Source: an uncultured Planctomycetota bacterium (GTDB lineage: Bacteria; Planctomycetota; PLA2; JAEUHO01). From it: a DNA stretch of 64,000 nt. The notes beneath the pieces were generated by a model. It was not told the DNA's origin and did no database searches. It saw only the letters and a program-made list of their open reading frames with translations. The stretch is from the NCBI GenBank assembly GCA_963752285.1, contig CAVVXN010000005.1, positions 1,600,001 to 1,664,000 on the forward strand. The letters run 5' to 3'. Below are positions 1-64,000 of this stretch, one piece after another (within the stretch, counting starts at the first letter, position 1; every line of letters begins with the position of its first letter). The position numbers were made by a program, and so were the translations under genes.

Positions 1-1621
1 GGCGGAGGTCGGAACCGGGCGGCACGAGCGTGTCCAGGTGCGCCAGGCTCGCGGCGAGCGACGCGAGGTGGAACGCGCTCATCTCGAGCCAGAACCGCGC
101 GAGGCGTGCGTCGGCGAGCGACCGCGCGGGCGCGGAGCCGGGCCGCGCGAGGACCCGCTCGACCGTCGCCACGGCCTCGTCGTACGCGTGCGCCGCGTGC
201 GCGAGGCGCTTGGCCTCCGCGCGAAGCCCTTCTGCCGAGCCCAGGAGGTACGGGTCGAGGGGCACGCGCCGCGGCCGGTAGCCCGTCGCCACGCGCGGCG
301 GACGCGCGAGCGGCTTCCAGGCCCCCCAGGGACCGCTCCCCGCCTCGGCGCCGTACGTCCACGGCGTCTCGCGGGCCACGTGGTCCGCCGCCACGAGGAG
401 CGCGGCCGCGACCGGGTCCGCGGCGATCCGCGCGGCCGCTCCGTCCTCGGGCGCGAGCGACGGGGCGAGTCGGAGGAGCGCCGTGTCGTCCCGGGGGCAG
501 ACGTCGAGCCACGGCGCGGCGGGGAAGGGGTAGAAGACGTACCTTCCACCCGTCTCGAGCGCGGCGCGCGCGTACGGCCACCACCCGAACCCCGAGGGGA
601 CGTCGCTTGCGAACACGACCTGCCCGCCGTAGCGCGGGAGCGTCCCGGGCGTACCGGACGTGAAGCGCAGGCCCGACGCCGGCGGCGTCGGCTTCCCGCC
701 GGGCGGCGCGCCGCCGGGCGCGGTCTTCTCGTCGTCGGGCGAGGGCCCGAGGAGCTCGTCGAGACGGCGCTTTCGCTCCACCGGGTCGGGGTACTCCTTC
801 TGGAGCTCCCGGTCGGCCTCCTCGCGGAGGAGTCGCTCGTACGCGGCGCCCGGGTCGGCGCCGTAGTGGCCGAACGCGTCGGGGGGCGGACGCATCGGTC
901 GCGCCGCCCAGGGAAGGAGCGGCAGCGTGGGGAGCGGGACCTCGTCGCCGAACCGCACCTCGGGCGCGACGACGACGAGCCGTGCGCCGCGCGCACGGAG
1001 CGCCTCCGCGACGCGCTCGGGATCGAAGTACGTCCCGACCGGAAGGAGCAGGTCGCGCCACGCCTCGCCGTCGCCGTCCACGTAGCGCTCGGGCGTCCAC
1101 TCGCTCGCGAGGAGCACCACGAGGGCGGGCGCGTCGGCCGACCCGCGCGGGGCGAGGCGCGCGAGGAGGCGCGCCGCCGGCTCGAAGCGTCCCTTCTCGT
1201 CCCACCACGCCGCGGCGAGGTCGTCCGCGAGCGTCTCGCGCCAGCGCGCCGCGCCGACCGGGATCGCCTCGGCGCCGGCCGAGGGCGCGACGCGGATCGC
1301 GACGCCGCCCTTCGCGGCCCAGGCGGCGGTGGCGTCGAGCCACCGCCCGAGGTCGCCCGGGTAGTCGTGGTCCGCGCGATACTCGTTCCGACCGGGCGGC
1401 GGCGCGAACGTGATCCGGTCGAAGACCACCGTGACCTCGCGCACCCCGGCGTGCGAGGCCTCGGCCGCGATCCTCTCGAGGACGGCGGCGGGGGTCGCGA
1501 GGTCTCGGACGTAGAGGTCACGCGTCCGTGCGGCCGCGTCGGGCTCCGGTCGGGCGGTCGCCGGCGGGAGGGTCCACGCGACGACGAGGACGGCCAGCGA
1601 CAGGATCCGGCGCACGCGCAC
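1..1621 (-). CDS. Secreted uncharacterised protein, vWA-like planctomycete family (3' end runs off window); paralog of 47646..49406
   Basis: Translated by hand (open frame, absent from ORF track): GTG start after GGAGG, signal peptide MRVRRILSLAVLVVAWTLPPATA, motif DVPSGFGWWPYARAALETGGRYVFY, later ADARLARFWLEMSAFHL. Confidence 0.7.
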   Translation of the reverse strand, partial: MRVRRILSLAVLVVAWTLPPATARPEPDAAARTRDLYVRDLATPAAVLERIAAEASHAGVREVTVVFDRITFAPPPGRNEYRADHDYPGDLGRWLDATAAWAAKGGVAIRVAPSAGAEAIPVGAARWRETLADDLAAAWWDEKGRFEPAARLLARLAPRGSADAPALVVLLASEWTPERYVDGDGEAWRDLLLPVGTYFDPERVAEALRARGARLVVVAPEVRFGDEVPLPTLPLLPWAARPMRPPPDAFGHYGADPGAAYERLLREEADRELQKEYPDPVERKRRLDELLGPSPDDEKTAPGGAPPGGKPTPPASGLRFTSGTPGTLPRYGGQVVFASDVPSGFGWWPYARAALETGGRYVFYPFPAAPWLDVCPRDDTALLRLAPSLAPEDGAAARIAADPVAAALLVAADHVARETPWTYGAEAGSGPWGAWKPLARPPRVATGYRPRRVPLDPYLLGSAEGLRAEAKRLAHAAHAYDEAVATVERVLARPGSAPARSLADARLARFWLEMSAFHLASLAASLAHLDTLVPPGSDLR

Positions 1622-1664
1622 AGAGGGCTCCCTCCCGGATGGGAACGCCCGCGGCGCCCGACCG

Positions 1665-3497
1665 TCATCCTCCCACGGTCGTCCGGTCCCGCGCCTCGCC
1701 GGCCCCGAGCGGGGTCTCGGGGGCCGGCCCGGCCTCGCCGCCCGGCACGAGCCCACCGTCCGCGCGGAGGGGGCGGGAGCGGGAGAGCCGCGGCGCGAGG
1801 ATCAGGGTCGCGCCATAGAGGACGAACGAGGCGGCGAGCGTCGCGGGCCGTCCTTCGAGGAGGTCCTCGAGGAACAGCTTGATCGCGCCGAGCAGGAGGA
1901 GCGGCGTCACGAGCCACCGCGCGGGCCGCATCGCCTCGGTGCGGCCGGCCAGGGCGGCGAGGACGGTCAGCAGACCGAGGCAGGCGGTGCGGCACGTCGC
2001 GAGCACGGCCGCGTCTACGGCCCCCCCCGAGAACGCGCGGCCGAGGTACGCCGCGAGCGCGCCACCGCCCCCGAACGCGCCGATCGCGAGCAGCGCCAGC
2101 TGGCTCGCGCGGATCATCGCCCGTCGGCCGGGCTTAGCGACGCGCGCGGGGAACGCCGCCGCGACGAACGCCGCCACGACGGTGAGCGCGGCCGCGCCCG
2201 AGAGCACGGGTCCCGCGGCCACGAGCCCGTCGAGCCACGCGCGCCGGGCCTGCGGTACGAGGCCCGAGGCCGCGGCGGCCGCGACGACGTACAGCGCCGC
2301 GTGGACGGTCAGCGTCATGCGTCCGAACACGCGGGCGAGGACCCCGACCCCGATCGCGAGGGTGGCCCAGCACCAGGCCGGGTCGTCGAGGAGACCCGCG
2401 CTGCTCATCACGACGAGGAGGAGGGCGAGCGTCGTGAAGTAGTAGAAGCACCGGCGTCGCTCGCGGTCGAGGAGCGTGAACCCGACCACGTACGCCAGCA
2501 CGCCGAGGGCGAGCACGCCACTCGCGAGGGCCGCCGGCGCCGTCCCCGTACGCGCCGCCACGTAGAGCGATCCCCCGACGCCCACGCCGACGGCGAGCAG
2601 GGTCTGTACGCCTTCGAACGACGCGAGGCTCCAGCGGCGGCGGACGAGCTGTACCCCGACGCTGCCCACGTAGCCGGCGAAGAGCAGCAGGAGCACGACC
2701 ACGAGCGCGGCGGGCGAGGGGACACCCCGCGCCAGCGTGTGGTAGGCGGCGATCGACGCGGCCAGGTCGGCGGCGAGGGCCGAGACGATCGCGAGACCGG
2801 TCCAGCCGCGCGGGCGGCCGATCCAGAGCGCGACCATCCCGATCACGAGGAGCACGACGGTGAAGGCGAGCGCGCGCTCCCCGTCGGGGATCGACTCCGC
2901 GAGCGACGCCACCGCCGCGCCGAGCACGTAGGGCCACGCGAGCGCGGGCACGCGCTGCCGCCACGCCACCACGAGCGCGCCCGACGTCACGGACGCGACG
3001 AGCGCCGCGCTCACGAGGGGAGACAGGAGGTGGAACCGCGCGGAAGTCTCCCAGGCGAGCGGGTACGCGATGAGCGCCGCCGCGAGCCCGTGCCAGATCG
3101 CGACGTCGCGCCGGCCGCGCGCGGCGGCCCTCGACGCGAGCACGAGCCACCAGAACCCGTAGGCGAGGCCGAGGGCCACACCGGCGAGGCGCCCTCCCGG
3201 CGTCGTCATCGCCTCGGTGAAGGCGCGCAAGACGTAGGCGCCCCCCATCACGAGCAGGAGCCGGCCCAGGAAGGGCATCGCCGCCGCCAGGCCCCGGAAC
3301 GCGGCGACCGCGTCGGGCGGGATCGATCCCTCGGCCTCGCTCGCGCGAGGCGCGTGCGCCCGGGGGGCGGGGGACGGGCCGGGCGACGTCGTCTCGCGAG
3401 CGACGAGACGCTCGAGCGCCTCGACGCGGGCGACGAGGTCCCTCACCTCGCGCGCGAGCGCGCGAAGGTCGTCCGGTGCGCGAGGGTCCTCGTGCAT
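1665..3497 (-). CDS. Multi-pass membrane protein, DUF2339-like
   Basis: N-terminal coiled coil (LAREVRDLVARVEALER), Pro-rich linker, then many hydrophobic helices; divergent from the cytochrome operon. Confidence 0.7.
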   Translation of the reverse strand: MHEDPRAPDDLRALAREVRDLVARVEALERLVARETTSPGPSPAPRAHAPRASEAEGSIPPDAVAAFRGLAAAMPFLGRLLLVMGGAYVLRAFTEAMTTPGGRLAGVALGLAYGFWWLVLASRAAARGRRDVAIWHGLAAALIAYPLAWETSARFHLLSPLVSAALVASVTSGALVVAWRQRVPALAWPYVLGAAVASLAESIPDGERALAFTVVLLVIGMVALWIGRPRGWTGLAIVSALAADLAASIAAYHTLARGVPSPAALVVVLLLLFAGYVGSVGVQLVRRRWSLASFEGVQTLLAVGVGVGGSLYVAARTGTAPAALASGVLALGVLAYVVGFTLLDRERRRCFYYFTTLALLLVVMSSAGLLDDPAWCWATLAIGVGVLARVFGRMTLTVHAALYVVAAAAASGLVPQARRAWLDGLVAAGPVLSGAAALTVVAAFVAAAFPARVAKPGRRAMIRASQLALLAIGAFGGGGALAAYLGRAFSGGAVDAAVLATCRTACLGLLTVLAALAGRTEAMRPARWLVTPLLLLGAIKLFLEDLLEGRPATLAASFVLYGATLILAPRLSRSRPLRADGGLVPGGEAGPAPETPLGAGEARDRTTVGG

Positions 3498-3733
3498 CCG
3501 CTCGGCCGTCCCCGCGCCGTGCGCCGACTCGCCTTCGAGCCACCCTCCGGTCCACGGGCCACGGCGCGCGAGACCATAGCAGGAACGCCCCCGCGGGCGC
3601 ACGAGGGCATTCGAAAACGATTCACGCTGGATATCGGACCGCCTCGGTCCTCGAACCGTCTCCAAACACGCCGTTGGACGCGAGGGCCCGACTTCCGTAG
3701 ACTCCCGCCCCGCGTCGTGCGTCGGGAGGAGCC

Positions 3734-4183
3734 ATGGGCGACGTGGAGCCGGGCCGTACACGTCGGTCGTTCCTGGACCTCGTGTTCCGAGGAGGAATCG
3801 CCGGTCTCTTGGCCGCGGTCGTGTACCCGGTGCTTCGGTATCTGTCGCCTCCCGCGGCCGCCGAGCCGGGCGCGCGATCGGTGGTGCTGAACCCGGAGGA
3901 CCCGAAGCAGGTCGACCCGAACACGCGCCTCTTCGTCTTCGGCGACAAACCCGGCATCCTGGTCAAGGGGCCGGGCGGCGAGTGGAAGGCGTTCAGCGCC
4001 ATCTGCACGCACCTGGGTTGCACCGTGCGATACAAGACCGAGACCCGCACGATCTGGTGCCCCTGCCACAACGGGATGTTCGACCTGAACGGCAGGAACC
4101 TCCCGGGCACGCCGCCACCGCGACCCCTCGACGAGCTCCGCGTCCAGCCGCGACCCGACGGCACGCTCGTCGTGAGGAGGTGA
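3734..4183 (+). CDS. qcrA: Rieske 2Fe-2S subunit of a Rieske/cytochrome b complex
   Basis: Tat motif TRRSFL, TM anchor, CTHLGC and CPCHNG boxes, PPPRPL; GGAGG RBS. Confidence 0.95.
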   Translation: MGDVEPGRTRRSFLDLVFRGGIAGLLAAVVYPVLRYLSPPAAAEPGARSVVLNPEDPKQVDPNTRLFVFGDKPGILVKGPGGEWKAFSAICTHLGCTVRYKTETRTIWCPCHNGMFDLNGRNLPGTPPPRPLDELRVQPRPDGTLVVRR

Positions 4184-4186
4184 TCG

Positions 4187-5311
4187 ATGGCCGGCCGCCC
4201 CGCGCGCGAGAACCTGGCCCGCTGGCTGGACGAACGGGTCGGAACCTCCGACTTCGAACGGCTCGCCCGGCACAAGGCCGTCCCGATCCACAAGCACACG
4301 CTCTGGTACTACCTGGGCGGGATGACGCTCTTCCTGCTCGCCGTCCAGGTGGCGACGGGCATCCTCCTCACGCTCTACTACCGCCCGGGACCGGAGGAAG
4401 CGCACGAGAGCGTCCGGTTCATCACGGGCGAGGTCTCGTTCGGTTGGCTCATCCGCGCGCTCCACGGCTGGACGGCGAACCTGCTGATCCTCGTCGCGGG
4501 GCTGCACCTGGTCAGCGTCTTCTTCCTCCAGGCCTATCGACGGCCCCGGGAGATGACCTGGGTGACTGGCGTGCTCCTCTTCCTCCTCTTCCTCGGGTTC
4601 GGCTTCAGCGGCTACCTGCTGCCGTGGAACCAGCTCTCCTACGCCGCCACCCGCGTGGGGACCCAGGTTCTCGACAACATCCCCTGGATCGGCCCCTGGC
4701 TCCTCCACCTGCTCCGCGGGGGACCCGACGTCACGGGCGCGACCCTCTCTCGCTTCTACGGGATCCACATCGCGATCCTACCGGCCCTGCTCACGATGGT
4801 GATCGGCGGACACCTCTATCTCGTGCAACGACACGGGATGAGCGTCCCGCTGAGCGTGGAGAAGAAGCACGGCCCGGGCGGCGTCCGGACGATGCCGTTC
4901 TTGCCGAACTTCTTGATGCGCGACATGGTGGGCTGGCTGGTCGCGCTCGGCGTGCTCGCGGGGCTCGCGGCGCTGCTGCCCGAAGGCGACGGGTTCCTCG
5001 TGAACCTCCATCTCGGAGACAAGGCCGATCTCGTCGGGGCCACGCCGCCCGGCCTGAAGCCCGAGTGGTACTTCCTCGCGATGTTCCAGACGCTGAAGCT
5101 CCTCCCCGGCCACTTCTTCGGGATCGAGTGGCTCGTCGGGGAGCAGATCGGCGTGCTGGCGTTCGGGCTCGTCGGCCTCGGCCTGCTGCTCGTCCCCTTC
5201 CTCGATCGCAGGGCCGCCCGCGGGGAACCGAACCGGCTGTTGCGGGTCCTCGGGATCCTGGCGATCGCGTACATGGTCGTGTTCACCATCCTCGGTCGCG
5301 TGCTGCCCTAG
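4187..5311 (+). CDS. qcrB: Cytochrome b (b6 + subunit IV regions in one chain)
   Basis: WYYLGG, GWLIRALHGW, GYLLPW, SRFYGIH heme-ligand helices and KPEWYF Qo motif. Confidence 0.95.
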   Translation: MAGRPARENLARWLDERVGTSDFERLARHKAVPIHKHTLWYYLGGMTLFLLAVQVATGILLTLYYRPGPEEAHESVRFITGEVSFGWLIRALHGWTANLLILVAGLHLVSVFFLQAYRRPREMTWVTGVLLFLLFLGFGFSGYLLPWNQLSYAATRVGTQVLDNIPWIGPWLLHLLRGGPDVTGATLSRFYGIHIAILPALLTMVIGGHLYLVQRHGMSVPLSVEKKHGPGGVRTMPFLPNFLMRDMVGWLVALGVLAGLAALLPEGDGFLVNLHLGDKADLVGATPPGLKPEWYFLAMFQTLKLLPGHFFGIEWLVGEQIGVLAFGLVGLGLLLVPFLDRRAARGEPNRLLRVLGILAIAYMVVFTILGRVLP

Positions 5312-5330
5312 GCGGCGCGGGAGGAGAGCG

Positions 5331-6860
5331 ATGCCTCCGCTCAAGTTCTTCCTCGCGACGAGTCTCCTCCTCGCGGCCCTCGCCGCGCCGGCCCGCGCCG
5401 ACGAGGAGGAAGGCTGTGCCGCCTGTCACTCCGACGAGGACATGGAGGCGCCGGTCCGCGCGCCCGCCCTCGCGTGGGCGAACGACGCGCACCACGCCGC
5501 GGGCCTCTCGTGCACAGCGTGCCACGGGGGCGTGGACGGCACGATGGACTACACCGAAGCGCACGACAAGGGCAAGGGCTTCCGGGGCAAGCCGAAGCCC
5601 GAGGACGTCGTGGGCATCTGTGCGGGCTGCCACGACGACCCGTCGAAGGCGGGCGCCGCCGCGGCGAAGCCGGGCACGACGCCTCCGGGCGCGGCGTTCC
5701 GCCACGGGGTGCACGGCCAGGTCGAGCCGGCCCAGGGACACGAGCTCCCGACGTGCATCTCGTGCCACGGGGCACATGGGATCCTCCCCCCCACGGACGA
5801 GCGGTCCAGCGTCTACCCGACGAAGGTTCCCGAGACGTGCAACCGCTGCCACGGCGACCTCGACTACATGCGCGCGTTCACCTCCGCGCGGGTCCGCGTG
5901 GACCAGTACATCGAGTACCAGACCAGCGTGCACGGCAAGCGACTCGCCGCGGGAGACACGAAGGTCGCGGTCTGCTCCTCGTGTCACGGGAACCACGACA
6001 TCCGAAAGGCCTCGGACCCCAGCTCGAGCGTCTATCCCGCGAACGTGGCTGCCACGTGCGGCTCCTGCCACGCGGACCCCGAGCACATGAAGGGGTACGA
6101 GATCCCCGTCCGGGGCGGGGGCACGGGCCCGATCCCCACCGACCAGGTCGCGCGGTGGTCGAAGAGCGTCCACCACGAGCAGCTCGTGGAGAAGGGCGAC
6201 CTCTCGGCACCGACCTGCAACGACTGCCACGGCAACCACGGCGCGACGCCCCCGGAGGTTCGCGCGGTGGCGAACGTGTGCGGGCAGTGCCACTCCCGAC
6301 CCGCCGAGCTCTTCGCGGGCTCCGGAATCGAGCATGCGCTGGACGAGGGAGGATGGCCCCGGTGCGCCACCTGCCACGGCAACCACGAGATCACGCGGCC
6401 CACCGACGCGCTCCTCGCGAAGATCGCGGCGGGCCAGGCCACGCCGGGGGGCTGGACCGCGCCGGCCCCGTGGAGCCAGAAGGCCTCGACCCTGCTCGAC
6501 TCGATCCGCCGGCTGGCGGACCGGATCGACCACACGAAGGAGCTGGTCGATCGCGTGGCCAACTACGGCATGGACGTCACGCGCCCGCGCCTCTTCCTCC
6601 ACCAGGCCGAGGACCAGCTCGTGCAGGCGCGGGTGAACGTCCACCGGTTCGACCCCGAGGTCATGAAGGGGATCCTCGAGGGCACGGAGGACGAGACGGG
6701 CGCCCTCGTGCTCGCGGACCGCGCCGACGCGACCGCGAACGACCTGCTCGCCGAGCGACGGTTCCGCCGCGTGGGCCTCGCCGTCGCGCTCGCGTTCATC
6801 GCGCTCGTGGTGGTGGCGTTGCTGCTCCGCATCCGCCGCATGGAGCGGACCCCGGCCTGA
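5331..6860 (+). CDS. Decaheme c-type cytochrome with signal peptide and C-terminal TM anchor
   Basis: 10 CxxCH motifs (CAACH, CTACH, CAGCH, CISCH, CNRCH, CSSCH, CGSCH, CNDCH, CGQCH, CATCH), AxA signal, helical stalk and hydrophobic C-terminus. Confidence 0.92.
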   Translation: MPPLKFFLATSLLLAALAAPARADEEEGCAACHSDEDMEAPVRAPALAWANDAHHAAGLSCTACHGGVDGTMDYTEAHDKGKGFRGKPKPEDVVGICAGCHDDPSKAGAAAAKPGTTPPGAAFRHGVHGQVEPAQGHELPTCISCHGAHGILPPTDERSSVYPTKVPETCNRCHGDLDYMRAFTSARVRVDQYIEYQTSVHGKRLAAGDTKVAVCSSCHGNHDIRKASDPSSSVYPANVAATCGSCHADPEHMKGYEIPVRGGGTGPIPTDQVARWSKSVHHEQLVEKGDLSAPTCNDCHGNHGATPPEVRAVANVCGQCHSRPAELFAGSGIEHALDEGGWPRCATCHGNHEITRPTDALLAKIAAGQATPGGWTAPAPWSQKASTLLDSIRRLADRIDHTKELVDRVANYGMDVTRPRLFLHQAEDQLVQARVNVHRFDPEVMKGILEGTEDETGALVLADRADATANDLLAERRFRRVGLAVALAFIALVVVALLLRIRRMERTPA

Positions 6861-6984
6861 CCCCGGCCCGACCCCGGCGCGGCCCCGCGCCGCGCGTCGA
6901 GGCCGACCGTCGCGCCGATCTGGCCGTCGAGGTCGCGATCGCTACACTTTCCCGATCTCGGGTCCCGCCGGCGGAGAACTCTCG

Positions 6985-8436
6985 ATGAAGCGGCTCTGGT
7001 CCTGGCTGCCGAACCTCTGGATCCACCCGCTCTCGGCGGCGGGCACCATCCTGACGACCGTGACCGGCTTCATGCTGGTCCTGGTCCTCGCCACGGGCTG
7101 GGCCGGGCAGACCGAGAACATCTACGCCGCGGCCTTCCTCCTGATGGCCCTGCCCACCCTCTTCGTGCTGGGCCTCCTCCTGATCCCCGTGGGGGTGTGG
7201 CTCGAGCACCGGCGCCGGTCGCAGGCGGGCGGAACCCAGACCCTGGGCGACGCCGTGGCCGCTCTCTTCACCACGAAGTCGGGCCATCGCAAGCTCCTCG
7301 TCCTCGGCCTCCTGACCCTCGTGAACGTGGTCCTCCTGGCGGGCATCGGGCACCGGGCGCTCGGCTACATGGACACCCCCACCTTCTGCGGGACGACGTG
7401 TCACGAGGTCATGCAGCCGGAGTACGTGTCGTACATGGCGTCGCCCCACGCGCGGGTGGCGTGCGTCGAGTGCCACATCGGGCCCGGCGCCACCTTCCTC
7501 GTCAAGTCCAAGATCGACGGTCTCCGGCAGGTGTGGCGCACCATCACGAACACGTACGACCGCCCGGTCCCCGTGCCCGTCCACACCCTCCGCCCCTCGC
7601 GCGACACGTGCGAGGCGTGCCACTGGCCCGACAAGTTCACGGGGAACCGCATCGTGCAGCGCGTGCACGTCGATCCGGACGAGGACAACTCCTTCGAGGT
7701 GACGGCCCTGGCCCTCCGCGTCGGAGGCCTGAACGGGATCACGAACCAGTACGAGGGCATCCACTGGCACGTCGCCGCGGACTCCGAGGTGCGCTACGAC
7801 GCCCTGGACGAGAAGCGCGAGGAGATCGGCAAGGTCACGGTCCTCAAGCACGGGAAGGTGGTGGCCGAGTACCTCCCCCCGGGCGACCCCAAGCCCGTCG
7901 TCGAGTCCCGCGTGATGGACTGCATCGACTGCCACAACCGGCCGACGCACATCTTCGACCTCACGCCGGCACGCGCGCTGGACCGCGGGTTCGTCCAGGG
8001 CCTGCTCGACAAGGACGTGAAGTGGCTCCGTCAGGTCGGCGAGCCCATCCTCGCCCGCACGGACCTCCAGCGCGACGAGGTGGAGGCGGCGTTCCGGAAG
8101 GACCTCGAGGCGGCGTACCGGGAGAAGCACGCCGACGCCGTCCCCACGAAGGAGCAGCTGGACGCGGCGGCGCACGGCCTCGCGGAGCTGTGGCTCCGCA
8201 ACATCTTCCCGGCGCGCGGGGTCTCGTGGGGGACGTACCGCACGAACCTCGGCCACAAGTTCGAGGACCCGGAGCGCCACGGCTGCTTCCGGTGCCACGA
8301 CGGCAAGCACAAGACCGCCGACGGCAAGGTGCTCGACAACAACTGCGACCGGTGCCACGAGATGCTCGCAGAGGACGAGAAGCCGGACGAGCTCGACGAC
8401 TCGCTCCAGGTCCTCCTCCACCTGAAGAACCCCTGA
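6985..8436 (+). CDS. Membrane-anchored NapC/NirT-like multiheme cytochrome c (about 6 hemes)
   Basis: Three N-terminal TM helices; FCGTTCH (CX3CH), SPHARVACVECH, CEACH, CIDCH, CFRCH, CDRCH. Confidence 0.88.
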   Translation: MKRLWSWLPNLWIHPLSAAGTILTTVTGFMLVLVLATGWAGQTENIYAAAFLLMALPTLFVLGLLLIPVGVWLEHRRRSQAGGTQTLGDAVAALFTTKSGHRKLLVLGLLTLVNVVLLAGIGHRALGYMDTPTFCGTTCHEVMQPEYVSYMASPHARVACVECHIGPGATFLVKSKIDGLRQVWRTITNTYDRPVPVPVHTLRPSRDTCEACHWPDKFTGNRIVQRVHVDPDEDNSFEVTALALRVGGLNGITNQYEGIHWHVAADSEVRYDALDEKREEIGKVTVLKHGKVVAEYLPPGDPKPVVESRVMDCIDCHNRPTHIFDLTPARALDRGFVQGLLDKDVKWLRQVGEPILARTDLQRDEVEAAFRKDLEAAYREKHADAVPTKEQLDAAAHGLAELWLRNIFPARGVSWGTYRTNLGHKFEDPERHGCFRCHDGKHKTADGKVLDNNCDRCHEMLAEDEKPDELDDSLQVLLHLKNP

Positions 8437-8493
8437 TCCGAACGCGGAGCGGGACCCGGACGACGCGCCGCGCGGGCGTCCGGGCCCGGGGGG

Positions 8494-9303
8494 TCAGCCG
8501 AGCCAGCGCGACCACGTCTCGCGGGCCACCCGGTCGGCGTCGATCGACACGCCCTGGCGAACGAAGTAGCGCGCGAGGCGGTCCACGTCGCGCTGGAACA
8601 GCTCGAACGCCCGCGGGTGGGCGAGGGCGTCCACGGTCTGCGGCAGGTCGATCACGCGTGCGCGGCCCTCGTGGTAGAGGACGTTGTACGCCGACAGGTC
8701 CGCGTGGATCACGAAGCACGAGAGCATGCGGTTCACGTCCTCGAGGAGCGCCGCGAGGACCCGTTCCGCCTCGTCCGGCGCGAGCGAGACGTCCTGGAGG
8801 ACCGGCGCCGCGCCGCTCTCGTCCCCCACGAACTCCATCAGGATGGCGTTTTGCGTCGCCACGAGCGGCCGAGGCACGTCCACGCCGGCCTGGTGGAGCG
8901 TCTCGAGGGTCTTGTACTCGTGCTGGCACCACGAGATCGCGTCCAGGACCTTTCCGTAGCGCGTCTTCTTGGCGAGCGCGCGCGCGCTCCTCGAGTCGCG
9001 CACGGGCTTCCCCTCGAGGTCCAAAGTGCCGCGCGCCTGCTTGTAGAGCGCGTCGTTCTTCATCGCGCGGAAGATGCGCGGCCGGAACACCTTTGCGGCC
9101 ACGAGGTCGAGACCCGTGCCCGGATGCGCTCGGCAACCGTACACCGTCGCCTCCTTCCCGCCCTTGACGCGGAAGAGGACGTCGGTGAACCACTCCTCTA
9201 CGTAGAGGCCCCCGAGGGCCTCGAGGATCCACGCGCGTTCCTGCCGCCCGCCGCCGAACGACGGGTCGAACGCGCTCTCGAGATCGTGCTGCTTTCGGGA
9301 CAC
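8494..9303 (-). CDS. RIO1-family atypical protein kinase
   Basis: KGGKEATVY, AAKVF, ILMEF, IHADLSAYNVL, IDLPQ, RDV motifs. Confidence 0.92.
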   Translation of the reverse strand: MSRKQHDLESAFDPSFGGGRQERAWILEALGGLYVEEWFTDVLFRVKGGKEATVYGCRAHPGTGLDLVAAKVFRPRIFRAMKNDALYKQARGTLDLEGKPVRDSRSARALAKKTRYGKVLDAISWCQHEYKTLETLHQAGVDVPRPLVATQNAILMEFVGDESGAAPVLQDVSLAPDEAERVLAALLEDVNRMLSCFVIHADLSAYNVLYHEGRARVIDLPQTVDALAHPRAFELFQRDVDRLARYFVRQGVSIDADRVARETWSRWLG

Positions 9304-9517
9304 GGGGAAGCTCCGGAGAAGGGCCGCGAGGCCAAACGGGGGTCGGGAGACGTCGAGAGGGGGAACCCGAGCCGGGAACCGGCGCGGGGCGGGTGGACCG
9401 CGCGGCGCGCGGTCGGGGCCGTCGGGCCTCGGCCGGGGTCGCGGGCCGCGCGCGGTACGGGACCGCTTGGGAGCGGTCCCTCCGGCGGGACGACGCGTTC
9501 GCGGTCCGCCAATCCCG

Positions 9518-9568
9518 GTCAGGCGATCGCGGTCAGGCGATCGCGGTCAGGCGATCGGGATCAGGCGC
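9518..9568. repeat. 14-bp tandem repeat GTCAGGCGATCGCG (about 3.5 copies)
   Basis: Read directly in the RIO kinase upstream region; each unit contains the palindrome GCGATCGC. Confidence 0.85.
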
Positions 9569-9952
9569 CGCGGACCCGTGCGGCACGGCCCCGGGGGGCG
9601 AGGTCGAGAGCAGCGGTTCGGTTCATCCTGCGCCTCCTCTCTGGCCGCGGGCCGGTACGGGGTGTCGAGGGAGGAGAATCTACCCGGCTCGACGAGCCGG
9701 GCGCCAGCCCCGGCTCCGGCGGTCCCCCGGATCGGCGCGCGCGAAGGACACCGGCCCCCCGGAGACCCCCGTCCCGTCCCGGCGACGGCTCGCGTGTCGG
9801 CGTCGGAGGACGACGTGCGCGGAGGATCTCCGACGGACGAAGCGGCCCCGTCCGAAGCGCGCGGCGTGCCGCGAGGCCCCCGAGAGCCTCTCCCCTTCGC
9901 GGCGAGCCGCCGGGCGGTCCGGGTCGGGGGCGCGGGGGGGACGGACCCGGTC

Positions 9953-11087
9953 GGCCGAGGCCGTGCCTCTGGAGGTGGTAGCGGAGCTGGGCGTACGTAA
10001 TCCCGAGCGCCCGGGCGGCCGCCGCCCGGTTCCCGTCGGCCCGGCGGAGCGCGCGCTCGAGCGACCCGCGCGCGAACGCGTCCACCTGCTGCGGGCCCCC
10101 CCCGCCAGGTCGGGCGCCCGGGGCCCGTCGAGGCCCAGGTCCTCCGGCGCGATCTCGTTGGTGATGTCCCGGCACGCCGCGCGTTCGATCCCGTTCTTGA
10201 GCTCTCGGACGTTTCCCGGGAACGAATGCCTCTCGAGCGCGCGGATCGCCGCGTCGGAGAGGCGCTTCCCTCCGAGCGCGGGGATCGCGCGCGAGAATGG
10301 GTCGAGGACGTGCCGCGCGAAGAGCGCGACGTCTCCCTCGCGCTCCCCGAGCGGCGGCATGACGATCACCCCGAACGCGAGCCGAACGTAGAGGTCCGAG
10401 AGGAACCGCCCGTCGCGCATGCGCTCGACGAGGTCCACGTTCGTCGCGGCGATGATCCGTGCGGTGCTCCGGAGCTCCCGCACGCCACCGACGCGCGGGT
10501 AGGTGCCGTCCTCGACCACGCGCAGGATCCTCTGCTGGAACGCCGCCGACATGTGGGCGATCTCGTCCCGGAAGAGCGTGCCGTGGTCGGCCGGCTCGAA
10601 CCGTCCGGGCGGCGCGCGGTCCGCGCCGGTGAAGGCGCCCCGCTCGTGCCCGAAGGGCTCCCTCTCGAGCAACGGCTCGGCGAAGGCGGCGCAGTTCACG
10701 GTGACCATCGGCCCCACGTCCGCGCCCCGGGCGAGGTGGATCGCGTGCGCCTCGAGCTCCTTCCCCGTGCCCCGCTCGCCCTCGATCCGCACGGACCGCG
10801 GGATCGCCGCCACCCGACGCGCCTGGTCGAGCGCCCGGCGGATCCGCGGCGACTCGCCGACGATCTGGAACCGCGCCTCGAGCCCCCGGCGGAGCCTCGC
10901 GTTCTGCTCGCCGAGGCGCCGCTTCCGCTCGGCGATCTCGAAGCCCGCCTGGAGCTCCCCGAGGAGCGTGGCCACCCGGTCCTCGAGGTTCGGCCCGCAC
11001 ACGAGGAAATCGCGGGCGCCGGCCAGGACGGCGTCCGAGGCGCGCGCGGAGCCGCCGAGGCGGAGCGCGACGGCGGGGACGTCGACC
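9953..11087 (-). pseudogene. Degenerate sigma-54-dependent (NtrC/PspF-like) transcriptional activator
   Basis: GERGTGKE, GAFTGA, FPGNVREL present but with non-consensus substitutions (EREPFGH, LFRDEI); only the tail of a receiver domain remains; the Fis-type HTH (GNRAAAARALGITYAQLRYHL) is in another frame after a C8 run at about 10096-10103. Boundaries approximate. Confidence 0.75.
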
Positions 11088-11134
11088 GGACGGACCCGTC
11101 GTGAGGGTCTTGCCGATGCGACACTCGACACGGC

Positions 11135-11764
11135 ATGCGGCCGGTCGTCGTCTTCGATCTGGACGGGACGCTCGTGGACTCGCTCCCGGGCATCGTGGAG
11201 AGCTTTCGCGCCGCCTTCGCGGCGCGGGGGCTCCCACCGCCGCCGCCCCGTGCGGTCTACGCCCAGATCGGCAAGCCCCTGGAGAGCATGTGCGCGGCGT
11301 TCGCCGAGCCGCAGGAGGTGCCGCGCCTGGCGGCGGCGTACCGCGCGCACTACCTCGACACGGCCTGCGACACGAGCCGCGCCTTCCCGGGCGTGGCCGA
11401 CGTGCTCGCCACGCTCGGCGCACGCGGGGTGCTTCGCGTCGTCGCGACGACGAAACGCTCGGACCTCGCGCGCCGGATGGCGACGGCGGCCGGGCTCGAC
11501 GACGTGCTGGACCACGTGCAGGGCACGGACGGGTTCGCCGCGAAGCCCGCGCCGGACGTCGTCCACCGCGCGATCGCGGCGGTCGGGGGCCGCGGCCTCT
11601 GGATGGTCGGCGACACCGTCCACGACGTCGAGGCCGGACGCGCGGCGGGAATTTCGACGTACGCGGTGACGTGGCCGGGTGGCGACGGCTCGCGCGTTCG
11701 CGCTGCGCGTCCCGACGTGGTCGCGCCGGACCTCGGTCGGCTTCTCGACCTCTGCCCGGCTTGA
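11135..11764 (+). CDS. HAD-family hydrolase (phosphoglycolate phosphatase-like)
   Basis: FDLDGTLVDS, KPAP, MVGDTVHDVEAGRAAG motifs. Confidence 0.9.
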   Translation: MRPVVVFDLDGTLVDSLPGIVESFRAAFAARGLPPPPPRAVYAQIGKPLESMCAAFAEPQEVPRLAAAYRAHYLDTACDTSRAFPGVADVLATLGARGVLRVVATTKRSDLARRMATAAGLDDVLDHVQGTDGFAAKPAPDVVHRAIAAVGGRGLWMVGDTVHDVEAGRAAGISTYAVTWPGGDGSRVRAARPDVVAPDLGRLLDLCPA

Positions 11765-11777
11765 CCGGGCGCGCGCG

Positions 11778-13433
11778 TCACGCGGGGGCGCCGGGCTCCC
11801 CCTCGCCCTCGCCGGTCAGCGCCGCGCCGGCGTCGAGGAGCGCCTCCAGGTGCGACTCGGAGACGAAGCTCTCCGCGTAGATCTTCGCGATCGGCTCCGT
11901 GCCCGACGGCCGCACCGCGAGCCACCCGTTGGACGTCGAGACCTTGATCCCGCCGATCCGCGCGCCGTTGCCCGCGGCCGTGGTCCTCCGCTCGACGACG
12001 GGGTCCCCCGCCAGCGTCGGGCTCGGCACGTCGTCGGGAGCGAGCGCGGCGAGGCGCTCACGCACCTCGGCCGACGCGAAGACGTCCCGTCGCCGGTAGA
12101 ACGGCCGGCCCAGCTCCTCGGCGATCTCCTCGAAGAGCTGGCCGGGGTCACGCCCGGTTCGCGCGCGCATCTCCGCCGCCAGGAGCCCGAGCAGGATGCC
12201 GTCCTTGTCGGTCGTCCACGGGTGCCCGTCCCGCGAGAGGAAGCTCGCGCCGGCGCTCTCCTCCCCGCCGAACACGATCCGCGCGGCCGCGAGCTCTTCG
12301 GCGAACCACTTGAACCCGACCGGTACCTCGTAGATGCCGCGGCGTTCGACCTTCGCAACGCGGTCGAGGAGCGAGCTCGTGACCAGCGTCTTGCCGATGC
12401 GGGCCTCGTGGGACCAGCTGAGGCGCGTGCGCAGGAGGTAGCGAATCGCGACGGCGAGGTACCGGTTCGGGTCGAGCAGCCCCGCCGACGGAGCGACGAT
12501 CCCGTGGCGGTCGGCATCGGGATCGGTGCCGAACGCGACGTCGAATCGGTCCTTCATCGCGATGAGCGGGGCCATCGCGTACGGCGACGAGCAGTCCATG
12601 CGGATCTTGCCGTCGTGGTCGAGGGTCATGAAGGCGAAGCGCGGGTCCAGCCGGTCGTTCACGACCGTGACGTCGAGGCCGTGCGCCTCGGCCAGCGCCG
12701 CCACGTAGGGCAGCGCGGACCCGCCGAGCGGGTCGATCCCGATCCTGACGCCCGCGTCCCGGATCGCGCCGAGGTCGATGGCCCGCGCGAGGTCGGGCAC
12801 GTAGGAGGAGACGAAGTCCCGCTCCTGCGACCGCGCGGCCGCCGCGGCGCGCTCGAAGGGGAGCCGCCGGACGCCCTCGAGGCCGGACGCGAGGTACGCG
12901 TTCGCCCGGTCCTGGATGTCCTTCGTGACGCGCGAACCGGCGGGGCCTCCGTGCGGCGGGTTGTACTTGAAGCCTCCGTCGCAGGGGGGATTGTGGGAAG
13001 GCGTGACGACCACCCCGTCGGAGGGGTCCTCGCCGTGGTCACGGTTCCAGACCAGGATCTCGTGCGAGATCACCGGTGTCGGCGCGAACCCGTCGTCCAC
13101 CTGGCGGATCGTCCAGACCTCGTTCGCGGTGAAGACCTCGAGTGCGGTCCGCTCGGCCGGCCGCGACAGCGCGTGGGTGTCCTTGCCCAGGAACAGCGGG
13201 CCCCGGATCCGCGCCCCCCGACGGTGGTCGGCGATCGCCTGCGCGATCGCCGCGACGTGATCGTCGTTGAACGACCCGTCCGAGGACGTCCCGCGATGGC
13301 CGCTCGTCCCGAAGGCCACCCGCTGGGCCGGCGAGCTCGGATCCGGGTGGACGTCCGCATAGTCCGCGAGCAGCCGGTCCACGTCCACCAGGACGTCCTG
13401 GGGCGCGGGTTCGCCGGCGCGCGGATCGACCAT
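11778..13433 (-). CDS. pgm: Phosphoglucomutase (alpha-D-glucose-1,6-bisphosphate dependent)
   Basis: FGTSGHRG, TPSHNP, DPDADR, GFKWF, GEESAG, RPSGTEP motifs. Confidence 0.96.
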   Translation of the reverse strand: MVDPRAGEPAPQDVLVDVDRLLADYADVHPDPSSPAQRVAFGTSGHRGTSSDGSFNDDHVAAIAQAIADHRRGARIRGPLFLGKDTHALSRPAERTALEVFTANEVWTIRQVDDGFAPTPVISHEILVWNRDHGEDPSDGVVVTPSHNPPCDGGFKYNPPHGGPAGSRVTKDIQDRANAYLASGLEGVRRLPFERAAAAARSQERDFVSSYVPDLARAIDLGAIRDAGVRIGIDPLGGSALPYVAALAEAHGLDVTVVNDRLDPRFAFMTLDHDGKIRMDCSSPYAMAPLIAMKDRFDVAFGTDPDADRHGIVAPSAGLLDPNRYLAVAIRYLLRTRLSWSHEARIGKTLVTSSLLDRVAKVERRGIYEVPVGFKWFAEELAAARIVFGGEESAGASFLSRDGHPWTTDKDGILLGLLAAEMRARTGRDPGQLFEEIAEELGRPFYRRRDVFASAEVRERLAALAPDDVPSPTLAGDPVVERRTTAAGNGARIGGIKVSTSNGWLAVRPSGTEPIAKIYAESFVSESHLEALLDAGAALTGEGEGEPGAPA

Positions 13434-13522
13434 CGACGAACTCCTCCTGCCGACGCCTGCCCGCCTTCCTACCACGTCCGCGGGGCGTCAGGACGCCCGG
13501 CCCCCCCATTCCTCCGCCGATC

Positions 13523-14236
13523 TCAAGAGCGTCCCCACAGTCTTTCGAAGTCGCGCGCGATGCGGCGGATGCTCCGGGCGTGGAGCAGCTCGTGCCAGAC
13601 GAGCCGGCGAAGGACCTTCCTCGCGGTCCAGTCCTCGCCGCGGTCCCGGTGCCGACGCACGCGGTCGTCCGAGACCTCGAGATCGCCGAGGAACGCGAGC
13701 GTCGCCTCGCGACTCCGTTCGAGCGCCTCTTCGACGGGCGTGTCGGCCTCGAGCGCGAAGCCCGGGTCCCAACCGACGGACGCGAGGTAGTACGAGACCT
13801 CGCACCGCGCCACGTGGTCGAGGATCTGGAGGACGGACCTCCACGTGGCCCAGGGAGGGAACGACGCGTAGGGCGGCTCCCAGTCGAGCGCGCCCTCGGG
13901 GAGACCGCCGGCGGCCGCGAGCAGCTCCGCGCGCGCACGCTCGAGCAGCACGCGCGTTCGGGCGATGTCCTCGTCCGACGCCTCCAGCAGGTCCGCCGTG
14001 AAGCTCGGCTCGTCGCCGCGGACCCGCTCGACGACGCGCGGCGTGCCCGCGACCGCCGGCGGCTCGAGCCCGATCTCACGCAACCAGGCGCGGTGCTCCG
14101 TCACGCGCTCGGGGACCCGGACGAGCACCTCCTTCTCCGTCGGGGCCCACGTCGCGAAGCCCGGGAGGTCCAGGACCCAGGCCTGGCAGCCCGGATCGTG
14201 CGGCGGTCCGAAGAGGAGATGGACGTCGATGGACAT
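13523..14236 (-). CDS. DinB-like protein with HicB-like N-terminus
   Basis: AWVLDLPGFATWAPTEKE N-domain; ILDHVARCE and WTARKVLRRLVWHELLH His motifs. Confidence 0.7.
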   Translation of the reverse strand: MSIDVHLLFGPPHDPGCQAWVLDLPGFATWAPTEKEVLVRVPERVTEHRAWLREIGLEPPAVAGTPRVVERVRGDEPSFTADLLEASDEDIARTRVLLERARAELLAAAGGLPEGALDWEPPYASFPPWATWRSVLQILDHVARCEVSYYLASVGWDPGFALEADTPVEEALERSREATLAFLGDLEVSDDRVRRHRDRGEDWTARKVLRRLVWHELLHARSIRRIARDFERLWGRS

Positions 14237-14519
14237 GTGCGCGGGGGGCCCGAGCAACGCCCGGGACACGCCACGATACCCCTGCGGCCCCCGACGTCGC
14301 GGGCCAGGCCGGCGCCCTCCCGAGGCCGGCCGGGCCGAGAGCCCTTCGCGCGACGCGGTGTCCGCCGGATCCGAACCGCATCCTCGAGGACGGCGGTCGC
14401 GCGTCCGGCCGGCCCGCGCGGCCCGGTGCCGGGAGCCGGACAGCGCGGTCGCGAACGCACCTCGCGGTCGCGCCCGGCCGGGAACCCGTGCGCCCTTCGG
14501 GTGTAGGCTCGCGACGTCC

Positions 14520-15578
14520 ATGGGAGACCTGCCCGTGCCCGAGCCGTCTTGTCCTTCGCCCCTCGAGCGCCTCCAGCAGATGGCCGCGGGGTTCGTACCG
14601 GCGAAGATCCTCCTCGCGAGCGCGGAGCTCCGTCTCTTCGACCGCCTCCGGGCCGGTGACGCGACGGCGGCGGACGTGGCGGTCGAGCTCGGCGCCCCCG
14701 CCCGCGGCCTGGAGATCGTGCTCGACGCGCTCGTCGCGCTGGGCCTGGTCGAGAAGGACGCGGGGCGGTATCGCAACGCGCCCGCCTACGAGCCGTTCCT
14801 GGTCGAGGACGGGCCCACGCACTTCGTGGCCTCGCTCCGGCACCGGAACCGCCTCTTCCGGCACTGGGCCTTCCTGGAGGAGGTCGTGCTGGGCGGCGCC
14901 AAGCCCGCCGCGCTCGACGACCGGGGATCCCTGGAGGACCCGAAGCACAACGACGACTTCATCCGCGCGATGTACGCCGGATCGCACGCGCGCGTAGCGT
15001 CCGTCGTGGACCGGATCGACCTGGACGGCGTCCTGCAGGTGGCGGACGTCGGCGGGGGTCCGGGCCACTACCTCGCCGAGATCCTGCGGCGCCTGCCGAA
15101 GGCCCAGGGGTTCCTCGTGGACCTGCCCCTGACCATCCAGGCGGCGAAGCGCATCCGCGCGGACGGAGAGACGCGGGACCGGACCACGTACGTCGCGTGG
15201 GACTTCTACGCGGACGGACCGCCCCCCCGTCTGCCGCCGCTGGACCTGGTCTTCCTCTCGCAGGTCGTGCACGCGGCCTGTGCGGACGACAACACCGCGC
15301 TCTTCCGGCGCCTCGCCCCGCTCCTCCGTCCGGACGGACGGCTCGTCGTGCAGGAGCACGTCGTGGACCCCGACCGGACCACCCCGCGCGAGGCCGCGCT
15401 CTTCGCCGTGAACATGCTCGCGATGACGCCCGCCGGGACGACGTACACCGAGGCCGAGATCCGCCGATTCGCGGAGGGCGCCGGGCTGCTCCCCGACGGC
15501 GGCGAGCGCCTCGATGGCCGCGCCCACCTCCTCGTCTACCGCCGGCCGACGGAGGCCGAGCGGGTCCGCACGGACTGA
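14520..15578 (+). CDS. SAM-dependent O-methyltransferase (Methyltransf_2 with dimerisation domain)
   Basis: ADVGGGPG motif I, VDLP, DF, LSQVVH; N-terminal winged-helix dimerisation region. Confidence 0.9.
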   Translation: MGDLPVPEPSCPSPLERLQQMAAGFVPAKILLASAELRLFDRLRAGDATAADVAVELGAPARGLEIVLDALVALGLVEKDAGRYRNAPAYEPFLVEDGPTHFVASLRHRNRLFRHWAFLEEVVLGGAKPAALDDRGSLEDPKHNDDFIRAMYAGSHARVASVVDRIDLDGVLQVADVGGGPGHYLAEILRRLPKAQGFLVDLPLTIQAAKRIRADGETRDRTTYVAWDFYADGPPPRLPPLDLVFLSQVVHAACADDNTALFRRLAPLLRPDGRLVVQEHVVDPDRTTPREAALFAVNMLAMTPAGTTYTEAEIRRFAEGAGLLPDGGERLDGRAHLLVYRRPTEAERVRTD

Positions 15579-15714
15579 CGCGGGCGCGCGTCGGCGCGCG
15601 GCGTCCCTGGGGCGCGACGCCGGGGAGCGACACGGCGGCGGCGCGACCGCGGCCCGAAGGTGGGACGCTTCGCGGTCCGGCGCGGGACCGCTCCGACGGC
15701 CCTCGGGCCGTCGA

Positions 15715-16968
15715 TCAGGCCGGGTGCGGGGTGGGCGGGTAGTCGAAGTACGCGTCCCACGTCTCGTCGAGTCGCGAGAGCGCCTCCTCGAGCGGCACGG
15801 CGCGCCACGTCCCGTCGCCCCGCCTCTCGGCGAGGCGAAGGCGGAGGAGCTTCGCGAGGGCGTCCTCGGCGTCGAAGTCCAGCTCCACCTGGTACCGCTC
15901 GCGAAACCAGGTCTCGATCCGGCGATCGAGGGCGTCCTCTGCGAGATCCTCCTCCAGCAAGAACCGGTACGCGAGGAGCGTCTCCTTCAGCTCCTCGCCC
16001 TCCGCGCGGTCCACGAGCGCGGCGAGGACCCCGGAGTTGTTCGCGAGGTTCTTGTAGTAGAGGTTCTCGGTCAGGGTCTTCATGAACCGGATCTTCCGGT
16101 TCTTGTAGCCGAGCCACTGCTTCACCGCGTAGCTCGCGATCGCGGCGAGCCCGGCGCCGAGCGCGACGAGGCGGGCGCCGTCGATGACGGGGCGGTCCTT
16201 CGCGAAGCCGAGCCAGAACAGGACGAGCGCCACGACGAGGCCGATCACGGCCGCGAGCTTGGTCACGACGACGAACACGCCGGTCACGAGGGCGGGCACG
16301 CCCATCGCCACCTTGTCGATCGTCTTCATCCGGACCTCGGAGTTGGGGAGGAGCATCTCGAGGTCGGCGCACGGGATGTCGGAGAAGAGCTTCAGGATCG
16401 TGGACCCGGGCCGGAACGGGAGTCCTTCTCTCGGGCGCTCCCGCGCCTCGAAGTGCGCCGCGTCCGCGAAGATCGCGAGCATCAGGACGCGCTCGTACGT
16501 CGCGACGTCGATCTCTCGGCGGGACAGGCCCGCGAAGCGGACCAGCGTCTCCTTTCGGACCGTCTCGCCCCGGCGGTACAGCCGCAGCTCCTGGAGGTCG
16601 TCGAAGTTCACGTGCAGCCGGATCCGGAAGAGCGACTCCTCCTCCATCGCACGGTGGATCTCGTCCTCGGAGACGCGGACGTAGTTCGCGCAGACGAGCA
16701 CGGCCTCGAGCCCCTCCAGCAGGCGCCGCCTCGCGTCCGCGCGCTCGGCGTCGGTCGGCGGCCGGAGCACGCGCGTGTCCCGGTCCGGGTCGAAGGGCAC
16801 GTACGCGTCCCGCAGCCCGTCGAGCCGGGCCTGGAACTCGAAGTGGAACGTCGCCTCGAGGATCCGCGAGAGCGCCCGGAAGCGGTCCCCCTCGGTCTCG
16901 TCGAGCCCGTCCCGCTCGAGGCACATCTCGAGCACTTCCTTGCGACGGAAGGGGACGAAGTGGTCCAT
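15715..16968 (-). CDS. TMEM143/DUF3754 family membrane protein
   Basis: HFVPFRR, YVPFDPD, LKLFSDIPCADLEMLLPN, LYYKNLANNSGV, EELKETLLAY motifs. Confidence 0.85.
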   Translation of the reverse strand: MDHFVPFRRKEVLEMCLERDGLDETEGDRFRALSRILEATFHFEFQARLDGLRDAYVPFDPDRDTRVLRPPTDAERADARRRLLEGLEAVLVCANYVRVSEDEIHRAMEEESLFRIRLHVNFDDLQELRLYRRGETVRKETLVRFAGLSRREIDVATYERVLMLAIFADAAHFEARERPREGLPFRPGSTILKLFSDIPCADLEMLLPNSEVRMKTIDKVAMGVPALVTGVFVVVTKLAAVIGLVVALVLFWLGFAKDRPVIDGARLVALGAGLAAIASYAVKQWLGYKNRKIRFMKTLTENLYYKNLANNSGVLAALVDRAEGEELKETLLAYRFLLEEDLAEDALDRRIETWFRERYQVELDFDAEDALAKLLRLRLAERRGDGTWRAVPLEEALSRLDETWDAYFDYPPTPHPA

Positions 16969-17229
16969 CGGCGCTCTTCTCCCCGCGGCCCGCACCGCCG
17001 TCCCGCGGCGTCTCGGGGGTCCGTAGCCGGCGGCGCGAACCCGACGACGAGCCGCCCCGCGGGTCCGGACGACACCTCGGGGACTCCTCCTCGTCGAGGA
17101 CGCGCGAGAATACAGGCGACGGGGCGGTCGGCTCCTCGCCACCGATCGATCGGGGCGGAGGAGCCCCGCTCCCATCCGCTCAGGGGCCGGTCGCGCGCCG
17201 GTGCGCCGCGCTGTGGGTCCGGCATCGCA

Positions 17230-18033
17230 TCATCCGCACGCGTGTGCTCCACCACAGCCGGTTCCTGCCGCGGGCGCACTCCCCTCCGGAACCGTCGTCG
17301 TCTCGGGGACCGGCGGCGCGTCGCGGGCCGTTCGCGGATCGGCGGGCGGCGAGGCCTTCGGCTCGGGGTTCGACAACGGCGGGGGCGCGGGCATGGGCTT
17401 CGCCGCGGTCGGCGCGGACTCGGCGCCGCGGGCGGAGGCCGGAGCCACGCAAGGGGCCGATGGCCGGTTCGGATCGAGGGTGACGCCGGGCGTGTCCCCC
17501 CGAGGCCCCAGGCGCGTCGCCTCGGGACTCAAGTTGTAGAGGAGGTATCTCAACGCGTTCCGACTCTGCTCCGGGTCCTCGGTGCGCAGGCCCTGAACCA
17601 CGTCCACGAAGAACTCCCGTGCCTCCTCGTCGCTGCGGCCGAGCCGATCGAGCTGCCAGCGGATCTGGTAGAGCAACGCGAGGTCGGCGGGCTCCGCCCC
17701 GGGTGGATCGAGGAGCGACGCGAGCGTCGGGAGACCGGACTCCGACGGCCCGACGGTCCGCGCCGCCACCAGACCCAGCCCGACACAGGAGGCGGACGCC
17801 CACAGGAAGAAGGACACGAGCCGCGCGACGCGCAGTCCGGGCTCGATTGCGGCCGGCGACGTCTCCTGGGATCGGGCTTGCCAGAGGAGCGCGCTCGCCG
17901 CGACCCACACCGGGGTGAGGACCAGTCGCACCGGCTCGGCGACGAACACGAGGATGGCGGCCGTACCCGCACCGGCCAGCAACGCGAGCGGGTGCGGAAG
18001 CAGCGACTTCAGGCCTGACGCGGTGCGCACCAT
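17230..18033 (-). CDS. Hypothetical membrane protein with Pro/Ala-rich tail
   Basis: About three hydrophobic segments then a helical region; divergent from the kinase; start uncertain. Confidence 0.45.
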   Translation of the reverse strand: MVRTASGLKSLLPHPLALLAGAGTAAILVFVAEPVRLVLTPVWVAASALLWQARSQETSPAAIEPGLRVARLVSFFLWASASCVGLGLVAARTVGPSESGLPTLASLLDPPGAEPADLALLYQIRWQLDRLGRSDEEAREFFVDVVQGLRTEDPEQSRNALRYLLYNLSPEATRLGPRGDTPGVTLDPNRPSAPCVAPASARGAESAPTAAKPMPAPPPLSNPEPKASPPADPRTARDAPPVPETTTVPEGSAPAAGTGCGGAHACG

Positions 18034-18194
18034 GGGAGCTTCGGCTGGGGGCGAGCCCTCCTCCTCGTCGTTGGGCCCGCGTCGAAGTGTAGGGATCCCG
18101 AGACTCCCCCGCAACGTCCCCGCGGCGGGGATCGAAGGGGGGGATTCTGGCGAAATGGACGGTTTGGTACCCTGCCGCACCGCGGGGGGAGGCC

Positions 18195-21100
18195 TTGGAT
18201 CCGAACGACACCAGAACACGGCTGCAAGAGGAGCTGCGCGATCTGAGGGCCCGGGGTCCACGCGTGCGTGCCTCCGAGCTCCTCGACCGCCACCCGGATC
18301 TCCTCCCGGTCTTCCTCGAGTGGCTCGGGGGCGCACGCCAGGCGAGCCCGGTCCACGGGGGAGTCGCGCCGGTCGGCCTTCCCCCGCTGCGCGTCGTGCC
18401 GGGCGACCGCTACGAGTCGTTCTCGGTCGTGGGAAGAGGCGGGCAGGGGATCGTCTACCGAGCCACGGACATCGACCTCCAACGGGACGTCGCGTTCAAG
18501 GCCCTGCGGACCGTGGCCGCCGATCTCCCGAACGGCGCCGTGCCGGGAACTCCCTGGGACCTCCCCGCGCCGACCGGGCCCGGGGACTCGGACCTGGCTC
18601 TCACACGCGAGCGGTTCCTCCAGGAGGCCCTGATCACGGGAGGACTCTCCCACCCGGGGATCGCGCCGCTGTACGAGATCGGTCAGACGCCGCTCGGCGT
18701 TCCGTACTACACGATGCGCTTCATCAAGGGGGAGACGACGCTCCGCACGCGCATGGCCGACCTGGCCGTTGCCGGCGTCGAGGCCCGCCTCGCGTTGCTC
18801 GAGCCCTACCTCAAGGTGTGCGACACGATCGAGTACGCGCACTCCCGAGGCGTCGTGCATCGAGATCTGAAACCGGAGAACGTCGCCATCGGCCGGTACG
18901 GCGAGGTCGTCGTCCTCGACTGGGGACTGGCCGCCATGCTCCCGGAGATCGCGGCGAGCCGCAGTCACTGGCACCAGGCCGTGGAGAAGCTGAAGCGCGG
19001 CCGGGAGAACGTGGAGTCGGGCGTGCTGGGGACGCCCGGGTACATGGCCCCCGAAACGTTCAGCGGCGCGAACGAGACCCCGGGCACCTCGGGCGACGTC
19101 TATGCCCTCGGCACGATCTTGTACGAAATCCTCACCGGGCGGCACCCTCACAGCTATCGGAGCCTGGCCGAGTACGTGGAGCGGGTCACGCGGGAAGACC
19201 CCGCGCCCGCTCGCTCCGTGGACCCCGCCGTCCCCGAGGAGCTGTCTTCCCTCTCAACGCGGGCGCTGGCTCGTCATCCGGAGCGTCGGCCGTCGAGCAT
19301 CGGCGACCTGACGGCGGAGATCCGTGCGTGGCAGTCCCGGACGGCGATGGACCGGGAGGTTGGCGGTCTCCTTCGGGAGGCCCGCACCCTCTTGGACCAC
19401 GCCGAAGGGATGTCGGGCGAGGACCTTCTCCGTGAGGTGGACCGCGCGGCGGCGCCCCTGCACCAGGTGCTCCGTCTCCGCCCCGGGGAAGGGACGGCCC
19501 AGCAGGAGATGCGGCGCGCGTCGGCGCTTCGTGAACGAGCGCAGGCGGAGCACCGTGCGGCCGTGGAGCTGGCGGCGCGCCGAAGCTCCGCGGAGTCGCG
19601 TCGCCGCGCCGTGCGTAGAATCGCGTTCAGCGCGTCGCTGCTCGTCGTGGCCGCGACCGTCGTCGCCGCCCTGTACGCATCCGATCGACGGCGGGACGCC
19701 GAACGCAACGCCGCCCGCGCCGCGAGCGCAGAAGAGCAGGCGCGGACGCGACTGGGGCAGACCCTGGCGCACCTGTCCGTAGCCTACGGCCAGGAGGGTC
19801 GCCGAGCCGCCGCGCGCCTGGCCTCGGCCACGGCGCTGGAGACGCGACCTACACCGGACACCTGGCGCGCCCTGGCCTCGGCGGCGCGCTTCGCCCTTCC
19901 CACGTTCCGCGCCGTGAGCCTGAACGTGCACGTGTTGTCGCTCGCGTTCGACCCGGCGCGGGGCCTCCTGTACGCCGGGTGCGAGGACGGAGACGTGCGC
20001 GTGTGGGATCTCGGCTCCGGCGCCGAGCAGCGGGAGTTCCATGCGCACGACGATCCCGTGACGGCCCTCGCGCTGTCCCGAGACGGTAGGCATCTCTACA
20101 CGGGCGGAGCCGGGCTGATCCGCAAGTGGGACGCCGTGGACGAGAAGGTGCTGGACACCCTGGTCGGGATGCGGGGCGCTGTGCGGCGCATCCTCGTCAC
20201 GGACGGGGAGGAGGTGCTCATCGCGATCGATGGCGGTCCCACGGGGGGCCGTGGGCCGGACGGCGAGGGGAGCGAAGAGGCCGGCGAAGCGCCGACGACG
20301 AGCACGGTGCAGGTGTGGGACCTGAAGGAGCGGGACAAGCCGTGGCACATCGAGGGAGTCGAGGGATTCTCGCCGGGCGCCGTTTGCCTGGACCCGCGCG
20401 CCGGCAGCCTGCTGGTCGGAGCCGAGGGCACGGTGATCGAGTGGTCCCTTTCGGCGCGGCGCCCGATCCGGGCGTTCCACGTGGCCGTCGGCCGAGTCTC
20501 CGACCTGTGGGTCACTGCCGACGGAAGCCTCCTCTTCGTGGCGACGGAGGGCGCGGGGGACGAGCGGTTCCCCGTCGAGATCCGGGACCGCAAGACCTTC
20601 GAGGTCAGGAGCCGGGTCGGGCAGAAGGTGCTCGGCGGGTTCGACCGATTGGCTTTCGACGCCCGCGACCGGGTTCTCTACGCGAGCCGGACGCGCGGGG
20701 GCTGGATCGACGCCTGGAGCCTGCGGGCCGACGAACCCGAGGAACAGCCCGGAAGGCGAGGGAGATCTCCCGTGCTGGTCCTGCCGTCGGTCGCACGCGT
20801 GGTGGCGCGGCACGACGAGGACTCGCTCTGCGTGTACTCCGCTCGCGGCTCGCAGCGCGTTCTCGCGCAGCTTCCCGTCGGCCATGCACACGCCATCCGG
20901 AAGGCGGCCGGATCTCCCGACGGACGCCGCCTGATCACGTGGGACCACTCCGGCGTGCTGCGGACCTGGGAGTGCGAGCCTTGGCAATGCACAGCTCGGA
21001 CGTCGGGTCTGGGGGCCGTCCAGGCCCTGGCGGTCGCGCCCCTGGGGACGGATCGTGCCGCCGTGGCCCAGGCGTCTCGCGTCACCTGGATCGACACGAC

Positions 21101-23279
21101 GGTGGGAACGCCCGGGCCTTCCTTGACCCTGCCCGACGTCGTCAGCGCGCTCGCGTTCTCGCGTGACGGTACCCATCTCTACGCCACGACCTACTCCGGC
21201 TCGATCTTCATCTTGTCCCCGGGGAGCTCCACGCGCCGGGCACTCGCCGAGCTACCGGACACCGCCCTCACCGCCCTGTCCGTGTCCGCGCGGCCCTCCG
21301 GGCAACCCGGGGACCGGCTTCTGGCGGCCACGTGGAAGGCCGCGGGCGCCCAGCCCGCGTCCGCGGACGTGATCGGCTGGGACGTCCCGGGAGACGACGA
21401 CGCACCGGCGAGTCGCCGAATCCAGATCCACACCCCGCACGCGAGTCCCATCACCCAGCTGTCCTGCAGCGCCAGCGGCGCACTCGTCGCGACGGGCAGC
21501 CCGGACGGTCGGGTCGAACTCTGGAGCGGTGAGGACGGCTCGGCGCGGCCGACGCCCGTCGATGTCCGAGGTGCCCTCGATGCGATCGCCATCTCACGAG
21601 ACGGCGACTCCCTGTGCGTCGCCAGTCACCGCCCCGACGCGCGTCCGCGCGCGCACGAGGGGCCGGCTCGATCGGACCAGGCTCTCATCCGCGTCTGGAC
21701 CCTGAGAAGGCCCGAGGTCGTCCAAGGGAGGCGCGGCCCCGTGCCGCCGCCGGCCCCCGTACCCCTCGCGACCCCGATGAGCGCCGGGTCGCCTCTCGTT
21801 GCGCCCCCGGAGGCCGGTCGCCTCACGGCCGTGCTCGAGGCCCAGACGCATCAGATCCTGGCCCTCGTGCCCGCCGCGGGCGACGCGCGGATGTTCTCGA
21901 TCGGCTCGACCGACCGGGGGGAGATCCTGGAGTGGGAGCTCCGGGCGACGCCCCCACCGCTCCGAGGCCTGTCACCCGAGGTCCCGGCCGTGCTCGCCCT
22001 CGCTCTCGCGCCCGGCGGAAGGACCGTCTACGCCGGACTCGGAGACTCCGAGGTCCCCGGGACCGGAGGAGCGCGGGGCATCGCCGCGTACGACACGGCT
22101 CCGGAGGGCTCGATCGCCCTGCTGGACGACGGAGCCGACGAGCCCGGCTGCAATCGCATCGACGGGCGCGCGTTGGCTCTCTCTCCGCGAGGGGAGCGCC
22201 TGTTCTCCGGCGTCTGGCGAGCGGAACCGGGCGGAAACAGCCCGTGCTCGGCGCCGCCGGAGGAGGCCTCCGAAGGCGGTGCGTCCACGAAGGACGGACG
22301 GATCGACTGGGTCCCGCCGGAGCAGGTCGGCGCCGAGGTCAGGTCCCCGGAGGCGGAACCCCAACTGGTGGCCGCCTACCGACTCGTCAAGGTCCTGACC
22401 TTGCCGACGGGGGACGAACCCCTCCGCTACCCTCGACCGACTCCCAGCTACCTCCACGTGGACCGCCCCTACGAGGCCGTTCTCGACCTGACCGCGTCCA
22501 CCGACGGACGCCGCGTGTACGCGGCGGGGAGATCCGGAACGGTCTACGAGTACGACGTCGAGAAGCTCAGTCTGCTGCGCCGCTTCCGCGGCGGAGACGC
22601 CCCCGCCTCCGCGATCGCGATCGCCCCCGACGCGGCGCTGCCCGAGCTTCGACGACTGTACGTGGGCGATCGGGACGGCCTGGTCCGCGTGTGGGACCTT
22701 CGAGGAGACGGTCGCCTCGAGTTCACCTTCCGCGCCCACGACACGGGGATCGGGGCCCTTCTGGTCTCGTGCGACGGCCGCTGTCTCTACTCGGCAGCCG
22801 GCACCCGGGGCATCGCCGACGAACGCAGCCAGATGCTCATGCGACCGGACACGACGGTCCGACGTTGGGACGCCGCAGCGCACCAGCTGATCGGCACGTT
22901 CTCGGGTCACGAGGACTCGATCACCTGTCTCGCGATCCAAGGCGGAACCCTGTACTCGGGGAGCCTCGACGGCACGGTCCGCGTGTGGGACATCGCGAAG
23001 GAGGAACTCGAGGCCGTCTTGGACACGGGTGGGGCGAGCGTGAGGAGCCTCGCGATCGCTCCCGGAGGGGCGAGGCTGTTCTGTGGCACCGAAGAGCAGG
23101 GCCTGCTCGAATTCGATCTCCGGTACTTCCTCGAGCCGCCCGCGGTCCGCGTACGGAGCATCGAGGGATCGACTGGGCTGCGGATGGATCGCGAGCTTCT
23201 CGGAGTGCGACGCGTGCTGAGGGACAACCTCAGCGTCGCCCCCGCTCAGCCGTCGGCCCATCCGGAGGAGGGCCGTTGA
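18195..23279 (+). CDS. Hanks-type Ser/Thr kinase with TM helix and many WD40 repeats (1694 aa)
   Basis: GRGGQGIVY, VAFK, HRDLKPEN, DWG, GTPGYMAPE, DVYALG; TM ASLLVVAATVVAALY; repeated GH...WD units; TTG start after GGAGG. Confidence 0.93.
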   Translation: MDPNDTRTRLQEELRDLRARGPRVRASELLDRHPDLLPVFLEWLGGARQASPVHGGVAPVGLPPLRVVPGDRYESFSVVGRGGQGIVYRATDIDLQRDVAFKALRTVAADLPNGAVPGTPWDLPAPTGPGDSDLALTRERFLQEALITGGLSHPGIAPLYEIGQTPLGVPYYTMRFIKGETTLRTRMADLAVAGVEARLALLEPYLKVCDTIEYAHSRGVVHRDLKPENVAIGRYGEVVVLDWGLAAMLPEIAASRSHWHQAVEKLKRGRENVESGVLGTPGYMAPETFSGANETPGTSGDVYALGTILYEILTGRHPHSYRSLAEYVERVTREDPAPARSVDPAVPEELSSLSTRALARHPERRPSSIGDLTAEIRAWQSRTAMDREVGGLLREARTLLDHAEGMSGEDLLREVDRAAAPLHQVLRLRPGEGTAQQEMRRASALRERAQAEHRAAVELAARRSSAESRRRAVRRIAFSASLLVVAATVVAALYASDRRRDAERNAARAASAEEQARTRLGQTLAHLSVAYGQEGRRAAARLASATALETRPTPDTWRALASAARFALPTFRAVSLNVHVLSLAFDPARGLLYAGCEDGDVRVWDLGSGAEQREFHAHDDPVTALALSRDGRHLYTGGAGLIRKWDAVDEKVLDTLVGMRGAVRRILVTDGEEVLIAIDGGPTGGRGPDGEGSEEAGEAPTTSTVQVWDLKERDKPWHIEGVEGFSPGAVCLDPRAGSLLVGAEGTVIEWSLSARRPIRAFHVAVGRVSDLWVTADGSLLFVATEGAGDERFPVEIRDRKTFEVRSRVGQKVLGGFDRLAFDARDRVLYASRTRGGWIDAWSLRADEPEEQPGRRGRSPVLVLPSVARVVARHDEDSLCVYSARGSQRVLAQLPVGHAHAIRKAAGSPDGRRLITWDHSGVLRTWECEPWQCTARTSGLGAVQALAVAPLGTDRAAVAQASRVTWIDTTVGTPGPSLTLPDVVSALAFSRDGTHLYATTYSGSIFILSPGSSTRRALAELPDTALTALSVSARPSGQPGDRLLAATWKAAGAQPASADVIGWDVPGDDDAPASRRIQIHTPHASPITQLSCSASGALVATGSPDGRVELWSGEDGSARPTPVDVRGALDAIAISRDGDSLCVASHRPDARPRAHEGPARSDQALIRVWTLRRPEVVQGRRGPVPPPAPVPLATPMSAGSPLVAPPEAGRLTAVLEAQTHQILALVPAAGDARMFSIGSTDRGEILEWELRATPPPLRGLSPEVPAVLALALAPGGRTVYAGLGDSEVPGTGGARGIAAYDTAPEGSIALLDDGADEPGCNRIDGRALALSPRGERLFSGVWRAEPGGNSPCSAPPEEASEGGASTKDGRIDWVPPEQVGAEVRSPEAEPQLVAAYRLVKVLTLPTGDEPLRYPRPTPSYLHVDRPYEAVLDLTASTDGRRVYAAGRSGTVYEYDVEKLSLLRRFRGGDAPASAIAIAPDAALPELRRLYVGDRDGLVRVWDLRGDGRLEFTFRAHDTGIGALLVSCDGRCLYSAAGTRGIADERSQMLMRPDTTVRRWDAAAHQLIGTFSGHEDSITCLAIQGGTLYSGSLDGTVRVWDIAKEELEAVLDTGGASVRSLAIAPGGARLFCGTEEQGLLEFDLRYFLEPPAVRVRSIEGSTGLRMDRELLGVRRVLRDNLSVAPAQPSAHPEEGR

Positions 23280-23280
23280 C

Positions 23281-24492
23281 GTGAGCCGAGGGCCGCGAGG
23301 GATTCTGGCCGCGCTGCTGCTGTTGTCGTTTCTGGGTCCGGGCTGCCAGCCGGAGGGGTCGAGCGACTCGCCGAGTCTCGACGTGCTGGCGGACGTCTTG
23401 ACGAGCGGATCCCCCGCGGACCGACGATGGGCGGCGTGCCAGATCGCCGCCAGGGCCCCTCGAGCCCTGGGACCTCGGGGACGTGTCGTGCGGCGTGCGC
23501 TGATCTCGGTCCTCGGGCGCGCGGACGACGACCCGGACGTCCGGGTCCACGCGGTGCTCGCGCTCGGGGCCTGCGCACGGGGAGACTCGGAAGCCGTCGA
23601 TGCGCTCTTCGCGCATCAGATCGACGCCACCCCGAGCGTCGCGGCCATGGCGACACGGGCCATCGGCATGCTGGGGCTCCCGCGCGAACGGGCGGACACG
23701 ATGTTCCTGGATCCCGTTCCGGACGCCGGGGGGCAGGAGGGGCGGCTCGAGTGGGTTGCGACCCACGTTGCCCAGCCTTCCGAGGCCCCGGGGGAGCTGC
23801 GCGTCACCTTCGCCTGGCGGCTGGTGCGACGACTCCGCCCCGGTCAGGCCGCCGCCCCGGGCGGCGGGGCCGCGGGGTGGATCTGGGTCGCGAGTCCGGC
23901 CGCGCCCCTGCCCGGAACCTCGTTGACCTGGCGAGAGACGCTGTCGGTGGCCCAGCAGGAGGCGCGGAGAGACGGGAAGCTCCTGCTCGTCGCCTCCCGA
24001 CAGCCTGGGTGCGGGCTCTGCGAGCGGCTGCCGCGCGAGGTGGCGGAGACGCTGGCTCTCCAGATCCAGTCGATGGCGGTCTGCTACATGCTGGACGCAC
24101 GGAATCCGGAGGCTCCGGCGGTCTGGCAGATGCTGAGGGCGTACCTCCCCCGGGCGCGCCTGATGCCGCTGGTGGGCATCCTCTCGCCGGACCTCCAGTG
24201 GATCACCGGATTCGGAGGACCACCCAGCGTGGAAAAGCTCCGGAGCGCGCTCGAGCAAGCCCAGCGGCTTCGACCGCGGCCGGGGCCGCGTCGACCCACC
24301 CTGGACGATTGGATCCGCCGCCACCTGGCGAGTCGTGACGCACCTCCGTTCCGCGCGGTCGGCACGGACGAGGCGGAGTTCGCTCCCTACGTGGGTCAGA
24401 CCTGGCAACTCGTCGCAAAGCTGGGCCGCCGGGGCATCGGGGTGTCGTGGACGAAGGCAGAGACCGGCGCAGCGGCGCCCCCCCCGAAGTGA
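23281..24492 (+). CDS. Putative lipoprotein with HEAT-like repeats and thioredoxin-like CxxC domain
   Basis: Signal ending GPGC, DPDVRVHAVLALG HEAT repeat, WRETLSVAQQEARRDGKLLLV...CGLC. Confidence 0.65.
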   Translation: MSRGPRGILAALLLLSFLGPGCQPEGSSDSPSLDVLADVLTSGSPADRRWAACQIAARAPRALGPRGRVVRRALISVLGRADDDPDVRVHAVLALGACARGDSEAVDALFAHQIDATPSVAAMATRAIGMLGLPRERADTMFLDPVPDAGGQEGRLEWVATHVAQPSEAPGELRVTFAWRLVRRLRPGQAAAPGGGAAGWIWVASPAAPLPGTSLTWRETLSVAQQEARRDGKLLLVASRQPGCGLCERLPREVAETLALQIQSMAVCYMLDARNPEAPAVWQMLRAYLPRARLMPLVGILSPDLQWITGFGGPPSVEKLRSALEQAQRLRPRPGPRRPTLDDWIRRHLASRDAPPFRAVGTDEAEFAPYVGQTWQLVAKLGRRGIGVSWTKAETGAAAPPPK

Positions 24493-24585
24493 GGCGGGCC
24501 GGACGCCGGCCCGGGCCGCGACCCGATGTCCACGGCATCGGACGACCCGCGAATGCGGCTCGCGCGATCGCCACTGTCCTTCGCC

Positions 24586-25200
24586 TCACTTCGCCCGGCG
24601 GTAGCGGAGCTCCATGATCTTCTGCTCCGTCTCCTCGCCGGCGCCCTCCTTCGTGCCCGGCTGGGGCATCGTCCAGTACGCCTCCACCGTCCACTCGTCC
24701 GGGCTCAGCTTCGTCAACACGTCGCGCTCGGGCGTCGGGCCCCACGGCGTGGGCACGGTGCCCGTGAGGGTCACGACGTCGCCCTCCCGCGTCCCGTTCG
24801 TGAACGACTGGTTCGTGCTCATGCCGTCGATCCACAGGCTCTCGTATCGCTTCGTCACGTTGTCGTAGCCGACGGTGCTCTCGCCGTGGAAGGGCTGCCC
24901 CTCCGCCTCACCGCTGTACTCGAGACGGATGTAGTGCTTGTCGAGGATCCAGTGGCACTCGGCGGTCCCGGTGGACGTCTGCGGCTCACCGGGTCCCTGC
25001 CAGAACTTCACCTCGGTCTGCCAGGAGCCCGTCATGAAGTCGAGCCACGCGTGGTTCTCGCCCACCCGGCCCATCTCCGCGTACCACGCGCGAGCGGCCG
25101 CCGCCGGATCGCCCGGCTCGTCCTTCGACGACGCGGACAGCGCGAGGAACCCGACCAGCACCACGACCAGTCCGACCGACCCGAACCCACGCCCGCTCAT
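24586..25200 (-). CDS. DUF1579 family exported protein
   Basis: Signal peptide; GENHAWL..GSW, GYDNVTKRYESLWIDGMST, MELRYRR motifs. Confidence 0.85.
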   Translation of the reverse strand: MSGRGFGSVGLVVVLVGFLALSASSKDEPGDPAAAARAWYAEMGRVGENHAWLDFMTGSWQTEVKFWQGPGEPQTSTGTAECHWILDKHYIRLEYSGEAEGQPFHGESTVGYDNVTKRYESLWIDGMSTNQSFTNGTREGDVVTLTGTVPTPWGPTPERDVLTKLSPDEWTVEAYWTMPQPGTKEGAGEETEQKIMELRYRRAK

Positions 25201-25453
25201 CGCATCCTCCTCTGTCGATCCGACCACCTCTACGGCGGGTCCCGGAGCATACCGTCGGACCTGCGTCCGCGGGCGGCACGTCGCGGGCCCGACACCCCGG
25301 GCCGCCCGGACGAACGTGCCCCGAAGAGCTCCGCGGGTCCGCGGCGGCGAAAGGCAGAGGCCCCGGGAGGGAGCGTCGGAGCGCCCCGGCGGGACCTGGG
25401 GGGCCGCCGGGGCGCGGGCGGGGACGAGCGGGGGGCCGGACGGGCCCCGGCGC

Positions 25454-28156
25454 TCAGTAGACGACGATCTGGACCGTGTGGGTGGTGCTCCCCGCCGCGT
25501 TCGTGGCCGTGACGACGTAGCCGCTGAACCCTGCGGTGACGGTCGGGGTGCCGGAGATCACGCCCGTGGACGTGTTGAGGGTCAGCCCCGCGGGCAGCGC
25601 CGGAGAGACCGAGTAGCTCGCCACGGCTCCGCCCGAGGACGACGGCTGCATGCTCGCGATCGGGGTGTTGATGTACGCGACGTTCGGGTCGTTCGTGTAG
25701 CTCAGGTTCGACGGCGCGCCCAGCACGATCGTCACGTGCACCGTGGCCATGGTCGAGCCCGCGGCGTTCGACGCCGTGACGATGTGGTCGGCTCCGGCCG
25801 TCACCGTCGTCGGGGTGCCGGAGATCACGCCGGTGGCGGTGCTGAACGTGAGCCCCGCCGGAAGGGCTGGCGAGATCGACCACGTGGCAACCGCGCCGCC
25901 CCCCACGGTCGGCGCGCTCGGCGAGATCGCGCTTCCGGTCGGGTACGAGACGGGCGTCGCGTACGAGAGCCCGCTCGGGGGCTGGAGACCCTGCGACACC
26001 GTGATGTTCACCGTGAACGTCGTGGACCCCGCGCTGTTGCTCGCGGTCACCACGTACCCGGCCGCTGCGGTGGCCGTCGTCGGCGTGCCGCTGATCGACC
26101 CGGTGGACGTGTCGAGGGTGAGTCCGGCGGGGAGGGAGGGGGAGACGGAGTAGCCCGACACGGTCCCTCCCGAGTGCGTGGCGACGTTCGGCGTGATCGC
26201 GACTCCGGCGGTGTAGGTGACCGGCGAGGCGTAAGCCAGACTCGTCGGCGGGATCGCCTGGACAGCGATGTTCACGACGGCGTCCGTCGAGCCGGCCGCG
26301 TTCTGCGCGGTCACCGTGTAGTCCGCGGCCGCGCTCGGCGCGGTCGGCGTACCCGAGACGACGCCGGTGACCGGGTCGAGCACGAGCCCCGTCGGAAGGG
26401 GCGGCGCGACGGAGTACGCGGCCACGGCCCCGCCGACGCTCGACGGGACGTTGCTCGAGATCGCCGACTGCTCCGTGTAGACGACCGGCGTGTCGTAGAG
26501 CAGCCCGGCCGGGGGAAGGTCCTCGGTGCGGATCTGCATCTGGCCCCGCGCGAGGCCGAGCGGCGCGACGGCGGTCTCGACATCCGCGTAGAAACGTGGG
26601 GCTGCAGCAAGGAGGCGGGAGAACGTGCGGCCCGTGAAAGAGGTGTCGCCCGTGATGAAACGTTCGGTCACCGCCACGTTCTCGCCGCCAAGGAGGTCGA
26701 TCAGCGCCGGCCCGTCGGATGCGGGCGCGCCGTCGTGGACGTGCGCGGCCGTGACGAGCGTGGCCGACGGATTCGAGATGTCGAAGGTGAACGAGCACCG
26801 GAAGATGTCGGTCACGACGAGGTTCAGGGAGCCGGCGGCGGTCGGGTCCACGACCGTCGTCTCCTCGGAGCCGTCGAGCACGGCGAAGAACGTGACGGGG
26901 CTCTGGGAGAGCTGGCCCCGCGCGATCCCGGCCGGGTCGGCGGTCGTGTGGAAGTTCACGTAGAACGCGGCGGGATCGGCCAGGATCCGGGTGTAGAGGT
27001 CCTGGTCGCAGGCGACCGTGCCCTCGGCGGAGAACGAGGGGCCGCTCGCGACGAAGTCGCTCCCGGACATGAGGTCGATCACCGGCGCCCCGTCCACGCC
27101 CGCGCCACCCTCGTGGACGTGCGCCTGGACGATGCTCACGATGTTCTGCGCGGGCGGCACGGCCATGTGGACCGTGCCCTCCGTGAACGAGTGGAGCGCG
27201 AGCGTGACGCCGCCCGTCGCAACGGGGTCGCTCGGTGGCGTCGTCTCCTCCTCCGCCGAGAGGTGGGACCACACGTGGAGCTCGCCGTCGGTGAGCTGGC
27301 CGCGGGCGACGCCGAGCGGCAAGCTGGCCGTGTGCACGTTGGCGTAGAAGTCGGGCAGGTCCACGGCGAGACGGGCGATCGTGTCGAGACCCAGGGAGAC
27401 GGAGCCCTGGAGGAGCCCGGTCACGGGATCGCGGGTCGCGCCGGCCACCGCGAGGTCCACCACAACGGGCCCGTCCACGCCGACGGGGCCCGCGTGGATG
27501 TGCGCCAGGGTCAGCGTGTCGCTCGCTGGCGACCGCATGGCGATTCGCCACTCGAGCGTTCCGTCCGCCCCGAGGTGTCCCGTGAACGCCCCGCGCGCGG
27601 CGGGATCCCCCATCGCCGTCTCGTCGGCGCCGAGGAGGAGGGCGTGGAGATCGAGACCGGCCAGGGGGGCGAGCTGCGCGCGCACGAGCCCGCCGGGAGC
27701 CGCGGAGGTGGTGATCTCCGCATAGAACGCATCGGGCGCAGCGGCGATCTCGCCGGCCACGGAGGCCGAGATCGTGACCTGTCCCGCGGCGGCGTGGGTC
27801 ACGGGGTCGAACGACGCGCCGCCCGAGAGAAGGTCGGCGATCAGGGCTCCGTCCACGCCCGCGTCGCCGCGGTGAAGCGTCGCCCCCGTGATGCCGGGGC
27901 CCCACGTGGCCTGGGCGCCCGCGCCGAAGAGGACCTTGCCATCGCTCTCGACCTCGAGCGCGAGCGCGCCGCGCGCGTTGGCGTCCACGACCGGGCTCTC
28001 CTCGGTGCCGAGGAGGATCGCCTGGAGGCGCGCGAGGGTCGTGGGGGTCGGCGGGGGGACGACCGGCGTCCCGCCACCGCCGCCGCCCCCGCAACCGGCC
28101 AGGAGGAGGAGCAGGACGCAAGGGACGTGGGGCGAACGGAGGGCGGCGGAGCGCAT
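25454..28156 (-). CDS. Lipoprotein with four CHRD domains and four putative Ig (He_PIG-like) domains
   Basis: Lipobox LLAGC plus Gly linker; four units with AH(I/V)H...FY.N.HT...G..RGQL; four LPxGL...TG.(I/V)SGTPT repeats. Confidence 0.88.
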   Translation of the reverse strand: MRSAALRSPHVPCVLLLLLAGCGGGGGGGTPVVPPPTPTTLARLQAILLGTEESPVVDANARGALALEVESDGKVLFGAGAQATWGPGITGATLHRGDAGVDGALIADLLSGGASFDPVTHAAAGQVTISASVAGEIAAAPDAFYAEITTSAAPGGLVRAQLAPLAGLDLHALLLGADETAMGDPAARGAFTGHLGADGTLEWRIAMRSPASDTLTLAHIHAGPVGVDGPVVVDLAVAGATRDPVTGLLQGSVSLGLDTIARLAVDLPDFYANVHTASLPLGVARGQLTDGELHVWSHLSAEEETTPPSDPVATGGVTLALHSFTEGTVHMAVPPAQNIVSIVQAHVHEGGAGVDGAPVIDLMSGSDFVASGPSFSAEGTVACDQDLYTRILADPAAFYVNFHTTADPAGIARGQLSQSPVTFFAVLDGSEETTVVDPTAAGSLNLVVTDIFRCSFTFDISNPSATLVTAAHVHDGAPASDGPALIDLLGGENVAVTERFITGDTSFTGRTFSRLLAAAPRFYADVETAVAPLGLARGQMQIRTEDLPPAGLLYDTPVVYTEQSAISSNVPSSVGGAVAAYSVAPPLPTGLVLDPVTGVVSGTPTAPSAAADYTVTAQNAAGSTDAVVNIAVQAIPPTSLAYASPVTYTAGVAITPNVATHSGGTVSGYSVSPSLPAGLTLDTSTGSISGTPTTATAAAGYVVTASNSAGSTTFTVNITVSQGLQPPSGLSYATPVSYPTGSAISPSAPTVGGGAVATWSISPALPAGLTFSTATGVISGTPTTVTAGADHIVTASNAAGSTMATVHVTIVLGAPSNLSYTNDPNVAYINTPIASMQPSSSGGAVASYSVSPALPAGLTLNTSTGVISGTPTVTAGFSGYVVTATNAAGSTTHTVQIVVY

Positions 28157-28421
28157 GGGCGAGGACCTTTCCCGCGACGCATCGCGGAGGCGCCCCCTGC
28201 TTGCCGCACGCTCGGCCCCGGGCCCTGCCCCGGGCCCCAGCATTGCATACGCAATGCGGCCGCAATGCAACCGCATCGATCGTCGGCTGTCAAGCGCCGA
28301 TGCGCGGCGCAGTCGGGGTCGAAGTCCCGGGTCGCGACGGATGGGCAAAGCGGCCCGATCCCCGAGTCCTTCGGCCCCCACCGTGTTGACAGGCCGTGGC
28401 AGCACGGCTATCCGGGACGCC

Positions 28422-28883
28422 GTGGGCACGTCTTCAGGTCTGAGCCCCGCCGCCGCCGCCGCGGCCGCGCGGGCGTGCGCATGTTTCAACTTCCGCCGCG
28501 CCGCGCGGGCGGTGACCCGCCTCTTCGACGAGGCGCTGCAGCCGAGCGGGCTCCGCCCGACGCAGTTCGTCGTCCTCGTCGCGATCCGCGCCGAGGACCC
28601 CGTCGGCCTCCCGACGCTCGCCGAGCGCCTCGACCTCGACCGGAGCGCCCTGACCCGCGCGCTGAAACCGCTGGAGTCCGCCGGCCTCGTGAAGGTCACC
28701 CAGAGCCCGGCCGGCGGCAGCGCGAAGGCGAGCCTCACCACGAAGGGGATGAATCGGGTCCTCAAGACGCTGCCGCTCTGGAAGTCCGCGCAGGCCCGCT
28801 TCGTGGAGCGCTTCGGAAGCGAGCGTTGGCCGGCGCTCCTCGAGGAGCTCGGCGAGGCGCACGAGGCCGCGGGGAACGCGTAG
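28422..28883 (+). CDS. MarR-family transcriptional regulator
   Basis: CACFNFRRAARAVTRLFD, LRPTQF, DRSALTRALKPLE, LTTKG wHTH pattern; start approximate. Confidence 0.88.
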   Translation: MGTSSGLSPAAAAAAARACACFNFRRAARAVTRLFDEALQPSGLRPTQFVVLVAIRAEDPVGLPTLAERLDLDRSALTRALKPLESAGLVKVTQSPAGGSAKASLTTKGMNRVLKTLPLWKSAQARFVERFGSERWPALLEELGEAHEAAGNA

Positions 28884-28995
28884 CCCGCCGCGCGGCCGCG
28901 GCGGGCGTCCCGGGTGACGCGGGCGACGCGGTCCCGGCGGCGCGCGCCGCGGTTTACGTCTCCGGCGGGTAGCATGCCGGCCCGGGAGGAACGTC

Positions 28996-29358
28996 ATGGG
29001 CTACGTGATCCACACGAACGAACAGTACGAGCCGCTCGAGGTGATCGAGGCGGGAGGCCTCGCCGACGCGTGCACGGAGCCCTGGTGGAACCAGACGCTC
29101 TGCCGCGTGAACGACTGCGTCGTCCGCCTCGGCGTGTTCCACGGCGAGTTCCACTGGCACAAGCACGACCGCGAGGACGAGCTGTTCTACGTGATGGAGG
29201 GGAAGCTCCTCCTCGACCTCGAGGGACGGACGTTGGAGCTGGGCCCGCGCCAGGGCGTGCTGGTGCCCCGCGGCGTCGTGCATCGCACCCGCGCGCCGGC
29301 GCGCACCGTCGTCCTGATGATCGAGGGCGCGACGGTCGTGGCGACCGGAGACGTGTAG
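28996..29358 (+). CDS. Cupin domain protein
   Basis: GEFHWHKHDREDELFYVMEG and VPRGVVHRT cupin motifs. Confidence 0.92.
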   Translation: MGYVIHTNEQYEPLEVIEAGGLADACTEPWWNQTLCRVNDCVVRLGVFHGEFHWHKHDREDELFYVMEGKLLLDLEGRTLELGPRQGVLVPRGVVHRTRAPARTVVLMIEGATVVATGDV

Positions 29359-29787
29359 CGGGGACCGGCCGGCGGCCCGGAGCCCGTGAAGGAATGGGCC
29401 GAGGGCCCGAGGCCGAGCGAGAGGGCGCGAGGAGGAGGCGACCCCTCCGTGGGTCGCTGACGACGAGCGACGCCGCATCGCGGCGCCGCAGACGGCCGAA
29501 GCCCCGGACTCGATTCCCGCCCAGGCTCTCAGCCCGCCCCGGCGTCGTGGCCCTCGCGCCGGTCGCCCGGCGACCGCTTGGGCGGCGGCGCGGTCCGCCT
29601 GCCGCGACCCGACCCCGCGAGGTGGCGGAGCCACAGCGCCAGGACGACGAACGCGAGGATCAGGAGCGGGACGAACACGGCGCCCAGTTTCGCGCGGGGG
29701 CCAGGGCGAGGCCCGGCGGGGCGCGGCCCGGCGCCGTCGCGGCGGGTAGAGTCGCGGGCCGAGGACCACGCCACGGGGGTTCGGACC

Positions 29788-32700
29788 ATGGCCGCGGAGG
29801 CGACGAGGGAACCGCAGGAGCCGGCGGAGACCGCGGCGGGGTCCGCACCGCGCGCGCCCGAGGCGGGCGGGACCGTCCGCCTCGACGTCGAGTACGACCC
29901 CTGCGTCAACTACGCCCTCCAACAGAACGCGGTCCCGGTCGTCCGGGGCGTGTGGATCGAGAACCTCTCCGACACGCCGATCGAGGACGTGGAGCTCACG
30001 ATCCGGGCCGAACCGGACCTCGCGTCGCCGGTCGTACGGCGGATCGACCGGATCCCCGGCCATCAGGGCCATCGACTCGCGAGCGTGGACCTCCCCCTCG
30101 GGCCGGCGCGGCTCGTGAACCAGATGGAGCGCGAGGCGGGCGAACTCGTGGTCGAGGTGCGGGCGAAGGGCGAGGTCGTCGCGACGACGCGCCGTCCCCT
30201 CGAGGTCCTCGCGTACGGGGAGTGGGCCGGGACGCGCTCGCTCCCCGAGATCCTCGCGGCCTTCGTGCTCCCGAACCATCCCGAGGTGGCGCGGATCCTC
30301 CTCCTCGCCCGGGAGCACCTGGGACGGGCCACGGGCAGCCCCGCGCTCGACGGGTACCAGTCGCACGACCCCGCGCGCGCCCGCGCGATCCTCGCCGCGA
30401 TCTACGCCGCCGTGTCCGGCCTCGAGATCACGTACGTGGCGCCGCCCGCGAGCTTCGAGCGCGAGGGGCAGAAGGTCCGCACGCCCGACCAGGTCGTCGA
30501 GGGCGGCCTCGGGACGTGTCTGGACCTCGCCCTCCTCGTCGCGGCCGCCCTGGAGCAGGCCGGGCTCTCGCCCCTCGTGGTCCTCTTCGAGGGCCACGCC
30601 CTCCCCGCCGTCTGGCTCGCGGACGACGCGTTCGTGGAGCCGATCGTGGACGACCCCACGCGGATCTCGAAGCGCGTCGCGCTGGGCGTGATCGAGGTCG
30701 TGGAGGCGACGGGCCTCGCGAACCGCCCCCCCGTGCCCTTCGAGGAGGCCGTGGCCCTCGCGCGGCGGCGCCTCGGATCGCCCGGGTCGTTCGCGTACGC
30801 GGTGGACGTCCGCGCGGCGAGGCGCCACAAGATCCGGCCGCTTCCCGTCCGGCTCGCCGACCCGACGTACGAGGCCGCGCCGGAGCTCCGTCCCGTCGTC
30901 CCCGCGCCGGACGCCCGGACGGGCGACGCGCGGTCCACCGCCCCCCCGGCGATCCCGTCGGCGACCGGGACCTCGCCCGGCGAAGGGGTGGAGGCGAACG
31001 CCGCGCCCGGGGGAGCCGCGGCGGAGGCCCTGCCGGTGGCGCCCCTCGTCGGCGCGGCGCGCGTCGAGCGCTGGAAGCGGAAGCTGCTCGACCTGACGCT
31101 TCGGAACCGGCTCCTGAACCACCGCGAGACGAAGACGGTCGTCCCCCTGCTCTGCCCGGACGTCGCGCGCTTCGAGGACCTGCTCTCGGCCGGGGAGACG
31201 TTCACGGTCCACCCGAGGACGCGCGAGCTCGACGGGCAAGATCCGCGCGACCCGGCGCTCTTCGCGAACCGGTCCGGCGAGGACCTCGTCCACTCGTTCC
31301 TCCTCGAGCAGATGGACCAGCGGATCCTCCGCGCGCCGCTCGACGACAAGGACCTCGACCGCCGCCTCGTCGAGATCTCGCGGACCGCGCGCACGAACCT
31401 CGAGGAGGGCGGCGCGAACACGCTCTACCTCGCGATCGGGTTCCTCCGGTGGTTCGAGACCCCGACGAGCACGACGGAGCGGCGCGCTCCGATCCTGCTC
31501 CTCCCGCTGGAGATCTCCCGGTCTTCGATGCTCGAACGGTTCCAATTTCGTCTCGCCGACGACGACCCGCGCATCAACGTAACGCTCCTCCAGAAGCTGA
31601 AGGTCGACTACGGCTTGGAGTCGGAGGGCTTCGACGAGCTCGAGACGGACGACTCGGGTCTCGACGTGCGGAGCATCCTCCAGCGCGTGCGCGCGCTCGT
31701 CCTGGCGCTCGACCGGTGGGACGTCGTCGAGGAGGTCGCGCTCGGGCACTTCTCGTTCACGAAGTACCTGATGTGGCTCGACCTCGAGAAGCGGAGCCAC
31801 GAGCTCGAGGAGAACGCGGTCGTCCGCCACCTGATCGAGTCGCCCACCGACCCGTGGCCGGTCGCGACCGATCTCCCGCGTCCCGAGGAGATCGACGAGC
31901 GCTGGAGCCCCGGATCGACGTTCTGCCCGCTCGACGCCGACAGCTCGCAGCTCTGCGCGGTCCACGCGGCCGCCGACGGCGCCACGTTCGTCCTCTGGGG
32001 ACCGCCGGGGACCGGCAAGTCCCAGACCATCACGAACGTGATCGCGCACGCCGTCGCGACGGGACGCCGCGTCCTCTTCGTATCGGAGAAGATGGCCGCG
32101 CTGAACGTCGTGAAGAAGCGCCTCGAACAGGTGGGGCTCGGGCCCTTCTGCCTCGAGCTCCACTCGAACAAGGCGCAGAAGTCGAAGGTGCTCGCCGAGA
32201 TCCAGGAGGCCCTCCACCTCACAGCGCCGGCGCCGGACGACGGCTGGGACCGGAAGGCGGAGCGGCTCCAGGGCCTCGCGAAGGACCTCGACCGCTACGC
32301 GGAGGTGCTCCACCGCCGCCGTCCGGCAGGGCTGAGCGCGTACCAGGCGATCGCCAGGCTCGTGGGCCTCGGGGACGCGCCCCTCGTCGCCCTCGACCTC
32401 GGCGACGACCCCGAGACGTTCGACGCGAAGCGCCTGGAGCAGCTCCGGGATCAGGTCCAGGCCTTTCGAACGGCGCTCGTCGAGGTGGCGCCGCCCGCCG
32501 AGCATCCCTGGCGCGGCGCGACGCTCGACGCCTGGGCGCCCGCGCTCACCGCGGACGCCGTGGCGCGGTTCCGCGAGGTGGCGCGTCGCGCGAGCGACCT
32601 CGACGCGGCGCTCGGGGCCCTCGCAACGCCCCTCGCCGTCGAGGGGAAGGCGCTCTCCCGCGCCGCGCTCCTGGCGACCGCCGACGTCGCGCGCCTCCTC

Positions 32701-35700
32701 CTCGACGCGCCGCCGGTCACGCGCGCGATCCTCGAGGCGTCCGACGCCGACGCGCTTCGCGCCGACGTGGACGCCTGGGCCGCGGCGGGGCGCGAGGAGC
32801 AGGCACTTTCCGCGGCGCTCCTCGAACGTTTCTCCCTGGGCGTGCTCGAGCTGGACCTCGACCGGCTTCGCGCACGGCTCGACCTCGCGCGGCGGTCGGG
32901 CTGGCCGGTCTCCTGGTTCCGGGCGCGGGCGCCGCGGCGCGCCCTCCGCGCGGTCGCGAAGGACCGTCTCGGCCGGACGGACGCGCTGTTGTCGGACGTG
33001 GACCGCGCGCTCCGCGTCCGGTCCCTCCGCCGGCTCCTCGACGGCGCCGCGGCGCGGGGGTCGGCGTGGTTCGGGAGTCAGTGGCAAGGCGCCGACACGT
33101 CGTGGGACGCGCTCGTTTCGGCGCGAGACTTCGCGCTCGCGCTCCAGAGGGCGACGCTCAGCGCGGCCGACGGCGACGTGCGCCGCCTCGCGTCGGTCCG
33201 GGAGCGCGCGGCGGCGCTCGCGACGGAGGGACAGGACCTCCTCTCGTCGGACGGCCCCCTCCGCGCCGCCCTTGAGGCCGCGGTCGGGGCGCACGACGCG
33301 CTCGCGGGGGCGATGGAGGCCGCGAAGGCGCTCCTCGTCCTCGACGAGGACGCGGCGTGGGGCGGGTCCGCCGAGTCGGGCGCGCTCGCGCGGATCGTGG
33401 CTCGCGCGGGCGCGGCCGCCGGGCGGCCCGAGGCGCTCCGCCCGTGGTGCACCTGGCGCCGTGTCGGCAACGAGGCCCAGAGGAGCGGTCTCGCTCCGCT
33501 CCTGGCGGCGGTCGAGGAGGGTGGGGTCCGGCCGGCCGCGGTCGAGCGCGCGTTCGAGCGCTCCTTCACCGAGTGGTGGATCGGCCGGGTCTTCCAGGCG
33601 GAGCCCCTGCTCCGGGCGTTCGACGGCCGCCAGCAGCAGGACCTCGTCCGCCGCTTCGGCGACCTGGACGTCGGCGTGACCTCGGAGAGCGGCGACGTGA
33701 TCCGGGCGCGCGTGGGCGCGCGGCTCCCGCGCGGGCAGCGCGAGATCTCGCCGAGCAGCACGTCGGAGATGGGCATCGTGCGGCGCGAGCTGATGAAGCA
33801 GCGCCGGCACATGCCGATCCGCCGCCTGCTCGAACGCGCGCCGAACGTCGTGTGCCGCCTCAAGCCCTGCCTGCTGATGAGCCCGCTCTCGGTCGCGCAG
33901 TACCTCTCGACCGACTTCCCGCGGTTCGACCTCGTCGTGTTCGACGAGGCCTCGCAGATCCCGACGCACGACGCGATCGGAGCGATCGCGCGCGGCGAGG
34001 CGCTGGTCGTGGTCGGCGACCCCAAGCAGCTCCCCCCCACCGCGTTCTTCGAGCGGACGGACGACGAGGAGGTGGACGAGGACGACGTCGAGGACCTCGA
34101 GAGCATCCTCGACGAGCTCATGGGCGCGCGGCTCCCGAGCCTGCGCCTCGGCTGGCACTACCGGAGCCGCCACGAGAGCCTGATCGCCTTCAGCAACCAC
34201 CAGTACTACGAGAACCGCCTCCTCACGTTCCCCTCCGCGCTCGCCACGGCGCCCGACCTCGGCGTCTCGCTGGTGAACGTCGAGGGCGTCTACGACCGCG
34301 GCGGGTCCCGCGCGAACCTCGCCGAGGCGAAGGCGGTGGTCGCGGAGATCGTGGCGCGTCTCACGGACCCGGAGCGCGCGCGCTACACGATCGGCGTCGT
34401 CACCTTCAGTCTCGCGCAGCAGACGCTCGTCGAAGACCTCCTCGACCAGGCGCGGCGCGAGAACCCGGCCCTCGAGCCGTATTTCACCGGAGGCGTCGAG
34501 GAGCCCGTGTTCGTGAAGAACCTGGAGAACGTCCAGGGCGACGAGCGCGACGTGATCCTCTTCTCGATCTGCTACGGCGCGGACGCGTCGGGCCGGGTCG
34601 CGCTCAACTTCGGGCCGCTGAACCGCGACGGCGGCGAGCGGCGATTGAACGTCGCGATCACCCGAGCGCGCCGCGAGGTGAAGGTCTACGCCTCGATCCG
34701 CGCCGACCAGATCGACCTCGCGCGGACCCGCGCGGTCGGGATGCGACACCTGAAGGAGTTCCTCGACTACGCCGCGCGCGGACCGGCGGCGCTCGGCCAG
34801 GCGCTCGTCGTGGCGGGCGACGCGGAGGCGGAGTCGCCCCTCGAGGAGGACGTGAAGCGCGCGATCGAGGCCGCCGGCTTCGAGGTCGTGTCGCAGGTCG
34901 GGTGCTCGGGCTACCGGATCGACCTCGGCGTGAAGGACCCGGACGCGCCGGGGCGCTTCCTCCTCGGGGTCGAGTGCGACGGCGCCATGTACCACAGCGC
35001 GAAGACCGCGCGCGACCGCGACCGGCTCCGGGCGAGCGTGCTGCGCGGTCTCGGCTGGGTGCTCCACCGCGTGTGGTCCACGGACTGGTGGCAGGACCCG
35101 AAGCGCGAGACGAAGCGCGTCCTCGACCGTCTCCAGGAGCTCCGCCGGGCGCCCCGAGGGCCCCCCCCGCCGCCCGTGCCCCCGCGCCCGCGCCGCCGCC
35201 GCCCCCGCCCACGCCCACGGCGCGGGCCGGGGACGCTGGCGAAGACGTCCTGCCCGACGGGGCCCGGGCCGACGCGCCCGCGGCGTCCGGTCCTCGCGGG
35301 GGCTCCGCGGACGCGGCCGGGCCCCTCGTTCCCGGCGCGACGAGGTACGAGGCGCACGAGCCGAACGTGTCCTCGAGCGATCCCGAGGTCTTCTACCTGC
35401 CCCGCACGACGTCTCACGTTCGACGCGTGCTCGAGCAGGTGTTGCGGCAGGAGGCGCCCATCTCCCTCTCGCTCCTCGGGCGGCGCGTGGCGACGGCCTG
35501 GGGGCTCAAGCGCCTCACGAACCGAGCGAAGGAGCGCGTCGAGGAGGTGCTCGTCCGCGTGCCCCACCGCACGACCGCCGCATCCTGGGAGACGTTCGTG
35601 TGGCGCGACGACCAGGACCCGTCGGGCTATCGGGGCGTTCGCGTGCCGGGGCCGAAGGAGGACGACCGTCGGGAGCCCGAAGAGATCTCGCCCCAGGAGA

Positions 35701-35945
35701 TCGCGAACGCCGCGGCGTTGATCCTCCGCGACCAGATCAGCATGCCGCCCGACGACCTGTCGCGCGAGACCGCGCGGATGCTCGGATTCCAGCGCATGGG
35801 CTCGGCGGTGAAGCCCGTGATGGAGGCGGGGCTCTCGACGCTCGTTCGGGACGGCCGCGCGGTCCAGGACGGCGAAGCCCTCGTCGCGAACGACGACCCC
35901 CCGGCGACCGACGGCCCCGGACGGGATCTTGCGCCGCCGACGTAG
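29788..35945 (+). CDS. DUF4011 - SF1 helicase - Vsr/MTES-like nuclease - DUF3320 protein (Hhe-like defence protein), frameshifted near 35160
   Basis: WKRKLLDLTLRNRLLN (DUF4011), GPPGTGKSQTI, FDEASQ, GDPKQLPP, HYRS, ENVQGDERD, RRLNVAITRAR, IDLGV..GVECDG..YHS..RDRDRLR; the C-terminal EAPI...EISPQEI region is in another frame after C8 at 35161-35168. Confidence 0.88.
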
Positions 35946-36026
35946 CGTGGTCGTCGCCGCCCGCCCGAGGCGTCGCCTCGGCGCGCGCGTTCTCGTCGAT
36001 CCTCGGCGGCGCCGGCGCCCTCGCCG

Positions 36027-36716
36027 CTACGCCACCTCGTACACGTAGACGAGCGCGAGGTAGATCCCGGTGCCAACGAACACGAGCCCCGTCGCGAGGC
36101 GCGCCCACCTCGCCACGACGGTCGTGCGCCGAAGCGCCAGGCCGAGCGAGCGTGCGCCGAGGGACACTGCGAGCGCGAAGAGCACCACGGGGACCGCGGT
36201 GCCGACGCCGAACACCATCGGGAGCCAGACGCCCGAGCCCTGCCGGACGGCCAGCGGCACGAGGCCGAGGAAGAAGAGACCGGCCGAGACGGGGCAGAAC
36301 GAGAGCGCGAAGAGAACCCCGAGCGGCGCCGCGCCCGCGACGCCGGCGGAGGCGAGGCGCTCGCCGAGGCGCGCGCCGAGGCGCGTGCCCGGGCCGGCGA
36401 AGCGAAGGAGGTCCAGGAGGAGCAACCCGACCAGGATCAGCATCGGTCCGAGGGCCTGGTTCACGTACCGTTCGAGGAGTCGGGAGAGCCCGGCGGTCCC
36501 GACGAGGCTCTCGACGAGCAGGACGCCGAGGGCGACGTAGGCGAGCGCGCGGCCCGCGGCGTAGAGGAGGCCCGCGAAGAGGACGCGCCGAGGGCTCTCG
36601 ACGCTCCGCGCCACGTACGAGACCGCGGCGACGTTCGTCGCGAGCGGGCAGGGGCTGATCGACGTCAGGATCCCGAGCCAGAGGGCCGAGCCGATCGCGG
36701 CGAGAAGTGCCTCCAC
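36027..36716 (-). CDS. ArsG-like / CcdA-DsbD_2 family membrane protein
   Basis: LGILTSISPCPLATN and LSFCPVSA Cys motifs in TM helices. Confidence 0.85.
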   Translation of the reverse strand: MEALLAAIGSALWLGILTSISPCPLATNVAAVSYVARSVESPRRVLFAGLLYAAGRALAYVALGVLLVESLVGTAGLSRLLERYVNQALGPMLILVGLLLLDLLRFAGPGTRLGARLGERLASAGVAGAAPLGVLFALSFCPVSAGLFFLGLVPLAVRQGSGVWLPMVFGVGTAVPVVLFALAVSLGARSLGLALRRTTVVARWARLATGLVFVGTGIYLALVYVYEVA

Positions 36717-36721
36717 CGGCG

Positions 36722-37231
36722 CTACTCCCGGTCGTCCGCGTCGTGCCAGGGCCCGATCACCATCTCGACCTCCGACTCGAGGTAGTCGAAGAAGCCCGGC
36801 CGGTCGTCGGCGAGGTCCCACGTCCGTCCGAGGACGGAGGCGTCCTTCTCCTTCCCGTCCTCGAGCTCGACGAGCACCAGGGAGCTCCGCACCAGGTCGT
36901 AGCGGAGCGCGGCGTCCCGGTTCCAGGCGTCGTCCATGTTCTCGACGTCCCACTCGACGGTCCCCGCGGCGAGCGCACGGGGGAACCGCGCCTCGAGGGC
37001 CTCGCGGGCCCACGCCTCGATCCGGTTGCAGGCGGCGCAGCGTTTCGTCGCGTGGTAGTAGCGGACGACGAGCTGGTGGTGCGGGGCCGTCTCGGAGGCG
37101 CGCGCCGTCGCGCCGGGCGCCGGCTGCTCGGCGGCGCGCCGTTGGCCGACCTCCTTCCCCACCGCGTACCCGGAGGTGAAGACGACGAAGGCGACGAGCC
37201 CCTTCGTGACGAGCCCACGGAGCGTCGTCAC
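36722..37231 (-). CDS. ArsF-like exported thioredoxin-fold protein
   Basis: N-terminal anchor, YYHATKRCAAC motif. Confidence 0.8.
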   Translation of the reverse strand: MTTLRGLVTKGLVAFVVFTSGYAVGKEVGQRRAAEQPAPGATARASETAPHHQLVVRYYHATKRCAACNRIEAWAREALEARFPRALAAGTVEWDVENMDDAWNRDAALRYDLVRSSLVLVELEDGKEKDASVLGRTWDLADDRPGFFDYLESEVEMVIGPWHDADDRE

Positions 37232-37482
37232 GGGGACGTCCTCTCCGTGGCGGCGAGCAGCTCCTCGACGTACCTGGCGTTCGCGGCCTTCCCGACGAGG
37301 AGCACCTTGCCGTCCACGACCAGCGCCGGCGTCGTGATCACGCCGAGCGCGATCATCGCCTCGATGTCGGTCACCTTCTCGAGCGTGAAGTCGAGGCCGA
37401 GGGCCTCCGCCGCCTGCCGGGCGTTCTCGGCCAGGCGGTTGCACTTCGCACAGCCCGGGCCATACACCTGGATCTTCCGCAT
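37228..37482 (-). CDS. Small redox-active disulfide protein (MTH895/ArsE-like thioredoxin)
   Basis: KIQVYGPGCAKC, TPALVVDGKV; GTGA overlap with the next gene. Confidence 0.9.
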   Translation of the reverse strand: MRKIQVYGPGCAKCNRLAENARQAAEALGLDFTLEKVTDIEAMIALGVITTPALVVDGKVLLVGKAANARYVEELLAATERTSP

Positions 37483-37505
37483 CGTTCTTCCTCTCGGGGG
37501 TTCGC

Positions 37506-38819
37506 TCATCCGGCGACGGCCCCGTACACGAGGCCGGTCACGGTGGCCATCACGACGACGAGAAGCGAAAAGACCGTGGTCTTCCGCCAGCCCATCACCT
37601 TCCCGATGACGAGAAGGTTGGGGAGCGAGAGCGCGGGCCCGGCGAGGAGGAGGGCAAGGGCCGGTCCCTCCGCCATCCCATGGTGGCGCAGCGCCTCGAC
37701 GATCGGGATCTCGGTCAGGGTCGCGAAGTAGAAGAGCGCCCCGACCACGGACGCCGTGAGGTTCGAGAACAGGCCGTTGTCCCCGACCCACGACCCGATC
37801 CCCTGGTCGGGGAGCAGGGCCGAGAGGAACCCCACCACGAACACGCCCCCGAAGAGCAGGGGGACCAAAAGCTTCGCGAACCCCCACGTGTTCGCCATCC
37901 ACTCGCGGCGCTCGTCCCCGTCCATCCAGAACCGCGTCATGAGCAGGACCGCGAGGCCCATGAGGCCCGCGAGGTACCACCGCATGTGCCACACACCCAT
38001 CACCCAGCCGCGGGAGGTCTCGATCGTGCCGATTTCGTCCTTTGCGATCGTCAGCCGCTCCCCCGCGGCGAGGTCGCCCGAGCGCTCCGCGAGCTGGACC
38101 GTGACGTCGCCCGCAGTCTCCTGCAGGACGACGCCCGCGACCTCGCGACCGTCGGTGAGGTGGATTCGCGCGTCGCCGGGGTTGTACCAGTCGCTGAACA
38201 CGAGGAACGCGACCATCGCGGCGAGGAGCAACGTGGTCTTCCGAAGCGACCTCGTCGGGGCCGCGCCCTCCGCGATCGGCACGGGGGTGGTACCGAGGCG
38301 GGCCGCCTCTTCGCGCCGGAACACGAACGCCATGGCGAGCCCGATCACGATGGCGAACCCGATCGCGCCGACCGCGCGGGCGACGCCGAGGTCCACGCCC
38401 AGCACACGGGCGGTCAGGAAGACGGCCAACACGTTGATCGCCGGTCCGGAGTAGAGGAACGCGCTGGCCGGGCCGAGTCCGGCGCCGAGGCGGTAGATGC
38501 CTGCGAACATGGGCAGGACGCTGCACGAGCAGACGGCGAGGATCCCGCCCGAGACCGCGGCCACCGGGTACGCGACGCGCTTCTTCGAGCGAGGGCCGAG
38601 GTGCTTCATCACGGCGGAGGGCGTCAGGAAGGTCGTGATCGCGCCCGCGATGAAGATCGCGGGGACGACGCACGCCAGCGTGTGGTTCCGCGCGTACCAC
38701 TGGAGGAGCCGGAACGCCTCCTGGATCGCGTTCCGGACCCGCGGGTCCGAGAGGGGCAGCGCGTACGCGACCCCGAAGACGCCCAGCATCGCAAGCAGGA
38801 TCCGGAGCTCTCGGCGCAT
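37506..38819 (-). CDS. arsP: ArsP/DUF318 permease
   Basis: AVCSCSVLPMFAG, FLYSGPAIN, YFATLTEIP, LLAGPALSLP motifs. Confidence 0.88.
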   Translation of the reverse strand: MRRELRILLAMLGVFGVAYALPLSDPRVRNAIQEAFRLLQWYARNHTLACVVPAIFIAGAITTFLTPSAVMKHLGPRSKKRVAYPVAAVSGGILAVCSCSVLPMFAGIYRLGAGLGPASAFLYSGPAINVLAVFLTARVLGVDLGVARAVGAIGFAIVIGLAMAFVFRREEAARLGTTPVPIAEGAAPTRSLRKTTLLLAAMVAFLVFSDWYNPGDARIHLTDGREVAGVVLQETAGDVTVQLAERSGDLAAGERLTIAKDEIGTIETSRGWVMGVWHMRWYLAGLMGLAVLLMTRFWMDGDERREWMANTWGFAKLLVPLLFGGVFVVGFLSALLPDQGIGSWVGDNGLFSNLTASVVGALFYFATLTEIPIVEALRHHGMAEGPALALLLAGPALSLPNLLVIGKVMGWRKTTVFSLLVVVMATVTGLVYGAVAG

Positions 38820-38850
38820 GGGTGGATTCCGAGGGGGAGGAGGGGGCGAC

Positions 38851-39177
38851 TCAGCAGCGACAGCTCGGAGACGCTGCGGAGGCCCGCTTGGGGTCGAGCA
38901 CCCCCTCGATGCACTCGAAGAACCCGAGCACACAGGGGGTGAGGAGCCGGTACACCTGCTGCTGGCCACGTCGCTCCGAGGCGACGATGCCCGCGTGCTT
39001 GAGCGTCGCGAGGTGCCGCGAGACCGTGGAGATGTCGTCGCCGACGATGGCCGTCAGGTCGCAGACGCAGCGGTCCCCGCGGGCCAGCTCCTCCACGAGG
39101 CAGAGACGGGTCGGGTGCGCCATCGCCTTGATGACGGTGGCCCGGGCTTCGAGACGGCGGCGCGTGCGGACGTTCAT
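38851..39177 (-). CDS. arsR: ArsR/SmtB family metalloregulator
   Basis: KAMAHPTRL, CVCDL, TVSRHLATLK, C-terminal Cys residues. Confidence 0.92.
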   Translation of the reverse strand: MNVRTRRRLEARATVIKAMAHPTRLCLVEELARGDRCVCDLTAIVGDDISTVSRHLATLKHAGIVASERRGQQQVYRLLTPCVLGFFECIEGVLDPKRASAASPSCRC

Positions 39178-39193
39178 GGTGGGCTCCGGACCT

Positions 39194-39226
39194 AAGTATT
39201 GCGTATTTGGCCAAACTTACAAATAA
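39194..39226 (-). promoter_or_regulatory. Putative arsR promoter/operator
   Basis: AT-rich patch with inverted repeat TATTTG-N10-CAAATA (contains TTTGGCCAAA) overlapping TTGTAA/AATACT-like hexamers just upstream of arsR. Confidence 0.6.
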
Positions 39227-39799
39227 AGACCGAGCGCGACCCGGGTCGGGGCGATGGGAGCGTTCCCTGGCGCAACGCGCCCCGGAAGAAGCGGGCCTCC
39301 CGGCGGGTTCGGGAGAGGACCGCCACGGAGAACCCGCCGCAGGACCCCTCGCGCCCCGGTGGGCCCAGGTGCACGCCTGAGGGTCCCACGTGCACACCCG
39401 GAGCGACTCGTCGGGCGAGGGGGTCGTGCGGGGGTGCCGTCACACCATCGCGACCGAGGGGGAGGGCCGGGTGTACACGGAGCGCTACGACCGCGGCACC
39501 CACGCCGGCCCTGCCAGGCCATGACCACGCGCATCGGGGGTGGGTTCGGGAAGCGGATGCAGATCGTTCGGAACGCGGCCTCCCACATCGAGACCACCGC
39601 CACACGGCATCACGAGGATGGGCCCGGCCGGCCCAGCGCGGCGTACCGAGGGTCCAGCGTGAAGTCGAGGTACGCGGGACTCCCCTCGACCAGCTCGATC
39701 TTCCCCTCGATGTCCGCGTGCCTTGGGGCGTGAAAGATCGAGCCAGGGATTCGGAGGGTGTAGAGGCCCGCCGGCAGTCCGACGGAATCGAACTCAGTC

Positions 39800-39998
39800 G
39801 CAGCTGAGCGCCGCGGGCCGGCGCGCCGTCTCCCAGATCGCCGCCTGGGTGTCGGGGCGACGCGGCTACGCGGTGCTGTTCGTGCCGGCCTTCAAGCCGG
39901 TGGAGGACCTCCTGGCAGCCAAGCGCGATCTCGCGCCGGAGCGGGAGATCCGGCGACTGGACGAGTTTGACGTGGTGATCGTGGACGACATCGGCTAC
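39800..39998 (+). mobile_element. IS21-family IstB ATPase remnant
   Basis: GYAVLFVPAFKPVEDLLAAKRDL..EREIRRLDEFDVVIVDDIGY (Walker B region), truncated on both sides. Confidence 0.75.
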
Positions 39999-40560
39999 GG
40001 CCCACCGCGAAGGTCGCGCAGTCGCACGACAGAGCGCACGAGCCCGGCATCTTGCAGCGCCGTGAGTACGTCCTCGATCGTACACGGCGGGTTCCCAAGC
40101 GCCGCCGCCTGCTCCCTCAGGACCTGCGCGACGAGAGGCGGGCCTCTTCGATGCGCTCCAGGATGAAGTCGTCCGGGTGCTGTGCCTCGACGCCGTGCGC
40201 AGCCAGTACGGCCGACGGGAAGTCCTTCACGTTCGATGTCACGATGATCTGTGCACGCCCTCGGATCACCGCCGCGAGAACATGACGGTCGTCCGCGTCG
40301 GGGAGTTCCACGTCCTGGATGAGATCCTCGAAGTCGGTGATCTCCCAGTCGGGAATCGCCGCCTTCATCAGCTCGCGGGTTCGGTCGAGCGCGTCCGGCG
40401 CGAGGTCCGGACGTCGAGCGAGGATGCTCGCGAAGCACTCTTCCATGATCCGCTCCGACCACCGGGCGCGCACCATGCCCGCGAGATCGAGCCGGATCAA
40501 CAGGTCGCGCAGCGGCGCAGGATGAAGGACGCATGCGTCGAGGACCACGACGAGCGGCAC
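39995..40560 (-). CDS. PIN-domain toxin (VapC/PIN_3-like), frameshifted near 40140
   Basis: VVLDACVL, LPDADDRHVLAA, IVTSNVKDFP, HPDDF; C-terminus LREQAAALGNPP is in the adjacent frame. Confidence 0.85.
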
Positions 40561-40572
40561 GCGGACGCCCGA

Positions 40573-41025
40573 TCAGTACCCGAGGTCGTGCTTCTGCGCT
40601 TCGGCCGCCAGCTCGTCCAGCACGGCCTTGCGGCGCTTCTCCTCTTCCATGCGGAACCGCAGCACGTCGTCGGCTCGCACGCGGCGATGGGTGCCCACCT
40701 TACGAGACGGGATCTTCCCCTCCTCCAGGAGTTGGACCAGGTGCGGACGCGACACATTCAGCAGATCCGCGGCCTGCTGCGTGGTGAGCTCCGCGTGGAT
40801 CGGAACCAGGGTCACGCCGTTCCCGTTCGCCATCTGGCCGAGGATGGCCATGAGCATCTGGAAGGCCTCGAGCGGCACGTCCACGGTGATGGGCTTGTCC
40901 ACTCCCTCCGGCCGTAGGCGCACGATGCGCCCCCGCGACCGCGGGAGATCGGACAGGGCGCGCAGGGCCTCCCGCGCGCGCTCCGTCAGGGCCTTCGAGG
41001 GCATCTTGAGTTCGAGCGCGCTCAT
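40573..41025 (-). CDS. Excisionase-like HTH_17 antitoxin
   Basis: ELTTQQAADLLNVSRPHLVQLLEEGKIP..KVGTHRRV; immediately upstream of the PIN gene. Confidence 0.9.
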   Translation of the reverse strand: MSALELKMPSKALTERAREALRALSDLPRSRGRIVRLRPEGVDKPITVDVPLEAFQMLMAILGQMANGNGVTLVPIHAELTTQQAADLLNVSRPHLVQLLEEGKIPSRKVGTHRRVRADDVLRFRMEEEKRRKAVLDELAAEAQKHDLGY

Positions 41026-41046
41026 GGGAGGGAGTCTACCACCAAA

Positions 41047-41091
41047 CGAAGCATCCGAAACAGACGAAACACCCGAAACAGACGAAACAGG
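41047..41091. repeat. Five 9-bp direct repeats CGAAACAnn upstream of the TA operon
   Basis: cgaagcatc-cgaaacaga-cgaaacacc-cgaaacaga-cgaaacagg. Confidence 0.85.
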
Positions 41092-41565
41092 TGCACACAG
41101 CCGGGCTCCCCCACGCGGGTCCCTGGCCCCCCGCGGCTCGGCGCCGGAGCCGGCCAATCAATGAACGTTCAGGTTCCGGGAACTGCCCCTGCGATTGCAG
41201 AACCACGGAGAGGGTGACCGGTTCTGCAAGCGAACGGGCGCTCGAGCCCGCCCCGCTCGGGCGCTGCCCCGCCCGTCGATCCCCCCTGTCCACTCCGCGT
41301 CCGCGCGCCGGCGGCTGGGTGGCCGAAGAAACCGTCCGGCGGCCCGACGGGAGCCGCACGAGGTCGCGACGGCCCCCGACCTCCCGGGCAGAGGTATCCG
41401 CCCACGGAGCAGGTCGGAGACGACCAGTGGACGGGCCCCCGGCATGATCCCGTCCGGGTCGGCGCCCCGCGGCCGAAGTGCGTCCACCCCGTCCAATCCG
41501 AGTCCAACGCATCGATGACCTCTCCGCCAGCCTCCGTCGCTCGACGATCCGCCCCTCATCGGTGC

Positions 41566-41645
41566 CGCGCGCAGTACGTGCGCATGTCCACCGAGCATCA
41601 GCAGTACTCGACGGAGAACGAGGGCGACGTCATCCGCGACTACCC
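41566..41645 (+). pseudogene. N-terminal fragment of a large serine recombinase
   Basis: RAQYVRMSTEHQQYSTEN catalytic-Ser motif; similarity ends after about 25 codons. Confidence 0.7.
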
Positions 41646-41950
41646 ATCTTCTGAGCCAGCACGGCGGCGAAGTCGTACGGATCGGCCTTTGGCATGCGCG
41701 TCACAGGGACACCCAGCGGGGAGAACCGCTCAGGAACCGACGAGATCTCCCGCCGCCTCGGCGGCGAAGTCGGATGCCCACCCGAGGAGCTCGGGTGCCT
41801 TCCCGTGGTCCAGGCGGAAGAAGGGGACGCGGACACGTGGAGTGCGTACTCCACGGAGGTCTACCGGCACGGCTAGTGGGCAATCTGGTGGGCAGTGGCC
41901 ATATCCGGCCTCCTCGTCCCCACGAGGCCGGTTCCCCCAAAGGGCGGAAG

Positions 41951-42042
<92 letters not shown>

Positions 42043-42168
42043 GTGGCGGCCAAGGGGCGGAAGGTAGGGCTCGCCCCGGCCGGGGTCAAGGAGCGTCGGG
42101 GTACCGGCGCCGTGGCGCGCGGGGGCGCGCGGGGGCGCGGCGCGCGTGGACGTCTCTCCTCTGAACCC

Positions 42169-42624
42169 TCAGCCCCGGCGGGCGGCGAAGAACGCGCGGA
42201 GGAGTCGGCCCGCCTCCTCGGCGAGCACGCCGGCGCGCACTTCGAGGCGGTGGTTCAGGCGCGGGTCCTCGCACACGTTCGCGAGGCTGCCCGCGGCGCC
42301 GGCCTTCGGGTCGGTGGCCCCGTACACGAGCCGCGCGACGCGCGCGTTCACGCACGCGCCCGCGCACATGAAGCACGGTTCGAGCGTCACGTAGAGCGTG
42401 GCCCCGTCGAGCCGCCACGACCCGACGGCCCTCGCGGCGTCGCGGAGCGCGAGGATCTCCGCGTGCGCGGTCGGGTCCCCGTCCGCCTCGCGCCGGTTTT
42501 GCGCGCGGGCGACGACCCGCCCCCCCACCGCGACCACCGCGCCGATGGGCACGTCGTCGTGGAGGAGCGCGGCCTCGGCCTCCGCGAGCGCCTCCCGGAG
42601 GAAGGCCTCGTCGGGGTCCGTCAC
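42169..42624 (-). CDS. tadA: tRNA adenosine(34) deaminase
   Basis: DPTAHAE, TLEPCFMCAGA, DPKAGA, LNH, FF..RR motifs. Confidence 0.95.
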   Translation of the reverse strand: MTDPDEAFLREALAEAEAALLHDDVPIGAVVAVGGRVVARAQNRREADGDPTAHAEILALRDAARAVGSWRLDGATLYVTLEPCFMCAGACVNARVARLVYGATDPKAGAAGSLANVCEDPRLNHRLEVRAGVLAEEAGRLLRAFFAARRG

Positions 42625-42658
42625 CGCTCGGCTCCCGCCTTCGCGCGGCGCCCCGCCG

Positions 42659-43153
42659 TCACGGGCGGCCCGGCCGCTTCTCGCGCTCGTCCCGCCGGCG
42701 GCACGATCCCGAGTCTCGGAACTGGCGGCAGCGGACGTAGAGCGTCAGGTTGTGGCCCTCGATCTCGAAGCCCTCTTGCTCCGCGACCTTCTCCTGCTGG
42801 CGCTCGATCTCCTCGTTTCGGAACTCGATCACCGCGCGGCAGTCCACGCAGACCATGTGGTCGTGGTGTTCGCGCTTGAGCGCGCGCTCGTAGCGGCGCT
42901 GCCCGTCGGCGAAGTCGTGCCCTTCGAGGATCCCCGCCTCCTCGAGAAGGCGCAGGCCGCGGTACACGGTGGCCATCGAGACCGTCTCGCCTTCGTCGAT
43001 GAGGCGCTGGTAGAGGTCCTCGGCGGTGAAGTGCCCCTTCTGGTCGAGCGCCGCGCGAACCATCTGCCGGCGTTGGTCGGTCATCTTGAGACCGTCGGCC
43101 CGGAGGAACTGGCCGAACAGGCCCAGCGCGTGATCGAAGGTCGGGTCGGCCAT
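42659..43153 (-). CDS. fur: Fur-family transcriptional regulator
   Basis: HFTAEDLY, ATVYRGL, HHDHMVCVDC motifs. Confidence 0.92.
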   Translation of the reverse strand: MADPTFDHALGLFGQFLRADGLKMTDQRRQMVRAALDQKGHFTAEDLYQRLIDEGETVSMATVYRGLRLLEEAGILEGHDFADGQRRYERALKREHHDHMVCVDCRAVIEFRNEEIERQQEKVAEQEGFEIEGHNLTLYVRCRQFRDSGSCRRRDEREKRPGRP

Positions 43154-43270
43154 TGCGGGCGGAAGATACCATCCGCGAGGCCTGATGGAGAATGAGAGTG
43201 AGAGGCGTTCCCGCCGTGGCCGGCGGCTCGCGACGGGTCGCGCGGGCCCGGATGAGGGCCCGGGTGGCCG

Positions 43271-43981
43271 CTACTTGATCGAGGCGATCACGTCGAGGGC
43301 CTTGGCGACCTCGGCCTGGATCCGGATCGGCGCGCGGACCACGAGGTAGCGGTCGGTCGCCCGGATCGTCCATCCCTCGGTGTCCCAGAGCTCCGTCGCG
43401 ACCATCGTCTTCACGAGCTCCATGACGGCGTCCCCGCTCGTCAGGGGATCGTCCTCCACCACCTTCTCGGGCTCGTACTCCTCGACGGGGGTGAAGTCGG
43501 ACGGGTGCAGGTTGATGTCGGGCCCGATGAAGTCCACCTTCGTGTACGTGATGTGGCTGATCGCGTGGAGGCGCGTCACGGGCTTCCCGTAGCTCGCGGC
43601 CTTGGTGGTGATCGTCACCAGGTTGTCGGTCACGACCGCGGCGAGGTCGTGGGGATCGAGGGCCAGGTGGAGGATCGTCGCGACGGTCACGTCGTCGAGC
43701 TCGGCCGTGAAGGTGACGTCGGCGGGCTCGACCCCGGCCTTCGAGAGCGCGGTCCGGTCGATCACGAAGTTCGAGCCGGTGGCGGTCCGGAGCCACTTGA
43801 GGAGGTCCTCGAGCGACACCGCCTGGAGCTTCACGTTCCTGAGCCGCTGCGTCCGGAGCTTGTGGACGAGGGCCGCGGCGCGCGCGGACGACGTCGCCTT
43901 GGCCGGCGGCGGGTCCCCGGCGAACGCCGGGGACGCGAGGAGGAGGGCGGTAAGGAGCAGGGCGAGGGACGTCGGGCGCAT
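43271..43981 (-). CDS. Exported protein with STN/secretin-N-like domain
   Basis: Signal peptide; SLEDLLKWLRTATGSNFVID...LDDVTVATIL...LVVRAPIRIQAEV pattern. Confidence 0.6.
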   Translation of the reverse strand: MRPTSLALLLTALLLASPAFAGDPPPAKATSSARAAALVHKLRTQRLRNVKLQAVSLEDLLKWLRTATGSNFVIDRTALSKAGVEPADVTFTAELDDVTVATILHLALDPHDLAAVVTDNLVTITTKAASYGKPVTRLHAISHITYTKVDFIGPDINLHPSDFTPVEEYEPEKVVEDDPLTSGDAVMELVKTMVATELWDTEGWTIRATDRYLVVRAPIRIQAEVAKALDVIASIK

Positions 43982-44043
43982 CGGAGGCCTCCGCATCCTG
44001 GGAACGTCGGCGGGCGCCCGCTGGCGCGCCCGGGACTCGCGGC

Positions 44044-45336
44044 TCAGCGCGCGCGCGACGCCGAGAGCGCGCGGTGCGCGATGTCGGTGCGGAACATCGC
44101 CCCCTCGAAGTCGATGCGCTGGACGCCCTCGTAGGCCCGGTCGCGCGCCTCGCGGAGGCCCGGGCCCCGGCCGGTGACGCAGAGCACCCGCCCGCCGGCG
44201 GTCACGACCCGGTCGCCCGCGCGGCGCGTCCCGGCGTGGAACACCTCGACCCCCTCCAGGCCCGCGGCCTCCTCGAGGCCCCGGATCGGCTTCCCGGCCT
44301 GGTACGCCCCCGGGTACCCCTGCGAGGCGATCACCACCCCCACGCACGGTTCCGGGTCCACGTCGAGGCCCTCGATCGACGCGAGCCTCCCCTCGGCCGC
44401 CGCGTAGAGGACCTCGAACAGGTCCGTCTCGAGGCGCGGCAGCACCACCTGGGCCTCGGGGTCGCCGAAGCGCACGTTGAACTCGAGCACGCGCGGTCCG
44501 CCCTTCGTGACCATGAGGCCCGCGTAGAGCACGCCGGCGAAGGGAGCGCCCTCCATCTTCATCCCGTGAATCGTGGGCACGAGGACCGTACGGATTACGC
44601 GGTCCATCAGGTCGCCCTCGACGACGGGCGCCGGGCTGTACGCGCCCATGCCGCCGGTGTTCGGCCCCGCATCCCCGTCGAGCGCGCGCTTGTGGTCCTG
44701 CGAGGAGGGCAGGACGAGGATCGTGTCGCCGTCGGTGATGGCGTGGATCGAGGCTTCCTCCCCGCGGAGGTACTCCTCCACCACCACCCGCGCGCCCGCG
44801 TCGCCGAACCGGCGCGCCGACATCGACTCGTCGAGCGCCGCGAGCGCCTGGTGCAGATCCTCGCAGATCGCGACGCCTTTCCCGGCCGCGAGCCCGTCGG
44901 CTTTCACCACGAGCGGGAAGACCTCGCTCTGGCGCACGTACGCGCGCGCCTCGTCGGCGTCGGTGAACGAACGCCACGCCGCGGTGGGCACGTTGTTCCT
45001 CACCATCATCTGCTTCGCGAACGCCTTGCTGCCCTCGAGGCGCGCGGCCGCGCGGGTCGGCCCGAAGATGACGAGGCCGTCGTCGCGGAACAGGTCCACG
45101 ATGCCCTGGACGAGGGGCGCCTCGGGGCCCACGACCGTCAGGTCCACCTTCTCCTCGCGGGCCCAGCGCCGGAGGCCCTCGACGTCGCTCGTGAGCAGGT
45201 CCGCGCGACATCGCGCCACCGCCTCCATGCCGCCGTTCCCCGGCGCGGCGAGGACCTCGTCGACGCGGGGGCTCTTCGCGAGCGTCGCGGCAAGCGCGTG
45301 CTCGCGGCCCCCGCCCCCCACGACCAGCACCTTCAT
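44044..45336 (-). CDS. purD: Phosphoribosylamine-glycine ligase
   Basis: GGGGREHAL, GPEAPL, LEGSKAFAK, KADGLAAGKGV, QDHKR, NTGGMGAYSP, EFNVRFGDPE. Confidence 0.98.
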   Translation of the reverse strand: MKVLVVGGGGREHALAATLAKSPRVDEVLAAPGNGGMEAVARCRADLLTSDVEGLRRWAREEKVDLTVVGPEAPLVQGIVDLFRDDGLVIFGPTRAAARLEGSKAFAKQMMVRNNVPTAAWRSFTDADEARAYVRQSEVFPLVVKADGLAAGKGVAICEDLHQALAALDESMSARRFGDAGARVVVEEYLRGEEASIHAITDGDTILVLPSSQDHKRALDGDAGPNTGGMGAYSPAPVVEGDLMDRVIRTVLVPTIHGMKMEGAPFAGVLYAGLMVTKGGPRVLEFNVRFGDPEAQVVLPRLETDLFEVLYAAAEGRLASIEGLDVDPEPCVGVVIASQGYPGAYQAGKPIRGLEEAAGLEGVEVFHAGTRRAGDRVVTAGGRVLCVTGRGPGLREARDRAYEGVQRIDFEGAMFRTDIAHRALSASRAR

Positions 45337-45673
45337 GACGGCTCCTCGGGGCGATGTCCGGCGGCGCTCTCGTACCACGCGGGGGCCCGGCCGGCGAACG
45401 GATCGGGCGGGGCCCCTCCACCGTGCGCTCGACGATCCGTGACCCGTACGTGACATCCGAGGCCCGCGAGAGGCCCCCGAGAGCGCGCTCCGGGCGTCTG
45501 CGGGGCCGTTCCAGGGTCCGTCCCCCCCCGGTGTCACCCGATACGTAGCGATGGGCCCTCGCTCCTTGGAGGGGAGTGCCGTCCGCGGTACCCTCGCCCG
45601 GGGTCAGGCCCCAAGGAGGCATGTCTAGACCCAGCGCCCCCGGCGAATGGGTCGATTGGGAGGTTCTCGATCC

Positions 45674-45880
45674 ATGAGGAAGTTCGTCGTCCTGCTGGCG
45701 CTGGTCGTCGCGGTCGGCACGATGGTTGGCTGCTCCAGCCCGTGCAACCCCTGCCAGCCCTGTCAGCCCTGTGTCGCCGCTCCCGTCTACCAGAGCCCGT
45801 GCTGCCCCGCTCCGAGCGGTGCGGTCGATGGCGCCTGGGGGATGGCCGCGCCGATGGCGCCCGCCGGTGGGGGCTACTAG
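45674..45880 (+). CDS. Small Cys/Pro-rich lipoprotein 1 (68 aa)
   Basis: GGAGG RBS; MRKFVVLLALVVAVGTMVG-CSSPCNPCQPCQPC...CC...GGGY; strong terminator downstream. Confidence 0.8.
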   Translation: MRKFVVLLALVVAVGTMVGCSSPCNPCQPCQPCVAAPVYQSPCCPAPSGAVDGAWGMAAPMAPAGGGY

Positions 45881-45945
45881 GACTCGTACCGCTACGAGCA
45901 CGTAGGGTCGTCCCGCGCGACGAGTGCGGGAGGACCCGGACATCC

Positions 45946-45986
45946 GAGACGCACGGCGATCGAGATCGCCGTGCGTTTCTCTTTTT
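45946..45986 (+). terminator. Rho-independent terminator
   Basis: Stem GACGCACGGCGAT-cgag-ATCGCCGTGCGTT followed by a T-rich tail. Confidence 0.8.
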
Positions 45987-46174
45987 CGGCCGCATCTCGT
46001 GTTCGTGGGCGGGGATCACGGCGCCACACGGGCCCGGCCCGACGTAGCGCCGCGCGCGGGGCACGCGCCGCCACCCGCCGGCCCGCGCCGGTCGTGGACC
46101 GCGCGCTTGGCAGCCGCCGCGCGACCTCCTACGATCGCGCGGCGACGCGCGGTTCGCGTCGGGAGGACGAAGGC

Positions 46175-46441
46175 ATGCGGCCGCGAACGATCCTCGGCGT
46201 GGTGCTCGCGCTCCTCTTCGTCGCCGGCGCCCTGGGCCTCTCCGGCTGCTGCGTCGAGCCGGCGGACTGTCTCTGTCCGGGCGACCCGTGCCAGGAGGGT
46301 GCGGCGCCGTGCGACCCGTGTCGGAACGGCGGCGAGAAGCGGTTCTGGACGCCGATCCACCGCGTGTCCTGTTGCTGGTGGCAGCCCGTACCGTGCCCGT
46401 GCGCGGACCCCGCCCCACTCCCCTCGGCCTGCGCGCCGTAG
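46175..46441 (+). CDS. Small Cys-rich lipoprotein 2 (88 aa, 12 Cys; OmcA-like pattern)
   Basis: GGAGG RBS; signal ending LSG-CC, then VEPADCLCPGDPCQ..PCDPC..CCWW..CPC..C. Confidence 0.75.
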   Translation: MRPRTILGVVLALLFVAGALGLSGCCVEPADCLCPGDPCQEGAAPCDPCRNGGEKRFWTPIHRVSCCWWQPVPCPCADPAPLPSACAP

Positions 46442-46599
46442 CGGCACCGAATTCGCCGGGGACACGCGTCGTGACCCACGGGTGACCCGGGAGGGCATCC
46501 TGGGGGCGTACCGGGACTCGTGCTCGCGGCGTCCCCGGGGACCGTGGCCGTCGTCCCGTTCAACCGGGGCCGGGGCCCTCGACGTCGGGACGGAGGACC

Positions 46600-46761
46600 A
46601 TGAAGAAGCTGACCCTCTGGCTGCTTGCGGCCGCTCTCCTGGGGCTCGGGGCCGCCTGCAGCTCCCCCTGCAACACCCCCAATCCCTGCAACACACCCAA
46701 CCCCTGCAACACGCCGAACCCCTGCAACACCCCGAATCCGTGCAACCCCTGCGGGCGCTAG
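46600..46761 (+). CDS. Small Cys-rich lipoprotein 3 (53 aa; not in ORF track)
   Basis: GGAGGACC-ATG; MKKLTLWLLAAALLGLGAA-CSSP(CNTPNP)4CNPCGR; repeat units differ only at synonymous positions. Confidence 0.85.
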   Translation: MKKLTLWLLAAALLGLGAACSSPCNTPNPCNTPNPCNTPNPCNTPNPCNPCGR

Positions 46762-46950
46762 GCCCCCGCGGAGCGCGTAGCCTCGTCTGCTTGTGGTCAG
46801 GAGGAGGATCGGCGGTCCGGGATCCAGGTCTTGGAGAACGGTCCCGCTCGGCCTATTCTCTTGGCTCGGAGGTTGGGCGCCGCCTTCAGGCGTCGGTCTG
46901 CAGACGTCACGGCCGGGCCCATGTACGTTCATCCTAGGAGGTACATCCCC

Positions 46951-47238
46951 ATGCTTCGCAAGCTCGTGATCGTGGCCGCGCTGGTCGGCTGCGTCGGCTT
47001 GGTGGCCTGCTCGTCGCCGTGCAGTCCGTGTAACCAGCCGAACCCCTGCAACAACCCGTGCAGCAGTCCCTGCAACCAGCCGAACCCCTGCAACACCTGC
47101 AGCCCCTGCAACCAGCCGAACCCGTGCAACCAGCCGAACCCCTGCGCGTCGCCGTGCGCCACCCCGTGCGCGCCGGCTCCGTGCGCCCCGCCGCCCTGCG
47201 CGCCGCCCCCGGCGCCCTGCGCGGCTCCCGGCTACTAG
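46951..47238 (+). CDS. Small Cys/Pro-rich lipoprotein 4 (95 aa)
   Basis: [33 protein letters not shown], four CNQPNP units, CAPPP tail, ends PGY; 16 Cys in the mature part. Confidence 0.85.
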
Positions 47239-47263
47239 CTCGCGGTCGGCACAGAGGCTGAGT

Positions 47264-47293
47264 GGGAACCGCCCGGACCCGGGCGGTTCTCTT
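47264..47293 (+). terminator. Putative terminator hairpin
   Basis: GAACCGCCCG-gacc-CGGGCGGTTC followed by TCTT. Confidence 0.6.
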
Positions 47294-47457
47294 CCCCAGG
47301 GAAGGTCGTGGTCGAGGGCACCACGGCCTTCCCTTCGCTTTGCGTGGGCGCGCGGACGTCGATCGCGTCACGCGCGTTCGTCCGCGGCGCCGGGCCTCCG
47401 ACGCGCGAGGGCCCGCGACGCCGCAGCGTCCGTGAACGGGCGCGCGCGGGCGGAAGT

Positions 47458-47532
47458 TGGTCGGGGAGATGGGATTCGAACCCACGACTGGCAGCTCCCA
47501 AAGCTGCCCCTCTACCACTGAGGTACTCCCCG
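47458..47532 (-). tRNA. tRNA-Pro(TGG)
   Basis: CGGGGAG acceptor, anticodon arm GCAGC-TTTGGGA-GCTGC, GGTTCGAATCC, 3' ACCA. Confidence 0.95.
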
Positions 47533-47645
47533 AGCCGGTCGTCTCGGTTGGCGCCCAAAGGCGCGCCGCGGCGAAGGGTACCACCTACCGGTAGACGCCC
47601 CAAGCGAGCCGGTACGACGTACGGGCCCGCGCTTCGCCGCGCGCG

Positions 47646-49406
47646 CTACCCGCCGGTGGTCGGGCGGTCGGGCGTGCTGCCCGGCTTCGGTCCCGCCGCG
47701 GGACGAGGCGGCGGCTTGGGAGGCGTGGGCGCCGGTCCGTGTCCGCCCTTCCCGTTGGGCTTCTTCGCCGTCGCCTCTTCGAGGACCTCTACGTCCACGT
47801 CGAAAGTGTAGAGCCGCTGGCGTTCGAGCAGAAGCTCCCACGGCGTGCCGCCGTAGCGGGACCGGAGCCGCATGCGCCTCAGCCACAGCTCGGCGAGCGC
47901 GAGGTTTCGCTCGCGGTCGTCGAGGTCCCGCGCCTCGGGCCGCCGCTCGAACCCCTCGGCGATCAGGCGGGGAACGAGCCGCGCTCGCCGGTAGGTGACG
48001 TGGAGCGGCTTGATGCGGCGGAGCGCGGCGACGCGCTCGAGCCAGTGGAAGCGGACCTGCTGGAGCAGGGTGCCGAGCAGCTGGAAGTCGGCCTCGACGC
48101 GTTCGGAGAGCGGGTCCTGACGATCGGAGGGCGTCCGGGCGCGGCCGTCCACCTCGGCCCACCACTGGAGGGCCTGGTTCACGCGCTCGAGCCGGGCGGT
48201 GGCGTGGGCGATCGCCCGGCGCACGTCGTCCATCTCCTCGTACCAGACGGTCAGCGGCTGGAGCGAGCGCACGGGTCGCTGCGGGCGGAGACCGAGGCCG
48301 CCGCCCACCATCTCGAGCGAGCCGAGCGTCTGGAGCACGGGGCACGCCTCGTCCGCCAGATGCTCCCAGATCCGCACGATCACGCGCGCGCGCGCGTCCT
48401 TGTCGAGGTCCTTCAGGACGCGCGCGCGGGGGCGCAGGTCGGGCGCGAAGCGCGCAAGTCGCCCCGGGTCGTACACGGGCGACGCCTGCCTCTTCGCAGC
48501 CGAGCCGGTCGCGGAGAAGTCGGTGACGAAGTAGCGTCCGCCGGTGCTGAACGCGAGCGACGCGGGCGCCCAGTAGCCGAATCCGGACGGCACCGGGTAG
48601 CGCGGCGGGCGCTGCCACAGGAACTCGAGCTGCGCGAGGTCGAGCTCCCAACCGTACGGGACCAGGCCGAGCGCGACGTCGCCGTCGTAGAAGAGCGAGT
48701 CGTGATCGCCCGAGCCCGGCTCCGGTTCGAAGCGCTCGACGAGTCCGAGGGCGGGCACGTTCCTCGGCACGAACGTCTCCTGCCACGCCCGCTCGAACCC
48801 CGCCTCGGGCGCGATCGCGTAGAACGCGACGCCCCCGTCGAGGAGCGCCTCCCGTGTCGCCTCGACGTCGTCCTCGGCGTCGCCCCCGTCTGCCGTCACG
48901 AGGCAGATCGCGAGGGGACCGCGGGTGCGCCGGAGCTCGGCCGCGGCGTCGCGCGTGGCGCGGAGCAGGTTCTTCGTGCCGGGCACGGGGATCGCCGCCA
49001 GGGCCTCGAGGGCGACCCGGGCCCGAGCGGGGTCGGGATCCGGGCGGAGCCGGTCCGCGCCGCAGCCGAGCACCCCGATGGCGAGCCCCGGAGGGCCCTC
49101 CGCCGCGACGCTCTCGATCGCGGCCGCGAGCTGCTTCAGGCGCGGAACGAGCGAGGGCGTCGGGTCGATCACGAGCATCAGCGCGCCGGCGCCGGCCTCG
49201 GGCCGCGCCTCGGCGCGGAGCGCGAGGTCCCGCGCCACGAACCGGACCGCGTCCCGGAAGTCGCGCCCGCGCTCGTACACCTCGGCCGGTGTGCGTGCCT
49301 CCGTGGCGACGCCGCCCTCGGCGCCCGGAGGTGGGGTGAGCCCCGCGAGGAGGAGCGCCGCCGCGAGGGCGAAGGACGGGCGGAGGAGGAGCCGGGGCCG
49401 CGGCAC
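47646..49406 (-). CDS. Secreted vWA-like protein (planctomycete-type)
   Basis: Signal peptide; MIDAS-like VIDPTPS, LVTADGGD, VPSGFGYWAPASLAFSTGGRYF, RYGGTPWE, Pro-rich tail. Confidence 0.7.
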   Translation of the reverse strand: MPRPRLLLRPSFALAAALLLAGLTPPPGAEGGVATEARTPAEVYERGRDFRDAVRFVARDLALRAEARPEAGAGALMLVIDPTPSLVPRLKQLAAAIESVAAEGPPGLAIGVLGCGADRLRPDPDPARARVALEALAAIPVPGTKNLLRATRDAAAELRRTRGPLAICLVTADGGDAEDDVEATREALLDGGVAFYAIAPEAGFERAWQETFVPRNVPALGLVERFEPEPGSGDHDSLFYDGDVALGLVPYGWELDLAQLEFLWQRPPRYPVPSGFGYWAPASLAFSTGGRYFVTDFSATGSAAKRQASPVYDPGRLARFAPDLRPRARVLKDLDKDARARVIVRIWEHLADEACPVLQTLGSLEMVGGGLGLRPQRPVRSLQPLTVWYEEMDDVRRAIAHATARLERVNQALQWWAEVDGRARTPSDRQDPLSERVEADFQLLGTLLQQVRFHWLERVAALRRIKPLHVTYRRARLVPRLIAEGFERRPEARDLDDRERNLALAELWLRRMRLRSRYGGTPWELLLERQRLYTFDVDVEVLEEATAKKPNGKGGHGPAPTPPKPPPRPAAGPKPGSTPDRPTTGG

Positions 49407-49568
49407 GGTCCCTCACTCTACCCGCGGGGCGCCGAGCCGCGGGGGCCGCGAGCCCGGCCCTCGGCGCTCGATCCGTCTCCGAGGCGCGACCCGGACGGGC
49501 GGCCCGGGCCCGATACGATCTCGGGTCGAGCGGCGCGTTCCTCTCGATGCGCGCCCGGAAGGAGACCG

Positions 49569-50633
49569 ATGCGGCGCCCCGTCTTCCTCTCGTCCCTGGC
49601 CCTCGCCGCCCTCGCCACCGGTCTTTGGGGCTGCGGCTCCAAGGACGACGCGCCCCTGCCGGAGGAGCTCTGGTGCTATCCGGTGTCGGCCATCATCATC
49701 AAGCGGAACGACCAACAGCCGTTCGAGGCGATCGTGCGTGCGAACAAGCTCTTCCTCGAGGCGAAGAGCGGGCGGTCGTTCGCGGACCTCGCCCGCCGGA
49801 ACAGCGACGACCCCGAGTCCGCTGCGGTCGGCGGGTTCCTGGGCTTCATGCGCCCCGCCGACGACGAAATCGTTGCCGGCGCGATCCAGGCGCTGGCGCC
49901 CGGCGTGGTCGGAGGCCCCGTTCGGACGCAACGTGCGATCGAGATCATGCTGCGCCACACCTTCGACGAGGGGCGGGAGATCGAGGCGCGGTCCACCGTC
50001 GCTGCGTACGGATTCCTCGTCCCCTGGAAGGGATCGGCGAAGGAAGCGGAGCGGACGAAGGAGGAGGCGAGACAGCTCGCCGAGTCGTTGCTCGCCGACG
50101 TGACGTCGGGCAAGAAGACCGTCGAGGACGCCGCACGCTCGGTGCTCGGCGACCGCGACGTGAAGCCGGCGGCGTACATCGGGCTGATCCGCGACGCGGA
50201 GCCGATGAAGGGCTTCTACGAGGCGCTGCGGGCCGTCCCCGTGGGCGGCTACATCCCAGTCGCCGACTACCCCGGCGGGTACTCCGTGGTGAAGCGTGGC
50301 CCGCTCGTGCGCTGCATCCTCCGGGAGATCCTGATCCAGCACGTCGAGAGCCCCTCGCGCAAGCTCAGCATCCGACGCACGAAGGCGGAGGCGAAGGAGC
50401 TCGCGGAGAAGGTCCTGTCGGAGTGCCACCGGGACGGTTCGAACTGGCCCGAGATGGTGCGTCGCTACCACGACGATCCCGGCCTCGCAGCGATCGACGG
50501 CTCGGTCGGCGTCGTGTCGAACGACCTCCCGCCGCCGATGGTGGACGTGCTGGTGGACACGCCGCCCGGCGAGGTCGCCTCGCGTCTGGCCGAGACGCCC
50601 GAGGGCTACCACATCCTCTACAAGGTGAAGTGA
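49569..50633 (+). CDS. Parvulin/PpiC-type peptidyl-prolyl isomerase lipoprotein (multi-domain)
   Basis: Lipobox LWGC; FADLARRNSDDP..GGFLG, RTKAEAKELAE, ETPEGYHIL. Confidence 0.85.
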   Translation: MRRPVFLSSLALAALATGLWGCGSKDDAPLPEELWCYPVSAIIIKRNDQQPFEAIVRANKLFLEAKSGRSFADLARRNSDDPESAAVGGFLGFMRPADDEIVAGAIQALAPGVVGGPVRTQRAIEIMLRHTFDEGREIEARSTVAAYGFLVPWKGSAKEAERTKEEARQLAESLLADVTSGKKTVEDAARSVLGDRDVKPAAYIGLIRDAEPMKGFYEALRAVPVGGYIPVADYPGGYSVVKRGPLVRCILREILIQHVESPSRKLSIRRTKAEAKELAEKVLSECHRDGSNWPEMVRRYHDDPGLAAIDGSVGVVSNDLPPPMVDVLVDTPPGEVASRLAETPEGYHILYKVK

Positions 50634-50700
50634 GCGGCGCGGCGCGGCGCGGCGCGGCGCGGCCAGAGCCTTGCTCCCGCTATACTGCGCCCGAGTCCAC

Positions 50701-50777
50701 GCCCCGGTAGCTCAGCCGGATAGAGCATCGGATTTCTAATCCGACGGTCGGGGGTTCGAGTCCCTCCCGGGGCGCCA
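50701..50777 (+). tRNA. tRNA-Arg(TCT)
   Basis: GCCCCGG acceptor, anticodon arm TCGGA-TTTCTAA-TCCGA, GGTTCGAGTCC, 3' GCCA; TATACT -10-like hexamer upstream. Confidence 0.97.
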
Positions 50778-50856
50778 CCGCATCCTCTCGCGTGCGGCGA
50801 CGGGCCCGTCTTCGGGTTGGCGGTGCGGACGTCGGGCGTCGCGAGGAGGGTCCCCC

Positions 50857-51660
50857 ATGAAGCGTCTCGTTCGGTTCGGCCTCCTGTCGATCGCGATCGG
50901 CGGCGCGTTCGCGTCCGGGCTGGGCCTCGGCGGCGCGCGCGCCGCCCCGCTCCAGGCGAGCGCGGCGCTCCAGGCGTTCGCGCTCAAGGTGAAGACGGTC
51001 CGCGAGGACGTGGACGCGACGAACAAGGCCGTCCAGGAGGCGACCGCCGCCCGCGATTGGAACGCGTGGTGGCGCACGCACGACGCGTACGTCGTCCGGC
51101 TCCGCCGCGCCGAGGACGAGATCGAGCGGGCGAGCGGCGCGCTCTTCGCCGAGACGCTCGCCGGCGGCGGCACGCTGGACCGCGCGACGTTCGAGGCCGT
51201 GGACCTCGCCGCCACCGAGGCCGCGAACTACGAGCGGCACCGCGTGATCGTCTGGGCCTACGCGTACCTCGCGCGAAACGCCGTGCCCCCCGAGAGACGC
51301 GGCGAGGCGCTGGCGCTGCTCGCGCGTCAGGGCGTCTACCAACCGAGCGCCGGGGCGGCGGGGACGGAGATCGCGCCCCGACCGGGGCCGGATCTGCTCG
51401 ACGCCCCGATGACGGGACGGGTGCCGGGGTCCCCCGAGGCGGCCGACTACCTGAGCCGATGGCAGACGGCTGCGATGCAGGCCGGCGCGAGCGCGCAGCG
51501 GGTCGCAGGGCTCGAGCGCGACCTGGCGACGACCCCCGCGGCCAGTCCGGTCCGACCCCTGGTCGAGGAGCGGCTCAAGGCCGCGCGCGCGCAGTACGGC
51601 GTCTCGGTCCGCGAGGCCCAGGGCTGGCGGGAGAAGTACTTCCGCGCCGGTGGACGGTAG
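50857..51660 (+). CDS. Hypothetical exported helical protein
   Basis: GGAGG RBS, signal peptide ending ARA, host-like codon usage. Confidence 0.7.
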   Translation: MKRLVRFGLLSIAIGGAFASGLGLGGARAAPLQASAALQAFALKVKTVREDVDATNKAVQEATAARDWNAWWRTHDAYVVRLRRAEDEIERASGALFAETLAGGGTLDRATFEAVDLAATEAANYERHRVIVWAYAYLARNAVPPERRGEALALLARQGVYQPSAGAAGTEIAPRPGPDLLDAPMTGRVPGSPEAADYLSRWQTAAMQAGASAQRVAGLERDLATTPAASPVRPLVEERLKAARAQYGVSVREAQGWREKYFRAGGR

Positions 51661-51795
51661 CCCGGCGCGCGGTCCGGCCACGCGGCCGACGGGACGCCGT
51701 ACGGACCGCGGCGGCCGGACCCAGGGCCGGGGCGCGGGGAGGGCTCCCGTACAATCCGACGGTCCCGCGCGGACGACGGCGCGGCGGCCCCCGCA

Positions 51796-53763
51796 ATGAG
51801 CGCACGCATCCGATTCCGTGGCGGCCCGCTCGCGGGCAAGGTCTACGAGTTCGACGACGACCACGCGTCGATCGTGGTGGGGCGGGATCCCGAGCGCTGC
51901 GACGTCGTCCTGCCCGCGGACTGGGTCGCGGTCGGCCGCGAGCACCTCGCGCTGCACCGGTCGCTCGGGCGGTACCGACTCGTCCTCAGCCCGAACCACG
52001 CCGTCTACCTCGACGGCGAGCGCGCGCTGAGCGACACGACCCTTCCCGACGTCGCGACCTTGACGCTCGGCGAGAACGGCCCGCGGATGGTCGTGCACAC
52101 GGTCGGCTCCGACGCCGTCCCCCCCACCCTGGAGCCCGAGGAGTCGGCGCCCGACACACCTGCGCTCCTCGTCGCCGCGATCCGCCGCTCGCGAGCGAAC
52201 CGGCGGATCCTGCTGGTCACCGCGGGCGCGCTGGTGATGCTGGCCCTCGCGGCCGTCGGCGCCCTCCACGCGACGAGCCGGCGGGTGGGCGCGGTGAGCG
52301 AGGAGCAGGCGTCCGTCCGGGGACGGCTCGCCGCGGAGTCGGAGACGCTGCGCAAGATCGAGGCGGAGCAACACGAGGTCACGGAGGGGCTGCGGTCGCG
52401 TCTCGAGGGGATGGACGCCTCCCTCGAGAAGCTCCGGCCCGACTTGACCGGGCTCCGCCAGGCCGTCGCCGGCCTCGGCCCGCGCATGCAGGGCCTGGAG
52501 GAGCGGATCCAGCGGCTTTCGCCGCGCATCCGGGAGGCGCTCCACCGGGCCGCACCGTCGGTGTACGTCGTGATCGTCCGGCGCGAGCAGGGCGACGACG
52601 TCTTCGGCACCGCGTGGGTGGGAGGTCCCGGGGTGCTCGTCACGAACGCGCACGTGGCGCGACTCTTCGAGCAGATGAAGGAGCGCCCGGACCTCGCCGA
52701 CGCGAGCCTCGTCGCGCGCTCTCCCGGCAAGGAGCCGAAGGATCACGTCGTCGAGTCGGTCGAGATCCACCCGGGCTGGCAGGCCTTCACCGCGCTGTGG
52801 GACGAGTACCGCCCGACCGACGTGGACGTCGCGGGGCGCCTGAACCCGCTCTACACGGCGGGCGCCTGCGATGTCGCCCTCCTCCACGTGAGCGATCCCG
52901 ACACGCTCGCCCCTCCGCTCGAGATCGCGCCGGAGGCCGACCTCCTCGCGCTCGACGCCGGCGACGTGGTCGGCTTCGTGGGCTACCCCGCCGAGAACAT
53001 GGCCTCGGGCGGCGTGAACCCGAGCCGGCCGATCGCGCAGACGCAGGTCGCCCACGTCACCGCCGTGACGAACTACTTCCTCGCGCCCGACGAGCCCGAG
53101 GACGCGCTCCTGGTGCAGCACTCGCTCCCCGCGACGGGCGGCGCGAGCGGCAGCCCGATCCTCGACCCGGACGGCCGGGTCGTCGCGGTACTGAACGCCG
53201 GCAACGTGACGATCGGGGGCTTCGGGCAGCGGATCCCGAGCGCCGTGCTCGTGAACTTCGCACAGCGGGCCGACCTGGTGTCGGAGCTCCTCGAGCACCG
53301 CGCCGCGGCCGCGCAGGAGGGCCGGACGAAGCGCTGGCGCGAGGGCATCCGTGTGTTCACCTCGCTCCGCGCGGCGGTCGAGAGGAACTCTCTCGACGTG
53401 GAGCGCCGGTACCTCGCCGTGGTCGAGGCGCGCGAAGGGAAGAAGCCGGAGGCGCTCGAGCAGCGCGACGGCGTGCTCGGGGCGGGACAGACGTCGCCCG
53501 AGCCCCAGACGAAGGACGAGATCCAGGTCCACCTGCCCGGGGCGGGCCTCTACGTGTTCTTCGTCTACGCGGCGATGGGCCAGAGCGTCGGCCTCGAGGC
53601 GGCTCCCGCGGCGACGCCGGACGCGCCGATCGGGACGGACCGCCGCGACCGCTGGTACGCGCTGATCGAGATGAAGGCGGACGGAGAGACGGACCTCGTC
53701 GTGCGCGTCCTCGGTCCGCGGGACACGGAGTACCGCCTCCACACGTGGCGCGTCGTGCCGTAG
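51796..53763 (+). CDS. FHA domain - TM - coiled coil - trypsin-like serine protease
   Basis: FHA VVGR...VGREH; TM helix; heptad region; catalytic TNAHV, DVALL, GASGSP. Confidence 0.88.
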   Translation: MSARIRFRGGPLAGKVYEFDDDHASIVVGRDPERCDVVLPADWVAVGREHLALHRSLGRYRLVLSPNHAVYLDGERALSDTTLPDVATLTLGENGPRMVVHTVGSDAVPPTLEPEESAPDTPALLVAAIRRSRANRRILLVTAGALVMLALAAVGALHATSRRVGAVSEEQASVRGRLAAESETLRKIEAEQHEVTEGLRSRLEGMDASLEKLRPDLTGLRQAVAGLGPRMQGLEERIQRLSPRIREALHRAAPSVYVVIVRREQGDDVFGTAWVGGPGVLVTNAHVARLFEQMKERPDLADASLVARSPGKEPKDHVVESVEIHPGWQAFTALWDEYRPTDVDVAGRLNPLYTAGACDVALLHVSDPDTLAPPLEIAPEADLLALDAGDVVGFVGYPAENMASGGVNPSRPIAQTQVAHVTAVTNYFLAPDEPEDALLVQHSLPATGGASGSPILDPDGRVVAVLNAGNVTIGGFGQRIPSAVLVNFAQRADLVSELLEHRAAAAQEGRTKRWREGIRVFTSLRAAVERNSLDVERRYLAVVEAREGKKPEALEQRDGVLGAGQTSPEPQTKDEIQVHLPGAGLYVFFVYAAMGQSVGLEAAPAATPDAPIGTDRRDRWYALIEMKADGETDLVVRVLGPRDTEYRLHTWRVVP

Positions 53764-53791
53764 CGCCGGGCCCATCGGGCGCGGCGTCGGG

Positions 53792-55834
53792 TCAGACGGT
53801 GCGGACCAGGCGGGCGAGCGCGTGCGCGACCTCCGCGGCGTTCGCGGGCCGGTCGCCTGGGTCCGTCGCGAGGAGCGACGCCACGAACCGGTCCACGGCC
53901 GGCGCGACGTCGGGTCGGAACTCGGCGAGCCGGGGCGCGGCCTCGTGGCGCAGGCGATCGAGGAAGGCGCGCGGATCGGGTGAACCGTCGGCCAGGGGCC
54001 GGAAGCCGACCATCCACTCGAAGACGATCACGCCGAGCGCGTAGAGGTCGGTCCGCCCGTCCACCGGTTCGCCGGCCGCCTGCTCGGGCGCGAGGTACGC
54101 GAGCGTCCCGGCGAGGTCCGCCTCGCGCGGATCCACGTTCGCGACGCCCATGTCCACGATCACGGGCGAGCCGTCGTCGCGGAGGATCACGTTCTCGGGC
54201 TTGAGGTCGCGGTGGACCACGCCGGCCCCGTGGAGGGCCGCGAGCGAGAACGCGAGGTTCAGAGCCACGCGTCCGACCCGCGCGAACGGGGGGTCGGGCT
54301 CGGCCTCCATCGCGACGCGGAGCGGACGGCCGGGCACGTACTCTCGGACGACGTAGAAGCCGCCGTCGTCCTCCTCGCCCACCGCGAAGACGCGCGCGAC
54401 GCCCGGGTGGCGGACGCGCGACGCCGCGAGGAGCTCGGTCCGCGCGGCGTTCGCAAGGCGCTCGCGCCGCGCGCCGTCGTAGACGCGCTCGAGGTGGAGG
54501 ACCTTCAGGGCCACCTCACGCCCACGTACGGGGTCCCAGGCCTGGTACACCTCGCCCATCTGGCCGCGGCCGAGCAGCGCGAGCGTGACGTACGCGCCGT
54601 CCGCGGGCCGGCCCCCCGCGCTCCGAGGACGCGGGGGCTCCTCGATCGCCCCCTCGACGAGCGCGAGGGACGCCATCGCCTCGTTCAAGAGCGGCAGGAA
54701 GCGCCGGTAGCCGGACGCCCGTACGCGCCGCGACGCCTCGAGGAGCGTGGTCCGCGCGCCGGCCTCGTCGCCGCGATCGAGGAGGGCGCGCGCGAGGCGC
54801 ACCCGCGCCGGGATCTCGAGGTCGAGCACGTCCGCGCGCTCGAGCGCCACGACGCCCTCCCGGAGCACCCCGAGGCCGCTCGCGTCGCCCTCCGCGAGGA
54901 GCAGGTCGCCGCGGACGGCCTGGAGCATGCCGGTTCGGTACGACGAGGCCCCGGTCGGGGCGGTCGCCTCCGCCACCTCGAGCACCTGGCGGGCCTCGCG
55001 GTTCCGCCCGTGCCGCAGGTGGAGCGCCGCGAGGTCCAGCCGCGCGAAGAACGCGATCTCCGCGTGGCCGTGGCGCTGGGCGAGGACGATGGCGCGCGCG
55101 AAGGCCTCGGCGGCCTTCGCGTCGTCTTCGAGACCCGCCCACGCCCGGCCCAGGTCCTCGTGCATGCGCGCCTGCGCGCGGAGGTCGCCCTGCTCGCGGG
55201 CGAGCGCGAGGTCGCGTTCGAAGCAGCGCACCGCGTCGCCGAAGCGCCCCGCCCGGAGCGCGACCCGGCCGAGGTTGCCGATGGTCACCGCCAGGCCCCG
55301 CCGGTCGCCGAGGACGGCCTTGTCCACCAGCGAGACGGCGAAGTAGAAGGTCGCGGCCTCGAGGCGGCCACGCGTCGCGTGCACGAGCCCGATCGAGTCG
55401 TCCACGTGGGCGCGCGCGAGGACGTTGCCCGTCTGCTCGTAGAGCCGCGCCGCCTCGAGGAGCACGGCGAGCGCGCGGCCGGTGCGCCGCAGGCGGTCGT
55501 AGGCCATGCCCATCACGTGGAGGGCGCGCGCGCGAAGCGCCGGGGCCTCGCAGCTCCGCTTCGCCACGGCCCGCGCGGCCTCGAGGACCCGCTTCAGGTC
55601 GTGGCCCTGACGCAGGTCCACGTACGCGAGCTCCAGCCGCGCCGCGTCGCCGACGACCGGGAGGGCCGCGTCGAGGTCCACGCGTGCCTCCTGGTCACGG
55701 CCGATCGCGAGGCGTGCGAGCGCGCGCGCGTAGCGCTGCTCGGCGGTCAGGGCCTCGACGTCGGCACCCTCGCGCGCGGGCGAGCGCGGCGCGGGCGGCG
55801 GAGGGACGTCGGGGGCGGGCGATCCTTCGGACAC
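53792..55834 (-). CDS. TPR-repeat protein fused to a C-terminal Ser/Thr kinase
   Basis: TPR-like helices (GLAVTIGNLGRV); LGRGQMGEVY, VALK, HRDLKPEN, DMG, GTLAYLAPE, DLYALG. Confidence 0.9.
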   Translation of the reverse strand: MSEGSPAPDVPPPPAPRSPAREGADVEALTAEQRYARALARLAIGRDQEARVDLDAALPVVGDAARLELAYVDLRQGHDLKRVLEAARAVAKRSCEAPALRARALHVMGMAYDRLRRTGRALAVLLEAARLYEQTGNVLARAHVDDSIGLVHATRGRLEAATFYFAVSLVDKAVLGDRRGLAVTIGNLGRVALRAGRFGDAVRCFERDLALAREQGDLRAQARMHEDLGRAWAGLEDDAKAAEAFARAIVLAQRHGHAEIAFFARLDLAALHLRHGRNREARQVLEVAEATAPTGASSYRTGMLQAVRGDLLLAEGDASGLGVLREGVVALERADVLDLEIPARVRLARALLDRGDEAGARTTLLEASRRVRASGYRRFLPLLNEAMASLALVEGAIEEPPRPRSAGGRPADGAYVTLALLGRGQMGEVYQAWDPVRGREVALKVLHLERVYDGARRERLANAARTELLAASRVRHPGVARVFAVGEEDDGGFYVVREYVPGRPLRVAMEAEPDPPFARVGRVALNLAFSLAALHGAGVVHRDLKPENVILRDDGSPVIVDMGVANVDPREADLAGTLAYLAPEQAAGEPVDGRTDLYALGVIVFEWMVGFRPLADGSPDPRAFLDRLRHEAAPRLAEFRPDVAPAVDRFVASLLATDPGDRPANAAEVAHALARLVRTV

Positions 55835-55870
55835 GGTGTCCCCAGGGTAGCGGGGGTAGGCTCCCGCTCC

Positions 55871-56761
55871 ATGGACCGCCGCGTTCGCGCACGCTTCGAG
55901 ATCCTCCTCGCCGCGACGCTCTTCTCGACCGGCGGGGCGGCGATCAAGGCGATCTCGCTCGGCGGCTGGCAGGTGGCGGCGGGGCGCTCCCTGTTCGGCG
56001 CGCTCGCGCTCTTCGTCCTCGTGCCCGGCGCCCGCCGCGTGTCGGTCCCGAGGACGTGGCTCGTCGCCGCGCCCTACGCGGCGACCCTGATCCTGTACGT
56101 CCAGTCGAACAAGCTCACGACCGCGGCGAACGCGATCTTCCTCCAGTCCACGGCCCCCCTCTACCTCCTCGCGATCGGCCCGCTCCTCCTCGGGGAGCGG
56201 ATCCGGCGCGCGGACCTGGTCTACATGGCGGCGCTCGCGACCGGCCTGGCCCTCTTCCTCGCGGGGCTCGAGCCGCCGCAAAGGACGGCGACGGACCCGG
56301 CGCTCGGAAACGTGCTCGCCGCGGTATCGGGACTCACCTGGGCGTTGACCGTTGCCGGGCTGAGGAGCCTCGCCCGGCCCGGCGCAGGGGGCGGCGAGGC
56401 GCGGGAGGCCCCGGCGGCGGCCGCCGCGGCCCAGGGGAACCTCCTCGTCGTCCTCGTCGCGCTGCCGTTCGCGCTGCCCCTCGCGGGCGCGAGCTTCTCG
56501 GACCTCCTCGGTGTCGCCTACCTGGGCACGTTCCAGATCGGGCTCGCGTACGTCTTCCTGGTCCGGGGCGTCCGCGACGTGTCGGCGCTCGAGGGGGGCC
56601 TCCTCCTGCTCCTCGAGCCGGTCCTGAACACCCTGGCGAGCTGGCTGGTCAACGGCGAGGTCCCGGGTCTGCTCGCGCGGGCCGGGGCGGGGGTGATCCT
56701 GGTCGCCACGGCGGCGCACGCGGTCCACACCCGGCGCCGCGCGCGCCCCGGCCCCGCCTGA
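55871..56761 (+). CDS. EamA/DMT family transporter
   Basis: TTAANAIFLQSTAP, LLGER, LLEPVLN; about 10 TM helices. Confidence 0.9.
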   Translation: MDRRVRARFEILLAATLFSTGGAAIKAISLGGWQVAAGRSLFGALALFVLVPGARRVSVPRTWLVAAPYAATLILYVQSNKLTTAANAIFLQSTAPLYLLAIGPLLLGERIRRADLVYMAALATGLALFLAGLEPPQRTATDPALGNVLAAVSGLTWALTVAGLRSLARPGAGGGEAREAPAAAAAAQGNLLVVLVALPFALPLAGASFSDLLGVAYLGTFQIGLAYVFLVRGVRDVSALEGGLLLLLEPVLNTLASWLVNGEVPGLLARAGAGVILVATAAHAVHTRRRARPGPA

Positions 56762-56780
56762 CGAAGCCGGGCGGCCGGGG

Positions 56781-57131
56781 TCAGGACACCTGTACGGCCG
56801 CGGCCTCCGTGTCGTAGGCCTGCACGACGTCGAGGATGCCGCAGATGTCGAGGACGCGCCGGACCTTCGGGGGGACGGAGGCGAGGACCAGGGTCCGATT
56901 CGCGTTCCGGGCGCTGGTGAAGGCCGCGGCGATCACGCCGACGCCGGCGCTGGTGATGTACTCGAGGTGCTCCAGGTTCAGTACGACCCGCTCGGGCCCG
57001 TCCTTCACCCGCTGGCGCAGCTCCTCCCCGAACTCGTACGAGTACGTGCTCTCCCCCAGGATCCCGCTCAACCGGTAGACGAGGCTCTTCCCGTCCTGAC
57101 TGGAGATGTGCTCGACGTCGAGATGGCTCAT
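56781..57131 (-). CDS. STAS-domain anti-sigma factor antagonist
   Basis: VVLNLEHLEYITSAGVGVI phosphorylatable-Ser motif; VRRVLDICG. Confidence 0.9.
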   Translation of the reverse strand: MSHLDVEHISSQDGKSLVYRLSGILGESTYSYEFGEELRQRVKDGPERVVLNLEHLEYITSAGVGVIAAAFTSARNANRTLVLASVPPKVRRVLDICGILDVVQAYDTEAAAVQVS

Positions 57132-57173
57132 GGGCAGGGACTCCGACCCAAGAACCTACCAGCCCCCCCGCCC

Positions 57174-57492
57174 CTGCCAAGCGCCCAAAGCACCCCCCGC
57201 GCCAATGCCAAGCGCGCAAAGCGCGCAAGGCAAGGCCCCCCCGCCAATGCCAAGCGCGCAAAGCGCGCAAGGCAAGCCCCCCCGCCAATGCCAAGCGCGC
57301 AAAGCGCGCAAGGCAAGCCCCCCCGCCAATGCCAAGCGCGCAAAGCGCGCAAGGCAAGCCCCCCCCGCCAATGCCAAGCGCGCAAAGCGCGCAAGGCAAG
57401 CCCCCCCCGCCAATGCCAAGCGCGCAAAGCGCGCAAGGCGAGGCCGTCGCGCCAATGCCGAGCGCGCGAAGCGCGCAAGGCGAGGCCCCCCG
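57174..57492. repeat. Tandem array of seven 41-42-bp imperfect palindromic (REP-like) units plus a partial copy
   Basis: Unit GCCAATGCCAAGCGCGCAAAGCGCGCAAGGCAAG(C)7-8 starting at 57201, 57243, 57284, 57325, 57367, 57409, 57451. Confidence 0.95.
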
Positions 57493-57507
57493 CGCCCCCC
57501 AGCGGCG

Positions 57508-57612
57508 TCCGGGGGGCTGAGAGCGTCGCGGAGTGGCCATGACGACGACGCCGCGTGCGAATGCACGCAAGGAGGAGGAAGGGTCGCTCAGCGGCGCTCT
57601 CAGCCCCCCGGA
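57508..57612. repeat. 105-bp long hairpin / inverted-repeat element
   Basis: 22-bp arms TCCGGGGGGCTGAGAGCG(T/C)CGC with internal GACGACGAC/GAGGAGGA loop and apical GCGTGC-gaat-GCACGC. Confidence 0.75.
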
Positions 57613-57613
57613 G

Positions 57614-58864
57614 TCAGAGCCAGCCGCGGTCGCGGACGGCGGCCGCCACGCGCTGAACGGCCACGAGATAAGCCGCCAGCCGCATGTGCACCTTCTCCCG
57701 CTCCGCCATGTCGTTCACGGCGTGGTACGCGGCCGTCATCTTCTGGTCGAGGCGCTCGTGGACGAGTCCGATCGGCCAGTAGTAGTTGTACGTGTTCTGC
57801 ACCTGCTCGAAGTACGAAACGGTGACGCCACCCGCGTTCGCCATGAAGTCGGGCAGGACGTACACGCCCTTGTCGTAGAGGATCTTGTCGGCCTCGGGCG
57901 TGGTCGGGCCGTTCGCGAGCTCGCAGATCATCTTCGCCTTGATCCGCCCGGCGTTCTCGGCGGTGATCGCGTTCTCGAGCGCGCTCGGGTAGAGCACGTC
58001 CACGCCGAGCTCCAGGAGGTCGGCGTTCGTCACGGGGTCGGCGCCCGGGTAGCCGGTGACGCTGCCGTGCTCGCGCTTGTACTGGACGACCGATTGGGGA
58101 TCGAGGCCCTTCTCCGAGTAGATGCCGCCGCGGCTGTCGCTGACGGCGAGCAGGCGCGACGGGCCGAGGATCTCGTGGTGCAGCGTGGCCGCGAACTGGC
58201 CAGCGTTCCCGAAGCCCTGTACGGCGAAGCTCGCCCTCGACCAGTCGATGCCGCGGAGCTTCCCCGCCTCGCGGACGCAGTAGACGCCGCCGCGCGCGGT
58301 CGCGTCCATGCGACCGAGGGACCCGCCGAGGGTCAGGGGCTTCCCGGTGATGACGCCGGGATGGGCCTCGCCGAGGAGCGTCTCGTACTCGTCCAGCATC
58401 CAGGCCATGATCTGGGGGTTCGTGTACACGTCGGGCGCGGGGACGTCCTTCGTGACGCCGAGGACGCGGCCGACCGCGCGGATGTACGCGCGCGCGAGGC
58501 GCTCCTGCTCGGCGTGCGAGAGCTCCTTCGGGTTGCAGGTGACGCCGCCCTTGCCGCCGCCGAGGGGGATGTCCACGACGGACGTCTTCCAGGTCATCCA
58601 CGCGGCGAGCGCGCGGACGGTGTCGATCGTCTCGTCGGGATGCCAGCGGAGCCCGCCCTTCGTGGGACCGCGCGCGGAGTTGTACTGCACACGGTAGCCG
58701 TGGAAGATACGCGTGTGCCCGTCGTCCATCCGGACGGGCAGGGTGACGTGGTACTCCCTCAGTGGCCAGCGCAGGAGCTCCCGCATCGCATCGTCGAGTC
58801 CGAGCTTCTCGGCGGCTTCGTCGAACTGGCGCTGGGCGATCGTGAAGGGGTTCAGGTCCGACAT
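57614..58864 (-). CDS. gdhA: Glutamate dehydrogenase (Glu/Leu/Phe/Val DH family)
   Basis: GPTKGGLR, GGGKGG, DVPAPD, TGKP, GFGNAG, ANGP, NAGGVTVSYFE. Confidence 0.95.
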   Translation of the reverse strand: MSDLNPFTIAQRQFDEAAEKLGLDDAMRELLRWPLREYHVTLPVRMDDGHTRIFHGYRVQYNSARGPTKGGLRWHPDETIDTVRALAAWMTWKTSVVDIPLGGGKGGVTCNPKELSHAEQERLARAYIRAVGRVLGVTKDVPAPDVYTNPQIMAWMLDEYETLLGEAHPGVITGKPLTLGGSLGRMDATARGGVYCVREAGKLRGIDWSRASFAVQGFGNAGQFAATLHHEILGPSRLLAVSDSRGGIYSEKGLDPQSVVQYKREHGSVTGYPGADPVTNADLLELGVDVLYPSALENAITAENAGRIKAKMICELANGPTTPEADKILYDKGVYVLPDFMANAGGVTVSYFEQVQNTYNYYWPIGLVHERLDQKMTAAYHAVNDMAEREKVHMRLAAYLVAVQRVAAAVRDRGWL

Positions 58865-59026
58865 GCGTCTTCTCCCGGGTGTGACTCCTCCCCGAAGGGA
58901 TGCGCCCAGGATGGACCCGGATCGGGAAGCCGGGGTCCACTTTCCCGGTGCTCGCCGGCCCGATCGGGAGGCGTGCGCGATCCGGGCGACGGTGGGGCCC
59001 CGCCGCCGCCGGCATACGATGCGCGG

Positions 59027-61315
59027 ATGAACGCGGGCCCCCGGAGTCCCGAGGACGTCGCGGCCACGCGGGCGCACCTCGAGGCCTACCTCGACTCGTA
59101 TCCGGGGCTGAGGGGCCGCGTCTGCCGCGTGCTCCTCCTCCACCTCCACACCGCGGGGATCACGCGCATCGAGGACGTGTACGAGCGCGCGGAGCGGCGC
59201 GACGAGTGGCACGCGCCCCACGACCCGAACGTGCCCTCGAGCCACCTCTGGGCCGCCGACGAGGCCGAGGTGATCAACCGCATCGTCATCGACCTCGCGG
59301 CGAGACACCTGACGCCGGAGGAGGTGGACGCGATCGTCTGGTCCGCGCACCAGCGGGACGAGGCCAAGTCGGTGGAGGCGCTCGCTCGCATGCCCGACGT
59401 GCCCCTCACGCTGATCGCGCGCAAGGTGAGGCAGTTCTGCTCGCTCGCGGACGCGGCGGGTCGCCGGGCCGAGGCCCCCGAGGGAACGCTCGTCGCGCTG
59501 GTCCGGCGGTTCATCTCGGACCGGGTGGACTTCATCTCCCGGGCGAAGCGGTTCCTCGACGTCGGCCACATGGCGTGGGTGCTCGAGCGCGTGGTGGCGA
59601 CGGAGCGCGGCAGCGGCTGGGTCGGGGGGAAGGCGGCGGGCATGGTCCTCGCGTGGGCCATGCTGGAGCACGCCGGCATCGAGGACCTGGAGGTGCCGAA
59701 CACCGTCTTCGTGCTCACCGACGCGTACGCGGCGTTCAAGGAGCACAACGGCCTGACGGAGCTCGCCGACTTCAAGTACCAGCCGCTCGCCGAGATCCGC
59801 CACAGCCACCGCGCGATCCAGGCCGTGTTCCAGAACGCCGAGTTCCCGCCGTTCGTGGCAAACCGGTTGCGGGCGGAGCTGGGGCGGTTCGGGGACGTCC
59901 CGCTGATCGTGCGTTCGTCCAGCCTGCTCGAAGACTCGTTCGGCGCGGCGTTCTCGGGCATCTACCAGAGCCTGTTCCTCACGAACCAGGGCCCGCCCGA
60001 CGAACGTCTCCGCGCGCTGCTCGGCGCGATCGCCGAGGTGTACTCGGGCGTCTTCCACCCCAACGCGATCTCGTACCGGCGGCGTCACGACCTGATCGAC
60101 CACGACGAGCAGATGGCGGTGATGATCCAGCCCGTCGTGGGGCGCCCGTACGGTCGCCTCTACTTCCCCGCGGCCGCCGGCGTCGCGTTCTCGCGGAACG
60201 ACTACCGGTGGAACCGCCGCATCCGCCGCGAGGATGGCCTGATGCGCGTCGTCGTGGGCCTCGGCACGCGCGCCGTGGACCGGGTCGGGGACTTCGCTCG
60301 CATGGTGGCGCTCGCGAACCCGACGATGCGGCCCGAGGTGACGCCCGAGGAGATCGTCGCGGCCTCGCAACGACGGGTCGACGTGGTGGACCTCGAGGGC
60401 GGCGGGTTCCGCTCGGTCCCCGCGGCGGAGGCGCTCGAGGGCATGCGCGGGCACGGCCTCGCGGACTTCGTCTCGGTCGTCGAGCGCGGGGGTCACCTCG
60501 CCACCCCGGTCGGGACGCAGGTCGCGGAGCCCGCCGCGGACCTGTGCATCACCTTCGACCGGATCCTCCGGCAGGGCGCGTTCCCCCGGCAGATCCAGAA
60601 CGTGCTGAGGACGCTCGAACGGTCGTACAAGACGCCGCTCGACATCGAGTTCGCGTACCACGAGGGCCGGCTCTTCCTGCTCCAGTGCCGGCCGCTCCTC
60701 GGCATCGAGGAGCGCGCGAGGCGCGAGGTCCCGTCCGACGTCCCCAAGAAGGACCGCGTGTTCAGCGCGAACCGGTGGGTCAACAGCGGGACCGTGGACG
60801 GGATCCGGTACGTCGTGCTGATCGACCCGCGCGACTACGCGCGCCTCCCGAGCGTCGATCGGCGCGTCGAGCTGGCGGGGGTCGTGAGCCGCGTGAACGA
60901 GGCGCTCCAGGACCAGGCGTTCATCCTGATGGGGCCCGGTCGCTGGGGCTCGCAGGACATGCGCCTCGGCGTGCGCGTGGGCTTCGCGGACATCTGCCAC
61001 GCCCGGGCCCTCATCGAGATCGCGCGGTCGTCGGAGGGCCTGTGCCCCGAGCCCTCGTTCGGGACCCACTTCTTCCAGGAGCTCGTCGAAGCGGCGATCC
61101 ACTACCTGCCGCTCTATCCCGACGACGACGGCGTCCTGTTCGACGAGGGGTTCCTGCTGAGGTCGCCGAACGCGCTGGACCGCCTCGTACCGGACGCGGC
61201 GGACGCCTTCGGGGACGTGCTGCGGGTGATCGACGTCGAGGCCGTGGCGCCCGGACGCCGGCTCTGCCTCGTGATGGACGGCGAGCTCCAGGAGGCCCTC
61301 TGTTACCTCACCTGA
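59027..61315 (+). CDS. PEP/pyruvate-binding (PPDK_N, ATP-grasp-like) domain protein
   Basis: VGGKAAG, IVRSSSLLEDSFG.AFSG.Y, MAVMIQ, GVAFS, GLGTRAV, DIEFA, LLQCRP, GPGRWGS, SFGTHFFQ. Confidence 0.88.
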   Translation: MNAGPRSPEDVAATRAHLEAYLDSYPGLRGRVCRVLLLHLHTAGITRIEDVYERAERRDEWHAPHDPNVPSSHLWAADEAEVINRIVIDLAARHLTPEEVDAIVWSAHQRDEAKSVEALARMPDVPLTLIARKVRQFCSLADAAGRRAEAPEGTLVALVRRFISDRVDFISRAKRFLDVGHMAWVLERVVATERGSGWVGGKAAGMVLAWAMLEHAGIEDLEVPNTVFVLTDAYAAFKEHNGLTELADFKYQPLAEIRHSHRAIQAVFQNAEFPPFVANRLRAELGRFGDVPLIVRSSSLLEDSFGAAFSGIYQSLFLTNQGPPDERLRALLGAIAEVYSGVFHPNAISYRRRHDLIDHDEQMAVMIQPVVGRPYGRLYFPAAAGVAFSRNDYRWNRRIRREDGLMRVVVGLGTRAVDRVGDFARMVALANPTMRPEVTPEEIVAASQRRVDVVDLEGGGFRSVPAAEALEGMRGHGLADFVSVVERGGHLATPVGTQVAEPAADLCITFDRILRQGAFPRQIQNVLRTLERSYKTPLDIEFAYHEGRLFLLQCRPLLGIEERARREVPSDVPKKDRVFSANRWVNSGTVDGIRYVVLIDPRDYARLPSVDRRVELAGVVSRVNEALQDQAFILMGPGRWGSQDMRLGVRVGFADICHARALIEIARSSEGLCPEPSFGTHFFQELVEAAIHYLPLYPDDDGVLFDEGFLLRSPNALDRLVPDAADAFGDVLRVIDVEAVAPGRRLCLVMDGELQEALCYLT

Positions 61316-61393
61316 GGCGGCCGGGGCCCGGGGCGGAGACGATGGACCTCGCGGGGCCCCGCGCGGTCCACGAGGGTCACGGGGACGAGACGC

Positions 61394-61422
61394 TTGACCC
61401 GGGGGCCGGGGGCCCCTACGAT
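61394..61422 (+). promoter_or_regulatory. Putative sigma-70 promoter for the ABC exporter operon
   Basis: TTGACC-N17-TACGAT. Confidence 0.6.
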
Positions 61423-61712
61423 CCTCCGCTTCCCCGTGGTCGCCGGAGGGTCCTCCGGAGGGATCACCAGGAGAGCCGGATGGTGACGCAGCGCCTCCCC
61501 CACCGAGCGTGCCGGACGTCGATGACGTCCTTCACGTGGCTCGGCAGCGGGTCGACGGCGCGCGTCGCGTTCCCCGTCGTCCCCGCTCTCCCGGGTGGCG
61601 TCCGGGTCGTCTGACCCGACGCGGGCTCGCCCTCGAGCTCCCGCCGCCCGGTCCGCCCGCTCTCGGGCCGACTCCCCCACTCGCGTTCGCTCGTCCGTGT
61701 CGAGGTCCCCCC

Positions 61713-63512
61713 GTGTCCGTCCCCTCACCTCCCCTCCATAGTCCCGCGGCCCGACCGGGGCTCTCGACGCTCGCACGCCTCGCGGGACGGTTCCGTCCGC
61801 GCGCCGCGCGGACGGCGGGCGTGCTCGGCCTGCTCCTCGTCCGGGGCGGGCTCGAGGCCGCGTGGCCGCTCCTGGTCGCGGCGGCCATCGACCGTCTGTT
61901 GGGCCACGAGGGCGGCGGCGGCGGTCTCCCCCCCGGGTACGCGGCGTTGCTCGTGGTCCTCGGGGCCACCGCGCTCGTCCGGAATGCGCTCGTGTTCGTC
62001 TCGCAGGTGGCGGCGGCGCGCCTGGGGCAGGACCTGGAGAACGCGCTCCGCTCCGACCTGCTGGGGCACGTCCTCGCGCTCCGCTTCCGCTACCACGACG
62101 TCAACCGCAGCGGCGCCACGATCGCCCGGGGCCTCCGCGACATGGAGAAGGCCAGGCACTTCTTCCGCGAGGTCTGGTTCGGCTGGGCGGAGGTCGCGAT
62201 CCTCCTCCTGACCGTCGTCCCGGCGGTGTTTGTCGAGCACTGGACGTACGGCCTGGCGACGGCCGTCGCGTTCGGCCTCGGCACGGCCTCCGCGATGCTC
62301 GTGGGCCGGCGGGTGGCCCATCTCGACCGCGACGTGTCGGACGTCTACGACGACGTCGCGACGACGCTGCAGGAGAACGTGGCGGGCGCGCGCGTGGTCC
62401 GCGCGTTCGGCCGCGAGGGCCACCAGGTCCGAAAGTTCGGCGTGCACATGGACCGCTTCTCGGGCCACTGGGCGTCCGAGGAGCGCTACTGGACCGGTCG
62501 GATGCCGCTGGTCCACCACGTGTACCACCTGGTGCTCCCGGTCGTCCTCCTGCTCGGCGCCGCCCGCGTCGCGACCGGTCACGGGGGCGTCGGCGAGGTG
62601 ACGGCCGTGCTCCTCTTCGTGCGGATGGTGCATCACCGCGTGCGCCCGCTGACCCGTCTCGTGATCCTCGGTCAGCAGGCCGTGGCGAGCGCGAGCCGCG
62701 TGTTCGAGGTCCTGGACCACGACGACGTGATCCCCGTGCCGACGGCGCCGCGACGCCTGCCGCCGACCGGAGGGGACCTGGCGCTCGAGGACGTCCGCTT
62801 CCGGCGCGGCACGGACGGCGAGGAGATCCTCCGCGGCGTCTCGCTCGTCGTGCCGGCGGGCTCGTCCCTCGGGATCCTCGGCCCGACGGGCTCGGGCAAG
62901 AGCAGCCTGGTCCACCTCCTCCCGCGCTTCTACGACCCCACGGGCGGCACGGTCCGCCTCGACGGGATCGACCTCTCCGACCTCGACGTCCGCCAGGTGC
63001 GGCGCGAGGTGGGTCTGGTCTTCCAGGAGCCGTTCCTGTTCTCGGGCACGGTCGCCGAGAACATCGCGTACGGGCGGCCGGACCTCGACCGGGCCGCGGT
63101 CGTACGGGCCGCCGAGCTCGCGGCGGCCGACGAGTTCGTTCGCGAGCTGCCCGACGGCTACGACACGCTCGTGGGCGAGCGCGGCGTGAGCCTCTCCGGC
63201 GGTCAGTGCCAGCGCCTGACGATCGCCCGGGCGGTCGCGATGGACCCGCGCGTGCTCGTGTTCGACGACGCGACGGCGAGCGTGGACGCGGTCACCGAGC
63301 GCGTGCTGTTCCAGGGCATCCGGGCCGCCGCGCGCGGCCGGACGACGCTCGTGATCAGCCAGCGGGTGACCTCGGTGCGGTGGTGCGACCGCATCGCCCT
63401 CCTGGAGGAGGGTCGCGTCACCGCCCTGGGGTCCCACGACGAGCTCCTGCGCGAGGAGGGGCTCTACCGCGAGATCTTCCGTCACCAACAGCTCGAGAGG
63501 GTCGCGACATGA
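61713..63512 (+). CDS. ABC exporter, fused permease/ATP-binding subunit
   Basis: TM domain; GPTGSGKS, FQEPFLF, LSGGQ, VFDDATASVD, ISQR (degenerate Walker B and switch); start approximate. Confidence 0.92.
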   Translation: MSVPSPPLHSPAARPGLSTLARLAGRFRPRAARTAGVLGLLLVRGGLEAAWPLLVAAAIDRLLGHEGGGGGLPPGYAALLVVLGATALVRNALVFVSQVAAARLGQDLENALRSDLLGHVLALRFRYHDVNRSGATIARGLRDMEKARHFFREVWFGWAEVAILLLTVVPAVFVEHWTYGLATAVAFGLGTASAMLVGRRVAHLDRDVSDVYDDVATTLQENVAGARVVRAFGREGHQVRKFGVHMDRFSGHWASEERYWTGRMPLVHHVYHLVLPVVLLLGAARVATGHGGVGEVTAVLLFVRMVHHRVRPLTRLVILGQQAVASASRVFEVLDHDDVIPVPTAPRRLPPTGGDLALEDVRFRRGTDGEEILRGVSLVVPAGSSLGILGPTGSGKSSLVHLLPRFYDPTGGTVRLDGIDLSDLDVRQVRREVGLVFQEPFLFSGTVAENIAYGRPDLDRAAVVRAAELAAADEFVRELPDGYDTLVGERGVSLSGGQCQRLTIARAVAMDPRVLVFDDATASVDAVTERVLFQGIRAAARGRTTLVISQRVTSVRWCDRIALLEEGRVTALGSHDELLREEGLYREIFRHQQLERVAT

Positions 63513-64000
63513 CCGACGAGATCGCCCTCGAGGAGGAGTTCGCCCGGGCGCCGCTCAAGCGGGCGACCTTCCGCCGGCTCCTCGGCTACTTCCGCCCGTG
63601 GCGCGGCAAGGTCGTCCTCGTGATCGTGCTCGAGGCGACCTGGGTCGTGTCGATGCTCGTGGACCCGCGCCTCGTGCGCCGGGCCGTGGACGGTCCGCTC
63701 GGACACGGGGACGTGTCGGGCACCGCTGGGATCGGCGCGTTCATGGTCGCGAACATGCTGGCGCGGGCCGCGCTCACGGTCTGGGAGCTCCGCATGAGCA
63801 CCTGGATCGGCGTCCAGGTCGTGGACGCGCTGCGTCGCGACGTGTTCGGGCACATCCAGCGACTCCACATGCGGTACTTCGACCGCACGAAGCAGGGCCG
63901 GATCATCGCCCGGGCCGACCGGGACGTGGACACGCTCGAGCAGCTCGTCTTCTGGGGCCCGATCGCGTTCACCTCGCTCGCCCTCTCCCTGGTCCTCGGA
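63509..64000 (+). CDS. Second ABC exporter subunit (partial, runs off window)
   Basis: ATGA overlap with the previous gene; RRLLGYFRPW, LRRDVFGHIQRLHMRYFDRTKQGRIIAR. Confidence 0.88.
   Translation, partial: MTDEIALEEEFARAPLKRATFRRLLGYFRPWRGKVVLVIVLEATWVVSMLVDPRLVRRAVDGPLGHGDVSGTAGIGAFMVANMLARAALTVWELRMSTWIGVQVVDALRRDVFGHIQRLHMRYFDRTKQGRIIARADRDVDTLEQLVFWGPIAFTSLALSLVLG

Follow-up and report, generated by a model that had tools for sequence, protein, structure and literature searches.

Four tandem genes for very small Cys/Pro-rich lipoproteins in a planctomycete, candidate components of the cell envelope

Between purD and a tRNA-Pro gene of an uncultured Planctomycetota bacterium lie four tandem open reading frames (45674–47238 of the + strand; 68, 88, 53 and 95 aa), which we find to be real genes, probably expressed separately, whose predicted products are very small lipoproteins belonging to no described family. 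They are termed orf1 to orf4 in this order, and all positions refer to the window, the whole stretch of 64,000 nt that was analyzed. The cluster had been pointed out in an earlier note made from the sequence alone, and the four co-oriented ORFs are present as described there, with the same lengths. The most likely role of the four peptides is to build the cell envelope or to make it stiffer. As to how, we tentatively prefer a reading in which they are non-globular envelope lipoproteins cross-linked through intermolecular disulfides, the main rival being thiol-based binding of metal or sulfur. What the planctomycete envelope is made of is a question of long standing, and these conserved, probably abundant Cys/Pro/Asn lipoproteins are concrete candidates for envelope cross-linking in an uncultured lineage. 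The features of the locus are as follows.

About 44044–45339, – strand: purD, upstream of the cluster, with GARS_N/A/C domains
45674–45880, + strand: orf1, 68-aa lipoprotein precursor
45946–45989, + strand: intrinsic terminator after orf1, from the terminator scan (15-pair hairpin, then TCTTTTT)
46107–46135, + strand: candidate sigma-70-like promoter of orf2 (TTGGCA, 17 nt, TACGAT), a consensus match only
46175–46441, + strand: orf2, 88-aa lipoprotein precursor
46600–46761, + strand: orf3, 53-aa lipoprotein precursor
46831–46950, + strand: conserved upstream region of orf4, from the three-genome alignment
46951–47238, + strand: orf4, 95-aa lipoprotein precursor
47266–47297, + strand: hairpin after orf4 (ten pairs, G+C-rich, then TCTTCCCC)
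47458–47532, – strand: tRNA-Pro(tgg), downstream of the cluster

Coding signals and conservation of the locus

The reality of the genes follows from several signals taken together: the GC3 of their frames and the frame switch at their borders, a Shine–Dalgarno (SD)-like sequence in front of each ATG, the terminator of orf1, conserved promoter-like sites, synteny, and dN/dS ratios below 1. The GC3 of the proposed frames is 0.87, 0.90, 0.89 and 0.93 for orf1 to orf4, respectively, at a window GC of 73%, and the phase of high GC changes precisely where the ORFs begin and end. The SD-like sequences (GGGAGG, GGGAGG, CGGAGG and AGGAGG, in gene order) are located 3–10 nt 5' of the start codons, at 10 nt in the case of orf1, confirming the GGAGG-type ribosome-binding site previously assigned to each gene. 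A six-frame scan of the window for a lipobox plus at least 12% Cys yielded only the four ORFs and one alternative start of orf1. Moreover, the window contains 8 copies of the DNA pattern encoding C-N-x-P-N-P-C, where 100 shuffles give an expectation of 0.00.

As regards the suggested purD–tRNA-Pro synteny, the cluster was found at the same place in two Planctomycetota metagenome-assembled genomes, L001 and L002, whose purD is 68%–75% identical. Both keep the order tadA, Fur-family regulator, an unknown gene and purD, then the cluster, followed by tRNA-Pro, PpiC isomerase and tRNA-Arg; the neighbors common to all three genomes are housekeeping genes. The Fur-family regulator lies 2.4 kb upstream of the cluster in each of the three, an observation that we list against an envelope layer. 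All 12 orthologue pairs gave a dN/dS below 1 (0.14–0.66), with 0.14–0.28 for orf1, which has orthologues in both genomes, 0.35–0.66 for orf2 (46%–48% identity) and 0.14–0.54 for orf4 (70%–76% identity). The number of orf3 repeat units varies from four in the window to six in L001 and five in L002. As had been anticipated for relatives, the Cys columns are preferentially kept: all seven of orf1 are invariant over the three genomes, and in orf2 the invariant columns comprise 8 of 12 Cys columns versus 14 of the 52 other mature columns. By contrast, the count of free Cys varies between orthologues, 9 of 13 proteins having an odd number.

Several regulatory elements also recur. The terminator hairpin of orf1 is present in L001 with changed stem bases, and the TACGAT of the orf2 promoter, one of which was found against 0.1 expected in the promoter scan, is seen again 5' of orf2 in L001 and L002. 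For orf4, a promoter candidate (TTGGAG at 46831–46836, 17 nt, TATTCT at 46854–46859) precedes a leader of about 90 nt, which ends with AGGAGG and is conserved in sequence in the three genomes. We considered this leader as a structured RNA and rejected it, the fold having a z of –0.67 against shuffles and 1 of 24 predicted pairs covarying. The hairpin after orf4 is terminator-like with a weak T tract and is absent from the terminator scan output; at its position L001 has a hairpin plus TCTCTCTTTG. Rfam scans of the region and of the whole window gave tRNAs only. To judge from such sequence signals, the strong SD sequences and separate promoter and terminator signals would be compatible with high expression.

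The strand deserves separate consideration, since the antisense ORFs 46560–46745 and 46929–47162 have the same third codon positions as orf3 and orf4, such that neither GC3 nor synonymous variation can tell the strand there; the antisense frame of orf4 mimics a coding signal. Both antisense ORFs are open, and these two measures fit them equally well. One might thus suppose that the four ORFs are no genes, the 18-nt tandem repeats being non-coding or the true genes being antisense ORFs of the GFGWLQ type. This is hardly credible, and we rejected both versions. The SD sequence, ATG, signal peptide with its lipobox, and stop codon of the sense frames are conserved across the window, L001 and L002, and of 49 profile matches (see below) 22 have a signal peptide resembling these. 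Codon preference favors the sense strand, at 0.46 and 0.67 for orf3 and orf4 versus 0.01 and 0.18 for their antisense frames (reference 0.73, sd 0.29). The matching antisense frame of orf1 is closed, a long antisense ORF at 46129–46932 spans a phase switch, and the terminators are on the + strand.

Lipoprotein signal and sequence anatomy

The products are predicted lipoproteins, as designated earlier: all 13 cluster genes of the three genomes conform to a rule of the PROSITE PS51257 type, consisting of N-terminal K/R, an uncharged hydrophobic stretch and a lipobox with its Cys at residue 15–35. The lipoboxes read MVGC, LSGC, GAAC and LVAC from orf1 to orf4, those of orf1 and orf3 being less canonical at position –3. 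Pfam LPAM_1 matches orf3 weakly (E 1, below the cut-off). A study of planctomycetes describes Lnt and LolCDE as present and lipoproteins as being made (PMC8567305).

This N-terminus bears on a further possibility, namely that the peptides are Cys-modified RiPP precursors, or secreted signalling or antimicrobial peptides. Their small size, high Cys content, repetitiveness and tandem paralogues would suit such a role. However, the N-terminus is a lipoprotein signal and no RiPP leader, and radical SAM, YcaO, lanthipeptide and DUF692 families are found in none of 40 window ORFs scanned, in line with the former statement that the window encodes no modifying enzyme. In addition, on either side of the cluster L001 and L002 carry the housekeeping genes listed above (tadA, Fur, purD, tRNAs and PpiC isomerase). 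We thus rejected this very unlikely alternative on the signal, the absence of modifying-enzyme families from these 40 ORFs, and the flanks.

After predicted processing, the mature peptides comprise 34–76 residues with 14%–21% Cys and 20%–33% Pro, possess no hydrophobic core and are almost uncharged. In orf1, the predicted lipidated Cys is residue 20, and the mature part of 49 aa reads CSSPCNPCQPCQPC, followed by a conserved non-repeat core (VAAPVYQSPCCPAPSG.VDG.WG) and a terminal GY. The lipobox of orf2 is followed by a second Cys; its mature part (64 aa, 12 Cys) is non-repetitive and contains two vicinal CC pairs and a CCWW motif, and vicinal CC pairs are found in orf1 too. Mature orf3 (34 aa) consists of CSSP, (CNTPNP)×4 and CNPCGR. 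It is encoded by an 18-nt tandem array at 46665–46746, in which the four repeat units show 16 pairwise differences, all at the third codon position and none at the first and second. Mature orf4 (76 aa, 16 Cys, 33% Pro, no charged residues) has CNQPNP units interspersed with C-x-P-C and C-A-P-P-P stretches, and ends with APGY. The repeat unit of orf3 and orf4 is C-N-x-P-N-P, with one Cys per 3–6 residues; their repeat parts lack aromatic residues, and the two peptides have 0–1 charged residues. NPC is found five times each in orf3 and orf4, once in orf1 and not in orf2. The details first read from the sequence proved correct: the mature start C-S-S-P-C is seen in orf1, orf3 and orf4, the (CNTPNP)×4 and CNQPNP×4 repeats in orf3 and orf4, respectively, and the GY end in orf1 and orf4. 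As to the proposed paralogy, hhalign gives 98% over 32 columns for the common signal peptide and first Cys-Pro motif of orf1, orf3 and orf4.

AlphaFold2 gave no confident fold for mature orf1 or orf4 (pLDDT below about 50), only the signal-peptide helix being confident. The mean pLDDT is 51 for orf1 (6-row alignment) and 46 for orf4 (28-row alignment), values which may simply be caused by the shallow alignments.

Relatives and family searches

Against Pfam and NCBIfam, none of the four peptides had a match above the cut-off; at E up to 10, Pfam returned the weak LPAM_1 match of orf3 alone, and none of 28 relatives or of the orf1 and orf2 orthologues reached a Pfam gathering score. PDB sequence searches with three profiles were not significant, the best match (E 0.024), a scorpion toxin, being judged to be chance. 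The view that no characterised family covers these peptides is therefore upheld in Pfam, NCBIfam and the PDB. The motif strings of the four peptides are absent from the literature searched, where nothing resembling the family was found among reports on Cys-rich lipoproteins, metallothioneins and planctomycete small Cys lipoproteins.

Members of the family are few in the collections that were searched. Among 5.8 billion protein clusters, orf1 has an exact self match and four relatives at 57%–75% identity, orf2 has an exact self match and no relatives, and orf4 has four relatives (P0001–P0004) and no self match. The expectation that gene callers would miss these genes is thus correct for orf4 and not for orf1 and orf2, a class of genes being partly overlooked by routine annotation. 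In the ESM Atlas, the leads from orf2 and orf4 all stayed below 0.9 and pointed to small clusters of 'Lipoprotein family protein', with Planctomycetota the commonest phylum.

A profile search extended this set to 49 relatives, which by a rule of our own include 22 tiny Cys-rich lipoproteins and 23 N-P-C hexapeptide-repeat proteins without a lipobox. P0025 falls just below the Cys threshold, yet is member-like; P0013, P0047 and P0055 were set aside as seemingly unrelated (one repeat protein resembling a wrong-frame translation and two Cys-poor lipoproteins). A conserved Trp/Tyr-containing tail follows the repeats in P0002, P0025, P0042 and the orf1 relatives. Among the 82 C-x5-C units of 29 tiny lipoproteins, N5 is conserved at 94% and P6 at 70%; in the C-N-x-P-N-P unit, P4 (95%) and N5 (94%) make Asn and Pro as strongly conserved as Cys. 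The most conserved part of the hexapeptide in the tiny lipoprotein family is N5-P6-C1, and an N-P-C period of about six residues is seen in these lipoproteins, including orf3 and orf4.

The N-P-C repeat proteins (P0018, P0022, P0026 and others), undescribed and secreted, likewise have a Cys every six residues after Asn-Pro (N5 94% and P6 97% in 119 units). They differ in having no lipobox and a C-A-A-K-N-P unit, as compared to C-N-x-P-N-P in the lipoproteins. Alignment of the tiny lipoproteins with the small N-P-C repeat proteins by hhalign gave a probability of 98% across 62 columns in which the N-P-C tripeptides line up, a likeness which, the sequences being of low complexity, may be convergent. 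Of 16 N-P-C proteins scanned, eight carry a SoxA/TsdA-type cytochrome c domain (seven at or above the gathering score), one a YHS (seleno)protein domain, and two weak DUF5666 matches below the cut-off. By way of the N-P-C unit, the tiny lipoproteins are linked with a group of periplasmic redox proteins as yet uncharacterised.

A putative model of envelope cross-linking and its rivals

The low pLDDT, few charges and variable repeat number argue for a structural rather than a globular or catalytic role. Often odd, unconserved Cys counts combined with preferentially kept Cys columns point to intermolecular rather than fixed intramolecular disulfides. In our putative model, each precursor would be exported by Sec, acylated at the lipobox Cys and freed of its signal peptide, leaving the mature peptide to hang from a membrane into the periplasm. 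Pro-stiffened units would space the Cys residues along an abundant structural component of the envelope, and these many, often odd-numbered Cys would be oxidised to disulfides mostly between molecules. The short conserved aromatic core of orf1 and orf2 may add a specific contact. Together the peptides would form either a cross-linked layer anchored by lipid or rigid stalks. Several results count against this model: no Dsb gene was found among 40 window ORFs scanned, Pfam scans gave no sequence relationship of the four peptides to OmcA, YTV proteins or Lpp, and relatives are rare in the protein clusters searched.

In the main rival, which we consider possible yet doubtful, the peptides are lipid-anchored thiol ligands, whose reduced or cycling Cys bind Cu(I), Zn, Cd or Hg or carry sulfane sulfur; they would serve as a periplasmic metallothionein-like sink, a chaperone or a swinging-arm carrier. 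The Cys share of 13%–24% in the mature peptides, their many C-x-P-C and C-x-x-C pairs, the vicinal CC of orf1 and orf2, and the aromatic-free repeats of orf3 and orf4 fit this role, as does the conserved Fur-family regulator. The same applies to the aligned N-P-C repeat proteins (23 of the 49 profile matches by our rule), since the SoxA/TsdA-type cytochrome c and YHS domains beside N-P-C repeats in the weaker matches are redox or metal contexts, which the thiol-ligand rival explains better. Weighing against it, no metal transporter, resistance or sulfur-oxidation gene adjoins the cluster in the three genomes, and within the unit the conservation of Asn and Pro equals that of Cys, while a pure thiolate ligand needs neither. 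The low-complexity likeness to N-P-C proteins may be convergent, and no metallothionein family matched. Furthermore, exported Cys are normally oxidised, and those periplasmic Cu/Ag binders that are known rely on Met and His, not on Cys.

Alternatively, pairs of hexapeptides might form a disulfide-stapled solenoid or a polyproline-type rod with no need of intermolecular cross-links. Such a rigid stalk or ruler would set a distance or present the C-terminal motif of orf1 (VDG.WG...GY) to a partner, as the stalks of Lpp or LpoB do. In agreement with this idea, the period is strictly six residues, Cys, Pro and Asn keep fixed positions within it, copy number varies between orthologues as in a spacer, and a Trp/Tyr tail is kept after the repeats of some relatives. 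A precedent is the beetle antifreeze protein, a beta-helix stapled by disulfides in which every sixth residue is Cys. Nevertheless, two Pro per six residues disfavor beta structure, AlphaFold2 gave no fold, the PDB sequence searches offered no significant template, and the odd Cys counts leave unpaired Cys. We consider rigid stalks of this kind unlikely.

Several known systems offer points of comparison. Bacterial metallothioneins of the SmtA/BmtA type are small and Cys-rich, with few aromatics and C-x-x-C spacing; they are cytoplasmic and have no signal peptide. The four peptides differ in their predicted lipoprotein signal and in their conserved Asn and Pro, and no Pfam metallothionein family matched them or 28 relatives. 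Braun lipoprotein Lpp is a tiny, abundant, separately transcribed structural protein, a Cys-free coiled coil whose C-terminal Lys is joined to peptidoglycan. As proposed here, the four peptides would resemble it as tiny, separately transcribed envelope lipoproteins, abundant and structural in role; unlike Lpp, they have no helix in the mature parts of the orf1 and orf4 models, no conserved terminal Lys and no match to the family in Pfam.

The chlamydial OmcA, likewise a very small, high-Cys lipoprotein of a PVC-group bacterium, is taken to lend stability to the envelope jointly with further Cys-rich proteins (PMC2811131). It is without the C-N-x-P-N-P hexapeptide repeats of orf3 and orf4, and the OmcA family matched neither the four peptides in Pfam at E up to 10 nor the 28 relatives at the gathering score, so the link is an analogy only. 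CdeC, as described in one report (PMC7677010), is a Cys-rich protein with a repeated N-P-C tripeptide that multimerises in a redox-sensitive self-assembly. We liken it by description, not by sequence; at about 42 kDa it belongs to a Gram-positive spore and is neither a lipoprotein nor exported by a Sec/SPII route. Its repeat is the only description of N-P-C hexapeptide repeats found in the literature searched, and no curated family covers them. As for planctomycete walls, two papers recount early work on protein-dominated walls and later work that found Cys-rich YTV proteins in the class Planctomycetia only (PMC8567305, PMC12673574). These YTV-motif proteins, known from wall preparations, are Cys-rich envelope proteins of the same phylum, and the descriptions cited do not present them as tiny lipoproteins. 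The YTV tripeptide is absent from the four translations, and neither the peptides nor the relatives match a YTV family in Pfam.

A broader proposal, rather unlikely on present evidence, is that the N-P-C/C-N-x-P-N-P hexapeptide constitutes an undescribed, widespread, Pro-stiffened extracytoplasmic 'cysteine comb', whose lipid-anchored versions (four or five) would polymerise through disulfides into a proteinaceous wall layer in this lineage, while elsewhere it would form a Cys arm on periplasmic SoxA-type cytochromes and YHS proteins. If true, the lineage would have arrived at the protein-rich envelope of planctomycetes independently, by a route distinct from the YTV proteins of Planctomycetia. 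The peptides are open to chemical synthesis, followed by disulfide polymerisation or metal-binding tests.

Gene structure and DNA signals

Since the G+C content of the window is 73%, long ORFs are found in every frame. Despite this ubiquity, the four ORFs proposed to encode tiny Cys/Pro-rich lipoproteins (orf1–orf4) are distinguishable. The region comprises the following features:

Flanking orf1–orf4 on one side, − strand: purD, with GARS domains
45674–45880, + strand: orf1, 68 aa
46175–46441, + strand: orf2, 88 aa
46600–46761, + strand: orf3, 53 aa
46665–46746: 18-nt tandem array
46951–47238, + strand: orf4, 95 aa
47068–47145: 18-nt tandem array
47458–47532, − strand: tRNA-Pro(tgg), on the other flank

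GC3 amounts to 0.87–0.93 in the proposed frames, and a sliding frame plot revealed that the high-GC phase begins and stops with each gene, shifting between orf2 and orf3. The Shine–Dalgarno (SD)-like sequences GGGAGG, GGGAGG, CGGAGG and AGGAGG lie 3–10 nt 5′ of the respective ATGs. A terminator hairpin of 15 pairs with a T run is located 3′ of orf1, and a ten-pair hairpin 3′ of orf4. The DNA pattern for C-N-x-P-N-P-C occurs eight times in the window versus zero expected.

Conservation in other Planctomycetota

When genomes were scanned with the orf1 alignment as query, two loci were retrieved, L001 and L002, both from MAGs of uncultured Planctomycetota bacteria; the comparison covers the 64-kb window and these loci. 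Their purD products share 75% and 68% identity with the window copy; the two loci therefore belong to species different from that of the window. The whole cluster is present at the same place and in the same order in both. A tadA-like deaminase, a Fur-family regulator, an unknown secreted protein and purD follow one another on one strand, succeeded by the small genes on the other strand and then by tRNA-Pro, a PpiC-type isomerase and tRNA-Arg. L001 has four cluster genes and L002 five; the extra gene, seen only in L002 (10489–10653, between orf1 and orf2), encodes a 54-aa small Cys-rich lipoprotein, to which P0015 from the representative protein library is near-identical.

The four ORFs are real genes under purifying selection centred on Cys. 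The dN/dS ratios (Nei–Gojobori) are 0.14–0.28 for orf1, 0.35–0.66 for orf2, 0.20–0.48 for orf3 and 0.14–0.54 for orf4. With the window proteins as reference, the Cys columns are invariant at 7/7 positions in orf1 (versus 28/42 other mature positions), 8/12 in orf2 (versus 14/52) and 11/16 in orf4 (versus 26/60).

The region upstream of orf4 is also kept in the three genomes (window 46831–46950; L001 11260–11394; L002 11505–11638), each with promoter-like elements, TTGGAG/TTGGCA and TAYNNT, 17 nt apart. The leader that follows, about 90 nt long, includes the SD and a block, GGAGGTTGGGC, that does not vary; its predicted fold is not better than those of shuffles (z −0.67), and just 1 of 24 predicted pairs shows covariation. 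Between tRNA-Pro and the PpiC gene, the window alone has a 588-aa ORF (47646–49412, − strand) with GC3 of 0.93 and a good coding signal, which matched no Pfam or NCBIfam family. No counterpart was detected by tblastn in L001 or L002, where PpiC directly follows the tRNA gene; this ORF may be an insertion adjoining the tRNA gene.

Coding strand

Two antisense ORFs (46560–46745 and 46929–47162, − strand), as well as one in L002 (11572–11808), encode GFGWLQ-type repeats. The third codon positions of the two in the window coincide with those of orf3 and orf4, and thus they mirror the GC3 and synonymous pattern of these genes. Pairwise comparisons of the repeat units gave 16, 6, 34, 4 and 16 differences, none of them at codon positions 1 and 2. 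Given the shared third positions, the high GC3 and the variation restricted to them are compatible with both strands. The + strand is settled by three other observations: the full architecture of SD, ATG, lipobox signal peptide and stop is preserved in three genomes; codon preference is 0.46 and 0.67 for sense versus 0.01 and 0.18 for antisense (reference genes 0.73, s.d. 0.29); and the antisense frame corresponding to orf1 is closed. That orf1–orf4 are non-genes is scarcely credible. Gene callers could mistakenly choose the antisense ORFs. A 267-aa antisense ORF (46129–46932) is ruled out as a single gene, as it spans the phase switch.

Protein features and known families

All 13 cluster genes of the three genomes passed a PROSITE-derived lipobox rule, which asks for K or R among residues 1–7, then six uncharged residues and a lipobox with its Cys at position 15–35. 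The mature peptides of orf3 and orf4 consist of 21% Cys, 29–33% Pro and 14–26% Asn, with 0–1 charged residues. Their unit reads C1, N2 (74%), Q3 (57%), P4 (95%), N5 (94%) and P6 (70%) over 82 C-x5-C units from 29 tiny lipoproteins, and orf3 orthologues have 4, 6 and 5 units. In orf1, short C-x-x-C repeats precede a strongly conserved non-repeat core, usually with a terminal GY; orf2 lacks repeats, begins with C-C beyond the lipobox and retains the motif CC(W/L)W. The orf1 and orf3/orf4 families matched at 98% in hhalign over 32 columns covering the signal peptide and first Cys-Pro motif; as this match is short and mostly signal peptide, their paralogy, judged by sequence, is likely but not proven. 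Beyond the lipidated Cys, 9 of the 13 proteins have an odd number of Cys, and the count varies between orthologues. AlphaFold2 models of orf1 and orf4 showed the signal-peptide helix as the sole fold, with the mature parts scoring below about 50 in pLDDT; we consider it improbable that the peptides form a defined rod.

The family is not a characterised one: orf1–orf4 matched no family in Pfam, NCBIfam or PDB, and their motif strings were not found in the literature searched. Profile tests placed them outside the OmcA, YTV and metallothionein families. Passages of PMC8567305 and PMC12673574 describe YTV proteins as Cys-rich components of Planctomycetia walls, reportedly restricted to that class or order; CdeC of C. 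difficile is a Cys-rich exosporium morphogenetic protein. All three literature comparators, the chlamydial lipoprotein OmcA and these two, are analogies. A role as RiPP precursors, also raised in the earlier note, is very unlikely.

Wider family

Word-based protein searches returned orf1 itself plus four relatives (57–75% identity), orf2 only itself, and for orf4 four small metagenomic proteins with no self match. Searching 1.84 billion representatives with a profile built from 11 proteins of the orf3/orf4 type yielded 49 proteins with E ≤ 1e-3, of which 7 had E ≤ 1e-10. By our own classification rule, 22 of the 49 are tiny Cys-rich lipoproteins, three of which have a lipobox only after an N-terminal extension (one of these with the other repeat type). 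Another 23 lack a lipobox; their N-P-C repeats place a Cys at every sixth residue, with the unit C-A-A-K-N-P (N5 94%, P6 97%; 119 units). The remaining four are "other": P0025 is probably a family member; P0013, P0047 and P0055 appear unrelated. Profile–profile comparison aligned the tiny lipoproteins with the N-P-C group (98%, E 2.7e-13, 62 columns) with N-P-C in register; the aligned sequence being of low complexity, shared descent is not established.

A domain scan of 16 of the 23 N-P-C proteins found a SoxA/TsdA-type cytochrome c domain in eight, seven of them reaching the Pfam gathering score and P0057 falling slightly short of it. These secreted proteins (P0018, P0026, P0027, P0040, P0043, P0049, P0051 and P0057) bear the hexapeptide repeats on both sides of the domain. 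P0022 combines such repeats with a YHS (seleno)protein domain; two others gave weak DUF5666 matches under its cut-off, one has DUF6789 and four have no domain. No description of the cytochrome c/YHS plus N-P-C architecture was found in the literature searched.

Putative function

The cluster combines conserved genes and lipoprotein signals with unpaired Cys counts and with a Pro-stiffened, non-globular repeat whose Cys are fixed and whose copy number varies. We tentatively favour a lipid-anchored, disulfide cross-linked envelope layer or stalks. The peptides would be exported, acylated and anchored (planctomycetes possess Lnt and LolCDE, according to a passage of PMC8567305), their Cys would be oxidized in the periplasm, and intermolecular disulfides would yield the layer or stalks. 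Thiol-ligand or metal-binding peptides are a possible, rather doubtful alternative, favoured by the N-P-C repeats on periplasmic cytochrome and YHS proteins, the vicinal CC pairs in orf1 and orf2, and the conserved Fur-family gene at 2.4 kb, which is nearest to Fur proper though under cut-off. However, Asn and Pro are as conserved as Cys, the repeat region is uncharged, the neighbourhood is one of housekeeping genes in three species and structural precedents exist by analogy, all of which argues for cross-linking over metal binding.

Other features of the window

ARAGORN called a 98-nt tRNA-Thr(cgt) at 2148–2245 (− strand), inside a long high-GC3 ORF (1665–3962); Rfam gave no tRNA there at gathering score, and the call is probably false. 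Other genes are as follows:

3701–8436, + strand: Rieske protein, cytochrome b and two multihaem c-type cytochromes in a row, with paired CXXCH, NapC/NirT and MtrC-like domains
37506–39216, − strand: ArsR-type regulator and ArsP-type permease
40117–41157, − strand: PIN-domain protein and HTH_17 partner
18093–23279 and 29461–35721, + strand: two giant genes

The genes in the first row suggest an unusual module for respiration or extracellular electron transfer, and the PIN-domain protein with its partner looks like a toxin–antitoxin pair. The giant genes encode, respectively, a Ser/Thr kinase of 1728 aa containing numerous WD40 repeats and a DUF4011/AAA_11/AAA_12 helicase of 2086 aa that also bears an MTES_1575 nuclease domain.

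Follow-up and report, generated by a model that had tools for sequence, protein, structure and literature searches.

Is a short reading frame built of near-identical 18-nt repeats a gene and, if so, what might its product do? The question is raised by a locus, gene C below, within a 64,000-nt stretch of a contig from an uncultured Planctomycetota bacterium. This whole stretch, the window, was analysed; its GC content is approximately 73%, so open reading frames are cheap in it. An earlier note had proposed that the locus encodes a hidden 53-aa lipoprotein made of perfect (CNTPNP)4 repeats, whose units differ only at third codon positions as a result of selection on the peptide rather than slippage of the DNA.

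The reading frame was found exactly where it had been placed (46600..46761, + strand; Table 1), and every detail of the description proved correct. It begins with ATG and encodes MKKLTLWLLAAALLGLGAAC-SSP-(CNTPNP)x4-CNPCGR, and with 53 aa it lies under the 60-aa default of the ORF listing, as had been said. The four units all begin with TGC AAC. In units 1 to 4 the third codon is then ACC, ACA, ACG and ACC, the fourth CCC, CCC, CCG and CCG, the fifth AAT, AAC, AAC and AAT, and the sixth CCC, CCC, CCC and CCG. Comparison of these codons bears out the claim about third positions, as all the differences are synonymous changes there: the array requires at least five inter-unit mutations, 100% of them at codon position 3, and each 18-site unit offers 4.0 synonymous sites. 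Tandem Repeats Finder reported a period-18 array of 4.6 copies (46665..46746). A DNA pattern for the hexapeptide plus the following Cys, TGYAAYNNNCCNAAYCCNTGY, had eight matches in the window, where 100 shuffles gave an expectation of 0.00; all eight are confined to gene C and a paralogue 350 bp downstream.

Counted from Cys20, the predicted mature chain has 34 residues. It contains 7 Cys (including the one that would be lipid-modified), the number originally given, together with 10 Pro and 9 Asn, so that Cys alone accounts for 21% of the chain and Cys, Pro and Asn together for 76%. Aromatic residues are absent and the sole charged residue is the C-terminal Arg.

Table 1. Positions in the window of the A-D cluster, its putative signals and other features referred to in the text.
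Feature	Position	Strand	Remarks
CGTGAC-6 nt-CGTGACA repeat	45340..45500		twice within this purD-side intergenic region
Gene A	45674..45880	+	68 aa; predicted signal peptide ending MVGC, then CSSPCNPCQPCQPC, conserved VAAPVYQSPCCPAPSG block, C-terminal GY
Intrinsic-terminator hairpin 3' of gene A	45946..45979	+	15-pair stem, then T run
Sigma-70-like promoter match upstream of gene B	46107..46135	+	TTGGCA, 17-nt spacer, TACGAT; consensus match alone
Gene B	46175..46441	+	88 aa, non-repetitive; predicted signal peptide ending LSGC; conserved CCWW
Shine-Dalgarno-like GGAGG of gene C	46592..46596	+	3 nt before ATG; spacing short
Gene C	46600..46761	+	53 aa
Gene C, predicted signal peptide	46600..46656	+	
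Gene C, lipobox Cys codon	46657..46659	+	
Gene C, 18-nt unit array	46669..46740	+	four units, CNTPNP each, starting at 46669, 46687, 46705 and 46723; variable columns exclusively at codon position 3
Gene C, CNPCGR tail	46741..46758	+	
Gene C, stop codon	46759..46761	+	
AGGAGG Shine-Dalgarno of gene D	46936..46941	+	9 nt before ATG; upstream block conserved in L004 and L016
Gene D	46951..47238	+	95-aa paralogue; predicted signal peptide ending LVAC; interrupted CNQPNP units
Terminator-like hairpin 3' of gene D	47314..47331	+	weak; 6 pairs; consensus match alone
tRNA-Pro(UGG)	47458..47532	-	convergent with the cluster; conserved marker of the cluster end
Stretch between tRNA-Pro and tRNA-Arg	47533..50700		variable islet
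586-aa ORF	47649..49406	-	within the inter-tRNA stretch
tRNA-Arg(UCU)	50701..50777		
Very large Ser/Thr protein kinase	18093..23276	+	one of two
2086-aa protein	29461..35718	+	helicase and endonuclease-like domains
Very large Ser/Thr protein kinase	53795..56728	-	one of two

Several features of the locus would also fit tandem non-coding DNA, an antisense frame or one of the longer overlapping ORFs in place of gene C. Many frames stay open at 73% GC, and four ORFs (337, 267, 226 and 61 aa) run across the site. GC3 is also high (0.87) in the antisense frame whose third positions coincide with those of gene C, gene callers apparently report neither C nor D, and the GGAGG of gene C is just 3 nt from its ATG. 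The base composition of the frames tells against these alternatives. In gene C the GC at the three codon positions is 0.48/0.63/0.91, with GC3 near that of purD (0.94) and fur (0.93), whereas GC stays at approximately 0.7 across all three positions in the long overlapping ORFs, which matched no Pfam family.

The unit peptides were then compared among the arrays of three genomes, the window and its relatives L004 and L016 (see below). The arrays were located by protein pattern and each contiguous run of units was kept whole, with no unit dropped. Only the proposed + frame yields identical unit peptides, with one distinct peptide among 4, 6 and 5 units, respectively; the antisense frame sharing third positions yields two to four distinct unit peptides and contains in-frame stops in L016. 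Together the three arrays hold at least 13 inter-unit mutations, all of them synonymous, for which the chance under neutrality is approximately 3e-9 (0.22 synonymous sites). In 12/12 pairwise comparisons of genes A-D the dN/dS ratio was below 1 (0.16-0.57 overall and 0.20-0.28 for gene C), although the repeats cannot be aligned unambiguously and dS approaches saturation in some of the pairs. A predicted signal peptide and lipobox, present in 15/15 cluster genes of four genomes and in 23/34 of the profile matches described below, likewise count against a non-coding origin.

Frameshifts or loss of the reading frame in homologous loci had been named beforehand as the observations that would speak against a gene. 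The homologous loci were inspected and the frame is kept; in three other genomes the start, signal peptide and lipobox are kept with it. Thus the reading frame of gene C is conserved and under purifying selection, and gene C is very probably a real, conserved gene, as had been supposed.

The orthologous loci were obtained by scanning 185,579 species-representative genomes (one per species) with the DNA pattern TGYAAYNNNCCNAAYCCNTGYAAYNNNCC. This gave 17 loci, three of which are true family members (L004, L016 and L007), all in metagenome-assembled genomes of Planctomycetota with a GC content of 0.69-0.70. The other 14 were rejected as chance: they are single matches with no signal peptide or ORF context and no tandem units, mostly at lower GC. 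In L004 and L016 the entire neighbourhood is intact: a deaminase gene, a gene for a Fur-family regulator and purD are followed by the divergently transcribed A-D; PurD is 72% identical to that of the window in L004 and 67% in L016. One extra cluster paralogue is carried by L016, and L007 retains C, D and the tRNA. The tRNA-Pro(UGG) is convergent and 3' of D in 4/4 genomes (L004 7722..7796; L016 10706..10780; L007 9813..9887), and its position beside the Pro-rich gene D may be plain synteny.

The number of units in the C array is four in the window (CNTPNP), five in L016 (CNQPNP) and six in L004 (CNQPNP), and the frame is kept throughout. Position 3 of the unit is Thr (ACN) in all units of the window and Gln (CAR) in all units of L004 and L016; the C-termini of the C orthologues are GR, G and VG. 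The uniform Thr or Gln, together with the differing unit number, indicates that the array has been homogenised and resized by whole-unit events. Whole-unit turnover and selection against amino-acid changes both operate on the C array. Of the proposal that selection rather than slippage shaped it, the first half therefore stands, since the changes are synonymous only, but setting selection against slippage poses a false alternative, given arrays of 4, 5 and 6 units and the Thr/Gln swap.

On the far side of the tRNA-Pro, the stretch that extends to the tRNA-Arg(UCU) is a variable islet. Its length is 3.2 kb in the window and 2.9 kb in L007, against approximately 1.3 kb in both L004 and L016. The 586-aa ORF that it contains in the window has no Pfam or NCBIfam match.

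The N-terminus of gene C consists of MKK, a positive n-region, followed by the hydrophobic LTLWLLAAALLGLGAA, in agreement with the n- and h-regions of a lipoprotein signal peptide, and this layout is common to 15/15 cluster genes in the four genomes. The lipobox is LGAAC, ending in Cys20, and in the C orthologues it is LAAC and LAGC, both canonical. The lipobox rule that was applied is of the PROSITE type, in which an invariant Cys lies at position 15-35. The window contains 2474 candidate starts that are followed by 40 or more codons, and 15 of these agreed with the rule. These represent nine ORFs, including A, B, C and D; the four lie in tandem at 45674-47238 and are the only ones of the nine in which Cys reaches 14-21% of the mature chain. 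The assignment of gene C as a lipoprotein by the earlier note is therefore upheld as a prediction, and lipidation and an envelope location of the product would be expected from it. Under the E. coli rule, Ser at +2 leads to the outer membrane, and the Ser at +2 of gene C would by this rule direct the predicted lipoprotein there. LolCDE is reported in a planctomycete.

Gene C is, as far as can be judged from sequence, the third of four small Cys/Pro-rich genes on the same strand, A to D, all predicted to encode lipoproteins. Gene A agrees with the lipobox rule and has a GGAGG 10 nt upstream of its ATG and a GC3 of 0.88; with its orthologues in L004 and L016 it gives dN/dS values of 0.16-0.28. 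The predicted mature chain of gene B has 64 aa, 12 of which are Cys; here GGAGG lies 8 nt upstream, GC3 is 0.91 and dN/dS with the L004 and L016 orthologues is 0.27-0.57. In gene D a CxxC-rich stretch is accompanied by a tail, CAPxPC, and the last two residues are GY, with a GC3 of 0.94 and dN/dS of 0.20-0.50. GC3 across the cluster is thus 0.88-0.94, and a core resembling a Shine-Dalgarno sequence is found upstream of 14/15 cluster genes in the four genomes. In the A-type relatives P0041 and P0042 a CNQPN unit precedes the A-specific VYQSPCC block, so that A, C and D look like one superfamily.

The stem sequence of the terminator 3' of gene A is conserved in L004. One promoter-like match was found against 0.0 expected from shuffles, and this candidate promoter upstream of gene B may be shared by B, C and D. 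With a terminator 3' of A, a promoter-like site 5' of B and a weak terminator 3' of D, A is probably transcribed alone and B-C-D jointly. Alignment of the intergenic regions purD-A and A-B showed conservation of the Shine-Dalgarno region and the terminator hairpin only, with no Fur box or shared operator standing out. The tRNA was the sole Rfam match in 44000..49000.

Two further observations were made in and around the cluster. L004, but not L016, shares with the window the conserved CGTGAC-6 nt-CGTGACA repeat of the purD-side intergenic region, a possible operator of purD. A shared Gly-Tyr C-terminus occurs in A and D of the window, in the A orthologues of L004 and L016, in the D orthologues of L016 and L007, and in the metagenomic proteins P0006 and P0041. 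Gene D of L004 does not end in Gly-Tyr, and another metagenomic subgroup (P0002, P0005, P0009, P0025) has a GGxGWR C-terminus. These shared C-termini could be sorting or attachment signals.

A word-indexed homologue search with gene C gave 33 candidates, none at E<=10. The same kind of search with gene D gave six metagenomic proteins of 56-106 aa (P0001-P0006). A profile built from the gene D relatives (alignment A1) was then run against 1.84 billion representative proteins and gave 34 matches at E<=1e-3. The lipobox expression was matched by 24 of them, and 23 of these are proteins of 48-109 aa with C-[ND]-x-P-N-x repeats. The remaining 10 have no lipobox and include 'NPC' tails on SoxA/TsdA-type cytochromes c, one cytochrome P460 and one DUF5666 protein; they were treated as compositional look-alikes. 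No curated model of the CNxPNP-repeat family exists, and its limits were set by this analysis: proteins of approximately 50-110 aa in which tandem C-[ND]-x-P-N-x units directly follow a lipobox. Gene C falls within them.

No Pfam family was matched by A-D (C and D at E<=0.01, A and B at E<=1, B also as a longer 156-aa reading) and no NCBIfam family by B, C or D at E<=1. A PDB profile search returned only two chance-level rows (E 0.85 and 1), and the best ESM Atlas scores (0.78, 0.77 and 0.76) were all under the lead threshold. Literature searches on the motif strings, on hexapeptide-repeat lipoproteins and on Cys-rich repeat lipoproteins of planctomycetes gave nothing relevant among the papers listed. 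A-D and their relatives appear to constitute a previously undescribed family of predicted repeat lipoproteins in a narrow planctomycete lineage.

Gene A is present in the 15-billion-protein collection as P0038 (100% identical), encoded on a 2.35-Mb contig, and gene A of L004 is there as P0039, a 'hypothetical protein'. Genes C and D were not recovered from the collection by their own homologue searches, nor was gene D of L004 in the search with D. C and D thus appear to be uncalled, which is consistent with the description of gene C as hidden.

Runs of (K/A)NPC(A/N) were seen to flank SoxA/TsdA-type cytochrome c, cytochrome P460 and DUF5666 domains, often at both ends, in the metagenomic proteins P0013, P0028, P0033, P0036, P0030 and P0032. 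These runs may be a distinct type of Cys-repeat tail, so far undescribed, carried by periplasmic redox proteins.

In the available parts of two reports on planctomycete wall preparations (PMC8567305, PMC12673574), Cys-rich YTV proteins and a lipoprotein top the preparations. Taken with the planctomycete relatives of the cluster, this favours the reading that A-D are stiff, lipid-anchored, disulfide cross-linkers of the planctomycete envelope, a role to which a probability of roughly 0.4 may be given. The product of gene C would be exported by Sec, then cleaved and lipid-modified at Cys20 to leave an anchored chain of 34 residues. The Pro-rich hexapeptides would hold this chain extended, stiff and non-globular, presenting one thiol per six residues, and through these thiols the chain would become disulfide-bonded to the paralogues and to further Cys-rich proteins of the envelope. 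In this way short cross-linkers would be provided by the cluster for the protein layer of planctomycetes, which resists SDS, is rich in Cys and Pro and is stabilised by disulfides, and the length of the chain would be tuned by gain or loss of whole units.

The composition of the chain, with two Pro per six residues, suggests that it would be extended and stiff. A polyproline-II helix has three residues per turn, and in such a helix the Cys residues would lie on one face and the two Asn on another. The mature chain of gene C has no hydrophobic or aromatic core residues, and several differing Cys/Pro-rich paralogues are clustered; both points support a structural role. AlphaFold2 gave no confident fold for gene C (18-row alignment, pLDDT 58.9, pTM 0.26) or gene D (16-row alignment, pLDDT 46.3, pTM 0.19), and hence no confident model of the putative regular Cys ladder suggested by the earlier note. 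In the gene C model there was no helix of four or more residues outside the signal peptide; a complex prediction with four mature C copies gave no answer (score 0.02) and counts neither for nor against.

Some points count against an envelope role. The neighbouring genes (purD, fur, the deaminase gene and tRNAs) are uninformative on the envelope, the low-confidence models neither support nor refute an extended conformation, and so small and Cys-dense a chain, with neither His nor aromatic residues, would fit a metal-thiolate protein just as well. In Pfam, A-D also show no relation to the YTV proteins that wall preparations do contain. The number of free Cys across the cluster proteins is neither consistently even nor consistently odd, so no disulfide scheme can be deduced. 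A family found by the DNA pattern in 3/185,579 species cannot, moreover, explain planctomycete walls in general.

The mature chains lack Lys and Arg, D throughout and C internally. Planctomycete wall proteomics, in the portions of the reports available, was trypsin-based with a two-peptide minimum, and could therefore not have seen C and D. A stronger version of the cross-linker reading, though an unlikely one, is that A-D belong to a 'dark' structural proteome of tiny Cys-Asn-Pro rods disulfide-stitched into the planctomycete wall, concealed both by gene-finder misses and by mature chains without trypsin sites. If that were true, part of the old finding of a Cys/Pro-rich, disulfide-stabilised, SDS-resistant envelope would rest on such micro-lipoproteins, beside the large YTV proteins.

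The main rival to disulfide cross-linking is that A-D are lipid-anchored, exported metallothionein-like proteins whose thiolates bind or buffer Cu, Zn or Cd, forming a periplasmic metal sponge or store. The classical definition of a metallothionein is compositional (low mass, high Cys, no aromatic residues or His), and mature gene C agrees with it, having 21% Cys and no Phe, Trp, Tyr or His. D often shows CxxC and Cx3C motifs (CNPC, CSPC, CNTC), as does the conserved CNPCG end of C. The three syntenic genomes all have a Fur-family regulator two genes from the cluster, and an ESM Atlas neighbour below the lead threshold (0.76) bears the automatic name 'Metallothionein family protein'. However, no metallothionein family was matched in Pfam or NCBIfam, and one Cys per six residues with two Pro between is a poor arrangement for chelation by a single chain. 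The synteny with fur is limited to close relatives (PurD 67-72% identical) and so carries little weight; no AT-rich palindrome resembling a Fur box stood out in the aligned upstream regions, and the oxidising periplasm would be expected to oxidise the thiols. A metal buffer is on balance doubtful.

Ranked lower is a sacrificial thiol, redox or sulfur-carrier layer, in which the Cys residues would remove oxidants or electrophiles at the membrane surface or carry sulfane sulfur there. A high density of thiols on a flexible, exposed chain would suit this function, and the looser 'NPC' tails of the weaker profile matches end periplasmic SoxA/TsdA-type cytochromes c, one cytochrome P460 and one DUF5666 protein. 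Those matches, however, are weak (E 1e-6 to 1e-3) and of low complexity, with a KNPCA repeat and no lipobox, which makes homology doubtful, and no sulfur or redox genes adjoin the cluster; the idea is improbable. Also ranked below the metal buffer, the reading that the locus encodes no protein in this frame is largely refuted by the unit peptides, base composition and dN/dS values given above, and can hardly be maintained.

Three other candidates were considered and rejected. As N-glycosylation sequons, the repeats have Pro in the X position and a Thr that is not conserved. Anchoring in the manner of Lpp would need a C-terminal Lys, which the C orthologues do not conserve. A RiPP precursor was discarded in view of the Sec/lipobox leader and the lack of a maturase nearby.

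The locus is a clear and readily checked example of small conserved genes that standard annotation appears to pass over in high-GC genomes. It also introduces what seems to be an undescribed micro-lipoprotein family, in which just three kinds of residue account for three quarters of the mature chain. Should the cross-linker reading be true, the family would be a candidate constituent of the still unexplained planctomycete envelope, rich in Cys and Pro and stabilised by disulfides, and it would explain why trypsin-based wall proteomics would miss such proteins. If instead the metal-buffer reading is true, gene C would encode a rare exported, lipid-anchored metallothionein-like protein.

Elsewhere in the window, a 2086-aa protein combines DUF4011 and AAA_11/AAA_12 helicase domains with an MTES_1575-type restriction-endonuclease-like domain. 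Two very large Ser/Thr protein kinases are also encoded, one with many WD40 repeats and the other with TPR, in keeping with a planctomycete-like genome.

Several known systems resemble the cluster in part. Metallothioneins, including the bacterial SmtA/BmtA and MymT, are tiny proteins with approximately 20-30% Cys, no aromatic residues and CxxC motifs; they are cytosolic and have no signal peptide. Mature gene C would be classed with them by composition but not by family sequence, and it differs from them in its predicted Sec/lipobox export signal, its richness in Pro and its regular Cx5C spacing.

Braun's lipoprotein, Lpp, is a very small envelope lipoprotein that acts as a structural tether, an alpha-helical coiled coil joined to peptidoglycan by a C-terminal Lys. 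Gene C likewise encodes a very small predicted envelope lipoprotein, but one that is Pro-rich (10 Pro/34) and has no conserved C-terminal Lys. The coiled-coil heptads and C-terminal Lys that define Lpp are not found in gene C, for which AlphaFold2 gave no helix of four or more residues outside the signal peptide. Lpp is mentioned in the available part of PMC8567305. The YTV wall proteins of Planctomycetia, as described in the accessible parts of PMC8567305 and PMC12673574, are planctomycete-specific and Cys-rich, two properties common to A-D, and belong to the SDS-resistant wall fraction. According to the same partial texts YTV proteins carry multiple copies of their motif, whereas A-D have no YTV match in Pfam, are 53-95 aa long and are predicted to be lipid-anchored.

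The high-sulfur keratin-associated proteins of hair are built of short Cys/Pro/polar repeats and form a disulfide cross-linking matrix; they are eukaryotic and intracellular, and with unrelated sequences the likeness to gene C is one of composition alone. The 9-kDa Cys-rich protein of chlamydiae, OmcA, is a small Cys-rich outer-membrane lipoprotein of the PVC superphylum that presumably cross-links, by disulfides, an envelope stiffened by protein. Models for OmcA and the YTV wall proteins are presumably in Pfam-A, and A-D matched no Pfam model. OmcA has no hexapeptide repeat, is not Asn/Pro-rich and shows no sequence relation to gene C detectable with Pfam or NCBIfam, but both are small, Cys-rich lipoproteins, predicted in the case of gene C, from the PVC superphylum.
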